A stretch of 64,000 nt of DNA from Rhizaria sp. SCN 62-66 (Eukaryota). The position numbers and the translations under genes were made by a program. Below, piece by piece: positions 1 through 64,000 of the stretch (positions within the stretch are counted from its first letter, which is position 1; each line of letters starts with the position of its first letter). The stretch spans positions 1 through 64,000 of the forward strand of contig MEDY01000012.1 in assembly GCA_001724265.1 (NCBI GenBank), in the 5' to 3' direction. Below the pieces are notes generated by a model that did no database searches, was not told the DNA's origin, and worked only from the letters and a program-made list of their open reading frames with translations.

Positions 1-426
1 AAATAAACCACGTAGTTTGATAACTTCTACGAAAGTGCGCCAAAGTCGCAAAAAAAGCGCGAATTCGCGTTTTTTAGTTGACGCTACATAGGGGTTATTG
101 GATTTCATTTTCAGAGCTACTTAAAGCCTATAAACAAGGATATAATGAAGAGACCAAACACGGAGACAAGAGTCACAAACACAACAAGGCCGCGGCATTG
201 AAGTGCGTACATGATGATACGTGTACTTTGCGCTCGTGCATATAATAATTAGTTATGAAAGTACTAGAAACAAGATAAAAGAAAGATCAACGACCATGTT
301 GGCAACGACCAGACTCTCGCTTAGACGATGTGAGATGTGAAAACACACAGCGAGCACAGACTGTAGTCAGCAATAGCAAGCGCTGACTTACAGCCAGTCA
401 CGTGTTCTCTGCACACAGCCACGCAG

Positions 427-2148
427 TCACATCGCACGCGCGGCACGAGGGCGCTTGGAGACGGCCTTGACCTCCTCTTCCTGCTCGTCGCCGCTCTCCT
501 TGCCGCAGAAGTCGTCCTCATCCTCGTCCTCGCCGTCGGATTCGAACACGGACCGGCCCTGGCCCTTCTTGCCCTTGGCCTGCCCCGCGCCGCGCACGCC
601 CATCATGCCCATCGCGCCCGCGCCCTTGGCCTTGCCCTTGGCGCCGCTGCCCGCGTCCATGCCCATGCCCATGCCCATCATGCCGCCCTTCTTGCCGCCC
701 GGCGGCGTGAGACCCTTGGTGGCCTCGAGCGCGGCCGTGTGCTTCGTCAGGTCTGCCTCCGCGCGCGCCGCCGCCTCGCTGCTCACGCGCGCGGGCGCGG
801 CCTCGCTGGGCTTGGACATGGCGGTCTCCTCGCCGAAGACGGCGACGGGGCGGAACCAGCGCGCCGAGACGCGCGTGTCGATGGAAAAACGGAAGTTGTT
901 CTGCAGGTTCTTACTCGCGCCGTGCACCGTCTTGACGTTGAAGAGGATGATGTCACCCATGGAGAAGTCGCCGCGCTCCCAGCCCCACTTCTCCTTGACG
1001 AGCTTTTGGTAGTCCCCTGGCAGCAGCCCGTTCTTGACGGGGTCGTGGAACTCGGTCAGCGCCTGCGAGCGCGGCATCACGCACAGCGACGAGTTGCCGC
1101 TGTGGTAGTCGCCCAGCGAGATCCAGCACGTGTACACCGGGTTCGGCTGCCGCGCGCAGTCGGCACAGTGCCACTCGCCGTCGCTGGCCTTGTCGAACGA
1201 GACGGGCACCGCGGGCGCCACGGCGTTGCCGTCGAAGTCGCGCGCGCACAGGTCGCACGTCACGCGGCGCACGCCGGGCGCCGACAGCGCGGCCGCGTGC
1301 TCTGCGTTCCACGCCGCCGCAGCGGCCGAGCCCGTGACGAGCGGGTGCCGGTTGCGGCGGAACACGTCCGTGGCTTGCTTGAAGTAGTAGTAATCAGAGT
1401 GCTCGGCCGTCACCTCGCCACGCCCCTTGGCGCGCAGCCACGTGACGTCCGACAGCGGCACGAAGCCGTCCTCAGTGCGCGAGCGCTCCTGGCCCCAGAG
1501 CAGCGAGAAGAGCTTGCGCAGCGGCGCGCCGGCGTAGACGTCACGCATCTGCTTGGACCAGGCGAGCTCACGCCATCCGTCGATCTCGCTGTCGGGCTCG
1601 CGGTCACCGATGATGCCGCCCGTCTCGGCGTCAATCGTCCACCCGGGCTCCTTCGGGTTCGCGATCACCGCCTCGTCGGGCTTCGTCCCGGGGGCAAAGG
1701 CGCCCTTGGGCGTGAGGTGCTTGACCATCGCGGCGCGCCCGGCGGAGGCGACGTCACGCGGGATGGCCGAGCGAACGAAGATGTAGCCCTCGCGCTCCAG
1801 ACGCTCGAGCAAGTCCGCGCCCTTGCCGGCCTCAAACAGCGGGGTCGAGTCAACCATCTCGCCGATGCGGAGACCGTACTCGAACTCGGTGTTGCCGACC
1901 TGGATCTTCTTGGAGACGAGCGGGGACTGCGGCAGGATCGTGATCTCGGTGTTCGGCGGCGGCACATAGCGCTTGTGAGGGGACTTGATGGGAGTCTGGC
2001 TGCCGGAGCGAGGGGTGTCGGTGCCCTTGGTCACCTTGACGGGAGAAGAGAAAACGCGCTCAGAGACGGAGGAGGCGCTCACGAGGTCGGCAAGACCGCT
2101 CGCAGGGGGCGTGCCGGGACCAACGTTAGGGGACGTTTCGCGAGACAT
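427..2148 (-). CDS. Phytanoyl-CoA dioxygenase (PhyH)-like Fe(II)/2-oxoglutarate dioxygenase with an inserted Cys4 (half-PHD-like) segment
   Basis: 573-aa ORF, stop TGA. Motifs: LEREGYIFVR, WLRAKGRGEVTAEHSD (HxD), YTCWISLGD, FSMGDIILFNVKTVHGASKN (distal His) and RFSIDTR (2OG-binding Arg). Acidic tail ending in KRPR. Confidence 0.8.
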   Translation of the reverse strand: MSRETSPNVGPGTPPASGLADLVSASSVSERVFSSPVKVTKGTDTPRSGSQTPIKSPHKRYVPPPNTEITILPQSPLVSKKIQVGNTEFEYGLRIGEMVDSTPLFEAGKGADLLERLEREGYIFVRSAIPRDVASAGRAAMVKHLTPKGAFAPGTKPDEAVIANPKEPGWTIDAETGGIIGDREPDSEIDGWRELAWSKQMRDVYAGAPLRKLFSLLWGQERSRTEDGFVPLSDVTWLRAKGRGEVTAEHSDYYYFKQATDVFRRNRHPLVTGSAAAAAWNAEHAAALSAPGVRRVTCDLCARDFDGNAVAPAVPVSFDKASDGEWHCADCARQPNPVYTCWISLGDYHSGNSSLCVMPRSQALTEFHDPVKNGLLPGDYQKLVKEKWGWERGDFSMGDIILFNVKTVHGASKNLQNNFRFSIDTRVSARWFRPVAVFGEETAMSKPSEAAPARVSSEAAARAEADLTKHTAALEATKGLTPPGGKKGGMMGMGMGMDAGSGAKGKAKGAGAMGMMGVRGAGQAKGKKGQGRSVFESDGEDEDEDDFCGKESGDEQEEEVKAVSKRPRAARAM

Positions 2149-3043
2149 ACCGTGTCTGGGGGAAGTAAAGCAGAAATAAAGTCAGGAATCCTTGATTTGA
2201 GCTTATTTTAATTTGTGTTATAAGAATATATTTGCGCGTTGTGATAAATGCGGTGAGGTCGAGACCGAGTCTGCAAGTGGTGCTCCACGTGCTTTTTTAG
2301 GGCTGTCAACGTCGCGTAATCCTGATCGGGTCTCACGCGCTGTCTGAGGTCTCACGGATGCAGCAACTCGAAGGCATGTCCAAACTTACGTGAACTACTC
2401 TAGCGCTGAACGATATCTGCTGAAACTCTAGTCTTGCTCTGCAGGAGCGATTGAGCGGGCAACACCCCGAGGTGAAGCCGGTTTCAGGCCTGTCGATAGA
2501 AGGCCGAAGTTGGCGAGTTTGCATTCTCTGCCCGCAGAATGATCTATGAAATAAACACATTTCCATAGTTCGATGTAGAGTATAATTTAGTCTACCAACT
2601 ATATCACCCGTCGGGAGGAGGCAACCACTGCGCAGCTCGGTGTTTCGTACACCCTCGAAATCGATCCGTTCGGCGAAGCGTGGCGGGCGGGCAGCAGTTG
2701 TGCAACAGATGGTTCGTGGCCGGTGACTGTGGTTGCTCCTGTCCGTTGCCCAGTCAAGACCAATCGCGTTTGAATTTGTGGGCTGCTGGTTGGCGTTCCT
2801 GGCTCCACATGGCTGTATATTGGCATTTGCGCAGTATTTATTGACTCTTAAATTGCTTAAATTTTTAATAGAATCTTCTATATCAGCGAATTCACCCCGC
2901 TTGAGGCCTGTACTTTTGACGTTTCTTACCCCACATCTTTCGTCTATTGCTACTCCTTCGCTTCCTTTCCCTCTGTGCCCCGTCGCGCCCTTGCACATGT
3001 AACGCTCTGTTCTTGTGCCACACGCTCTGTCACAGTTGGGTGC

Positions 3044-4819
3044 ATGGAGTTCCCCGGGCTGCGTGGCCGTAGCATCGGCCGCGACGCCGTGGCGGGCCCC
3101 ACAATGGGCCCTGCTGCTTCTGCCTCTGCATCCTCTGCCGCCGCCGCGTCGTCGTCTTCGGCCGCCTTCGCCGACTCTGACGCCGGTCTGGCCACGGGCT
3201 CCGGCTCTGCGCTGGCCGGCGCGCCGCCCGTCGTGCTGTTCGATGCCGGCAAGGACGAGCTGCGCACGCTGCAGAACGGCTTCAAGCAGCTGATGAAGAA
3301 GTTCCGCGCCACACACAAGTTCATCCACTCAAAGGACGAGCTCTCGCCGCAGACGCTGCAGGGCGTGCGCGCCGTCGTCATCGCGGCCCCGCAAAAGCCC
3401 TTCGAGCCGCACGAGATCGCGGTGCTGCAGCAGTTCATGCGCTCCGGCGGGCGCGTCGCGCTGTTCCTGTCAGAGGCGGGCGACCCCTCTTACCGCCACA
3501 TGAACGCGCTGGTCGAGGAGCACGGCATCGCGGTGCTCGACACGGCCGTCGTGCGCACCGTCTACCACAAGGAGTTTTACCACCCCAAGGAGGCCTACAT
3601 CACAAACGTTGCGATGGCCGACGGTCTCAACGTGCTGGCCCACAAGCCCAACGCGCCGACCGCGGCGTCGCTGCCGTCGTCGTCGCCGCAGGCGCTCTTC
3701 GAGGCCGACGGCCTCAACGTCGTCTACCCCTTCGGCTGCTCGCTGCGCGTGACGTACCCGGCCATGCCGCTCATGTCTTCGGGCCCCTTTTGCCTGCCCT
3801 CAGAGTCCGCGCTGGGCGCCGTCGCGCAGGTCGGGAAAGGACTACTCCTCGTCTGCGGCTCCGTGCACGTCTTCGAGGACGCGTATATCGACCGCGCCGA
3901 CAACGCCGCGCTCTGCGCCGCCTGGCTCCGCATGCTCACCGACGACACGCTCACCTTCAAGTTCGCCGGAAACGTCTTCTCGGGCGCTAACGCTAACGCC
4001 GCCGCCTCCGCGGCCCCCGCCCGCGGCCCCAGCGGGCTCGCGGCGCGCGCCAACGCCGCGGGCAAGGGCACGGTGATCGATTTCGACGTGGACCCCGACC
4101 GGCCCGAGTGCTCTGCAAAGGAACAGGCGACGGTGCCCGACACCGAGGCGCTGGCCGAGCGGCTGCGGCCGTGTCTGCAGGAGACGGAGGAGCTGCCGCG
4201 CGACTTCACTCAGTGCGCGGACTACACCCTGTTTCGCTTCGGGACGCACCTGGTGCCCGAGGCCGTGGCGTTGCACGGCAAGCTGGGCGTGCCGCACGAG
4301 CAGCTCTCGCTCGTCCCGCCCGTCTTCGACGTCCCTCTGCCACCGACGCAGGCCGCGGTGTTCCCTCCGCTGCTGCGCGAGCCGCCGCCGCCGCCGCTGG
4401 AGCTCTTCGACCTGGACGAGCACTTCGCCAGCGAGAAGAACAAGCTCGCGCAGCTGGCGAACCGCTGCGGCGAGGCGGACCTGGACTACTTTATCCAGGA
4501 GGCCGGCAACGTGCTGGGCGTCGCGGCCGAGGTACGGCGCGTGCGCGCCGCTGCCGAGCAGGGCCGGGCCGACCGCGCGGAGAAGGCCGGCAAGGGCGCC
4601 AAGGAGAGCGCCGTCGCCGCCGCCGTTGCCGCCGCCGCGCAGAGCAAGGTTAGCGCCAACGACGTGATGGCTTTCGTGCTTGCGAAGCTGGTGCAGTTCA
4701 AGCGCATCGACGGCGGCGACGACGGCGGCAGCGCCGGCGGCAGCGGCGGCCCGCCGGGCGGCAGTGCCGGCACGGACAGCAGTGCGCTGCCCGACCCGTC
4801 CGCTGTCAGGGTGCCTTAA
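3044..4819 (+). CDS. IFT52: Intraflagellar transport protein 52
   Basis: GIFT-like domain (VVLFDAGKDE...AVVRTVYHKEFYHPKEAYI...VVYPFGCSL) and C-terminal VPDTEALAERLRPCLQE / LREPPPPPLELFDLDEHFASE motifs. First ATG after a pyrimidine tract and CAG (3033-3035); 3104 is an alternative start. Stop TAA. Confidence 0.92.
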   Translation: MEFPGLRGRSIGRDAVAGPTMGPAASASASSAAAASSSSAAFADSDAGLATGSGSALAGAPPVVLFDAGKDELRTLQNGFKQLMKKFRATHKFIHSKDELSPQTLQGVRAVVIAAPQKPFEPHEIAVLQQFMRSGGRVALFLSEAGDPSYRHMNALVEEHGIAVLDTAVVRTVYHKEFYHPKEAYITNVAMADGLNVLAHKPNAPTAASLPSSSPQALFEADGLNVVYPFGCSLRVTYPAMPLMSSGPFCLPSESALGAVAQVGKGLLLVCGSVHVFEDAYIDRADNAALCAAWLRMLTDDTLTFKFAGNVFSGANANAAASAAPARGPSGLAARANAAGKGTVIDFDVDPDRPECSAKEQATVPDTEALAERLRPCLQETEELPRDFTQCADYTLFRFGTHLVPEAVALHGKLGVPHEQLSLVPPVFDVPLPPTQAAVFPPLLREPPPPPLELFDLDEHFASEKNKLAQLANRCGEADLDYFIQEAGNVLGVAAEVRRVRAAAEQGRADRAEKAGKGAKESAVAAAVAAAAQSKVSANDVMAFVLAKLVQFKRIDGGDDGGSAGGSGGPPGGSAGTDSSALPDPSAVRVP

Positions 4820-5217
4820 GTGACGCGCGAGTCACCGCTGCTGCTTCTGCTGTTCTTGTTGTTATTGCTGCTGTTGTTGTTGTTCCTTCAAGTGGTTCTT
4901 CTCGCCAGACATGGAGTTTATTTTGACGGTATTGTAGTATATCCACACCGTGATGGGAGAGGGCCAGAAAATAGTTTACGATAGTCTCTAGTTTTGTCTT
5001 TATATTGAATAAAAATTGCAATTTTAATCACGCATCTGTTGCTTTATATCCATCTTCATGTTGATTTGTGTCGCGAACGGGCTCATTATCGGTCAGTCAG
5101 CAGAGCTGCTCACAGTCACTTGGGGGCAGTGGGGGACTTTGGAGAAACCGACCAAAGCTGAGGACGAAAAGATGTTTTGAAACTGCCTGAAAGCACCGCT
5201 ATTAATCGAGTGGAGTC

Positions 5218-8200
5218 ATGTCTAGTGACGTCACAGCTCCAGGTACGCTTCGAATTTTATTTTTCTTTCTTTTCATATCGTGCCTTGCTTCATACCGCCC
5301 CACAATAGTCTTGATTTCCTCCGCTCCTCTAGGACCCTAGTCATCATCGGCGGCATCAACGCAACCCTCTGATTCTCACGTCCCCCTTTTGCTTTTCTTC
5401 TGCTTCTTATGCAACACTCTTTGTAGGCTCGCTTACTGCGCGCCCCGGCGATAGCCAGTTTGGCGCTAAGCGCGCAGAGCCCGCTGCAGCTGCAGAGGAC
5501 CAGTCCGTGCAGTTCCAGTTCGTCGACTCCGGCCCGCCGCCCGACATGCGTCAGCGCCAGCTTATTTTCGACTCTCTGCAGAAGATCGTCAACACGGTTC
5601 CGCAGAAGCCCTCTTCAAAGGAGAAGGAGAAGTCCAAGGACAACCGTGGTACGTCTACATCTCCCAAATCCCCCTCTCCATTGTCGCTTCTCACTGCACT
5701 GAGACACTCCGCGAGTCAGCGCCCTTTTCCTGAGTCTTTAACGCCTTCTGCTCGCCAAGCGAAATTTCTATTTGTTTAAATTGTTTATTTATGGCGTCTC
5801 CTTTTTGTATTACATCCCTCACTCTTTTCATTTTTCTTACGTCATCGTTCTTACACTCCGTTCTTGTGCTCCGTTTCCATCCGACTCTCTCAGGTACCTA
5901 CGTCTTCACGTGGGGCGCTGGCTACGCTGGCCAGCTCGGCCGCAAGTTCGTCCGCGGCCAGAAGAAGTACTCCGCGCTCCCTCTCATGGTCGACCTGGAC
6001 GAGGTGGTGCGCAAGTCGGGTCTCGCGATCCGCCAGGTCGCGTGCGGCGGGCTCTTCACGGCCGTGGTGACTGAGGCAGGCCAGGTGTACATGTGGGGTG
6101 ACGGCCGCCGCGGCGAGCTGGGCCACCTGCAGGACCCGTCGCTGAAGCAGACGCCGCGCCTAGTTGACGCCCTGCAGAACGTCTTCGTCACCAAGGTCGC
6201 CTGCGGGTCGGGCCACACGGTCGCCGTGGCCGACACGGGCCGCACATACATCTGGGGCTGGAACAAGTACGGCCAGACAGGCCACAACGGCCGGCCCACG
6301 GGCCACAAGTCGTTCCTGCTCGAGCACGCCGCGGCGCGCGACATCGTCGACGCCGCGTGCGGCAACAAGCACACCGTGCTGCTCAACAAGCACGGCGAGG
6401 TCTACACCTTCGGCTGTGGCGGCCAGGGCCAGCTCGGCCACGGCGACGGCGCCGACCGCCCGTTCCCCACCAAGGTCGAGGCGCTGGCCAACCTGCCCAT
6501 CGTGTCGGTGGCGTGCGGCGCCGTGCACACGTGCTTCGTGGACGCCAACGGCGACGTCTACCTGTGCGGCTTCGGCGAGCACTTCCACGCCAACGAGGAC
6601 CAGCACTTCTGGTACACGCCCAAGAAGCTCGTGCTGCCCGAGCCGATCAAGCAGATCGCGTGCGGACAGAGCCACATTGTCGCGCTCTCCGTCAAGGGCA
6701 ACGTCTACTGCTGGGGCTCGGGCGACTACGGCCAGATCGGCTTCGGCATCAAATCGAGTACCGCGACCCCGCGCCTCGTGCTCGACTCGGGTGACATCGC
6801 GCAGATCGCGGCCGGGCGCTACCACTCGTTCGCGCTCTCCGCTTCGGGCGTGCTCTGGTCCTGGGGCTGCGGCGAGACGGGCCAGCTGGGCCAGAATGGC
6901 GACGAGTACGCCTACCTGCCCAAGGTCGTGACGCCCATCCTGGGCACCGTCGTCGGCCAGGTCGCGTGCGGCGAGTACCACACCGCCGTGCTTACCTCGG
7001 CGCCCTGGACGCGCCTCAGCAACGACGTCTCCGAGATGGCCTTCTCGGCGCGCCAGGAGCTGGCGATGAAGGAGGAGCTCGTGCGCAAGACCCACCACGG
7101 GCTCGCGCGCAAAGACCTCGCCAAGGTCCACGAGGACATGCGCGCCTGGGAGGCGGCCAACGCGGAGGAGAAGGAGCAGATGCTCGTGGCCGAGAAAGAG
7201 GCGCTGGAGCGCGAGATCGCTGGCATTCAGTACACGGGCTCGCTGCAGGAGGCCGTGCTGGACCGCATCGAGGACCTGGACCGGCTGGAGGAGTTCGCGC
7301 GCACCGGCGCGCTGTCGCCCTCGCACCGCACACTCTCGCGCACGCAGGCGCTCACCATGACCGCCAACGCCGGCGCGCTCGAGGACCACTCGGCCGGCGC
7401 CAACGCTGGCGCTAACGGCGGCAACGGCAACACGCTGCGCGACCACCCCGCGCTGCTGGCGGGCATGGAGTCGCAGGAGCGGCGCATGACCGAGGACGAA
7501 GAGGCCGCCTACGCCGCGGCCTACGACGCCGCGTCGGCCGTGCCGCGCGACCTGGACCCGCTGTCACTGAACCACCCCGCGCTGCGCCTCCCGGCCGTGC
7601 CCGGCGCGCAGCAGTCCCCTTCGCAGCAGCAGCTCACCGGCGCCAACAGCAACGGACAGCTCGTCGGCAGCAGCAGCAACGGTGCCATGCTCGGCCAGAG
7701 CAACGCGCGCGGCGGCCGCCCCAACTCGGGCAGCAACAACGCCACCCTGGCCGCGGGCGCGGGCGTGGTGCTGCCGCCTCTGGCCGGCGGCGGCGCGCGG
7801 CGCAAGGGCGCGGCCACGTACCGCGGGCCCTCGCCCGGCACGCCGTCGTCGATGCAGGCGACGGTGGCGTCGGGCGCGAGCGGCAGCGCGACGGGCCGCG
7901 TGGTCATGTCGACGCAGCAGGTGCGCGCGGCCTTCCTCAAGGAGACGGCCGCCATGGCCAAGGATATGGCTGCGACGGTGCACGACAACTCGGAGAGCGC
8001 GCAGGCGCGCGAGCTGCAGCGGCTGCTGCGCGAGGTGTTCGACGCGCGCCGCGAGCTGGACATGATCCGCAGCGAGGGCGACGCTAAGGCGGAGCAGGCC
8101 GCGGCGGTGCGGCGCGAGCTGGAGCTGCTGCAGCAGCAAGAGCACGGCGTGCGCGAGGCCCACGAGGCCAGCACGGCGCGCCTTAAGGACATCGACATGA

Positions 8201-9891
8201 AGCTCAACACGGTGACGATCAAGATCACCGAGACGGAGGAGAACAAGCACAACTACCAGACCAACATTGTGCACCTCAAGGAGGAAGACTTTGACAACTT
8301 CAACCAGCTTAAGACGCTGCGCAAGGCGTCGCACGACAACTCCAACTTCTTCCGCAAGATGAACGACATCAAGGACAGCGCTCTGCAGGAGAAGGAGAAG
8401 GCCCACGCCGAGCTCGTCGAGTTCCGCCAGGAAGTCAAGGCGTACCAGCAGTTTGTAGCGAACCAGTTCTCGCAGTTCGAGGACATTATCCGCGTGATCA
8501 AGACGCAGAACAACAAGCGCGAGAAGCAGCGCGAGGCCCAGGCCGAGAAGGTCCGCTCCAAGGTCGACGCGCGCCTCAAGAAGCTGCACGAGGAGGCCTC
8601 GAGCTCCGAGGCGCGTTCGCAGGAGCTGGGCGCGCAGCTCATGGCGCTGGACCTCAAGCTGCGCCATTACGAGGACTCGTTTACCAAGATCGCCGCCGCG
8701 ACGGGGCTGTCAGACCCGGACGCGATCGTCAACAAGTATTTCTTCAAGGGCGAGATCAAGGAGCAGCTGCAGGGCGAGATCGTGGAGAAGGAGCGCCAGC
8801 GCGAGGAGCTGGAGCGGCTCAACGAGCAGCTCGCCGCCGAGCTGGCCGCCGCGCGCGAGAGCCACAAGGAGGAGACGTGGCGCGAGGTCGACGAAGCTAC
8901 CGAGCACTTCCGCTCGCGGGAGCACAACTACGGCAACGCGCAAGACAACGCCGCCAAGGTTGCGCAGCGCCTCGCCTTCGTGCAGGAGGGCATCGTGGCG
9001 CTGGCGCGGTCCATCGCCTCGGCCACCATGTCTATGTCGTCCCACGACGGCGGGCTTGACGCCGCGCTGGGCGTGCCGGGCGCCGACGCCGACGCCGCCG
9101 GCAACGTGACGATGCAGTCCGCCGGCGCCTCGTCGTCGTCCTCGGCGCTGGTCGCGGCCCACGGCCACAGCCAGGGCCACCACAGCGACGCACTCGAGGA
9201 CTCGTCGCTGTGGAGCGCGGCGACGGCGGAGCGCGTGCTGGAGCGCATCCACCTCGACATGGACGCGCTGCTCGAGGCCGAGAAGGAGTACCTCTCGCGC
9301 GTGCAGGTCGAGACGGGCCGCGAGCCCGAGCGCAGCCGGCCCGCGCCCTACGCCACCAAGTGGGGCGGCACCGCCACCGCGGCGCCCGTCGTCGCGCCCG
9401 CCGCCGGCAACAGCGGCAGCAACGGCGACGCCAACGCTGCCCCTGCTTCCCCTGCTCCTGCCCCGGCGGCCAGCAACGCGCAGTCCGGCTCTAGCTACGA
9501 CACGCCGCTGGCCATGGCGCCCACCGCGCCGTACCGCCAGCCCTCCGCATCGGTCTCGGCCTCGGCCCCGGCGCACGGCGCACAGCCCGCTGCCGTCGCC
9601 GAGGAGCCCGAGGCCGCTGTGTCTGCGCACGAGCAGCACGAGCAGCCGCAGCAGCAGCACGAGCCCGCGCTGGCGCAGGAGCAGCAGCAGCAGCAGCAGC
9701 CGCAGTCTCACACTGAGAGCGCCGAGCCCGTCCCTCCCCCTGTCGCTCCTGCTCCTGAGCAGCAGCAGGGTGAGCGGAGCAAGCCCCCGCGCGAGGCTGC
9801 TCCTGAGGCCGCTGCCGCCGTTGAGGCGCAGCCCCAACCTCAGCCTGAGGAGCAGCAGCAGCAGCAGCCTGAGGCGAGTGCTGAGGCGTGA
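5218..9891 (+). CDS. RCC1-repeat protein with a C-terminal coiled coil resembling outer-dynein-arm docking-complex subunits; exons 5218-5242, 5427-5648, 5894-9891
   Basis: About 7 RCC1 repeats (VFTWGAGYAGQLG, VACGGLFT, VYTFGCGGQGQLGHG, IAAGRYHS and others). Two phase-1 GT-AG introns join MSSDVTAP-G and KDNR-G-TYVFTWG in frame. Long coiled coil containing YEDSFTKIAAATGLSDPDAIVNKY. Stop TGA. Confidence 0.85.
5243..5426 (+). other. Spliceosomal intron 1 of the RCC1-repeat gene
   Basis: GTACGC...pyrimidine tract...TTGTAG; removal keeps the frame. Confidence 0.7.
5649..5893 (+). other. Spliceosomal intron 2 of the RCC1-repeat gene
   Basis: GTACGT...CTCTCAG; AT/pyrimidine-rich; removal joins exon 2 to the RCC1 frame. 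Confidence 0.85.
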
Positions 9892-12800
9892 ATGAAGAGT
9901 AAGTGACTGAGAGATACTGTGAGTGAATCAGTGTGTGAGTGATCAGCACGAGCGCGCACAGCAAGCACAACAGTTAACGCACCACAGCTGATGACATTGT
10001 TTTACATTTTAATCAGCAATAATAATCGGAATAAGAAATTTTAGAAAACAAAACGATCAAACGTGGCATCAAACACTGCGTTTGTCGGATACAAGAGGGC
10101 CACTTTGATGAAGGCCACTTTGATGACTTCGTAACAACAGTATACACTCTTACGCTCTCTTGCATTTGACCGTAATACAAATGTAATAGTACATAATACA
10201 CATAAATAAATTCTCGTTTCATTTATTATGCCCGTTATTTTTGACAATTTTCAGCAGATAAAAGTAAGGGGAATATATGTGTTGCAATGAAGCATGTATT
10301 GAGAAGAGTGTGCAAGCAACCGACAAGGAAATGCGTGACAAACAAAAGTAGCACTCGCGTTGTTTGTTATCGGAAAATAACGTCGCATATCGCACGCAGC
10401 TCCAGAGAGCAGCGCGCAACAGTGACTGTTGTTCAGTTACGACAAACACAAGTGCGTATGTGTGCGAATGGCAGAGTGAGAACAGAAAGGCCAAAAAAAA
10501 ACGGTTGCGCATTAAAGAGAAACAACGTTCTGTGAAAACAATAACGACAATAGAAACAAACGCGGGATTGATGCGTGCGCAGCGAGCAGGCTTGAGCTCA
10601 TTCATGGTTGCGGCTTGATGACATTGATCAAGCATCGATCCAGCTGAGTTTGTTGTGTCGTGATCACCATCATACGAGACGGAGCATTGATTCTTATGAT
10701 TAGTATCATCGTTATCATCGTCGTAGGAGAGAAGAGAAGAGAAGTGAGAGAAGCAAAATGACAAAATAAGATAACAAAAACAAAAACAAAAACTTGCTTA
10801 CACAGTGGAAGAGTCAACAATCGAGAGAAGACTGAACAAAAGAGCATTAGTGCGCTAGTGATCTTGCTTGTGTGTTGACGTTGATCTTGTGCTGTGTGCA
10901 TGCATGAGTACGTTGCGGTCTAGACCATGAGAGGACGAGAGAAATAACAACGTCATGAAGTAAACAGTAAACGAAAGCTCTAAGCTTTAAACTTGGAAGG
11001 TCGTTAATAAAATAAAACACCGGATTATGAGGCATTATTTGGTGTACTGTAATAAGAAAAACAAAACAACTTATATATCACTAGGAGTTCAAAAAGTTGT
11101 TTTGCTAAGACGCTACGAAACATAGCGATGTCATTCGTAGCAAGCGGCTGCAGTGTGCTGCGAGGTGAACTCGCAAGACATGCAGCCGATGCAGTGATGG
11201 CAAAACCTGTAGCTTTTCGGTGAAGAAAAAATAAAAGTTTAAAATAAAATGTTTGTTTGCAGAGACTCAGGTGCAAAACAAAATAGAGAAAACAGGTCGT
11301 AATAGAAGCAGAACAGCACGGAGATACAGCCAGTTACGTGATTACATTTTGACATTATCGACACCAAGAGCGGAGGTGTGGTAGCAGACAGCACACACAC
11401 AGACGCGCATACACAAAGAACGCGAGTGTTGTGGCGAGCGGCGCAGCGGCTTTGGAGTGAAACGAAAATGAACAGCGAAAATAGACGAGAGAAGAAAGAA
11501 AGAAGGAAACAACACAATGACGATTTTTTTACGGGTATACGGTCATGATATGGTAATATATACAAGTACAATGTAATATAACATATTTTTTTGTTTTGAA
11601 TTGGGAGTTTAAACTTTTTGTGGGTTATTGGTATGGTTTTTGATGTTGTTATTGATATGTGTACAAATTAAAACGTTAAAACAGGTCCAACACATAAAAA
11701 GAGAGACGTTCTATCGCGGTCACTCTGAATTGACGCCGTCAAAGGCGTATGATAAACAAAGCAACAGAGGAACGACTCTCGGTGTGGCAAGTTACAATGT
11801 TAAGTGAACAACACAGTGCGCCACTGATTTGTGGCTGCACGAGAGAATAAAGGGGAGAAAAAATAGCAAGGAGCAGTAACAGTAGCAGCAGCAACAGCAG
11901 CAGCAGCACAGCAACGACTCACAGTCATCACAACAGAGCAGAGTGTGAGAGAGCGCGCGCGCGCATGAAATGCGTACGTACTGTACGTACACTGTAGACA
12001 ATTGAAGAAACAAACGTTCATGATGATTGAAACCAAGGGCGAAATCATAATGAGAAAAACGATTATAATACTGACTAAACATAGATTATTATTTTGTGTG
12101 GCAAGCAAAAGAAAGAGGAAACTTGAACAAACAGTTGTGAAGAATCAAAAGAAGAAGAAAAAGAAGTAGGACTTGCATCATATCGCTCTGTGCGATAAAT
12201 AAGCATTAAAACATAAAAATACAATAAAAACAAACAAAAATTGAGTTTGCGCGTGTGTGTGCGAGTGCAGCAATAAGGCTACTCACGACGACGACGAGCT
12301 TTGACGTTCTCTCACCAAAAAACACTGATATTGTTGATACATGTAGTTATTAATGACCGTTAGGGGGCAATCAAAATGGTTATTGGCGCTGAATGTGTGC
12401 GGTTTGATGACAGTAAAAGTGAGCATGAACACAAAGTATACAAGCTCGCTCGTCAAATGTAAGACAGAAACAGGCAGAGGGGGGAATACGAAGAAAAAAG
12501 ACAATCGAAACAGAGATAGCATAGCAACGAACGAACAGTGAAGCGAGGAAATAGCCACATCAACGTCGATGAAAAGAGAGCAAACACAGACGGAGTGGTA
12601 AACATAACTTCGAGCAGTAGTATGCGTGGTGCGTGTGCGTACTTAAAGCAAAATAAACTGGGACAATAAACAGAAGAAAAAAAAAAGGGTAAACAAGTCG
12701 CAAATAATACAGAGCAAGCACCACATCAGTCGATTTGGATCTGAGGGTGGTGTGCACGTGCGCGCCCTGGGTCAAGTGCGCGCATAATTGAGATTGTGAG

Positions 12801-13341
12801 TGTAGTCGCGTGTGTGATTGACAAGGACTGCCAGTGACATAGCGGCATGACGCGTTGGACGAACTATGGTCAAAAGTATAACGAGTTGGCCAAGCGGTCC
12901 CCCATGCCAGCGACGGAAAGCGCGGCAGTGATAGGTGGCGGAGATACACTGGGAGTACAAATACTTGTTTGAGGCCAAATGTCACATCCACGACAGTAGC
13001 AATAACAGCATCACGAGTAATAAAGCAACGAAATTTGACGTGTCTTCGACACAAGCACTCGAAGTCAAAAGCTGGTAGTCGCAGAATAGGCGAAGCAGCT
13101 CCGCAAACAGTGCAAAAGATGCCGGGACGAGTCAAGAGGGCTAAATCAACTCAGGTATAACAAGAGAAAAGAGTTTAGTGCGCGGTAGTAGAATGAGAAA
13201 AAATTGTTATGACGAAAATGCTGAACGAGAGAGAGACCGATGAAATAAACGGTGGTCTTCGCGCAAAGCACAATGTTGGATCAACCGCAGAGCACGCCCC
13301 TCACAACTCTACTCTTCCCTTGACTGCGTTACACTGTACAA

Positions 13342-15792
<2,451 letters not shown>

Positions 15793-16321
15793 GGTGAGAT
15801 GTCGGAGAGAAGAAACGTGCCTGTCGGGGCGTTGTGGGCAGAGAAACAGAAGCGGAAATAGGGTCAAGGAGGAAGCAGGGTGAGCAGGGGCAAGTTTGGC
15901 TGGACGTGATTAAAGCGCTCGGGAAGGTCTGTTAAGGGTCTGTCTTTGAAGCGAAAGTTGGCACGATACTGCGGCGCAAAGACGTTTGTGCACAAGTGCA
16001 ACGTCGTAAAATGTGTGTGCTCAAGACATGGGTAATGCGCTGGACGGCTGCAGACGCGGACGAGGGGACCAAAAGAGGGAATGCATGCCGGATCAGAACG
16101 AGCAAAAGCCCATCCTAGAGTTGCCTTTCAAACTCTGTCCTGTTTGGTCCCCAAAGCGAACACTCGCCACATCGGAGTTTAAACCAAAACATAAAATCAC
16201 AAATAATTCCACAAAGTAAAGCTTACACCGCCCCTCGTCGGACGTAGCGCGCCCGTGGTACTAGCAAAGGAGTGTTGGACGAGGGGGCGAGCCAGTCACT
16301 GGTCAGCCAGCTGCTTGCAGC

Positions 16322-16363
16322 TTTGCAGGCTCCGTCGCCAGTTTTGCAGGCTCCGTCGCCAGT
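16322..16363. repeat. Perfect 21-bp tandem duplication TTTGCAGGCTCCGTCGCCAGT in the divergent intergenic region
   Basis: Two adjacent identical copies, 16322-16342 and 16343-16363. Confidence 0.95.
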
Positions 16364-16775
16364 GACGCGTTTGTGGTCAGTCCGCCTCCGACCCACGGTC
16401 CCTCTCCGCCAGCTCGCCAGTCAGCCAACTGACTGTGAGCTCCGACTGGCTGGGCGGTGGGCCTAAGGGGCACGCGAGAGTGCAATCGAGAGGAGATGAG
16501 AGAGGTGGCCAAAGGGCAATCAAGGAATTAGATGTTACGCGTGACAATCCGTTGGTAAAGTTTTGTTTCCGGGTTTTATGGGTCAATCAGCGTCTTTTCT
16601 ATTTTTCCCTTTATTTCTTTTCTGCAGTTCGCGAAATATGGCGTGCTTTCTGCTGCCGCGTGCCGTCGACGCGCGTGCCCGTTGGACGCTCATATCTTTC
16701 TTGCTTTGTTAGCTCTCTCCTTCTTTCCTCTGACTCACAACATCCGTCTTTCTATTTTTATTACGTTTACTGCAG

Positions 16776-18185
16776 ATGTCTGACGCTCTCCTTGCCCGTC
16801 TTGAGGCCGCTGTTGCCCGTCTCGAGAAGATTGGCGGCTCCGCTGGTGCCTGCTCTGGCTCCGGCTCCGACGATGCTGATATCAGCCCCCGGGCCGCTGC
16901 CGCCATCGCTGACTTCGACGCCATCGTCTCCGGCCCTCTCGCCGGCTTTGTTGCTGCCGCCAACGCGTACCCCGACCTTAAGACCGTCGCTGAGCTCGCT
17001 CAGGCCGGCTTCTCCAACCAGGCCGCCCTCCTCAAGGCTGCTGCTGTCTCCAAGAAGCCCTCTGACGCCGACCTCCTCGCGTTCCTCAAGCCCTCCGCTG
17101 ACGCCATCTCTAAGTCGGACAACATGAACTACAAGTCCGAGCAGTACGTCTTCCAGCAGGCCTTCAACGCCGGCGTCCCCGCGCTGTCGTGGCCCTTCGC
17201 GCTCCCCGCGCACACCCACGTCGAGACCTACCGCGACGCCGCCGAGATGTACCTCAACAAGATCCTCGTCAAGGCCAAGGACGCCGCTGAGGACGAGAAG
17301 TCCAAGGCCCGCGCTTACGTCGCCGCCCTCCGCGCGCTCCTCAACGCCCTCTTCGACGCCACCAAGGCCCACTGCAAGGCCGGCATCAACTGGAACCCCA
17401 AGGGCGCCGCCCTTGGCTCTGCCCCCGCCGCCACCGCTGCCAAGCCCGCTGCTGCTGCGGCTGCCCCCGCCGCTGCTGCCCCCGCTGCCGGTGCGAAGCC
17501 CGCCGTGGCCGGCCTCGGTGCCGTGTTCGGCGAGATCAGCAAGGGCCTGGCCGTGACCTCCGGCCTCCGCAAGGTCACCGCTGACATGAAGACCAAGAAC
17601 CGTGACCCTAACGACGTGGCCCCCATCGTGGCCCCCCCCGCGGCCCCGCTCAAGCCCAGCGCGCCCGAGCACGGCGCCAAGGTGCCCGCCGTGGTCAAGC
17701 CTCCCGTGCTGGAGAACAAGAACAGCACCTGGTACTGCGAGAACTACGTGGACGACCGCAACCTCGAGATCAAGGACGTCTCGATGCGCGACAACGTCTT
17801 CATCGGCAACTGCCGCAACACCACCGTGCGCATCACCGGCAAGGCCAAGTCCGTGCAGATCGACCGCGGCTTCCGCACGACGGTGTACCTCGCGAGCGCG
17901 CTGTCTTCGGTCGAGTTCGTGAACTCCGACCGCTGCGTCGTCTACGTCGAGGGCTCCGTCCCCACCATCGCCATCGATAAGTCCAAGGGCATCATCGTCA
18001 ACCTCTCCGAGTCGGCGGTCGCGGCCAACCCGGACATCGTCACGAGCAACATCTCCGAGTGCAACGTCCAGATCCCCGGCGACGCGAGCAAGGACGAGGA
18101 CCTGTGCGAGATCGCCATCCCCGAGCAGTACATCAACAAGCTCAACGGCCGCAAGATCACCTCCAACCCCGTCTCCCACGGCTAA
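16776..18185 (+). CDS. CAP: Adenylyl cyclase-associated protein (CAP/Srv2), actin monomer-binding
   Basis: N-terminal LLARLEAAVARLE motif, helical folded domain, WH2-like AVFGEISKGLAVTSGLRKV, and C-terminal CARP beta-helix (PTIAIDKS, IVTSNISECNV, EIAIPEQY). Ends at SHG-TAA, the expected C-terminus. Confidence 0.95.
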   Translation: MSDALLARLEAAVARLEKIGGSAGACSGSGSDDADISPRAAAAIADFDAIVSGPLAGFVAAANAYPDLKTVAELAQAGFSNQAALLKAAAVSKKPSDADLLAFLKPSADAISKSDNMNYKSEQYVFQQAFNAGVPALSWPFALPAHTHVETYRDAAEMYLNKILVKAKDAAEDEKSKARAYVAALRALLNALFDATKAHCKAGINWNPKGAALGSAPAATAAKPAAAAAAPAAAAPAAGAKPAVAGLGAVFGEISKGLAVTSGLRKVTADMKTKNRDPNDVAPIVAPPAAPLKPSAPEHGAKVPAVVKPPVLENKNSTWYCENYVDDRNLEIKDVSMRDNVFIGNCRNTTVRITGKAKSVQIDRGFRTTVYLASALSSVEFVNSDRCVVYVEGSVPTIAIDKSKGIIVNLSESAVAANPDIVTSNISECNVQIPGDASKDEDLCEIAIPEQYINKLNGRKITSNPVSHG

Positions 18186-19164
18186 GCGAAGCGCTGCAAT
18201 GTACGGCACTTTGTCGACGCTTCAAGCAATAATCAATAACAACTGTTGTTGACCTCCTGAGAGACTGAATTATGTTGAGAGAGAGAGGATGGGCGTGGGT
18301 GGAGAGCTTATTGCTTTTTGCCTCTTTTGAGTTGTTTTCAGTCGGACTTCTTTATATCATGTACATACAAAATTACCACGTTTTTATTCATGCTTGGGCT
18401 GTTTTACTGCTTTAGTGCTGCTTGGATGAGTGGCCGAAGACGTACTTTCAAGCATATCACGTGTTATATGTTATTAAGCAGTCATAAACTTGCGATATAA
18501 TATAAAAATTAATATACTACATCAATATAACTGTTTTTCAATTCTGATGACGCCTATATTAAAGAGATAACCTCAAGGATGATGTGATCTAAAAGGCGTT
18601 GGCGCCAAAATCTCGCATAATAATAGTGAACAAAACTAACCCCAACAAAAGCAAACAATTTTTTGTGTTGTAATTTATTTTTACATAAAAATATCCCCCC
18701 CCAGTATTGAAACAAAATTCAACAGAGATTCTTAACTTGTTGATAAGCCCTACATATTAAAGCAAAATCCTATCAATTCGCTTGCACAGAGTTCGAAACT
18801 TAAAGGGCTATGTATGATGACAGCGGAACAGATGTTAACGCAATCTAACAATTTTAGGGGAATCAAAAGAAAAGATTAAGCGCGGGAACTATAGCAACAC
18901 ACAGAAGAACACATACTTCAAAAAGAACTATTTACACTTGAAACTAAGTTTGACGGAATGAAACACAGAAACAAGAGACAAAGCACTTCAACGTAAGCTT
19001 GTTTACGGAGCACCTCCTCTTTGGAAAAAAATATTTTCTTGACTACTACTGAGCAAATCCATATACCGGCCTTGGTTTTATCGTGTCTCTTTCTTTTTTA
19101 ATGAGTTTTAACTACGTTGATTAGGCCAGATATAAGATCCTCACTCCCATCGTACTGCATGAGA

Positions 19165-21450
19165 TCAGATGTCGTCCTCGGGCTCGCGCCGCTCGCCCGC
19201 GCGGACGCGCCGTGTGCAGGGCTCGCAGGCGCAAAACACCCGGTACATCTTGGTCCCACACGAGGCGTTTTCCCAGCGCGCGGCCTCGAGCGCGCTAAGG
19301 ATCGACGCGTTGCACGTAGGGCAGCGCACGGCGTCGCCGACGATGCGCTCGAGCCACGCGTCGATGCACGCGGCGTGGAACGCGTGGCCGCAGGGGAGCG
19401 GCTTGACATCCCCGCCCGTCGTGAAGTCGTCCAGGCACACGGTGCACGAGTCGTTGTGGATGTGCGCGTGCGTGGGGAGCCGCGCCGCCGTGACCAGCCC
19501 GCCGCCAGCGGTGTTGCCCGCGGCACCGTTACTGCCGCCGCCGCCGCCGTCGTTGATCGAGCCAGAGCCGCTGACGGCGTTGCTGTTGCTGTCCGAGGCG
19601 GGGCCGCAGGTCTTGGTCCCCGGTGCCACGGTCACGCAGGTCACCACGCGACGCACCTCCCCGGCCGCGGCCGAGGCCGCGATTGCTGCGGCGGCGGCGG
19701 CGTCGGAGGGCGCGGCGGCGGAGCGCGGTGACAGCAGCGACATCTCGATCCCGTCGGCCTCGCCCGCTGCGCTAATGAGCGCGTCGCCGGCCGACGCGGC
19801 GCGGCCCGCGCCCCCCAGGCCGAGAGTGGAGCCCGCGTCGCTGGTTCTATGGCCCGCGCGCGCGCCCGCGCTCAACGCCGCGGCAGTCGCCGTATCGTCC
19901 GCGGCCGCAGACGCTGAAGGCGCGGAGTAGGAGGAGAGGCTGCCGCCGAGGGTGAAGCCGCCGCCTGTGGGGAAGGACGACGTCGCGCCAATGCTGCCGT
20001 ACCCAGCGCCCGCGCTGGGGCCAGCACCAGCAGCAGCGGCGCTCGCACTAGAGCTCGAGCTCGAGCCAGAGCCGGAGCGAGCGCTACTACCGCTGTTTGA
20101 GCGCGCGCCGAGGGCCGGGTTGGCGACAGCCTCGGCGCTCTGGACGTTTGTGTTAGGCCCGCGGCAGAGCAGGCGTAGACTGCCTCCGGGCTCAACGACG
20201 TACGTGTCGTCGGTGACCACGGCGGGCGCGCCCTTGCGCATCGCGGGGTCGTACTGCAGGCGCGCCGAGGGCGGGACGTAGACGGCCGTGGACAGCGCGC
20301 GGCCCACGTCGACGGCCTGCTCGCGGAGGATGCGGCGCGCGCACACGCGGCGCATCATCATGCCCGCAAAGTAGAGACAGAAGAAGAGTGGGAACACGAT
20401 CATGGCGATGATGATGTACTCGAGCACCTCGGGCACCGGGCTCACGCTCACTTCGCCCGCGGACGACACTTCCAGGGAGACGCCGACCGCGGTTTCGCCG
20501 TCCATCGGGGTGTACCCGGTCAAAGCGGCGATAACTCTACCCACGGCCGCAGCAGCGGCGGACGGCAGCCGCCGTTGCCCGCGCCTAGGCGGAGGTGGAG
20601 GCGCGGCGCTCGTGTCTGGGCTGTGGTGAGGGCTGTGGGCGAAGGGCTCGGCTGACTCGTAGGACGCCATCGAGGCCGCGAGCGCGCGTGCCGCGGATTC
20701 CGCCTGCGCTGGGGAGGAACCGCCGACGTCGGTGATGTAGTCGCGCGAGGCCTCAAGCGCGAGGGAGCGCAGGACGGCGCCGCGGGACATGAGCGGGGGA
20801 CGAGGTGGACGCGGCGGCGGCGGAGGAGGAGACTTGTCGTTAGAATCCGACTCGGAGGCAGGGTCGTGGTTGTTGCTGAGCTTGCTGTAGTTCGAGGGCG
20901 TAAGAACTTGGTCAGGCTCTGTCAAGGACTGAGTTTCCGTGAGGTTGAAGAGCGTGAGGATGCCGTTGAACGCCGTGTAGCGAATGAGCACAGTCTTGAC
21001 GGTCACTGCGTCGGGGTTGACATCATCTGGGTACGACATGGAGAACAAATAGTCCTCGTTGTTGCCCACGACAACGGCCGTGGCGCCGAGCGTCTGCGCG
21101 AGCTTGGCCTTGAAGAAGAAGTTGCACTCGCCGCGGCGCACGAGCACGATCTTGTCCGCGAGGGTGTCGTTGTAGAAGTCGGTGGCCGTTTTCTCATCTT
21201 CGCAGAGCAGCGTGGTGGCGAAGGCCGGGAGCCCGGTGACGTTAAGTTCGGCTGACTGCGGGCCGAAGAGCGCAGTGACTTGGGAGACGGGGAAACCGCC
21301 TTCGGTCGTCGTGACAAACAGAGCCAGCGACGGGATCGGCAGGCAGGACAGCATCAGGACAACGGATAGTGAGAGCGAGAGCAGCAGTAGCGCGGCACGG
21401 GAAGACGCTGCTGTGCGCGACAGCGGCGCGGGGGAGGAACGCTGCAGCAT
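19165..21450 (-). CDS. PA-TM-RING-H2 E3 ubiquitin ligase (RNF13/RMR-like architecture)
   Basis: Hydrophobic signal peptide, PA domain (KIVLVRRGECNFFFKAKLAQTLGATAVVVGN), TM helix (YIIIAMIVFPLFFCLYFAGMM), RING-H2 CTVCLDDF...LPCGHAFHAACIDAWL...CPTC. Stop TGA. Confidence 0.9.
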   Translation of the reverse strand: MLQRSSPAPLSRTAASSRAALLLLSLSLSVVLMLSCLPIPSLALFVTTTEGGFPVSQVTALFGPQSAELNVTGLPAFATTLLCEDEKTATDFYNDTLADKIVLVRRGECNFFFKAKLAQTLGATAVVVGNNEDYLFSMSYPDDVNPDAVTVKTVLIRYTAFNGILTLFNLTETQSLTEPDQVLTPSNYSKLSNNHDPASESDSNDKSPPPPPPRPPRPPLMSRGAVLRSLALEASRDYITDVGGSSPAQAESAARALAASMASYESAEPFAHSPHHSPDTSAAPPPPPRRGQRRLPSAAAAAVGRVIAALTGYTPMDGETAVGVSLEVSSAGEVSVSPVPEVLEYIIIAMIVFPLFFCLYFAGMMMRRVCARRILREQAVDVGRALSTAVYVPPSARLQYDPAMRKGAPAVVTDDTYVVEPGGSLRLLCRGPNTNVQSAEAVANPALGARSNSGSSARSGSGSSSSSSASAAAAGAGPSAGAGYGSIGATSSFPTGGGFTLGGSLSSYSAPSASAAADDTATAAALSAGARAGHRTSDAGSTLGLGGAGRAASAGDALISAAGEADGIEMSLLSPRSAAAPSDAAAAAAIAASAAAGEVRRVVTCVTVAPGTKTCGPASDSNSNAVSGSGSINDGGGGGSNGAAGNTAGGGLVTAARLPTHAHIHNDSCTVCLDDFTTGGDVKPLPCGHAFHAACIDAWLERIVGDAVRCPTCNASILSALEAARWENASCGTKMYRVFCACEPCTRRVRAGERREPEDDI

Positions 21451-22149
21451 AGGACGGGTGGCAGATAGCAAAGACGTGCCGGAGAAAGTTGCAACAACGT
21501 GAAGCCCAGGGGCTTGCGACGAGGGGAGGAGTTTGGTGTCGAGCAAACGACGTGGCTTTGTCTCAACGAAGACGAGGCTCTACCCTACTGAATGCCACCA
21601 ACAGAAATAATGAGAAAATAAATTGATAAAATGTTAGGTTTACTATGCTAAAACAATGTTTTTTCAGAGGTTGAGATGAAGAGTCTGGAGATGTGACACA
21701 AAACAGTCAAAAGGTCCTAACACTCAAAACGCCACTCGTTGTACCAATTTTCGAGTAGCATAGCAAATGCAGGACACGTTTTCTGGGTTTGGCATCGTGC
21801 ATTCAGAATAAAAAACAGGTCAACGTAGCGCAGAAATGTCTTGTACGGCCTAAAGCACGGACGCAGATGTGGGAAGCGATGCAGATACTGATGCCCTCCT
21901 CCTTGCCCAAGAGTGGGGTCGGGCTAGGAATCGTTTGTGGTCGACGGCGGACGAGGCTTTCGCGCCAAACACAGACCTCGAGAAACTGTCTATTGTGACA
22001 TATATCAACTGTATGTAGAAATGTTATCGGTCTCTATCGATAACAAAGCTGATTTAGTTTTCAAATTTTAATTTACCATTTCTGAAAGACGAATTATACG
22101 CTTATAACCGACCTTTTGTTCACATGATTTTGCGACGTGAGCGCAGTAG

Positions 22150-24138
22150 ATGGCTGATAGTTCCGCCTCCGCCTACGTCGAGGACGTGAGCGATGACGAG
22201 ACCCAGAAGAAGACTCCTAAGGTCTCCTTGACCCCCGTTGTGACGCTGCCGATTGACGGTGTCGTGCCGTCTGACCCCGAGACGGAGCGCCTGGTGAAGG
22301 AGGAGCAGGAGCGCGAGCGCATTCGCGAGCTCACCAACTTCGGCCTCGACGACATCCCTGCGCAGATCATCAAGGCTGAGGAGCTTTCGCGCGACAAGCA
22401 AGACTACACAGCCTCGCTGCACATTCTTGCGCACGCTATGAAGCTCACCCGCGCCGAATACGGCGAGTTCTCTGTCGAGATGTCGATCCTGAACCGCGAC
22501 TACGGCCTGGTCCTCTTCGAGCTGGGCCGGCTCTCCGCCAATGAGTTCAACGGCGGCGACGACGACGCCGCACAGCAGCAGCAGGCGCAGGCCGCGGCTC
22601 CTGTGTCCATGCACCCCGCAGACCTTGCCGATGCCGCCGCGATTGCCAAGGCCACTCGCGAGGCCGAGGAGGCCGAGGCCGCCGCAGCCGCTACCGCCGC
22701 CGCCGCCGCCGCGCCCGCAGCGGCCGAAGCCGAGACCCCTGCTGCTGCCGATGCCGCTGCTGAGGGCGACGCCGAGGGCGAGGCCGAGGCCGTGCCCGCG
22801 AGCGAGGAGGCGGGCTCCGGCGCCGCGCTGAGCGACCTGGAGATCTGCCGCGAGAATCTCTGGATCGGCGGCTTCATCCTCGAGGCGCACCTGCGCCGGT
22901 TGCGTGGCCAGCCGCTGCTGACGACTCCCGACTACCGCACGCGCGGCCAGGGCACGACGGCCTTTGTGGCCGCCGCCGAGGCCGCCGCGGCCGCCGCCGC
23001 CGCCGCGGGGACCGTGGTGCCGACCGACAAGCTCGAGACGGACGACGGGGGCGAGCCGGTGACGGCGGTGCTCGAATCGGGCGCCATCGTCCCGGAGCCG
23101 CGCGCGCCGTGGGTGCTGGCCAAGGCGCTGCCCGACTTCGAGAGCCACCTGGCGGACGTATACGAGTCGCTGGGCACGACGAGCATGGAGTTGGAGGCGT
23201 GGGACGAGGCGCTGTCAAGTCTGGAGAGGTCGCGCGAGATCCGCGAAAGCTGGGGCTCGTCGCTCGAGGAGACGGGCGCGCGCGGGCTCGCCTCGAGCCA
23301 CAACCAGCTGATGATGTACTACACGCACCAGATGCAGCCGCAGCGCGCGACGAAGCACGCCGAGGCGGCGGCGAACCTGCTTGTGTACCGCTGCTACAAG
23401 ATGGCGCATCGTCTGCTCGAGGCCGACTCCACGCCCGAGGGCTTCGCGGCCGAGCAGGCGCTCACGGCGACGCTGGCCGAGACGGGTTACGTGCTGCCCA
23501 CCAACGCCAGCCTTGATTCGCTGGTTGCGCCGCCCGAGCTGGGCACTAAGGTGCTCGAGGGCATCGAGCGCGCGCTCAACAAGACCTCGCCGACACTGCG
23601 GCAGTCGGCGCGCTTCCGCACCCAGGTGGGGCTGATCAAGGAGCTGCTGCAGGTGCGGCGCGAGCTCATGGAGCGTTGGGAGACGCTGCAGGACGAGATC
23701 AAGGCCGGCGTGACCGACAACCAGGGCGCGCAGGAGGTCAAGAAGATGGTCCGCGAAACCATCGGCATTAGCTCAGAGGGCAACAGCGGCGCGAACAGCA
23801 CCAACGGGGCCAACGCTGGGTTCAGCAACAACCCTGCGGCTGCGGCTGCGGCGGCTGCGGCGGCCGGGGGCGACGCCGCGGCCCATGCGGCGGCGCCCGT
23901 AGTGCTTGTCGCGGTCAGCAAGAAGAAGCGCCCCGTCGCTCCTACCGCTGCTGACGCGACTGCCGCTGCCCCTGCTGCCGCTGCTCCTGCTGCTGCTCCC
24001 GCTGCTGAGTCCAAGACTGAGACCGCGGCCGTTGAGAACGAGGCTGTGACTCAGGACGCGAAGCGCGCGCGCACTGCGGGCGAGGACGGCGCTGCTGCTG
24101 CTGAGGCCGCTGCTGCCGGGGCTGACGTCTCTCTGTGA
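22150..24138 (+). CDS. NASP: NASP/Sim3/Hif1-family SHNi-TPR histone chaperone
   Basis: TPR1 (YGEFSVEM...YGLVLFELGR), acidic interruption, SDLEICRENL, LADVYESLGTTSMELEAWDEALSSL and RGLASSHNQL; C-terminal basic NLS-like KKKRP/KRAR. Stop TGA. Confidence 0.8.
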   Translation: MADSSASAYVEDVSDDETQKKTPKVSLTPVVTLPIDGVVPSDPETERLVKEEQERERIRELTNFGLDDIPAQIIKAEELSRDKQDYTASLHILAHAMKLTRAEYGEFSVEMSILNRDYGLVLFELGRLSANEFNGGDDDAAQQQQAQAAAPVSMHPADLADAAAIAKATREAEEAEAAAAATAAAAAAPAAAEAETPAAADAAAEGDAEGEAEAVPASEEAGSGAALSDLEICRENLWIGGFILEAHLRRLRGQPLLTTPDYRTRGQGTTAFVAAAEAAAAAAAAAGTVVPTDKLETDDGGEPVTAVLESGAIVPEPRAPWVLAKALPDFESHLADVYESLGTTSMELEAWDEALSSLERSREIRESWGSSLEETGARGLASSHNQLMMYYTHQMQPQRATKHAEAAANLLVYRCYKMAHRLLEADSTPEGFAAEQALTATLAETGYVLPTNASLDSLVAPPELGTKVLEGIERALNKTSPTLRQSARFRTQVGLIKELLQVRRELMERWETLQDEIKAGVTDNQGAQEVKKMVRETIGISSEGNSGANSTNGANAGFSNNPAAAAAAAAAAGGDAAAHAAAPVVLVAVSKKKRPVAPTAADATAAAPAAAAPAAAPAAESKTETAAVENEAVTQDAKRARTAGEDGAAAAEAAAAGADVSL

Positions 24139-24785
24139 GCTCAAATCGTGTGATGCAGTTTATGCTGTGCAGTATGTTCGTGTACAGTAGAAAAAAACAC
24201 GTAACACTGCGCTTAAGATCTCCAAGCTCACAATAAGGGCCATGGCTTAATGCGCAGTTATATCAATATTCTAATTTCAGTACATATTGTTTCTATCTTT
24301 ACTAGGAATACATACAAATCTAAATCCGGTTACATCAACATTTTTGTGATAACACATGCAGTACGCTCATGAATTGGGGCTTTTGACACTAAAAAAGAGT
24401 GTATTTGTTTTTGTTTTTGTTTCAGTTGTGATTGAGTTACTCCGAAGATCATTGGTTTCACGTGATGATGAACTTTAATCAAACTTAAAACTTTGGGAAA
24501 AAACTTTACATGAAGCGTCATTCAGGCGAACGAATACGCAGTCATATTTTGTCGTGCTTTGTAGAAAATGTTGATCGAAACAAACAAATAAACAAAATAA
24601 AAAGGGAATATGTTGTTTAAATATACTACTCATAATATACCTACGAAATACCAAAATTGTGTTATTATCCTTCTTCTCTTATCACATCCACCGTCACTTC
24701 TTTTTCTTTAACACTGTTCAGTTCACAGTCATATCGCAGGACTAACCACGAATGCTCACAGCAGACACACTCCAGCGACGCGCGC

Positions 24786-26423
24786 TCACTCGATATCGAG
24801 CGCGTCGACGTCATTGATGATCTGGAGGTCGTCCTCCTCCTTCTCCATGAACATCTTCTCGCGCTCGACGTAGGGCGCGGCGGTGAGCTTCTCGTCCTGC
24901 CGCGCGTCGCGCTCCTTGAGCTTGCCCACGCGGTTCTCGATCTCGGCCGGCGAGATGACGTTGTATTGCGCCAGGAGCAGTCGGATGTCGATCGTGAAGG
25001 ACGCCAGGAAGTCGCGCGACGACGACACCATGTTACTGTAGTCCTCCAGCGTGATGCGCTTGTCGCCGTCGCTGTCAGCCTGAGCGAACGCCACGTCGAT
25101 CATGTCCTCGGCGTCCTCGACCGACAAGTCGTGCATCGCGCTGCGCAGCATGCCGACCAGCTCGGCGCGCTCGATGAACCCGTCGCCGTTGCCGTCGTAG
25201 AGCGAGAAGGCGAAGCGCACCTTCTCGTCGACCGACGCGGCGGGCGTGAGGTGCGACAACATCGTCACCCACGAGCGGAAGTTGATCTGGTTCGACCGCG
25301 TGATGTCCATGAGGCGGAACAGCGCGCGCCCCAACAGCGAGTCAGGGTTGGTGCCCGTCGACCGACACAGCTCCTGCGTCGAGATCAGGTCGTCGGCGGC
25401 GTCCATCGAGCTGATGGCTGCGAACACGTCCTGCAGCGACCGCAGCGTCGGCACGTCGAAGTGCGTCGTCTTGGCCAGCGTCACGAGGGGCTGCTCCTCG
25501 CCCTGGATGCGCTTCAGCGAGTCCGAGAAGGTCTTAGCGGCCGCCTTCATCGAGTTGTTCGACGCGCCCGTGACCTGCGCGTGCAGCGCAGGGTCGTACT
25601 GCGAGTCCAGCGGCGTGATGACGCGCCCGTGGTTGTTGACCATCTGCGAGTCGTACATCGCTGTGTTCTTGGTGTCCACCTTGTAGTTCTTGGTGAACTT
25701 CTCCAGACGTGCCTTCTTCTCCTTCTTGTCCTGCTTCGCGCCCTTGGCGGCCTTGGCGGCGGCCGCCGCGGCCAGCGCGCGCCGCAGCTCCTCGGCGGGC
25801 GTTGTGCGGCCGTTGTGCGTCGCGGCCGGACGCGACGGCGGCGCCAGCGCGGCGGGCTCCGCCTCCACCTCGTCGCCGGCCTCCTCGGCCGCGGCGGCGT
25901 CGCTGCTGTCGCCGCCGCCGTCGCTGTTGGCGTCGGCCTCGTTGATGGCGGCCGTGTCGGACTCGCCCCCCGAGACGGGGTTGGAGTTGCTGCTCTTGGC
26001 CACGGGGTTGCTGTTGCTGTGGGACTTCTTGGTCTTTGTGTTGACGGCTTTGACGCTGACGTTGATGTTGTTGCGGACGTAGTTGGCGTCGGGCGCAAGC
26101 TGGTTCGGATCTAGGTACGTGCGCTCGACGACGGCGGCGGGGACGTTGGAGGAGACGACGATCTCTTCGTTCTCGCCGTCGTCGATGTACCCCGCGTAGC
26201 CGCCAGTGGGCGAACGCGCCCCTCCGCCAGCGGCGGCGTCGCCGTCATCGTTGTCACTTTGTTTGCCGTAGATGGCGTCTGAAGATGCTGCGGCCGCGGC
26301 GGTGCCCTTCTTAGAGGAGCCAGGGCCGCCGCCGCAGATGTTTTTGATCTTGCGGAGCTTGTTTTGATGCGAAGGATCGTCGGCGTCGGCGTCGGTGTCG
26401 GCGGTGGTGTGTTTATTGCCCAT
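24786..26423 (-). CDS. Calcineurin-B-like / neuronal calcium sensor-type EF-hand protein with long N-terminal extension
   Basis: Starts MGNKHT (myristoylation-type MG). EF-hand region LFRLMDITRSNQINF, KVRFAFSLYDGNGDGFIERAEL, AFAQADSDGDKRITLEDY. Stop TGA. Confidence 0.85.
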   Translation of the reverse strand: MGNKHTTADTDADADDPSHQNKLRKIKNICGGGPGSSKKGTAAAAASSDAIYGKQSDNDDGDAAAGGGARSPTGGYAGYIDDGENEEIVVSSNVPAAVVERTYLDPNQLAPDANYVRNNINVSVKAVNTKTKKSHSNSNPVAKSSNSNPVSGGESDTAAINEADANSDGGGDSSDAAAAEEAGDEVEAEPAALAPPSRPAATHNGRTTPAEELRRALAAAAAAKAAKGAKQDKKEKKARLEKFTKNYKVDTKNTAMYDSQMVNNHGRVITPLDSQYDPALHAQVTGASNNSMKAAAKTFSDSLKRIQGEEQPLVTLAKTTHFDVPTLRSLQDVFAAISSMDAADDLISTQELCRSTGTNPDSLLGRALFRLMDITRSNQINFRSWVTMLSHLTPAASVDEKVRFAFSLYDGNGDGFIERAELVGMLRSAMHDLSVEDAEDMIDVAFAQADSDGDKRITLEDYSNMVSSSRDFLASFTIDIRLLLAQYNVISPAEIENRVGKLKERDARQDEKLTAAPYVEREKMFMEKEEDDLQIINDVDALDIE

Positions 26424-27078
26424 CGTAAACGAAAAAGGCTGGCTAATAAAGGGAATAAAAGGGGTGAAATAGACACAGGTTGAAGGAGAGCGATCCAAGC
26501 GCGCGCGATCGAGAATAGACCAGAGATTAGTCCCGATGGAAGTCGAGTTGTGAGAGATAAGGGGGCGACGGAAAAAGCGAAGTAAACGAGAGAGATCAGG
26601 AGTAGGAGGGTTTAAGTGAGAATTTTGATATAGAAAAGATAACATAATATACAAATTTCACATCAGATAGTCTGTTAAGACTATTAGTTGTGCGGAGTGG
26701 CGCTGCAAAGTTGTTTCCCATGCAATATCACTCACATTCCTCCTTCACCTTGAGAGCGCATAGCGCATGACAAAAGGCGACCCAAGGAATATCATTTAAA
26801 AGGAATAAAAAACCTCAACGAAACTACACTAGAGCAAGCGATGACCAAGCATGTCGACTACAAGGGCTCCTAGGTGGTGTTTTATTTTGCGAGTTGCTGT
26901 TCGAGAAGAGCCGCCTCGCAGCCACCACAAACGCTTTTATGCGTCGCCAGCACACAGCTACGCAACCTCTCCTGACTTAAAGCTTCGCTATTATTGCATA
27001 CTTTTTTCTTTACACACAAATATAAAGTTGTTTATATTCATTTATTATCTTGATTTTCCACACTCTGCCTGTATAGTC

Positions 27079-30000
27079 ATGCAGACCGAGGGGGACGCGC
27101 GAGGAGCTTCACTCTCATCGCCACCCCTTCTTCTTCGCCGCGACCTCACCGAGTGGCTCATTCGCTTCCACTGGCCTGACATAGAGGACAACCTGGCACT
27201 ATGGGCACAGTATATCCATGAACACTTGCTGTCCCTTGCCACATTTTCGTTCTCATCGAGCACAGCTCTGCCTCAGACCAATTGTCCCACTGGCTTTGAG
27301 TTCACAGTCGATACTGAGATCGAAAACATCCCGCCGCAAAACGTTGCAAGGCCCATTTATGGCATTGCAGCGCAACAATATGGCCACAAAAAGCCTGCGC
27401 CAATACCTTTATTTTGCGACTTTGATGAGGACACGGACTCTTCAGTGCTGCCTTCAGTTTACGCAAGCACATTTGCCCACGCATCTGCCTCTGCCGCTGC
27501 TCCTGCTGCCAGCGCAATTCCTGGATCACCGTCACTACTGGCGCGGCAAGGGCGCATTCTTGCGCCTGTCGTTTCCTTGCCGGTGTGGCGACTCTGTTTG
27601 CAGGATGATTTGGCACGAACACGCGCACTGATGCCTAGGCTCGCAGGTTGGTTTTTGGCAACACCTCCCACGCAGAGTACGTTTTTAACATAACAGCATC
27701 AGACAAATATTTTGGCCTTGAGTTTTTTTTTCCTCAGTAAATGCGACTTTTTATATGTAAATTTTGTTTATTTTTAGTTTATGCGACGATTTTGTCAACA
27801 ATCTTGCCTCTGGTGCACTGCGCCGCGCTCTGGCCACGAGTCTCTCGTGCGCTGCGCGTGTCTCTACAACTCGAGCACTTTCAGGCGGTAGAAAGCGCAA
27901 GTCAGCGCAAGTTAACTGCACAAGCTGCATACGCACATGCAGTAGGTGCACTGGTGTTGGCGCGCGTCTCTGTTGCGTTTTCTGTCAAGACGACGCCGTA
28001 GCAGCAGCTGCATCTCTTATGGCACACGAGGTCACTCAATAACAAAGGATACTTTAGGTACGATATTTGAAAGCAAGGCGCTTTAATTTTTTTGTACATG
28101 CATTTATTATATGTGTGCTTTTGTATTACTTTCTAAAAACGGCTAACTGTGAGGATATAACCTAACTTGTGTGTTGTGTTTGTGTTTCGTTTCAGTGTTC
28201 ATGACTTGCGTCAATACTCGAGCTTTGCAGCAACAGTGTCGTCTGTCGGGGCTGTCACACAAACTGAAATTCCGTCACTTTAGGAGACTGGAGTTAGCGT
28301 TGCGGCGGCTGCTACATATCCGCAGTATCACGATAGTCGGAGCTTATACTCACAGTCACTACTCTAGTCGCAGTCAAAGTCTCACCAGTCCGCAGCACGG
28401 ACAAACATCAACACTAACATCAACAGCAACAGTCCCACAGATAATAATCCAATTACTCTCACTGCTGGCGCTGTTATGCAACGTTGGCGTATCCGTACTC
28501 GCAATCGCCCACACACGGAGTTTTGCAATTCAACTCAAAGTCAGTACGATGAGTCTGAGAGCGAGTTGTTTGTCGGAGACTGGCTTACTGCACACATTGA
28601 TCAAGCACGCGGGTGTTATGTATTTGAGTCTGTTTCTAGCTTAAGTAACAACAATAGCAGCAGCCACAAAAAAACATCGCACAAATATAAGAGCGACGAT
28701 AAATTCAGCCGCTTTTCAAGCATTGGCGCTGATGTTGGTGGAAGTGCTGAGGTTGGTCAACACAGTTTGCCTCCACATCCGCTGTCACTGTACACAATTA
28801 TAACATCGCCAGTCACTGAGAGCTTACAAGCCGCCACATTAACGCTCACTCCTAGAGCGCTTAGTCGCCGACAAGGGGTCCTTACACCTCGCGTCCTCGC
28901 GCCTACAGTCACCGCAGTGCTGCCGCCGCATCTCAGCGGTCGCGTGCCGGTTGGCTCGGTGCTCACAGTCACTGGTTGGGGACAGTGCGAGTGCTTACAC
29001 ACTGCTGTCATGATCAACAGTGATAGAAATAAGTTTGGCGCAATCATGAGCGATAGTCGTGGTGCAACATCTGGTGTTGCTGCCGATATGAGCGCGTTGT
29101 TGAGTGCGGAACGTGTTGGCCCTGCTATGGCGACTGTCTGGGTTCAAGTGCTTCACTGCGCCCCACTGCCTTTGCAGTTACCGCCGCAGTTGTTGTCAAG
29201 CCCACCCAGGTCACAGCGCTTCCAGTCTCATCGTAACGATAACAATGAGGACCCACACAAGTTCTATCTAGTTCCTCGTAACGAACAACAAAAGCAAGGA
29301 CAAAATCAACTCGGATTTCCCACGATTCGTCCAATTGTTGATTTACCAGACTCGGTTCAACGCAACATTGGACACTTTGACCAGCTATCTGACTCTGCGG
29401 GGCTGCCTATTATTCCAGGACTGCCCACGGTCACTGGCTTCGACCCATCACCGTGGCCGGAGATCTTAAGTCAGGCCGCCTCATATGCACCCGCGGTTTG
29501 CGGCTACGGCGGGCTTGTGCTGCTTAAGACTCGACTATTGCATTTGCTGTCATTAGTATCAGCACCAACGCCGGCCCCAGTGGCTCGGGCCACTGCAGCC
29601 ACGGCTCAACAGCAACGTGCGCGTGCGCTTGAAGATGAGACACGGCGAGCAGTTGAAAGCATTAGTGAACAGAGTTTAGGTTTTAATACCTCAAGAGCTC
29701 ATGGCAGCAACAACGCCTTGAGCATTGATGTCGTGTCATTGGCACAACAAGTAGTTACTGATGTTGATCTTGCTGTTGTGGCTAGTGCGGGTAACTCGGT
29801 TCAGTTGTCGCCCCTGTCTGTGTTGTGCGTTGCAAGCGGCGGCCTGGCACCAGTCGCGGAGGCGCTGACCAAGTACACCGCTCGAGTCGCTCAGTTGCTG
29901 CTTACGGTAACTTCTGCACACGACCTCTCTGCGGCAACGCGCACAATTGCAAACTCTGCTCTCGGTACCAATTACAGCGTTAGTGCCGGCGTTGGAGAGG

Positions 30001-33000
30001 GTGGGGGAATTCTGTTGTCGAAAAGCGCATTGTTTTCCTCCGCGCGCGCAAATGTGAGTACTTCGGCCAATTTAAGCACACTTTCAGAGATCACGCGCGA
30101 CTGGGGCATGTTTGACGAAAGCGATGAAGCAAAGTACGCTTATACGCACTCGCTTGCTCACCATCTTGGACAACCCATGACTCCGCCGCTGCACTTGGAT
30201 CTTGCATCTGACGCTATTTCGGCGGGTTTGGAGCACGCCATGGCGATTAGTGCACTCAGGGCAGCGCGTGCTCATGTTCTGGGCGCGGGGGCGCCATTAA
30301 TGCCGTTAGGGACAGTTACAGCACAAGGTGCGGCAGCAGCTGCGGCAACGGTTACTGCAGACGCGCAGGAGCAAGATCGCATTCTACAAGCTCAAAAGCA
30401 AGTAGAAAATGAAAATTCCGCCCCTCAGATCCGCGCGTCTCGCGGCGATGTTTCCGTTTCTGCTGCTGCGTAGTTAATGATATCAGCGGGCACGCGGCTC
30501 TGTGTTCCCGGCGCCGCCGCAGTGGCCGCTGGTGCACTGGCTGCGCTCCGCGCGGGCCGGCAGTCAAAGGCCTCTGTGGCAACCGCTACGACTGCGGTCG
30601 CCGCTGCAGTCGCGGCCGCAACAGGCGCGGGTGCGGGGGATGGAGCTGACTCGGTCGCTGCAAGGGCCCTCTTTGGCGCTGCTGCGGTTGCTGGCGCTGG
30701 AATATTGGGCGAAGTCTCAGTTACGAATAGCCACTCTCGCTGCAGCTTGGGTGCTGGCGTTAATGGATCTAGCACTGTGCGAATGACTGGTGATGATAAA
30801 TGTAAGCGCGCCTGCGTCATGGCACGCGTGCAAGTGCGGATTGCAAAGGCGACTGCAAAGCAAGCGGCAAAGGTTTCCCGTGAGGCGCGTTGGGCTGCTC
30901 GGCAGCGTCAAAAAGAGCTCGAGATGCACGAGCTGGCGCAAGCAACAAAACTACGCGGCGTCCGTCACAGTCGCGTTTTTAACGCGAGCGTTGGCGTTGA
31001 TGTGAGCGTTACGGGGACAGAGTCGAGTTTTCATAAGAGAATGAGTGACGTTATGAAGCGTGAGGATAGTGTCTTTGGTAGTGACAGCAGTGACACTGAT
31101 AGTGGCGACGAAGATAACTACGGGTCTTTTGCAGGAACAGACACACTTTCTTTTGATAGCATCCACACAGATGCGGCACAATGGTCGAGAAGGGATACTT
31201 ACCTTCAAGACTCTTACTACCCCGTTGCTCGTTGCGCACATCACGCTTCAAGTGCATCTCCAGGAACTATGGGCACAGCGCTGGGCAAGAGCGTTCTTGC
31301 GCTATGCTTTACTGAGGGCCTAGGACCAGGCGCAGCGTTGCTGTTGCGGCGTTTGATTTTGCCGATAGAAAATGAAGAGACTTCAAAACGACTCCAGCAG
31401 TCTGATAAGCAAAACCAATAGGTTAATCTCCCCAGATCAAATGCGAGCAACTTGTTTGATTACACCCTTTCTTCTCGCAGCGACCGAGCGCCATCCGTTG
31501 TTGTATCGGTCTCCGCGCCAGCCGGCTGGGACCCCGCCAAGCTGGCAGTAACCGTGGGCAAGCTTTGGTCATCTCGCACCCGCGTTGTGCCCGCCACAGA
31601 AGCAGCACTGCTTACAGCCGCTTTTGCTCCGCTTGCGCCACCGCAAGTTACTCCAGCTCCAGCAACGGGGAGCGGCGGTGATACAATTGCGGTTAGTGTG
31701 GCGCCGATGCGCGGCGGACCCGGCTTTGGCAGCGGTCAGAGCGGCAGCGTTGTAGCAGCATTGCCAGCATTGGCGGCAAAGCAATCGGCTGCTGCGGCGG
31801 CTGCAGCGACTGCAGCTGCAGCTGCGGCGGCGGCTGGGGACGATAGGCTTGGAACCACAATGTTTCTGACTGCAACTGGCGCTGACGCGGCGTTCACCGT
31901 GCCTGGTGTGTTTGTAACGGTGCAAAATCCGACTGTTATAAATAGCGACAAGAACACCGACGGAGTCGCGACGTACGACGTAAACAAGAATGTCAAAATT
32001 AGCAACAATATTAGCTCTGGCATTAATCAGAGGCCAACTTTACCAGTGACTCAAAGTAGCGGCGCTGCGGGCAAAGCTGTTGATGCAGCCGCTTTCGTGT
32101 TGGCTCCGCTAGCAGTGACGTATCCTGTGCCAGCGCCCACCGGTCCCGCAGCCGTGTCCGCCGCTGCTGCGGCCGCTCGTCGTCACCGCCGCGCAGCTGC
32201 GGCCTCAGGATTAGGGGCGGGCGTAAATGCAACTGGGAGTACTGTCGGCTCAACATAGCCTGCCTCCGTAACTGCCGGCGGTGTGATGGTCAGCGCAATA
32301 ACTGTTGGGGCAGTTGCCGTTAGCACTCCAGCTCTGGCGGCACTGACGGCGGGCGGCGGCACAGTGTCAGTCACGGGTGCGGCTGTGATCTCACTAACTA
32401 AGCCGCCTGCTTCAACGACAGGAGGTTCGTCAAATAATAGCGGTCGACAAGACGCTTACACGGACGACATGTTCACCCCCGCGGACAGGGCGGCCGCAGC
32501 AGAGGCCGCTGCCGCAGCGCTCGCCGCTAGCGGCGCCGCTGGCTGTCCCGCGCGCGCCACGCTCACGGTTACACCAGGCCCGCTGAGCTCTGAGCTGGCG
32601 TTGTTGCTCGCCGCGCCCACGGTTGCCGTAACCGTGGTCGCAGGGCCGAGGGCTGTGGCGGGGGCGACAGCGGAGGACGAGGCTGAAGCAGAAGCGGAAG
32701 AAGAGGAGGCCGCTGCAGCAGTGTTGCGCCGTGCTGCTGGTGCGTTAACATTCCCGAACTTAAACTTGAGTGACACAGGTCGCTTTGACAGCGGTTTTAA
32801 TGAGTTCAGCTGCTTTAGCGCGTTTGAACATGATGCTTCTGCCAACGATGACACTCTTGACCGCGCCGCTGCAGCTGACGCCGCCGCATCTGCGGAAGCA
32901 GAAAGGGCGCTGTTTGATCGGATTCGCGCCGCCCATGGCCTTGTACCCACAGGCAGCCCCACTGCGGAAAACGAATCTGCGAGACTAGGACCGCCGCCGT

Positions 33001-33890
33001 TGTCTGCCGAAGCAGCGCGCCTGCTGTATCTCTTCCACCTTGCGGCGCGTCGCACTCGCGGCAGCGGCTACGCACTGCAGCAGCTGTCCGCGCTGCTCAC
33101 CACTGCGCGCGCGTGCGCGAGTCTGCGCGGCGCGGCGGTCGCGGCTGTTGGGGACGCTGCGACTGCGATCGCGCTGGCTGAGGAGCGCGTGGCGGCGGTG
33201 CTGGCGCTTACTGGCGGCGCCGCGGTAAAGGGTTACTTACGCGCGAGGCAGCGGGCAAGGGACGCGGAGGCTGCAGAGGCTGCGGAAATGGGGCTGCCAG
33301 GATCCAGGCGCGGGCGCGGGGTGACAGATGGTCCTGGGCTCCCAACAATAATCTTCGGCTTTGTTGCAGGGATTCATGGTACGATTTTACAAACACATTT
33401 TTGAACATGTCATTACATTTGAGACTGAGCCAGTGAAGCTGAGTGATAATTGAGATGTTATCATTAAACGCTGTTAACTTTCGCGATGCATGTATTTGTT
33501 GATTCTTTTTTGTTGGCCATAGGCGACTGCATGTGGCTTGAGTGCGGGATTGGCGTTAGTGCTGCAGAGCGTGCACGCAGTTTTTATGCAAAGATCCTGA
33601 TCTTTATTCTTGATACACTCGGAAATAGCTTCGTTAACGCCGGCTATCAGGATCAGCAGCGACAGCATCGGTATGGCGACAACACATACAACAACGATAG
33701 CAGCTTAAGTGGTGCCGGACAGCGGGGCAGTTACGCTCCATTACCTGGCGCAGGATCCGCATTTGGGCTTAGTTCGGGCGCGGCAGCAGGGCCAGGGGCT
33801 GCGTTTGGGGCAGGGTGGAGCGGGCTTGACGATGTCGTGTTTAGCGATGATGACGACTTTGACGGGAGTGGTGGTGAATTCTACGCGTAA
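27079..33890 (+). CDS. Divergent MCM-family protein (MCMDC2-like), 2142 aa if TAG is read as sense; exons 27079-27676, 27778-28057, 28196-33378, 33523-33890; six in-frame TAG codons
   Basis: Three GTACG...YAG introns give 6429 nt (2143 codons) ending in TAA. The C-terminus matches the MCM lid region (PPLSAEAARLLYLFHLAARR...LQQLSALLTTARACASLRG...GDAATAIALAEE). Also an OB-fold-like GSVLTVTG and KTRLLHLLSLVS. No recognisable Walker A/B. The ORF-track fragments at 28476, 30477, 31452 and 32283 share one frame and are separated only by TAG. Confidence 0.7.
27677..27777 (+). other. Intron 1 of the MCM-like gene
   Basis: GTACGT...TTTTTAG, AT-rich, phase 1. Confidence 0.75.
28058..28195 (+). other. 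Intron 2 of the MCM-like gene
   Basis: GTACGA...CCTAAC (branch-like)...TTTCAG, phase 2. Confidence 0.8.
33379..33522 (+). other. Intron 3 of the MCM-like gene
   Basis: GTACGA...CCATAG, phase 1; joins the frame to the 33486-33890 ORF. Confidence 0.75.
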
Positions 33891-34379
33891 GTTTTTGTGT
33901 AACAGATTGTAGGAGAATATTTGAGACTAAAACGCACTATTTCAAGAATAAATAATCACCTTAGACTTCAGTCCACTGGTGCTGCGCATAACTTGAAGTT
34001 GGTTGCACTTTGCTTTTCAGGTTCATAATCACTGAGGATATGCGACCTTGCATTAATATCATCAAAATTAACGCTGTACAATCAATATAGTGAGAAAAAC
34101 ACGCACATTTCTCATCAACAAATTTCTATATTGCGCGCTTACATGACTGACAATGTGTCGCAACCACGAACCCAAATCTCTCAGCCAGGCTAAAAACGGC
34201 TCAATCTCGGTCGGCTGAGTAGGTCGAGGCCCGTTTGAAATTATCATCGCCAGCCTGAAATGTCTCGATCATCAATATCTCTGTAGTGATCTTATTTTTT
34301 ATTTCTCAAAAGATTATTCATAAAACTTTATTTAAACTCCTATTTTGATGTCTATCCTCGCCACAGCAGCTCCCCTCAG

Positions 34380-37300
34380 ATGAGTGCCCCATCGTGGCGC
34401 TCCATTGTGGGCAGCGGCGCTCCTCAAGCCGCGCCACCCGCCGCGCCCACATCCACACCTTCTGCAGCCTCGATCCTCGCTGCTTCTCTCGCTAAGCCTT
34501 CCTCCACCGCCGCCGCAGCGGCTCCCGCGCCACCTCGCGTGCGCCAGCTGCGTGCCCCTGACGGCGCCCGCCTGCCCTCGATGACCGTTCAGCAGCGCTT
34601 GCGCCACGACGCATATGCGCGCGCCAACCCTTCCGCCGTCACTGCCACCACCACCGCGACAGGTGCCGTCCCGCAAGCTGCCGCGCCGCAGCAGAGAGAG
34701 TCTGTCCCCGGCGGGGCTTTTGTTCCCCCGCACCGCCGCGGCTCGGGCTCTGCCTCCAACAGCGCCAGCGCCAGCGCCAGCTCTGCGTTTGCAGGCCCGC
34801 ACGCCGCTGCACTGGCCCCGTCCGCCCCCGCCTTTGCCTCGTCCGCTCTTTCCTCCGCGTTTCCGCTCTCAGGCGCGTACGGCCCCGCGAGCGCCGCCGC
34901 CGGCGTGGCGGGCCCGCTGGTGTCCCGGGCCGACCCCTGGACGGGGGACGCCTGGGCGCCGTCGGACTCCTGGGCCTCGCTGCTCAGGGACGTCGCCGCC
35001 GCCCGCGCCGCGCGCGCCGCGGCCGCCGCGCTTGACGCCGCAGTTGCGGACGCACTTGCACAGGCACAGCTCTCGCAACAACAGCAGCAACAGCAGCAGC
35101 AAGACGAGGCTGGGAGCATCCCGGCATCTCTCTTCGCAGTTCCTGGCTCTGATGCATATTTGAGCAATAATGCTGCTGCTTTTGGTGCAAGCGCGAATAC
35201 TACACCGGAGACGCAGATTTCTCAGGCGCGCACTGCTGCCGCAAGTTCTGATAATGTTGCTGAGACACAGCAGCAGCAGGAACAACAGAAGCAGCAGCAA
35301 CATCAGCAGCATCCGAGCGACGGCGACGACGACGGCTGGGTGACGACGCAGAGCAAGAGCGGAGGCGGCAAATCAAAGTCAGGCCGCGCTGTGATTCCGC
35401 CGTCACCTTCTGGCGGCAATCGCAAGCATAGTCAACACAGCAGCAACAACAGCTTGAGTAACGCCGGTCGCCGCGGCTCGCCCGCGACCGCGACGGCGAC
35501 CGCGGCTGCTGCAGCCAGCGCCACCGCGAAGCTTGTCGCCGCGCAGACCGTGGGCGCCGGCGTCGGCGCTGTCGTCGTCCCCGTTGTGGTCCCCGCGGTC
35601 GCCGCGGCCGCGACCGCCGCCGTCGCCTCTCTCGCTGCCCTGCGTCCCGTTGCTGTAGCGGCCGCGCAGGCCGCGCGCGCGGCACATGACGCTGCCACAA
35701 CGGGCGCGAGCGTGAGCGCGTTGAAGGATGCTGAGAATGACTCGTTCCAGGCGTTTTCTGAGCACTTGTCGCGTGCCGTACGCAGTGCGAATCGTGCGAC
35801 CGACGCGTTCGTGGATGCCTGCGAAAGTATCACGAGGGCCACAAGTACCAGCACCACCGCTAACAGCAGCGCGAGCACGAACGATACAAGTGCGAATGCG
35901 ACTGCCGGCGTGAACTCAAGCAATGGAGCTGATTCTGCCAGCGTGAACGTCGCTGTCGTGAGCGTCGACAAGTTGCCCGCTGCTGCGGAGTCTCAGTCCG
36001 ACATCGCTACTCCGACCCAGTCGCAGCCGCTGAGTCCGCCCCTGCCTCTCTCTGCAGTGCCCGCGCTGCTGGCCCACGCCGTCGCTGCCGCCACGCACGA
36101 CATCCTCTCTCTGCCTTCCCTCTCTGCCGCCGCCGCCGCCGCCATGGCGCAGCGCGCCCTGTGGTGCGACGACATGTGGCGTGCCGCGCTGCCCGCGCTC
36201 GCGCGACTTGCCGCGCGGCTCGGCGGCGAGGCTGCGGCGGCGGCCGCGGCGGCGGACGCCGCGGTCGCGGCGTCTTCGGCAGTCACGACCGTTGCAGTTG
36301 CCGCTGTAGCCCACCACAGCGCCGGCAGTGCGAACAGTAAGGCGAGCAGTGCCAAGACGGACGACGGCGCTGCGACAGTGAATCTGTCCATCTCGTCTGT
36401 TTTGGCCGCAAGTGGCAGTACTGCTGATGCGAGTCATAATTTCAACGAGAGTTTCTCTGCGGTAGCCGACGGCAGCTTTTGCTCTAATTCCAGCTCTAGC
36501 GCGAGTGCAAGCGCGGTGCCCGTGCCGCTGTTCGTGCTGCCGACCGCGCACAAGCGCATCACCGCGGCCGCGGGTGTTACACTGGCCTGGAAGCGACTCG
36601 TTTATTACAACGCCAACACGCGTTGCGACAGCAGCAAGCCTACTGCGACCGGGGGAGCTGACAGCGCTGCTTCGACCGACTCAGCCTCGTCGGCTATCGC
36701 TTTTGCGCTTCTCTGCGCCATGCTGCCGCCCGCCACTGTCGGCGCGGTCTCGCACTGGCGGCCCGTCGCGGCGTACCTCTGTGCCAAGGCGTCCGCCACC
36801 GCCGCCGACGTGCTCATTGCAGTCGCTGCGGCCATGGCCCTCGCGGAAGTCAAGCCCTGCGCGGAAGGGAAGTCATCGTGCAATATTGGCCTGCCCGATT
36901 GCCCCTGGGGCTGGCCTGCGTCCGAGGTGCTGTCCTCGTTTGTGACGGTGGTAGCGGCAGCGGCCGCGAACGTGCGGCTGCTGGGCGTTGCTCTCACGCC
37001 GCTCTCTCTCAGCTCTCACTCCAGCGCGGGGGTTGTTGCTCTCGTTTCGAACGGCGATGACTCCGTTATTGCCAAAGACTCCGTTTCCGTTGTTGCCTTA
37101 GCTTGTGACTCCGCTACCGCAGCGTTCTGCGCTCTTGCACGCACAGTCGCCGCTGTCACGACTACCACGACCAGCGTTAATGCTGGCGCGGCTGCAACTC
37201 CCGCGGCCGTGGCAGTGCCGACTGCACCCGAGGCCTGGCTGGCCCGCATGGCGTCTCTCCTTCTCACCGTTGTTGCCTCGCCGCACACCGCGGCCGTGCT

Positions 37301-40300
37301 CTCTCGGGCCGCAGCGGCGACCGCGGCCGCTGTCGCCGCGGCCGTGCAGGGCACCCAGGGCACCGGCGGCGCGGCGGGCGCCGGCGGCGGCAGCTCCGGC
37401 CTCCCGAAGACGCCGCTCCGCGCGCGCGCCGCGCCCCGGACGAACACGCCCGCCAGCACGAGTTCCCAATCCTCCTCGGCGTCTTCGTCATCGGCGGCGG
37501 CATCGTCGTCGCTTGTGGTGATCCTGCTGAGCAACGGCGCCCGCGCCGGCGCCGGCCGCGCGCCGCAGTTCCTGTCGCCGCCCGAGCGCGAGTATGTGCG
37601 CGTCCTGTTCCGCCTGCTCACGGTCACGCTCGCCGCGGCCGCCGAGGCCGCCGCGGCCGCGCCCATGCCGTTGCCCGCGGCCGCGCTGCAGCTGCAGCAG
37701 CAGTCTGCGCAGTACGCGCGCAACGGCAAGGGCGGCAGCGCGCCTGCATTCGCCGCCGTGAACGCGACGGCCGAGAACAGGCTTGCACGCACGCGCATCG
37801 CTGACGCTGCAAACTGCAACGCGGGTCCTGCTGTCCCTACCGCTGGGGTAGGAGGCGCCGGCGCTGGTGCAGTGGGTGGAATGCCTCAGTGGGTCGTGGG
37901 GCTGACTCGAGACTACGCTGCCGCGCTGCCGAAGCTCGCGCTCGCTGCCACAATCGTCTTCGGCCGGCCCTCTGTTCCCAACGCGGGCACTAGCTCAAGT
38001 AATCCCAGTGACGCTGCGAGCGGCAGTGCAGATGAGGCGCTTGAGCTGCCTCCGCTGCCGCTGCTAAGCGCCAGCGCGCTGCCCTGCGCGCTCGAACTCC
38101 TTGCTCTGCTGCGCGCGGGTGCGCCGTTCGCCGCAACGGCGCTGCTTGCACCTACTGCTGCTGCCGCTGCTGCTGCCTCCGCCTCTGGTGCGAGCGACAA
38201 TGTCACCGCGGGTGAGTGCCATGCGGCGACGGCGCGCGCAGTGGCTGCAGCGGGCGCGGCGGCCGCGAGCGTTGCGCTGACGCTTGTGCGGGCGCTGGCG
38301 CCGCTCTTGACCGCGGGCCTGGGTCTCGCTGTTCCTGTCACGGCCGACTGCAAGAGCGACAGTTCTGCTGGCTTCAAGGGGGCTGTGGGCGGCCGCGGCC
38401 TCGAGATTCGTCTGCCCTCTCTGCTGCGTCCTAATTGTCGCGCTAGCGCAAAGACGTGCAACAACGACGCAAATAGTACCATCAACACGACGACTACAAG
38501 TTCAAATAACTCCGTCGCTTTATCAAACAATCGTGCTACATCGACTACGACAAGTTTGGTTGCTGCTCCTAGCACCACCACCAGTAGCGCCGGCTCTCTC
38601 GCGGCGATGCGTCTCAAGTCTCTGCGGCAGCGCGCGCTGGCCTTGCTGCTCGCTCTTGCGGCGCCGCTGCCGCTGCCGCCCGCGCCGCTGCCCGCCGCCG
38701 CCGCGGGCGCGGGCTCTGGCTCTGCAACTGGGGCCGCTGCAGCTGCCGCCAACGCCTCGGCCATTGTGGCGGCATCTGGCGCGCCTGCTCCGTTCTTCCC
38801 CACTGTCGCACCGACAACCTACACTAGCGTTGCCGGTGCGAATGCCAATGCGAGTGCCTTTGGCCGTGACCGCGCAAAGACCAGCAGCAGTAGCGCGCCG
38901 GAGCAACTGTCTGGCGGGCTATGGTGGATGTCTTTGCTTGATGCCAGCTTGGCCACAGCAACACAGTCACCGTCACAAACTGTTTCGTTGGCGCTCCTCT
39001 CCGCCCCATCCCGTGCTGGTGTGGCTGCCGCAGTGTCGTCGGCGCTGCTGGGCGTCGTGGCCCCCGTGTACAGCCTCTGGACGCCGCTGCTTGCCGGCTG
39101 CGGTGACGCCGCGCAAAATAAAAATATCATCAACGCTGGCGCGAGCCTGAACCCGAGTGCGAGTGGTAGTGTGAGCTCGACGGGCGCAGTGTCTCTGGGC
39201 CCAGTGCGCTACGGCCGCGGTCCGCAGCTCGCAGCCGAGTTCACCGCCGGCCGCTGGGGCCGCTTCACGCCGGCGGCCCACCGCTCAGTCTCTGCTGTGA
39301 CCGGCTCTTTCTTCTTCCCCGCTGGCTCGCTGCTCACCGTCGCCGCGCTGGAGCCGCTGGGCTGGTCGCAGGCCGCGGCTGCCGCGCTCGTCGGCGCGCT
39401 CATCGCGGGGCCCGCTGCGGGCGCAAACGTCACTACTGGGAACGCTTACCCAGCTAAGGGTGGCGGCTCGACGTCCGCGGCCGCAGGGGACGAGCTGCGA
39501 GTGCTTTTCCCGATCTCGCCCGCAACCGTGCAACAGGCTGCAATCGGCACGAACTCCGCGCTATCAGCTCTCTCGACGTCTGGGTCCGTGTCTTCCTCCG
39601 CGTCCGCAGCTGCGACGTCCTGCCTCGCTGACGCCGTCGCCGCCGCCGCGGGCGCGGGTGCGGCGCCCGCTGCGCCCGCTGCCGTTGCCGCTGCCGTCGG
39701 CGCCGTGACCGCGACGGCCACCGCGCTTTCGCTCTCGCTGCTGCTCCGTTCGCGCTCCACTGCTGCTGCTCCTGTTGCTGCTCCTGTTGCTGGCGGTGCT
39801 TCTGTGGCCACTGCGAATACCGGGGCAGCACAGGCAGTCAGCGCGAGCCACTTGGCGTCGTTCGACTGGGTGACCGTGAGCGCGCTCTCGCGCCCGCTCG
39901 GCGCGCTGCTTGCAGTCGTCAACGCCGCCGTGCAGCGCGCAGCGCGCCGCGACCGCGCCCGCGCGCGCGACGCTCTCGCCTCGACTGGGACTGCAACCTT
40001 ACAGTCACAGCCTGCGCCGACTGCAGCCAATGAGGCTGCCGCGGCGCGCCCCGTGGCGTCGCCGTTTGCGCCTGCGCTCGCAGCTCTTTGGACGGCGCTT
40101 GCTGCGCGCGCCCTCTCCGCGCGCGCCGCGACGCACTCCGCACTCGCTGCCATGGGCAACTCCGACGCCAGTACTGGCGACAGCGTCGGTGCTGCAGCGG
40201 GCTCTATCGCGATGGGCGCGGACGCGCTGCTGTGTTCCCATGCGTTTGTCGCTGCAGTGGCCGAGGTCGTGGCGCCCGCCGCGGTTGCGGCGGTCGCAGC

Positions 40301-43300
40301 CCCGTTCGCTCAGGTTCCAACCGCCGCAGCCGCCGCGGCCGCTGCAGCCGCGGCCGCGTCGATCACGGCGGGCACTGGCGGTGGCGCGACTACCGCGATT
40401 GCGGCGAGGGCGTTGGTGATGGCCTGCGTTACTGGTTCTGACAATCCATCTTTCACAGTAACATCGCCTGTGGACTGCGTGGATGTGTTGAACAATGTGC
40501 TGATGCCTGTGCCGGCGGCGATCGCAGAGTGCTATGGCCCTATCGGCAGTGACATTCAGAGCGAGGATGTTCCTGCGACTGCAAGTGCTGGTGATGGGGA
40601 CGCCGTTGGTTTCCCTATTTTCTCTGTCCTGTCTGAGCTAATGTATTTGCCATCTTCGATAAACACCAACGTCGGCGCTGCTGGTGCCGATGCATCCACT
40701 GCTATGCCGTCCCCGCTTGTCGCCTCGGTGCTCACGGTGACGACAGCGTTGACTACTGCAGCCATTACGAACGCAACCGCAACCGCAACGATCTCCACTC
40801 CCACAACCCCAACAGTCTCCTCAACTACGACTACAGTGTTCAGCAGGAACAGGACCAATAGCGCTGTCACCGCCACTGCAACTGCCGCCAAGTGCAAGGC
40901 GTCCGGCCGCGTGCTGCTGCGTTTGCTTGCCGCGTTGTCGGCCCGCGTGTTCCCGCTGGTCACGGCCGCCGCGCTGGCCGCCGCAGTGGCGCACGGCTCC
41001 GCAGGCACGTACCCCGCCGCGCTTTCGCTCCTCCCCACCGCTACTTCTGCTGCCGGGATGTGCGACGGAGCTGGTAAGTCCGGCGCCACCGCCGGCGTGC
41101 GCGTGCCGCTGACCGTGCTGCCGTGCCCTCTGTTCTCGCCCACGTCCTCGATCCCCGCGCTCGCGGCGCTCGTGGCCGCGATGCTCTCGCACTCTAACAG
41201 CGCTGCTGCGGTGACGCCGGTCCCGGGGTCGACGGCAATGGCCGCAGCTGCTTCCACTGCTGCATCCGCAACTGTTGTTGCGTCGAGCAGTAGTGCTGCG
41301 GTTTGCACGCCAGTCGCGAAGCAAGTGCTGTTGTTCCACCTCCGCACGCCTACTGTTGTCCGCAGCAATGCGAACACATACGGCAGCGCTGCCAGCGGCG
41401 CCGGCGCGCTCTCGAGCGGCGGCAGCGGCGCCAAGTCCGCTCCCCTGGGCGCTGCTCTTGGCCTCGGCGGACTGGGGCTGGGCGAGCTCGACGCTGTGGA
41501 CGAGGACGCCATCGACACCGGACTCGGCATCGCGCTGGGCCATGTTCAGCGCACTCGCTCACAGACGCAGTTGCAGTCTGGGGCTGGGGAGGGCGTGGCC
41601 GCGTCGGTCGCGGTCGCGGCGGCGGGTATGATTCTCTCCGGTCCGGCTTCGTCGTTCCCTGCAACCGCGCTCCTCTCGACGCCGAGTACCGACGCCACGT
41701 CGCCCTCCACTGCCGCCGCTGCGGCTGCGGCTGCGGCTGCGCGTGCGCCGATCTCCGCCCTGGCGCTGCTGCGGAGCTACCACACTCTGCTCGCGCCGCC
41801 GCGCCCGCGCCCGCTGCCGGTGCAAACGCTGCCCGCGCTCCCGGCGCTGCGGCTGCTGCTCGAGCTCGCGGCCGGGACCGATAAGATCGTGTCAACAGCA
41901 TCTGATATCACACCCTGTGAGTCGGCGATAGCGAGCGCAATCTCGAAGGACGTGCGCGCGGCCGCTGTCTCCGCCGCGGGCGCAGTGACTGCCGCAGTGG
42001 CCGCGACCCGCGGGACCGGGCTGGCCGCGCGCGCTCGCTCTCAGACCGACGCTGCTGGCTCTCACTCGAGCGCCGCTGCGAGTTTGGCTGCGAGTGCGAG
42101 CGCGTTCTGGACCGTGAACAGCGCTGTGTGGTCCGGCTCGCTGACCGCGCCCGTGGACGCCTACGTCGCGCACGCCTCCGCCACTGCGCGCGCCCAGGCC
42201 TACCTCCGCGCGCGTCTGCTGCCCGTCGCGTCCGCGCAACCGCAGTCGCAGGCTCCAGCTGCAGGCGCTGCGAGCGCTGCGGCGGTGGGCGTGCTCGACA
42301 GCTGTCTGTCGCTGCCGCTGCCCGCGTCGCGCACAGTGCACGCGGCCACTGCGCTGCTCGTGCTTGCGCTAGAGTCGCTTGCGTCGACCGCTGCTGTTGC
42401 GGCCAGCGCGAGTGCCGCTGAGGGCGACAGCGTTGCGGTTGCGGGAGCTGTTGACGCACATACGGACGCGCTTGTGACGGCGACTCGCGCAGCAGTAGCG
42501 CTGCTTTATAGCAAAGACGCTGGGACAGCCGCGCCTGACGCGCTGACTGCCTCCGCAGCCGCGGTGCGCGCGCTGGCCGCCGTGATCGCGTCATTGACCG
42601 CGCTTTACAACAGTGTGTTTACCACAGGCAACACTGCGGTCGATGCAACTGTCGCTGCTGCCGTCGCCAAGTGTGTTGGGCTTGTGTGCTCTGCACTCGC
42701 AATCACAAACACCAACAGTAGCAAGGCCACTGGCTCGGCAGTCGCTGCCACACCTGCTGTCGCAAGCGCTGTAACTGCGGCGTCTGTGCGCGCCACGGTC
42801 GTGGCTGCCGCGGCGGGCGGGCTCTGGCACGCGGTCGCTGCGGCGACGACGGCGCTCTACCCGCTGGTCACAGCTGCTGCTTCCGCGAACGCCGGTAGCG
42901 ACGGGGTCGTTGTTGACGCGCCTGCGCTGCAGCCGGAGCTGGTGCCCGTCGACCCCGCGACCGCCGCGACTGCGGCTGCAGCTTCAGCTGCGGGAGCGAC
43001 GACGGGCGGCGAAGCGGCTGCGGCGCGCGAAGGCGGCGTTGTATTTGCCAACGAGCTTAGTATGGCTCTGACGACACTGCTCTCGCTCAAGCTTAACCTT
43101 GGGTCCACTTTGACTGTGCCGATGGCGGCGCTCTTGCCGCTGCGACTGCGGCTGGCGTGGGCGCGTCTGTGTCTTGCGGCCGCCACCAACGGCGCAGACC
43201 GACTCGCGCTCGGGTACCTCCGTCCCGTGCCGCTGTTGCTCCCCGGTGGCCGCAGTGGCGGGGCTGAGGCTGTGAGCGCAGAGGAGCGTGCGAGCGCCGA

Positions 43301-44111
43301 AGCAGCGTGCGAGGCGCTACAGTCACGGCTTGCAGTGCCACCGACTGTGGCCGCTCTAGCCTCGCTGCCGATTAGCAACGGCGGGAGCGGTGCAGCACAA
43401 CAGCAACAGAAGCAGCAGAAGCAGCAGAAGCAGTTTGCGACGACGGAGGCTACAGCATGGCCAGCCGTGGTGACTGTGCTGAGCCGTGCCATCTCAACTG
43501 CAACAGTTCCCGCCGGCGTCGCCGCCCACGTCAGCACGGCTGCTGCTGGCGGCGCAAGTGCGAGTGTACCTGCGGGCGTGCGCTGGACGCGGCTTACAAA
43601 GATGCTGTGGACATTGTGCTACAGTCTCGCTGCGGTTGCTGACGCTGCCCCTTCTCTTGACGGGACTGCTGCAGCGAGTGACGCGACGACGGGCGCGCTG
43701 ATCGCGGCGGCCAAGGCTTTGCTGCCTCACATCACTGCGACTGTTGTGCCTGCCACTGGGGTGAATACTGCTGCCGCAGGTGGAAACGCTGCGGTGCGGA
43801 GTGCTACTGCCCCCGTGATTCAGTACAAGGTGCGTGTATCTGCCCTGACAGCACTAGCTGCTATTGGCCGCGCACTCGCGCCCGCTGTTCGTCCTGCGAA
43901 GGCCGCCGTGAGCCACTCGGTTGCTGAGATTGCGGCGCACGCACGCGCTGCGTTTGTGGTCTCATCGTCGGAGCTTGACGCGGTCATCGCTGCATGCGAT
44001 GTGACTAATAACGCCAACAGTAGTGTAAAGGGTGACGAAGCGCAGTATCAAGCCTCAGTCCGTGCGCAGTTGACTGCAGCAGTCGAAGCTTGGACCTGGA
44101 GCACAACTTAA
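34380..44111 (+). CDS. Giant (3243 aa) HEAT-repeat protein, HEATR6/DUF4042-like, with extensive Ala/Ser/Thr insertions
   Basis: Single uninterrupted ORF, stop TAA. The motifs LKSLRQRALALLLAL, SLLTVAALEP...AAAAALVGALI, KMLWTLCYSL and YKVRVSALTAL resemble conserved HEATR6 blocks, in the expected order. Confidence 0.55.
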   Translation: MSAPSWRSIVGSGAPQAAPPAAPTSTPSAASILAASLAKPSSTAAAAAPAPPRVRQLRAPDGARLPSMTVQQRLRHDAYARANPSAVTATTTATGAVPQAAAPQQRESVPGGAFVPPHRRGSGSASNSASASASSAFAGPHAAALAPSAPAFASSALSSAFPLSGAYGPASAAAGVAGPLVSRADPWTGDAWAPSDSWASLLRDVAAARAARAAAAALDAAVADALAQAQLSQQQQQQQQQDEAGSIPASLFAVPGSDAYLSNNAAAFGASANTTPETQISQARTAAASSDNVAETQQQQEQQKQQQHQQHPSDGDDDGWVTTQSKSGGGKSKSGRAVIPPSPSGGNRKHSQHSSNNSLSNAGRRGSPATATATAAAAASATAKLVAAQTVGAGVGAVVVPVVVPAVAAAATAAVASLAALRPVAVAAAQAARAAHDAATTGASVSALKDAENDSFQAFSEHLSRAVRSANRATDAFVDACESITRATSTSTTANSSASTNDTSANATAGVNSSNGADSASVNVAVVSVDKLPAAAESQSDIATPTQSQPLSPPLPLSAVPALLAHAVAAATHDILSLPSLSAAAAAAMAQRALWCDDMWRAALPALARLAARLGGEAAAAAAAADAAVAASSAVTTVAVAAVAHHSAGSANSKASSAKTDDGAATVNLSISSVLAASGSTADASHNFNESFSAVADGSFCSNSSSSASASAVPVPLFVLPTAHKRITAAAGVTLAWKRLVYYNANTRCDSSKPTATGGADSAASTDSASSAIAFALLCAMLPPATVGAVSHWRPVAAYLCAKASATAADVLIAVAAAMALAEVKPCAEGKSSCNIGLPDCPWGWPASEVLSSFVTVVAAAAANVRLLGVALTPLSLSSHSSAGVVALVSNGDDSVIAKDSVSVVALACDSATAAFCALARTVAAVTTTTTSVNAGAAATPAAVAVPTAPEAWLARMASLLLTVVASPHTAAVLSRAAAATAAAVAAAVQGTQGTGGAAGAGGGSSGLPKTPLRARAAPRTNTPASTSSQSSSASSSSAAASSSLVVILLSNGARAGAGRAPQFLSPPEREYVRVLFRLLTVTLAAAAEAAAAAPMPLPAAALQLQQQSAQYARNGKGGSAPAFAAVNATAENRLARTRIADAANCNAGPAVPTAGVGGAGAGAVGGMPQWVVGLTRDYAAALPKLALAATIVFGRPSVPNAGTSSSNPSDAASGSADEALELPPLPLLSASALPCALELLALLRAGAPFAATALLAPTAAAAAAASASGASDNVTAGECHAATARAVAAAGAAAASVALTLVRALAPLLTAGLGLAVPVTADCKSDSSAGFKGAVGGRGLEIRLPSLLRPNCRASAKTCNNDANSTINTTTTSSNNSVALSNNRATSTTTSLVAAPSTTTSSAGSLAAMRLKSLRQRALALLLALAAPLPLPPAPLPAAAAGAGSGSATGAAAAAANASAIVAASGAPAPFFPTVAPTTYTSVAGANANASAFGRDRAKTSSSSAPEQLSGGLWWMSLLDASLATATQSPSQTVSLALLSAPSRAGVAAAVSSALLGVVAPVYSLWTPLLAGCGDAAQNKNIINAGASLNPSASGSVSSTGAVSLGPVRYGRGPQLAAEFTAGRWGRFTPAAHRSVSAVTGSFFFPAGSLLTVAALEPLGWSQAAAAALVGALIAGPAAGANVTTGNAYPAKGGGSTSAAAGDELRVLFPISPATVQQAAIGTNSALSALSTSGSVSSSASAAATSCLADAVAAAAGAGAAPAAPAAVAAAVGAVTATATALSLSLLLRSRSTAAAPVAAPVAGGASVATANTGAAQAVSASHLASFDWVTVSALSRPLGALLAVVNAAVQRAARRDRARARDALASTGTATLQSQPAPTAANEAAAARPVASPFAPALAALWTALAARALSARAATHSALAAMGNSDASTGDSVGAAAGSIAMGADALLCSHAFVAAVAEVVAPAAVAAVAAPFAQVPTAAAAAAAAAAAASITAGTGGGATTAIAARALVMACVTGSDNPSFTVTSPVDCVDVLNNVLMPVPAAIAECYGPIGSDIQSEDVPATASAGDGDAVGFPIFSVLSELMYLPSSINTNVGAAGADASTAMPSPLVASVLTVTTALTTAAITNATATATISTPTTPTVSSTTTTVFSRNRTNSAVTATATAAKCKASGRVLLRLLAALSARVFPLVTAAALAAAVAHGSAGTYPAALSLLPTATSAAGMCDGAGKSGATAGVRVPLTVLPCPLFSPTSSIPALAALVAAMLSHSNSAAAVTPVPGSTAMAAAASTAASATVVASSSSAAVCTPVAKQVLLFHLRTPTVVRSNANTYGSAASGAGALSSGGSGAKSAPLGAALGLGGLGLGELDAVDEDAIDTGLGIALGHVQRTRSQTQLQSGAGEGVAASVAVAAAGMILSGPASSFPATALLSTPSTDATSPSTAAAAAAAAAARAPISALALLRSYHTLLAPPRPRPLPVQTLPALPALRLLLELAAGTDKIVSTASDITPCESAIASAISKDVRAAAVSAAGAVTAAVAATRGTGLAARARSQTDAAGSHSSAAASLAASASAFWTVNSAVWSGSLTAPVDAYVAHASATARAQAYLRARLLPVASAQPQSQAPAAGAASAAAVGVLDSCLSLPLPASRTVHAATALLVLALESLASTAAVAASASAAEGDSVAVAGAVDAHTDALVTATRAAVALLYSKDAGTAAPDALTASAAAVRALAAVIASLTALYNSVFTTGNTAVDATVAAAVAKCVGLVCSALAITNTNSSKATGSAVAATPAVASAVTAASVRATVVAAAAGGLWHAVAAATTALYPLVTAAASANAGSDGVVVDAPALQPELVPVDPATAATAAAASAAGATTGGEAAAAREGGVVFANELSMALTTLLSLKLNLGSTLTVPMAALLPLRLRLAWARLCLAAATNGADRLALGYLRPVPLLLPGGRSGGAEAVSAEERASAEAACEALQSRLAVPPTVAALASLPISNGGSGAAQQQQKQQKQQKQFATTEATAWPAVVTVLSRAISTATVPAGVAAHVSTAAAGGASASVPAGVRWTRLTKMLWTLCYSLAAVADAAPSLDGTAAASDATTGALIAAAKALLPHITATVVPATGVNTAAAGGNAAVRSATAPVIQYKVRVSALTALAAIGRALAPAVRPAKAAVSHSVAEIAAHARAAFVVSSSELDAVIAACDVTNNANSSVKGDEAQYQASVRAQLTAAVEAWTWSTT

Positions 44112-44846
44112 ACATTTGATATCGTTATAATTATCTAGTTTCAAACGCTTACGCAAAACATTATACATTCCTGCTTCATGCGATTATTCTGTGCTGGTTG
44201 ACAAAGGTTACTAGAGGAGCAAATATTGTTCATGGTATTTGGAGGGCAATTTAAGATTGAGCTCTGAAAATATTGTGGTTTTATGCTGTTCAGCAAATCC
44301 TATTGTGTTTTCTTTTGTATTCGTGTGCTGAAGGAGGAGCAAGACTTGACCACAACGGCGGGGATTGCTGAGCACACGAACAAGACAACGGTGCAAATGT
44401 GAAGGAGACCAGCATTGCAGCGTCGGGTGTTGAGCATCGGGATATGATGTGAAGAAAGAACAAGCGTTATATCTTATTTAGAATGCATGGCCGCGGTATT
44501 GCGCGGTGCTTGTGTGCCTTGAGCAAGATTGACAAGGAGTTGCCTGCACTGTGGGCCCGCCGCGAGACACGCATGTCTGGTCTCAGGCGCTGAACGCAAT
44601 GCGCGCGCGCTTGCCAGCGTTGATAGTGAGTGCAGATAGTTAAGGAACTACCATTTGTATTTGAGACAACATGTCGTTTTCATGAAATAAAATAGATTAA
44701 TAAACTGAAACATGAATGTCAGAGGCCATGCAGCAGCAGAGACAAGTCAGCGCAAAGAACTTGCAAGGCATTGCAGAGAGCAAAATCATTGTGGAGATAA
44801 AAACTGTGTAACAAACGCACTGTTGCGCAGCGTGCCCCCGGCTGGC

Positions 44847-47800
44847 TCACTTGGGCACACGTCCCGCGAGCACGAGCTGCTCCCTCAGCGAGCCGACCCC
44901 GCCGAGGCTGGCGCCGAGCCCGCTCCTCTTGCCGCCGCCCTGCACCCCGGCGCCGGCACCAGCGGCGCCAGGGCTCACGCCCGCGCTGAACACGTCGCCG
45001 TGCGCGCCCGCAGCGGGGATGGCGCCGGGCGTGTGCACGAGACTGGGCCCCGGGACGCCCGCGAGGCGGCCCAGCCGCACCGCCGCGCGCGGCGACTGCG
45101 AGCGCACGTACGCCAGCCCCGCACCCAGCCCGCCAGCGCCAGCGCCAGCGCCGGGAGTGCCCACGGCGCCGGCTCCAACCGAGGCCGCGGCGTCGGCGGA
45201 CGCGGCCGCGGCCAGGCCCTCGGGGGACAGCGGTGCGGGCGCGGCCGCGGGGGCCGAGGCGAAGGCGGGCGCGAGCAGCGACGCCGACGAAAGCACGCCC
45301 GCGCTGCCGCCTGAATGCGAGTGGCTCAGCCCGCTGCCGCTCGCCGCAGCCGCGGCCGCAGCGCCAGCGCCGCCGGCGTTCGCGGCGGCGTTGGCGGAGG
45401 CAAGGCCGCCAGAGGGGATGAAGAAGCCGCGCGAGGGGTTGAGAGAGCCCACGTACTGCACTACGATCGGCCCCGCGCCCGCGCCGGCCCCCACCCCGGC
45501 CATAGTGGCGCCGGCGTGGTACCCGCCCGCGGGCGTCAAGGGCCGCGCGAGGGAAGGCGCGGGCTCGCCCTCCGGCGGCACGTAGGCCACCGGCGGCGGC
45601 GACTCGGGCTTACCGGGGACGACATTAAGCAGCATCAGCGACGCGTCGTTGTCGTCGTCGTCCACGTCGTCGCCAAGAGGGTGGTTACCGCTGCCGTTGC
45701 CGGCACCGGCGCCCGCGAACTCGCCGTCCTCGTCATCGCTCTCGTCCTCGTCGAACAGGCGGCTGCCGCTGGTGACCGCGGCCACCGCGCTCGCAGTCGT
45801 CTGGTTCGCGGTGCCCGCGACGGACTGCTGCCGCGGCCGCTGCAGCGACGGCGCCGCGCCGAACGCGGTCGCGCGCCGGCTCCCCGCGCCCGCGTTGGCG
45901 TTGGCGTTGTTGTTGGTCCCGATGTTGGCGAGCACCGAGGTGGGGAAGAAGCTCGACGCGATGGACGCCATCGAAGGCAGCGCGCGCGCGCCGCCGCTGC
46001 TCTCGGCCGTCGCCGCCGCCGCGGCCGCCGCAGCCGCAGCGGTCACGGCGGCCGAGGGCACGACGCCCGAGATGTTCGATCCCGATGCGTTCGCAGCGCT
46101 GTCTCTGCCGCGGAGCTGGGGCGGGATGGCCATCGGCAGCGAGCGCGGGCCGAAGGCGCCCACTCCGGCCGCCGCGGCCGCTGCAGCCGCCGCGGCGGCG
46201 GAGCCGGGCCCGCCGTAGCCGCCGTACTGCTGCTGGTCGAGCGCGCCGGCGGCGGCGACGGGAAGCCCGTCGGGGCCGACCGCGGCGCCGTTGGCGGAGG
46301 CGCCGGCGAAGGGCGAGGACGTCGAGGACGCCGATGAGGACATGAAGATCATCGGCGCGACCGAGCGCATCTGGCGCGGACCGGACCCGGCGCCCGGGAC
46401 GCCGCCGCCGGAGCCCGCGCCACCGGGGGGGCTGGCGCTGACCGTTCCGCCCGTGCCCGCGATCGCCCCCGCGGCGACCGCGCCGGCGCTCAAGGTGGAG
46501 TGGAAGCGGTTCGAGGGCGAGTAGACGCCGGAGCCGTCGACGCTGCTGCTGCGTGCGCCCTCGACGAGCGTGCCGACGCCGCCCGCGGCCACAGCGGCAG
46601 CAGCCAGCGCGGCCGGGTTCGTGCCCATCGTGCGCGAGCGCCGCAGCCCGCCGTTGCTGCCTGTGTCGCTGCCGTTGCCGCTGCCGCCGCCGCCACCAGG
46701 GGAGCCGGAGCCGCCGGGGGAGCCGACGGCGCCCGCGAGGGCCCTGCTGACGCTTGAGGCGGAGGGCGGCATGAGCGCGAGCCCGTGTCCGCTGGCGTCC
46801 GAGACGGGCGTGTTGGCGCTGCTGCCGAGCTCGGAGCTGGACATCAGCCCCGTCTGCGCAGAGACGCCGCTGCCCGTGAAGCTGGGCTCGTATTGCGTCG
46901 CGCCCGTGCTCAGCCCCAGCGTGTTGAGCCCACCCCCGCCCTGGTCCAGGCCGTGGCCGATGCCGAGGCTGGCGCTCGCGCTGGGGCCCGCGGAGCTGCG
47001 CGCGGAGGGTCGCCGCTGCTGCACGCGTGCGTGGCTCAGCGGCGACGGCGCGTCGCGGTCATAATCGTCGTCGTTGTCGTCGTCATCGTCGACGTCCACG
47101 TCGCCCTGGTCGTCGTCGCCGCGGCGCCGCGTGTGCACGTGCGTGCGCGTCGTGCTAGGGGTGTCGTTGTTGCTGTCCGTGCCTGTGGCTGCGACGGCCG
47201 AGCTCACGCGCATCTGCCGCGTCGCGAACACCGTCCCCACCGCGCCCGCGCCGGAGCCGCCGACACTGACGCCGTCGCCGCTGCTGTTGGCGCCCGACTC
47301 GGTGACCGCGGCCGCCGCGGCGACGTCGTGCGTGTACGCGCCGTAGTCAATGCCGTCGTCGTCGCCCTCGTCATCTTCGTCGTCGTCGTTGCCGTAGTCG
47401 TCCTCGTTGTCACCGCGCGTGTTGTGCGCGCCGCCGCCGCCGTTGGCCGCGCGCGCACGCACCCGGGCCGCGCGTGCGCTCGCCACGGCCGCGGCGGAGG
47501 CTGCGGCGACCGCAGCGGCCGAGACAGAGGCCGCGCGCGCGGCGCGCCGGCTGCCGGGAGCGCGGCCGACGCTGCCGCCCGCTCTCGCGGCGCCGCTCAC
47601 GCCGTGCGCGTTGCTGTTGCTGTTGTGGGGCCGCGCGCTGCGGACGGACGAGAGGTCGGAGCCGTTGAGTGACAACGCGGGCTCGCCCGAGCTGAGGCTC
47701 ACGTTGGGCTCGAACGAGAAGACGGTGTCGATGCCCTCGCCGTCGCCCAGGTGGCCGCCGTGGCCACCCTGGCTGTGACCGTGCGAGTGCCCCCCCGAGC

Positions 47801-47984
47801 GGTGGCTGTGCGCGGGGTCCGCCGCGAAGGTGAAGCCCGCGCCGGCGCCGTAGCTGTCGTTGGGCAGCTCCAGCGTGTCGTCGTTCTCGCGCTCGCTGTC
47901 TTCGTCCTCGTCCTCGTCCTCGTTGGCGTTATTGTTATTGTTGTTGCGATTCGCGCCCTTGTTGCCGTCCGCGTTCACACCGCT

Positions 47985-48017
<33 letters not shown>

Positions 48018-49951
48018 GGTGTTGTTGTTGGCGCTGACGCTGGTGACGTTGAGCGAGGCGGGCAAAAACAGCGCCGGCCGCAGCGGCAGGTCCTCGTCCT
48101 CGTCTTCGTCGTCCAAGTCGCCTCTGCTGGCGCCGGCGCCGGCCACGGCCGCCGTCCCGCCGTGCGCAGCGCCGCCGCCCCTGCTGCCGGAGCCGCCCGT
48201 GCCGGTGCTGGTGTTGGAGGTGGCGTTCGACAGCGAGGGGATTCTACCGCGGCGCACGCCCGCGATGGCAGCGCTGACCACGGCGCTGCTCGTGTTGCTG
48301 CTGCTGTTGCTGCCGCCGCCGTGGGCCAGCGGCAGCGGCAGCGGCAGGGGCAGCGGCAGCGGGTGCGGCGTGAGCGTGCCGCTGGTGCACGCGCTCGTCG
48401 ACGCCGTCCCGGTCCCGGTCTCAGCGCCGGGCCCCGCGCCCGCAGCGCCGGCAGCATTAGCCGACCCAGAGCCGGAGCCGGAGCTTGAGCCAGAGCCTGA
48501 GGCTGAGCCTGAGCCGGAGGCGTGTGCGGCTGCGGCGGCGGGCGCGAGTGCGGGGACCGCGATGGTTACCGCAGTGCCGCCGCCGCGCGCGGGCGCCAGC
48601 AGGGCCGCGAGCACGGAGGCCGCGGCCACCGGCGACGGCTGCTGTGACAACGATTGCTGCTGCTGCTGTTGCTGCAAGGTCGCTAGAGAGACGCCTGACG
48701 CGGCCGACGCAGAGGCAGAAACAGCGGGAGCGTTGGAGCCAGAAGCAGCCGCAGAGGCGGAGGCTGACTGGAGTGCGGCCGCGAAGGCCGAGGAAGAGGC
48801 GGCGGTTGTGGCGGCGAATTTGTCGTGCAAACGCCACATGTGCTGGAGTCATTGTGACGTATTGAGACAAAATCAAGCAAAGATAACGTAATACAGAATG
48901 AAAAGAGTGATGAGTCATAAGCTAACTTTGGTTTAGTGCAACACAATTTGATTCATACTAAAGTTTGTAGTCGTATCAGAGTATGGTTATGGTTCTCGTC
49001 TTTGTTGCAGTCGGACGTATCACCGCAATTGAAGAAGAGTGCACGAACCTCAGTGTACTCGGCGATGGCCTGCTTGGTCATCGTACTGTGCGCCGTCACG
49101 CACGCCGCGGCCCACCGGCTCGCGACCGCGCTCGCGTCATCCGCAGTGTTGTGATCGCCACCGACACCATTGTGATTATTGTTGTTGTTGTTGTTGTTGT
49201 TGTTGTAGCCGTGAGAGGGCGAGGCGGGAAACATCGCGGTCGGCAGCCGCAGCGGCACCGTGACGCTCACAGCCCCACCGGCCTCGCCGCCGTTAGTGCG
49301 AGAACCAGCGGCACCAGCGGCAGCATGTGTCCCGTGCGCGCCGTGCGCACCATGTGTTCCGAGAGTGATAACGCGCGCCTCTTGTGTGGGCGCGGCGCTG
49401 AAGCCCGTGAGCAAGTACGGGGACACCACCGCGGCCGCGACGCCGCTCACGCCCGCAGCGGCGCCGCCAGCAGTGGCAGTGTGGCTGTGGGCGTGGCCGA
49501 GACAGAGGGCGCTGACTGAGGTTTGGCAGAGCAGGCACCGCAGCAGCAGCCAGCGCACCGCGCTCGCCGCCGCAGCGGAGCCGGAGACTGGGGCAAAATC
49601 GGCGAGCGCAGGCGCAGAGAGGTACGCTTCGTCGCAGGAGACGAGGTTCTCGTACTGCACCGTGAGCGAAGACAACCCGGCCAGGGTGACGAGGGAACCC
49701 GGGGGCACGGTGGCGGAGGCGACGCGGTAGTACGGGTTCGATGACGACGCGGAGAGGCTCCGGAAGGCTGCGGCGTGGTCGCGCAAAAGCGGCCACTGCG
49801 CGAGGTGTGCGGGACACGCGCCGTCAGCGTCTGCGGCGAGCCCCGGAAGCGAGGAGAGGGCGATGTTCTGGCATGGGCATGAGAAACGTACTGGGGGCGC
49901 GCGCGCGGGCGCGGTGGTCGCGGCGCCGGGGAGCCCCGCGGAGAACTGCAT
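44847..49951 (-). CDS. Low-complexity protein with an N-terminal Cys-rich domain, PRAS40/Lobe-like; exons 49951-49049 and 48842-44847
   Basis: ORFs 48953..49954 and 44847..48839 join through a phase-0 intron (AEYTE|HMWRL). N-terminal FSCPCQNIAL...LRCLLCQT, then short motifs VFSFE, RSLPMAIP and IASSFFP. Stop TGA. The gene model is firmer than the family call. Confidence 0.55.
48843..49048 (-). other. Intron in the PRAS40/Lobe-like gene
   Basis: GTTCGT...CTCCAG on the minus strand, AT-rich, frame-preserving. Confidence 0.75.
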
Positions 49952-50394
49952 CAAGCGCGCGGGGGTCGAAAAAGGCCGGGGCAGCGCGCTGGTGCGAGGA
50001 CAAAAGGAAAGAAGGCGGGAAAACTGCGCTAGAAGAGGGAGGTGGGGAGATATGAGGCATGTTGGAGCGACGTCAGCAACGTGAGATTGGAAGTGTTGGA
50101 TTGACGCGCCTGTTGATTATACACGCATTGCAATTAAAAAACCAAATAGTTATTACTAATAATGCATTAGATAACAAGGTTAGATGTTAATGAACAGTCG
50201 GCTGGTTCCGGAATACTTGATTTTAGTTTTCCACCACAACGGATCACCGGCGAATTTGCCACGAGGCAAAATCGAAGGGTCGGAGAGGTGGTGTCATTTT
50301 GATGACTAGATCGACCTCCAAATTCCGTCTAGGTGATCAACTTCGCCGAATTCGATTAAATCAAGAGAATTCATTCTTGTTCTCGTCGCCAGCA

Positions 50395-51869
50395 ATGTTG
50401 AAGTCGTTTCCCATGGCGGCGTTTGACTCGTCCTATTTCCCTCCTGCCTGGACGGCCTTTGCGCTCGCGTTCTCTATCTTCATCGCAGTGCGTTCTCTGC
50501 GCAAGAGCTCCCTCAACAAGAGCGGTGCCCTCGCAGGTACGAAACATCTTCTTAAATACGCCACGCATGGTATATTTTGTATCGTCTTTTAAGAAATGCG
50601 ATAAACCTTTGTTCCTCTTTTCGTGTCGCGCCTTGCAAAGTCAACGGATCTCACACTTTCCCATCTCTGTTGTCCTCCAATACCTCACTTTTTCAAATTG
50701 CAACTCAATTCGTTTTTTAATCATCAATAGCCTGCCTTGTCGGCCTTGTCACGATTGGCTCGCATATCATCTTCGGCGTCATCCTCCTGACCTTCTTCCT
50801 CTCCTCCTCGCGCATCACCAAGCTCGGCTCGCGCGCAAAGGCCGCTGTGTACGCCGACTACAAGCCCGGCGGCCAGCGCAACGCCGCGCAGGTTCTTGCC
50901 AACGGCGCCTGGGCCGTGCTCGCCTGCCTTGCGTGGACCGCAGTTGTGGGCTTCTCGCACGCACTCACCTGGCCTGTGCTCTCCGCTGCCGACTCCACCG
51001 CCACCGCTGCGGGCGCTGTGCTGCTGGCGTTCCTGGCGCTGCAGGCCGTGGTCGCGCACTTTGCCGCCTGCTGCGGCGACACCTGGGCCTCTGAGTTGGG
51101 CTCGGCGTTTGGCCCCGCGCGCCCGCGGCTGGTTCTGCCGCCGTTCCGCACAGTCCCCGCGGGCACCAACGGCGCCGTGTCGCTCGTCGGTTCCGCGGCC
51201 TCCGCGGCTGGCGGGCTTCTCGTCGGCCTCGTCGCCGCCGCCGCTATGCTGCTCGTGCCCTTCACGCCTGTCAACAGCGCCAGCGCCGTTGTCGCCACTG
51301 TGACTGCCAGTGCGACGAACGCATGTGCGACTGCGAGCGAGATTATGGGCGCTGCGCTGGTCTCGTGGTGCCACGCGCTCGGCCTCGTCGCCGCGCCCGC
51401 CGGCGCCGCGGGCGCCGTCTCCCTGACCGCAGCCCGGCTGCCGCTGGCGCTGGCGTGCGTCGCGACCGGGCTGCTTGCGGGGACCGTGGGCTCCGTCGTC
51501 GACTCGATCGCGGGCGCGGTGTTGCAGCTCTCGGCCGTCACCAAGGACGGCCGCGTCGTCGACGACAGGGCCGCAGCCGTCGCCGTCGCGGCAGGCGCTC
51601 CGAAGGCTGCTTCTGTGGAGCGTGTGTCGGGCTGGCACGTGCTCAACAACAACCAGGTCAACGTGCTGTCCGCGTTCGTGGTGACCGTGGGCGCAGTCCT
51701 GGCCTGGGGCCTCGCCATCGTCTCGTTCTCTGCCTCTGCCTCTGCCTCTGCTCCTGTCTTCACCGCCTTTGAGTCCATCTCGATGTTCGCGTCGGCGGAA
51801 ACCGTGGGCGCCGTCGTGGGCGTCGTGGCGGGCGCGCTGGTGCTTGTGATGGTACTGCTGAAGGACTGA
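50395..51869 (+). CDS. TMEM19: TMEM19 / DUF92 family multi-pass membrane protein; exons 50395-50536 and 50731-51869
   Basis: SLNKSGALAA, TFFLSSSRITK, GGQRNAAQVLANG, GDTWASELG, VPAGTNGAVSLVG, GSVVDSIAGAVLQ and LNNNQVNVLS are hallmark DUF92 motifs. Start at 50395 or 50413. Stop TGA. Confidence 0.92.
50537..50730 (+). other. Intron in TMEM19
   Basis: GTACGA...CAATAG, phase 1; removal restores GALA-A-CLVG. Confidence 0.9.
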
Positions 51870-52131
51870 GTGAGTGGCCCAACAAACACTGACCGACCGT
51901 GAACAGTCAACAGAGCATCAAAGCTTCGATCGATATAAGGGCCAAGTCACACGACAATACACTATTTAGTCAGTCCAATATTTTCAAATTGTACAATTTT
52001 GTTTGTTGTGGATTAAATCACTGTATTATATTATCATATCTTGATCTAAAACTTAAATGTTGATGAAAAAACAAGGGTTGTTACTCGCTGCTGCTGCAGC
52101 AGACGTCATCAGGAGCCTTCGAACGCAGTGC

Positions 52132-55100
52132 TTAATCGAGCTCAGGCTTGAACACGAAGGGCTTGAAGGCGTAACCATCGGCGTAGTAGAACTTGTTCTG
52201 GAACTCGACCCAGTGGAGACGCAGCGCGTGGAGGAAGCACTCGAGCGAGTCCATCATGATAATGACGCCGAGGGTGGCGCCCATCCAGGCGTAGGAGCCG
52301 ATGAAGGCGTAGAAGCCGCTGCCTTCGAGACCGATCTCGACCAAGAGCTTCTCCCAGAAGACTTCGGCGAGCTGGGCGTGCGCAAGCGAGAGCGCCCAGA
52401 GACGGAGGTACGAGGCGGTGTTGGAGACAGCACCGAGCACGAACTCGATCGTGTGGATGGCCTGGTGAATGAATGAGTCCGACAGCGAGTGGCCGTGGCC
52501 GTGGCCGGCCGCGTGCTCGCCGCCGTGCTCGGACGAGTCGCCGCCGTCCATGGAGCTGGACTGGCCGCGCTGGCTGGGCGAAAGCGAGACGCTGTGCTCG
52601 GCCACGGCGGACGCGCCCAGGCTCGCAAGCCCGGCGGGGTGGTGGTCGTCGTCCTCGTCGTGGCCCGCGGAGGGCGCGGCGGCGTTGCCGTGTGAGCCGC
52701 GCGTCGAGACGAGGTAGTCGTCGTCGGCGGGCGAGTGCAGCAGCCAGGTGAGCTTGCCCTGGCGCTTGAAGTGCTCGATGAGGGGCTTAGGGACGAGCAT
52801 GATGGGGATCGACACGAGCGCGATGATGACGAAAGCTGACTGCAGCAGGGCCTGGCCCTCGAAGAGCTGCTCGTCCTTGGGCACGGAGCCGGCCGAGAGG
52901 AACATGTCAATCGTGGTCTGGATGAGGTTGGGCGGGTTGGAGACGAGCCCGGGCACGTCGGCGGGGTTCCATCCCACGCGCCAGTCAGTGCACCACTTGA
53001 TAACGATCATGCAGCACATCCAGCCGAAGATGAGGAGCAGGAAGAGCATGCGCGGGATGAACTCGAAAACGATGGCGACGGTGTCGCGGAAGTAGAAGTG
53101 GTTCTTAAGCGAGAGGCACATACCGAAGGTCATGTGGATGACACCGATGATGATGGCCATCTTCATCTTAAGCGAGTTGAAGAACTTGAGGGAGTTCTTG
53201 TTGTGGTACCAGGCGGAGTCGACACCGAAGCTCTGGACCATACCGTTCCACGGCTTGAAGGCGACGGTGTCGGCGTTGTGGTTGATGAAGTTGGAGCCCT
53301 GGGCGTTGACGGGGATGGACATCATATCGTTGTAGATGATACCGATGTACGTGGCAAAGAGACCCATCAGGAAGATGATGTAGCGACCACTGAAGACCAT
53401 GTCGAGCATCTCGTTCATGGTGCCGGCCTTCTTCATCGCCAGCAGCGGCTTCTCGAAGATGAGGAACAGGAGGCCCGCGAGTGTGAGGATGACACCGTGG
53501 CCCATATCGCCGAACATGATGCCGAACAGGAAGGGGAAGGTGACGATGGTGAAAAGTCCGGGGTTAAACTCACGGTAACGCGGCATACCGTACGTGTTGA
53601 CGATCGACTGGAAGGACGCGGTGAACTTGTTGGTGAGCACGCTCGTCGGCGGCTTGACGCCTACGGGCGCGGGCGCGTTGGCGTCGAGCGCGGGGCGGCC
53701 GCCCATGCCCTCGGTGGCGCTGGCGAGCACGCGGGCGAGCTCGTCGACGGCGCGCGCGGGGCACCAGGCGGCAAGGAACACGAGCGTGGTGTGGAACTCG
53801 CACTTCATCAGCGTGTCGATCGTCTGGCGCTCGCGGAAGAGGAGCTGCTGCCACATGCGGAGAGTGCACAGCGACTGAGCCGCGGCGACCGACGACGACG
53901 AGCCGCCCATCGAGCGCAGCGACGAGGACGAGCCCGCGGCCGAGAAAGCGCCCTCGAGCGTGGCGTTGTCCTGCGGCGTAGCAAGGTCGGTGAGCACGCG
54001 GTGGATCGAGAGCGTGGTGCGCTCGAGCGCCTGGCGCTGCTCACGGATCTCGGCCTCGAGGCGGGACACCTCGCTGTTGATGATGTTGTCGTTGTGATCG
54101 GGCGGAAGCGCGTAGACGGTGGCGTTGACGAGCGGGCACAGCTTGTACACGCGGCGGTGCAGCTGGCGGCCGATAGTGACGACGCAGAAGACGGACTTGG
54201 CCACCGACTCGCCGGTCGCGGGGTCCACCATGGGCTCGGGCAGCTGCTCGAACTTCACGACGGCGTTGGCGCCACGCGAGATGCGGTAGATGACGCGCTG
54301 GAACACAGACTGGGTCTTGACGGGGATGACGCCGCAGATGTACGACGTGAGGCCCTCGCCGAGGCCGCCGGCGCCGTTGCCGCGCGCGTGCGAGAGGTCG
54401 TCGAGGCCGGCGCCGACGACGCCACCGTCAGAGTTGATCTGCATCGGCACGGCGCCGCGGGCGGCGTACTGCTCCAGACGGGCGTTGACCTCGTTCTCGT
54501 TGGCCGAGGCCGCGGCGGAGGCGGCGGGCAGCAAGCGAGTCGAGGCCAGGAGCACCTGGCGGAGCTCCTCGCGGCGCGCGATCTCGGTCTGGATCGTGCG
54601 CTCGAAGGCCATGTTGGACGTGAGCGTCGAGTCCATCTCGGTGGCAAACTCGGAGGCGCCGGTGATGATGTCGGGGTGGCGCGCGAGCGCGGCCTCGGAG
54701 TGCGGGCACAGAGGCTCGTCCCAGTCGATGTGGCCAATGGGGATGTTGCGCTTCGTGATCTGCTCCTCGACAGCGCGGAGCTTCTTCTCAGCGTCCGCGA
54801 TCTCACCCAGACGCTTCTTGTAGGCAAACTGCTGCTTAGAGACCTGGTGGCCGGCGAGATCCACGACGTGGAGACGGCCGAAGTCACCGATGGCACGCAG
54901 GGAAGGACCGACGAGCTCGTTGGGGATAGTGACGGTGACATACTGCATCACCTCGGAACGCTCGATGTCGAACTGCTCGGGGGCACCCGAACGGAACTCC
55001 TGTGTGATAAAAAGAAAGGGATAGCAAACATGGAATGCGTGAGAAACATGAGCGCAGGGGAGTAAGATACAAGGGGAGAATGCCTTAAGGAAAGAGTGGG

Positions 55101-55277
55101 GCGAGGGACGAAAGTGCGACGGTCGACGAGGTTGCTTGATCGTTGCTAAAGGCGTGCAAATGCTGACTGTTTAGGAGATGCGCAAATTGAAAAAGAAAGT
55201 AGAAGACGTACCATATCGTTATCGTGACCCAACTCAGAGTTGGAGGGTCCGAAATTGGGGGAAAGCTCGACAGACAT
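52132..55277 (-). CDS. V-type H+-ATPase V0 subunit a (Vph1/ATP6V0A family); exons 55277-55212 and 54999-52132
   Basis: RSEVMQY, TNKFTASFQSIVNTYG, FPFLFGIMFGDMGHG, NSLKMKMAII, VSNTASYLRLWALSLAH (essential Arg) and LHALRLHWVEFQNKFY. Stop TAA. Confidence 0.97.
55000..55211 (-). other. Intron in the V-ATPase subunit a gene
   Basis: GTACGT...CACAG on the minus strand, phase 0. Confidence 0.8.
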
Positions 55278-56240
55278 GGTGCTTTAGAGCCACACGCCTG
55301 AGGTGCCTGCGGTTGGGGGAAAGAAGGCGACGTCGTCAAAAAGCGTGGCATGGCCCACGAATCGTGAAAGGGGGTGAGAAATGACGCGGCGGAGAAAGAC
55401 CAACAGAAGGTGATGCATATAGGCATAAAAACGGCAAATGAAAGAAATTCGAGTAGGGTGGCCAGAACTCCTATTTTCTGGCTCATGGGCGTTGTCTTGC
55501 CCAATTAGGCAGGCTACGTGAATTCAGCGGACAAATACACACATGGCACACGCACTGATCGAAAACCCTGAAAGCAATGATATTTAAAACCACACCACCA
55601 ACAAGACAATAAACACACATTTGTTGCGTGCTCGACTTTATGGCAGTGTACTCAATCTTGCGTTGTCCCCAGTCTCTCTTCAAGCGATCGTCGGTCGAAG
55701 TTAGGTCCCCGGTCAGTCGGAGTGACTGTGAGCACTGATCACGGCCGGTCAGTCAGTCAGTCTTGTTTGGGACGAGTGGGGTTCTCTCTGGCGCCCTACC
55801 GTCATGACTCATTTTTGGCTGTAAGTTGGTTAAACCACAATGGGTAGAATTATAGTTTAAGGGCCCACATTAATTTTTAAAGTAATGTTTTGTGGTTCCT
55901 TATGGTCACTGTTGACGATCAATCTCTCTCGTTCTCAGTATAAATCCGAGTATGAGAAGTTTGCTTTCGGTCTTGTGTGCGGCACTCGAGTGCACCGCTA
56001 GCCATGACCTCTTGTCTCCCTATACCTCTATAGACCCGGATATACGCACCATCTCACCATTTTGCTGCTTATAATTCCTCCTTCTCCATCTTCAGCGTCT
56101 TTCCGACACTACACACGCTCGCTTTCCCCATCTTCCAGTCGCCCAGCCTCGGCTACCGCCACAGCCGCCACGCCACTCCCGCCGCCGTCCTCTTTGACCC
56201 TCGCGGGGACTTCCGCGCTCTGCCGCCTTGCCCACGCGCT

Positions 56241-59200
56241 ATGTCGGCCCGCCTGCGCTCGCTCTCGCGCGCCGCGCTGTCGTCGCTGCCGTCGTCGCGC
56301 GCGTCCTCAGTCTCGACCCCCGCCTCCCCCGCGCCCGCGCTGTTCGCGCCCGCGCTGTTCGCGCCCGCGCCGTCCGCGGCGGCGCTGCGGGCCGCGAGCG
56401 GCGCGCACACGGGCGTCTTGCACGGGCCGCCCCGTGCGCGCACGCCGCTGCCGCCGCTCTTCCCGGTCACGGCCACAGCCTCCGCCTCAGCCTCTGCCTC
56501 GGCCTCAGCCTGTGGTTCTGCCTCTGCCTTGCCCTACGGCGCTGACTCCTTGTCGGGCTACGTGACTGCCTCTGTCGCTGCGTCGGTCGCTGAACCTGTT
56601 GCCGCGGGCCGCGCGTTCAGCAGCAGTCGCGCCCGGTCACTCTCGCTGTCGCGGTCGCGGTCTCAGCTGCAGCTGCAGACACAGTGTGTTGTTGTCGCAG
56701 CCGCGACTGCGCACGAGAACGCTGCGGTGAATACTGCCGCTGTTGCTGCTGCGCTGAGCCCTGGCACTCATTTGAGCTCTGCTGGTCACTTCGGCATGCC
56801 GTGGCAGCCCGATGCCATTGCGCTGTCGACGACGCCGTCACGCGTACACTCGCATTTACACTCACATTCCCATTCACAGTCGCTGCCTCAGTCTCTCCGG
56901 GCCACCCGTCCCACCCTCTCGAACAGCAACAGCAGCGCTGGCGGCAAAAGCGCTGGCACCCGCGGCAGCGGCCCCGCGGTCTCGGGCTGGTTCTCATCGT
57001 CCCCAGGAAAGACCGCCGCCGCCCCCGCCGCGGCGAGCGCCCCCGGCACGCCCCAGTCGCCGTTGCCGCAGTCGCCGCAGCCGCTGCCTCTGCCGCCGCT
57101 CCCGCCGCTGCAGCCGGGCGGCCCGTTCTCGCGCTACACGGGGAGCGACAGCAGTCGCCGCGCCGCGCAGGCCGCTGCAAAGCGGCAGCAACAACCGCAG
57201 CAGGACGACAAGACTGCTAGTTCCGATCCGATTTTCAAAAACGACCGGTCTCGCAACAACAACAAGAATCCCAGCAGCGGCGACAACAAAAACTTGAACT
57301 CCGCCAACTCTGGCGACGCCACCGGCTCTGACGCCGCCGGCTCTGGCGCCAACACCGCCGACGACCCCAGCGACGGCGGCAGCGGCGCGCGCCGCCGCTC
57401 TCCGCAGTGGACACAGTCGCACCCATCACTTGCGCGCCTGCGCCGGCACGCATCGTCCACGGTCGCGGCCGTGGCGGCGCAGCGCGAGGAGAAGCGCCGC
57501 GCGGCCGCCGTCGCCGCCAAGGCCGCGGCCGTGGCCGAGGCGCGCCGGCGCGAGCTGGCTGCGCTGTCGGCGGTGAGCCGGCCGCCTAGCGCCGCTGCCG
57601 CCGCCGCTGCCGCTGCGACGGCGGCGACTAACGCTGCCGCCGTGGCCGCCAGCGCCGCCGCGGCTGCGCTCGTGCCCTCGGCCGCAGCGGCCAGAGCCGA
57701 CGCCGCGGCCGCAGCCCACGGCAAGGGCCGGCGCAGCTCCCCGGCCGTCGCGCTGGCCGCCGCCGCTGCCTNTCACGCTGACGCCCCCCGCGGCGGCTGC
57801 GGCGGCCGCCAGCGAGGCCGCGGCGCTGCAGCGCGAGCGCGAGCGCGGGCTGCGCAGCTGGCTTATCCTCACGCCTCCGCCGCGCGCGGGCAGCGCCGGC
57901 GCTGGCGGTGGCGCTGCGCAGACGCTGAGTGTCCCGCGCTACCAGTCCCCGGCGACGGTCAAGCTGCTGCCAAAGGAGCCGGACGCCGCCGCGGCTGCTG
58001 ACGGAAGCTCGCCGAGTGCGGCCTCGACTGTGCCGACGACGGCGGGCGCGATGCGCGCACATGCCCGCGAGCGGCTGCGCGAGGCCGAGACGGGCGGGGA
58101 GATCGCCATAGGCGCCATCTTCAAGCCGCAGTATAAGTACTTGGACGCGAAGCGCGCCAAGCGCGCTGCGTCCGCTCCAGTTGCGACGAAGACCAGCGTA
58201 GCGCCCAAGCCTGTTGATGCCGCAGCCGCGCCCGCCGCCGCACGGCCTAGCGGCAGCAGCAGCGACAGTGACGTTGTAGCCGCGGCAGCGAGTGCGTCGA
58301 CGAACAAACTTCTATTGAAGCACCGCCTGATTCTCACGCCGCCACCGCGGCCGTTGCCAGCGGCGGTCACAACACCGCCGCCGACGTCCAATTTGATCAC
58401 TACTCCACCAACCAAGCCAAAAATTTGGAACTTGATCACCACACCCCCGCCGAAGGAATCGAAGCCGCTGCCGCTGATCCTGGACAAGTACACGGGCCCC
58501 ACGCCGCGCCTCCTCTCCTCCAACCACCCGCTGATGAAGGCGACCCACCGCGCGGCGCGCGCCGCGTCGCTCGCCGCGGCAACCGCGGCCGACGTGGCCG
58601 CCGGCCTCCGCGCGCTGCCCCGGTCGCTGCAGCCGCTGGTGGCGGCGCACGGGCCGGCGATCCTGGCCGACGAGGCGCGTCTGCGCACGCTCTCGGCCGA
58701 GATCCAGGAGGCGCGCGCGGCGTTCCAGACGCACCGCAACAGCCGCCTGCGCCGGGGCCTGCCGTCCACGGAGCGGTCCGTGCGCGAAGGCGAGGCCTTG
58801 GCGCACTGGGAGCACGTCAAGTCGTTCCGCGTCGGCGTCGCCGAGGCGCTGGCGATGCCCGTCGCGCTGCGCGATGCGCTCGTGGCCACCGCGGTGGCGG
58901 CGCAGGCCGAGGCCGAGGCGCAGGCAGCCGCGGCTGCAGACGCCAAGGCTGCGGCCGAGGCGGCCGCGGAGAAGGCGGCGCGCGCGCGGCAGGCGGAGAT
59001 CTCCGCGTCGAACGCGCACTTGCCGTTCACGAAGATCAGTCTGAGCGACAACTCGGCCGGGCCGGTGTACAAGTCGCCGCTGATCACCTCGCCACCGCCG
59101 CGGAGCACGGCGGTGGCGGCTGCGATCAAAGCGCCCGCAACGGCGGCGAAGCCCGAGGGCGAGGGTGACGAGTCGGCGGAGCCGTTGACGTCCACGGACC

Positions 59201-62200
59201 TCAAGCGTCGCCTGCGGCGCGCCGCGGACGCGGCTATCGTGGCACGCACGGCGGCGCACCGTGCCGCGGATGCGGAGCGCGTGTTCGCGGACGTCAGCGG
59301 GTACCTGGCCTCGCTGGGCATCAGCACGGCCGACATCGCGCGCTTCTCGCGCCACGCAGCGCGGGTGTTCGCCGAGCCGCCCGAGCGCGGCATCGCGGTC
59401 AAAGTGCGCTACCTGCTCTCGCTTGGCATCAGCATCACGAGCGTGTCCGTGTCGCTGCAGCGCCACCCGCGCGCGTACGCGTGCTCGTTCGAGACGCTTC
59501 GCAACCGCGTCGAGGTGCTGCAGTCGCTCGGGCTGTCGCTGAGCCAGATCGACCGCGCCGTGCGCACCCCGCTCTTCGCGCTCGAGCCGACCGCGATCGC
59601 GGCCAAGGCGACAATGTTGCGTCTCATGGGCGCGCCGCAAGACACCGTCGTCGGCGCACTCACGGCGCGCTACACGCTAGGCGGTGTCTCCGTGCCCACT
59701 CTCCACGCCGCCGCGCGCGCGCTCTCGGCCGCCGGACTGCACGGGTCTGAGATGCTGCGCTCGCTGCAGTTCTCCGGCTTCCTGCTGCGGATCACCGCGG
59801 ACGACTTGCGCCGCCTGATGCTCGAGACGCACCTCGGCTTGCGGCACCCCGAGCTGGGCTCGCGCGAAGGTCTGTCGTGGCGCGAAGTTGCCCGCTTCCT
59901 TGCGGGGTCGCAGTCGAGCCGGGCCGCCGACCACCACATCTCGACCACGCCGGCGAGCGTGGCCGAGATCGCTACCTCTGCTGTCGCCACAGCCACGGGC
60001 GCCGTTGCGGCCACCAGCGTTCACTACTCCGAGCTGGCCTCGGCGCGCGAGGCGCTCGCGCTGACGGACGCGACGGCCGCACTGACCGCGTTTCTTTCCC
60101 CCTCGCTCACGACGGCGCACCCGAACCCGCGCCTGGCGACGCAAAGCACGCTCGTGCGCACCCCGGCTGCGCTCCGCGCCAACCAAAGCAACATCTTGCG
60201 CAGCGCGGCGTTTTTCACCGCGCTGGGCATGACTGCCCACAACCTTCTCAGTCTGTCACGGAACCACCAAGCGTTCCTGCTGGGACAGATCCAGTTCTAC
60301 GCGCGCCGGCTTGAGTATCTATTTGCGCTGCTGAACTTGCCGTTGACGGTTTCGCCCGGCACGCGCGCGGGGACGGAGACCGGGGCTGCGCTGGCGCTGC
60401 GCACCCGTGGGCTCGTGACGCCCATCCTGAGTCGGCTCGCGCGCAAGGGCCTGTTGGGCGTGACGCCTGCGTCGTCGGTGCTGTCGGCGACGGGTGACAG
60501 TCAGGACGCGCTCATGGCTTACGACGTCATTAACAATCGTAGCAACAGCAGCACTGGCAACGTCACTGATGGCGGCAACGGGAATACTTACGTCCTCGAA
60601 GCCGCGATTTCGAAGCTGCGACAGTCGCGAGCCTCACGAGTCTCGAGTCCCTCCGGCGCCGCTGTGGCGCCGGCTGCACCCGCTTCCTCGGCAGCAACTG
60701 TGGCCGTCGCTGCCGCCGCCGCTGCGGACCGCGTGGCGGCCGAGACCGCTACCGCGGTCCTGGGCGACGCGCTGGCCTGCGTCCCGCTCGCCGAGGGCTC
60801 TCTGGCCGCGCACGAGTTCGAGACCGCCCTGGCCAAGGCCTCGCGCGGGGACGCGGGCGAGACTGTGGGCACCGGGGCCACCGCCGGCGCCGCCACCGCG
60901 CGGCTCGCGGCGGCCGCGGCGGCGCTCGCGGCGGCCAACGACGCCGGCAAGAGCGGCGCGTCCCCTGCGTCGGCGGCCGCTGCCACCGACAGCGCCACCG
61001 CCGCCGCCGCGGCCGCCGCTGTGTCGACCGCCGAGTCCGCCGTGGCCGCCGCCGCTGCCGCCGAGGTCGCTGCCACTACCGCGGCCGCCGCGGCCGCCGG
61101 AGAGCCCGGCACACCGCGGTCTGAGTCGAGTGCGTTTGACTTCAGGTTTAGCGCCACAGAGGCAGCTGCGTCCGCGGCCGCTGCGACCGCGGCGCAGGCG
61201 GCCGACTTCGCCGCCGCGGTCGCAGCGCACTCCGCGGCGATTGTGACGCAGCACATGCCCGCGCCGCGGCCGCGCGTGCTGGCCGCGAGCGCGATGGCCG
61301 TACGCTCGCTGGCGCAGCCGCTGCCGCCGGACCCGCGCGCGCGCAAGCTCGCGCTCTTCGCCGCCGCGCCCCACCACGCCGCGGCTTCCCAAAAGCAGCA
61401 GCTGCAGAGCGAGACCGGCGCTGCGATTGAGCATTACGCACAGGAACAGCAACAAAAGGCACTTGCCCTCGCGACTGACGGTCCGCTGCTTGCTTTGGCG
61501 GCGCAGACCGGCGTGTCGCTTCCCACCAGCTCCCTTGCCCTGTCGATGCCCATGCCAGCGTCGCTGCGCCGCCTAAACACTCTGTCGCCGTCCATGTCCC
61601 AGACGCCGCTGCCACCCGCGTTCCGCGCCGCACTGCTGTCGTTCGCGCAGCACAGCGGCCGCGAGCTCGCCGTGGACCGGCTGCGCACCACGCGCGCGGA
61701 CCTCGCTGCGCTGCTGACGCGCACCGAAGGGCTGTCGCTGACGCCACTAGAGGCCGTCGAGGTCGACGCCGTCTCGCTCGCGGCCGAGTGCGTGCTCCGC
61801 GGCTTTGCAGCCGTCGCGATGACCACGCATGCCGAGCTCGTCGCCGCCGCCGTCGGACGCGCCAGGGCGCCGCGCCGCAAGGATGTATCGCTGGCGGCTG
61901 CGGCGGCGCGCGCTGCCATTGAGACGAGCCACTTGGACGCGCACGATGAGGTGTCCAGCTCCACTGCGAGGGGGTTCTATTTCACCGACTCGGTGTCTCG
62001 TCTGAACTCATCGTTGTCCGAAACGGACATACCGACACATCACAGTGCGCGGAAGACCGAGGGCGACGCCCATGACCCGTGGTTTGCACTGTCGAACTTC
62101 GACGGCCCCGTGATTGCCTCTGTCACTGGCTGGGACACGCTCGCGATGCCCGCGCTCGCCGCGGTGGCGATGCGGCGGCTGGAGCTGCGGCGGCGTGACG

Positions 62201-64000
62201 CCGAGTACCGCGCTGCGCTGAAGCGGCTGCAGGGGCGGATCGAGCGGGCCGAGCGGCTGCAGGAGCAAAGGGATCAGGGCGAGGATGAGAGCGCGAACGA
62301 CGATAATGATCACAATAACGACAATGTCGAACACGACGACCTAAGCAGCGACATCGGCGCACGCGCGTCGAAAAAGAAGAAGTCTAGTTCTGGTCACCAA
62401 GTTATCTACGACTCGTCTCTGTCCACTGCGACGCATTGGTTGCACTGGCTCGCGGCCGACACCTCCCTCCCCCCTGGGCCGTCGCCGCTGTCTCCCCACG
62501 CGCGCCCCGTGCACCCCCGCGTTCTGAGCGTCTTCGGCTCTTACGGCGTCCCCGCGGCGTACTCGGCCCCCGTGCTCAACACCGTCGCCGCGCCCGCGCT
62601 CTCGGAACAGCCCTCGATCGCGGGCTTCTTCGCGCTTCTCGCCGCGCCCTCGGCCGTGGTGGCGCCGCTGCTGGGCGTGCCCGCCGTGCCGGCCGTGCTG
62701 CGCGGCGGGCTAGGCGACGCGCGCGCGTGGCAGCGCGCGGGCGAGAGCGCGCTGCGCACCAAGACGCTGCGCGACTGGACGCGGCCCGCGTTGTCGAGGC
62801 TGGTACAGACCAACACTATGTTCAACGTGCAGAGCCAGCGCTGGCAGCAGCTGCAGGGCATCGAACGCGACCTGAGCGCGGAAATCGCGCAGGATAAACT
62901 CAACGGCCTCCACGGCGACGGCGACATCACCGACGACGACGGCAGTCTCGCGGCGGCCGCGGCCACGGCGGCTGAGGTGTTCTCCACCCCCAGCGCAGTC
63001 CCCATGCGGGCGCTGGCAGCCTACGCGGAGGCCGTGACGCACTTGCCGCCGCCCATCATGCGGACGCTGCGGCAGCGGCTGACGATCGAGTCATCCGTCG
63101 GGCCCGCGCGCGCCGCCGCGGCCGCTTCGGCTGCTGCTACCGCGGCGCTGGCCGCTGCTGAGGCCGCTGCGGCCGCGACAGCAGTAACGTCGAACAAGAA
63201 CGACACCATGCCCGCCGACCCTGCGGCCGCGTCCGCAGCCGCTGCAGCTGCAGCCGCCGCCACAGCTGCTTCGGCCTTCGCCGCCGCGGTTGGTGGCTCT
63301 TTGCAGCAGGCCTACAGCATGCCGCAGTCCAAAGCTGCTGCGCTCTTGTCTCTGTCTTCGACTCCCGGCGCCTCCGCGGCCGCGCGCGCGCTCGAGGACA
63401 TGCCGGGGCGTCGGCAACACGAGCTTGCGGAGGCGAAGATCGAGGCGACCCGCAACACGCAACGCGCGAACCATGCCAAGGCGCTTGCTGCAAAGCTCGA
63501 AGAGGAGGCGAAGCAGGCGGCCGCGGACGTCGAAGCTGCCAAGGCTGCGCTTGCCGCCGCATTGTCGGCTGCGAGGGCCGATGTAGCAGCGTTGACTCAG
63601 GCCGCGGCAGCCAAGAAGACCTCGAACAAGTTAAACGCTGCTGCTATCGACGCTGAGGCCGACGTCGAGACTGAGGCAGATGCCGAGGCAGAGGCTGAAG
63701 CAGAGGCTGAGGCTGAAGCAGAGGCAGAGGCTGAAGCAGAGGCAGAGGCTGAGGCTGAGGCAGCTGCTGCGGCCGCGGATGCGCCTGCTTCTGCGGCGAC
63801 TGTTGCTTCTGCAGACCTTGTGGCGCCAGTCGTCGGTCTCACCGCTGACAGCCACAACCCTCACAGCCGGGCGCCCCCCGTTCTATCTCGCGAAGACGCG
63901 TTTACCGACGCCGCCGCCGTGCCCCTGCACGCGCTGTCCTCTCCCGCACCCGACGCCGCTGGCGATGATGCCTGCAGCAGTCAGAGTGGCACAGGCAAGG
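56241..64000 (+). CDS. Very large mTERF-repeat-containing protein, 3' partial; frame change at or near the ambiguous base N57772
   Basis: Arg/Ser/Ala-rich, acid-free N-terminus (MSARLRSLSRAALSS) resembling a mitochondrial presequence. After the N a different frame (codon starts at 58081, 58141...) appears open to the window end, so it is absent from the ORF track. It encodes mTERF-like repeats at about 59290-59640 (YLASLGIS...IAVKVRYLLSLGIS...RHPRAYACSFETLRNRVEVLQSLGLS). Confidence 0.7.
63652..63762 (+). repeat. Coding degenerate hexamer repeat GC(A/T)GA(A/G) encoding (AE)n
   Basis: Tandem GCAGAG/GCTGAA/GCTGAG units within the open frame. Confidence 0.85.

Follow-up and report, generated by a model that had tools for sequence, protein, structure and literature searches.

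An expressed rhizarian gene with six in-frame UAG codons suggests that UAG is read as an amino acid

A spliced gene on the forward strand of a 64-kb window (the whole stretch of DNA analysed here) contains six in-frame TAG codons. That six UAGs, and no other internal stop, occur in one expressed gene suggests that UAG specifies an amino acid for this organism, but a single gene falls short of proof. UAG is probably read as an amino acid in this gene, with UAA and UGA terminating translation and UAG doing so poorly or not at all.

The gene spans 27079-33890 (+), and its four exons join into 6429 nt, or 2143 codons including the terminal TAA, without an internal TAA, TGA or frame break. Exon 1 (27079..27676) opens with the ATG at 27079, and intron 1 (27677..27777; 101 nt, GTACGT..TAG, GC 0.27) separates it from exon 2 (27778..28057), which contains the TAG at 27999-28001. 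Intron 2 (28058..28195; 138 nt, GTACGA..CAG, GC 0.33) is followed by the 5183 nt of exon 3 (28196..33378), home to the other five TAGs at 28281, 28365, 30471, 31419 and 32256. Intron 3 (33379..33522; 144 nt, GTACGA..TAG, GC 0.35) precedes exon 4 (33523..33890), which ends in the TAA at 33888-33890. All three introns are of the GT..AG type, low in GC (0.27-0.35) and share a GTACG donor. This re-derived model coincides exactly with the three canonical introns, the single 2143-codon frame and the six TAG positions of the preliminary description, and the CAA, CGA and TGG codons said there to be available for mutation number 44, 13 and 19 in the frame. The encoded protein has 2142 residues, mostly of low complexity.

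Independent assemblies point to the letters being real. The X2 contigs come from a run of a different study ten years later (the two assemblies are dated 2015 and 2025), and they are taken as DNA because they span the introns. They cover all six TAG sites, and the table of differences lists none there; the contig over 26919-28868, with the exon 2 TAG, has no other letters at all, and a 2915-nt piece over two TAGs contains one, its position unlisted. The TAGs are therefore not assembly errors. Introns 1 and 3 are removed in the cDNA runs (two of the three introns, with zero intron coverage). An X6 cDNA contig starts at 27778, and its loose end of 15 nt matches the end of exon 1 (27662-27676) letter for letter, so intron 1 is spliced out; record 20 of X7 joins 33377 to 33522 (GT..AG, cut +1), the splice of intron 3. 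Intron 2, where the RNA contigs give zero coverage, is probably excised as well, judging from its splice signals and the frame: retention would put the TGA at 28068 in frame.

The TAG at 30471 is retained in cDNA contigs of both X6 (record 12) and X7 (record 17), and that at 31419 in record 19 of X7 and record 24 of X8, the latter a polyA-RNA contig. A further polyA-RNA contig (X8 record 29, 33675-34023) runs through the terminal TAA into the 3' UTR. Cover by RNA contigs extends to these two TAGs, and the four at 27999, 28281, 28365 and 32256 fall outside it, a gap that carries no weight either way. The gene is thus real, spliced and transcribed, as its frame, the cDNA junctions of introns 1 and 3 and the polyA-RNA contigs attest, and the proposal that the TAGs are kept in spliced mRNA holds at both sites that RNA covers, out of six. 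Low-depth X6 cDNA contigs show a 1-nt insertion at 27387 and an extra GAG>TAG at 27873.

The stop codons of the frame are strongly asymmetric. Position-specific composition predicts 14.1 TAA, 18.5 TAG and 13.2 TGA in the 2142 codons, and the observed numbers are 0, 6 and 0. The absence of TAA and TGA, against 27.3 expected jointly, has a P of about 1e-12, and TAG is itself under-represented (P = 0.0007). Measured against this composition-based expectation, the frame is shielded from TAA and TGA and only in part from TAG. The remaining five frames of the spliced sequence hold 14-42 TAA, 8-35 TAG and 25-69 TGA.

The target also stands apart from its neighbours in codon usage: its GC3 is 0.52 against 0.71-0.91 for theirs, which is to say that it lacks codon bias. 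GC1 (0.63) and GC2 (0.55) agree with the neighbours' values, so the low GC3 does not reflect decay. RIP-like or methylation-driven hypermutation was considered as a source of both the low GC and the TAG-only stops and rejected, as CpA/TpG and CpG show no depletion and there is no drop in GC1 or GC2; (CA+TG)/(AC+GT) is 1.30, with observed/expected ratios of 0.73 for TpA and 1.08 for CpG. Two usual marks of a pseudogene are lacking, which argues against that status: the target has no frameshift, and its internal stops are of a single type, TAG. The 22 strain SNPs comprise 13 non-synonymous and 9 synonymous changes, the latter share indistinguishable from neutral (26-35% expected; P = 0.09-0.34).

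Elsewhere in the window UAG is missing, both within genes and at their ends. Not one of the 14,946 coding codons in the 15 other ORFs, among them V-ATPase a, CAP, IFT52 and RCC1, is TAG, which confines in-frame TAG to one of 16 ORFs. The rarest sense codon, TTA, occurs 24 times in the target and 20 times in the neighbours; scaled in this way, 5.0 TAGs would be predicted in the other ORFs, with a P of 0.007 of seeing none, and scaling by CAA or TTG instead predicts 8.5 or 14.3. Since none is seen, UAG does not behave as an ordinary sense codon, and the idea that it serves as a genome-wide one finds nothing in its favour among the other codons of the window. TAGs just 5' of the PA-RING, TPR and 56034 ORFs were set aside as lying in leaders, outside coding sequence. 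The 13-14 neighbouring genes end in TGA (7-8) or TAA (6), never in TAG, and GC drops after each end; the sample is small, and the TGA at 48953 may fall inside an intron. Where TAG is assumed to make up 20-25% of gene ends, its absence has a P of 0.02-0.055; within this small sample UAG is not used as a terminator. An AT-rich region (10,000-13,300) has no long ORF in either code and hence offers no second low-GC gene for testing. No tRNA gene was found in the 64-kb window, and Rfam gave no match.

From these observations we infer that UAG is translated, by what mechanism and with what extent in the genome. On this reading the target is a nuclear gene, expressed in a GC-rich, uncultured rhizarian of wastewater and bioreactor communities, and at each of the six UAG codons the ribosome would insert an amino acid. 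UAA and UGA would terminate translation in this organism, and UAG would do so poorly or not at all; the likely agent is a CUA-anticodon or near-cognate tRNA that outcompetes an eRF1 weak at UAG. UAG would be a rare, disfavoured codon, absent from genes with strong GC3 bias and persisting only in the target, whose synonymous sites would be free of selection.

Could the gene simply be dead? A recently inactivated target, still transcribed and spliced, would carry its TAGs as ordinary nonsense mutations of a single type, and UAG would be a normal terminator. Such a gene would account for in-frame TAG being limited to one ORF, for the missing codon bias and relatives, for SNPs that look neutral, and for the further TAG and 1-nt insertion of the low-depth variants. 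Yet in a chance nonsense model each hit is TAG with a probability of 0.41-0.44, and six of six have a P of 0.005-0.007. Six hits would also imply, by estimate, about 100 or more substitutions, yet 6.4 kb contain no frameshift, and the hypermutation signature that could yield stops without indels is lacking. The identical six TAGs stand in assemblies made in 2015 and 2025, the transcript appears in polyA RNA despite would-be premature stops upstream of an intron, and no neighbour ends in TAG. Inactivation is thus an unlikely account.

A leaky terminator would blur the matter in another way: near-cognate tRNAs would read through UAG part of the time, full-length yield would be low, and the codon would have an ambiguous meaning with no clean reassignment. 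The shortage of TAG in the target and its complete purging from codon-biased genes fit a codon costlier than any sense codon and far cheaper than TAA or TGA, and this speaks for leakiness. Against it, losses would multiply over six successive leaky stops, the 3' contexts share no readthrough motif (the next bases are C, G, T, T, G and C), and a UAG that still terminates should end some of the 13-14 neighbours. Leakiness of this kind is rather improbable. Far more so is an artefact, whether sequencing or assembly error, small unrecognised introns with the TAGs inside them, or RNA editing of U to C: although four of the six TAGs lack RNA cover, no difference is listed for the independent DNA contigs at these six sites, cDNA contigs run continuous and unedited over 30471 and 31419, and the sequence around the TAGs lacks the AT-richness of the three real introns. 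Translation of UAG remains the preferred reading. The preliminary description had called UAG an apparent sense codon, and the stop asymmetry, the expression of the gene and the lack of TAG gene ends support that core; the accompanying proposals of glutamine and of an independent origin, like use throughout the genome, go beyond these data.

Which amino acid UAG would stand for is a separate matter, with Gln and Leu as the leading candidates. Gln is the commonest outcome, and a single transition separates TAG from CAG; Leu is the outcome in the related rhizarian exLh. The preliminary description held that the contexts favour Gln; inspected by eye, three of the six TAGs adjoin Leu and two adjoin Gln (TAG-CAG-CAG and CAA-TAG), so the neighbouring residues do not tell Gln from Leu, and no homologue aligns at any of the six.

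The relatives of the organism bear on the same issue. A tree of V-ATPase a (33 rows from a word-based search, one gene, with no exLh or other sainouroid included) puts the window in a 100/100 clade whose sole named member is Guttulinopsis vulgaris, the others being unnamed metagenome proteins; this clade nests in a 100/100 clade with chlorarachniophytes, inside Rhizaria. The one-gene tree thus places the organism as a rhizarian grouped with Guttulinopsis. Protein P0004, a V-ATPase with 64% identity, represents a sister organism. The sainouroid rhizarian exLh, most often sister to G. vulgaris (PMC5304391), has a nuclear code in which UAG is Leu and UAA and UGA are stops (Panek et al. 2017, PMC5304391). 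Its genes end in UAA (56) or UGA (15), and those that are highly expressed have few UAGs (PMC5304391, section 6). In all, 384 in-frame UAGs are spread over 71 genes, about five in each, and in its proteasome genes no Leu codon is more frequent than UAG (PMC5304391). The two cases share several features: both organisms are rhizarian with Guttulinopsis as nearest named relative, the change touches UAG alone, UAA and UGA serve as gene ends, and UAG is scarcer in genes with strong bias and high expression. The two differ in frequency, with some five UAGs per gene in exLh and none in 14,946 codons of 15 ordinary ORFs here. The reassignment had been proposed to be independent; since the Guttulinopsis grouping is also the group of exLh with its UAG=Leu code, an independent origin is unproven. 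Doubtful, though with some chance of being right, is a young or incomplete reassignment of separate origin from that of exLh, in a free-living GC-rich rhizarian in which UAG has gone as a terminator and re-enters only coding sequence free of codon selection.

Other codes of this kind are scattered. A changed UAG with UAA still a stop is described for a rhizarian, Iotanema, Scotinosphaera, Protocruzia and some phyllopharyngean ciliates (PMC11687900). UAG is Gln, and UAA a stop, in Iotanema spirale (PMC5304391) and in Protocruzia tuzeti and some phyllopharyngean ciliates (PMC11687900). The present case resembles these last three in that UAG alone would be reassigned and two of the six TAGs adjoin Gln codons, but their lineages are unrelated and three of the six TAGs here adjoin Leu. 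Among the matches listed in a search of the literature since 2018 (UAG, leucine, Rhizaria, genetic code), no title or abstract opening reports another rhizarian case, and a search on UAG stop codon reassignment in Cercozoa had no match. Rosculus was rejected as the organism on composition only, the GC of R. vilicus being 37.7% (PMC10770858) against about 0.6-0.7 in most of the window.

Several studies have wastewater or bioreactor runs in which the organism turns up again, and runs X1-X4 contain the window at high share. No relative emerged from genome contigs scanned with the V-ATPase or from metagenome contigs scanned with the target protein. A second contig scan, which used the V-ATPase alignment, yielded 80 loci, none of them this organism or a close relative since the best identity was 43%. 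One locus, L005, was tried as an example of in-frame TAG and dropped: some of its TAGs belong to the 5' leader and the others mark where the gene likely stops, so the locus is uninformative on this organism.

As far as sequence comparison goes, the target appears to be almost an orphan. A word search with a 701-residue piece and an exhaustive phmmer search with the same piece against 1.84 billion representatives returned the self-match only, and thus no homologue alignable at the six TAG sites; the Atlas entry for this piece has a pLDDT of 0.31 and TM scores <= 0.25, and a PDB sequence search with three pieces of the target yielded nothing meaningful. Pfam assigns no family to exons 1 and 3 at E <= 0.01. 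At E <= 10 the sole match is a sub-threshold one to MCM_lid (PF17855; E 0.17, 12.9 bits against a cut-off of 27.4), at 32994..33185 (+), residues 42-105 of the piece 32871-33377 and 3' of all six TAGs. Pfam MCM (PF00493), MCM_N and MCM_OB have no match, and no MCM ATPase core was found in these searches. What had been described as an intact, conserved MCM block downstream of the TAGs comes down to this sub-threshold match.

In an Atlas feature search the same piece retrieves MCM_bind (PF09739) clusters as the top three (0.94/0.93/0.92), followed by MCM_lid clusters. The signal is confined to that search, Pfam having no significant MCM_bind match, and it counts as a lead only because its recognition of 2004 is below the 2300 mark. 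The C-terminal piece, modelled by AlphaFold from its single sequence, reached a pLDDT of 49.6, too low for fold comparison. The C-terminal part of the protein thus looks MCM-lid-like or MCM-binding-protein-like, and the view of the target as an MCM gene gives way to one weak lid-like stretch beside protein-language-model features that indicate MCM_bind. MCM-binding proteins are several times shorter than the ~2100 residues of the target. Standard-code gene callers split the target gene, and P0017, of 665 residues, is one such fragment.

Few nuclear codes have changed the meaning of UAG and kept UAA as a stop. If UAG is indeed translated here, this would be the second rhizarian case, from a free-living organism recurrent in wastewater and bioreactor runs, and it would indicate the breadth of the UAG trait around Sainouroidea. 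It would also bring a genomic context, with introns, stop usage and, after binning of the genome, the tRNA and eRF1 genes, that the transcriptome-only data of exLh lack. The extreme skew, six UAGs in a gene without codon bias as opposed to zero across 15 biased ORFs, would speak to the cost of a newly captured codon, and if the reassignment is young, the organism would offer a snapshot of a codon-capture or ambiguous-intermediate stage, with genomic DNA beside transcripts.

Removal of three introns (GT..AG, with GTACG donors and pyrimidine-rich acceptors; 101, 138 and 144 nt; GC 0.27-0.35) from the gene at 27079-33890 (+) leaves four exons of 6429 nt, or 2143 codons, closed by a TAA at 33888. 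The preliminary description had reported six TAGs in one otherwise intact frame, and all six are where it placed them, at 27999, 28281, 28365, 30471, 31419 and 32256. No internal TAA, TGA or frame break occurs in the 2143 codons, and exon 3 alone is a 1747-codon open frame when TAG is read as sense. The bases following the six TAGs share no common motif. Position-specific composition predicts 14.1 TAA, 18.5 TAG and 13.2 TGA in this frame, and the remaining five frames of the spliced sequence contain 14-42, 8-35 and 25-69, respectively. Since a frame devoid of TAA and TGA has a P of about 1e-12, and TAG is found 6 times against the 18.5 expected (P = 0.0007), this frame is protected from TAA and TGA, and from TAG just partly.

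Words sampled from 27079-33890 turn up in runs of ten studies, their sources being wastewater, bioreactors, activated sludge and fuel cells; four of the runs contain half or more of these words. Contigs from four runs were aligned to 26800-34200. Those of X2, from a different study and year, continue through the introns, which identifies X2 as DNA; jointly they cover all six TAGs with no listed difference at these sites, such as the CAG that the preliminary description had considered. X6 and X7, cDNA-library runs of a single sample, and X8, a polyA metatranscriptome, gave short contigs that are absent from all three introns. X7 record 20 connects 33377 with 33522 (GT..AG), so that intron 3 is spliced, and the loose end of an X6 contig starting at 27778 is identical to the final 15 bases of exon 1, confirming intron 1; intron 2 lies outside RNA cover. 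Two of the six TAGs are covered by RNA: 30471 is unchanged in X6 record 12 and X7 record 17, and 31419 in X7 record 19 and in X8 record 24, just 22 nt from the end of the latter contig. X8 record 29 crosses the terminal TAA into the 3' UTR. The gene is therefore transcribed and spliced, and at 30471 and 31419 the TAG is neither spliced out nor edited. A depth-2 X6 cDNA variant, GAG>TAG at 27873, would create a seventh in-frame TAG, and a low-depth X6 cDNA contig has a 1-nt extra A at 27387, inside an A-run; both may be strain variants or errors.

The intact MCM block claimed for this protein was not recovered. Exons 1 and 3 match no Pfam family at E <= 0.01, and a 701-residue TAG-free piece finds only itself, both by word-based search and by exhaustive phmmer against 1.84 billion representatives; its Atlas model has a pLDDT of 0.31. 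The C-terminal piece (32871-33377) gives a sub-threshold MCM_lid match in Pfam (E 0.17), has no PDB match and gives an AlphaFold model too poor for use. In a feature search its top three matches are MCM_bind clusters, followed by MCM_lid; because recognition falls below the tool's mark, these are a lead rather than a test.

The surrounding sequence is a GC-rich eukaryotic contig (coding about 0.6-0.8, spacers 0.3-0.5) with about 15 other ORFs, recognized by length, GC3 and Pfam. These comprise an unnamed gene (427-2181, -), IFT52 (2861-4819, +), an RCC1-repeat protein (5734-9891, +), a Gln/Ala-rich protein (13342-15909, -), CAP (16734-18185, +), a PA-RING protein (19165-21579, -), a TPR protein (22150-24138, +), an EF-hand protein (24786-26657, -), a single-ORF 3273-residue orphan with no Pfam family (34290-44111, +), unnamed ORFs at 44847-48848 (-), 48953-50116 (-) and 50721-51869 (+), V-ATPase subunit a (52132-55170, -) and an mTERF-domain gene extending past the window end (56034-63999, +). 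Their GC3 is 0.71-0.91, versus 0.52 in the TAG-bearing gene. The orphan, which adjoins that gene, has a GC3 of 0.71, between it and the rest. The TAG-bearing gene is the only one with clear spliceosomal introns, so that introns, low GC3 and TAG coincide in one gene; the other ORFs seem single-exon, with possible exceptions at 48849-48952 and around 57772. The window's single N, at 57772, lies where two long, GC3-rich ORFs overlap in different frames (56034-58001 and 57577-63999, the latter carrying the mTERF domain), and these probably form a single gene, with an error in the base count or a short intron at that point. A 3.3-kb AT-rich stretch at 10000-13300 (GC 0.30-0.54) is unusually long as a spacer for an otherwise compact contig, and lacks tRNA genes, Rfam matches and any long ORF in the standard or TAG-sense code.

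TAG ends none of 13-14 neighbouring genes (TGA 7-8, TAA 6; the TGA at 48953 may lie within an intron), which counts for UAG translation. It is also absent in frame from the 14,946 codons of the other ORFs, where 5.0 would be predicted by scaling from TTA (P(0) = 0.007), 8.5 from CAA and 14.3 from TTG. In the neighbours TAG is proportionally rarer than any sense codon, the least used included, and UAG is not an ordinary sense codon in this window. The Gln/Ala-rich gene, with long Gln, Ala-Gln and Ala runs, has 127 Gln codons (CAG 122, CAA 5) and lacks TAG; if TAG were a freely used Gln codon, it should be easily detected in such a gene.

The reading that best fits both the stop-type asymmetry and the absence of TAG from the neighbours, chosen for that reason and moderately probable, is that UAG is decoded but is the least favoured codon, removed wherever selection acts on codon choice and persisting only in this gene, which is unbiased. 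Could the gene instead have died recently while still being transcribed? The lack of TAG among the neighbours' codons is in keeping with this, as are 22 strain differences in the cDNA contigs (9 synonymous, 13 non-synonymous, the GAG>TAG change at 27873 being among the 22), which are indistinguishable from neutral (P = 0.09-0.34). However, if the gene had become a pseudogene recently, the chance of TAG at each nonsense hit would be 0.41-0.44, giving P = 0.005-0.007 for six out of six, and the asymmetry is hard to obtain without UAG translation. Six nonsense hits correspond to something of the order of a hundred substitutions by our own estimate, and several frameshifting indels are normally expected alongside; contrary to this expectation, the frame has none. 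Nor can the low GC3 come from decay, because GC1 (0.63) and GC2 (0.55) are unaffected and similar to those of other ORFs, and the gene bears no RIP-like or deamination signature able to give stops without indels. A dead gene is thus unlikely, and leaky termination at UAG without clean reassignment is marginally less probable still. That the TAGs are an artefact is very improbable, given their presence in X2 DNA and their retention wherever RNA covers them.

If UAG is decoded, its amino acid is not indicated by context as the preliminary description had proposed: the six sites lie in unalignable sequence, and by eye Gln adjoins two of them (TAG-CAG-CAG, CAA-TAG) versus three for Leu.

A maximum-likelihood tree of V-ATPase subunit a (33 rows) groups the window protein and its sister (64% identity) with Guttulinopsis vulgaris (EukProt) in a clade of 11 supported at 100/100; among the closest proteins no other relative is named. 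A clade of 19, also supported at 100/100, encloses this one and takes in the chlorarachniophytes Amorphochlora and Partenskyella. This placement is that of one gene, with rows restricted to word-based search output and omitting P0026 and all below P0036, save four named or annotated rows. A EukProt protein labelled Ploeotia vitrea, a euglenid (P0018), falls beside the chlorarachniophytes (94/92) within the rhizarian clade and may originate from prey or from contamination of that transcriptome. A long-branch relative on a 178-kb metagenome contig (L005:8966-12580) has a V-ATPase a frame most likely ending in TAG, so TAG most likely serves as a stop within the wider clade.

The position near Guttulinopsis matters since, according to PMC5304391, the sainouroid Rhizaria sp. 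exLh, in which UAG encodes Leu, is most often sister to G. vulgaris, whose code is seemingly standard. UAG-only reassignments are on record in several lineages (PMC11687900); literature searches gave no further rhizarian one. The present claim concerns one gene in a 64,000-nt window, probably a further case of this recorded type. exLh has about five UAGs per gene (PMC5304391), whereas the ordinary genes of the window have none; the present case would therefore be a separate and younger event, or else exLh's own code subject to strong GC3 bias.
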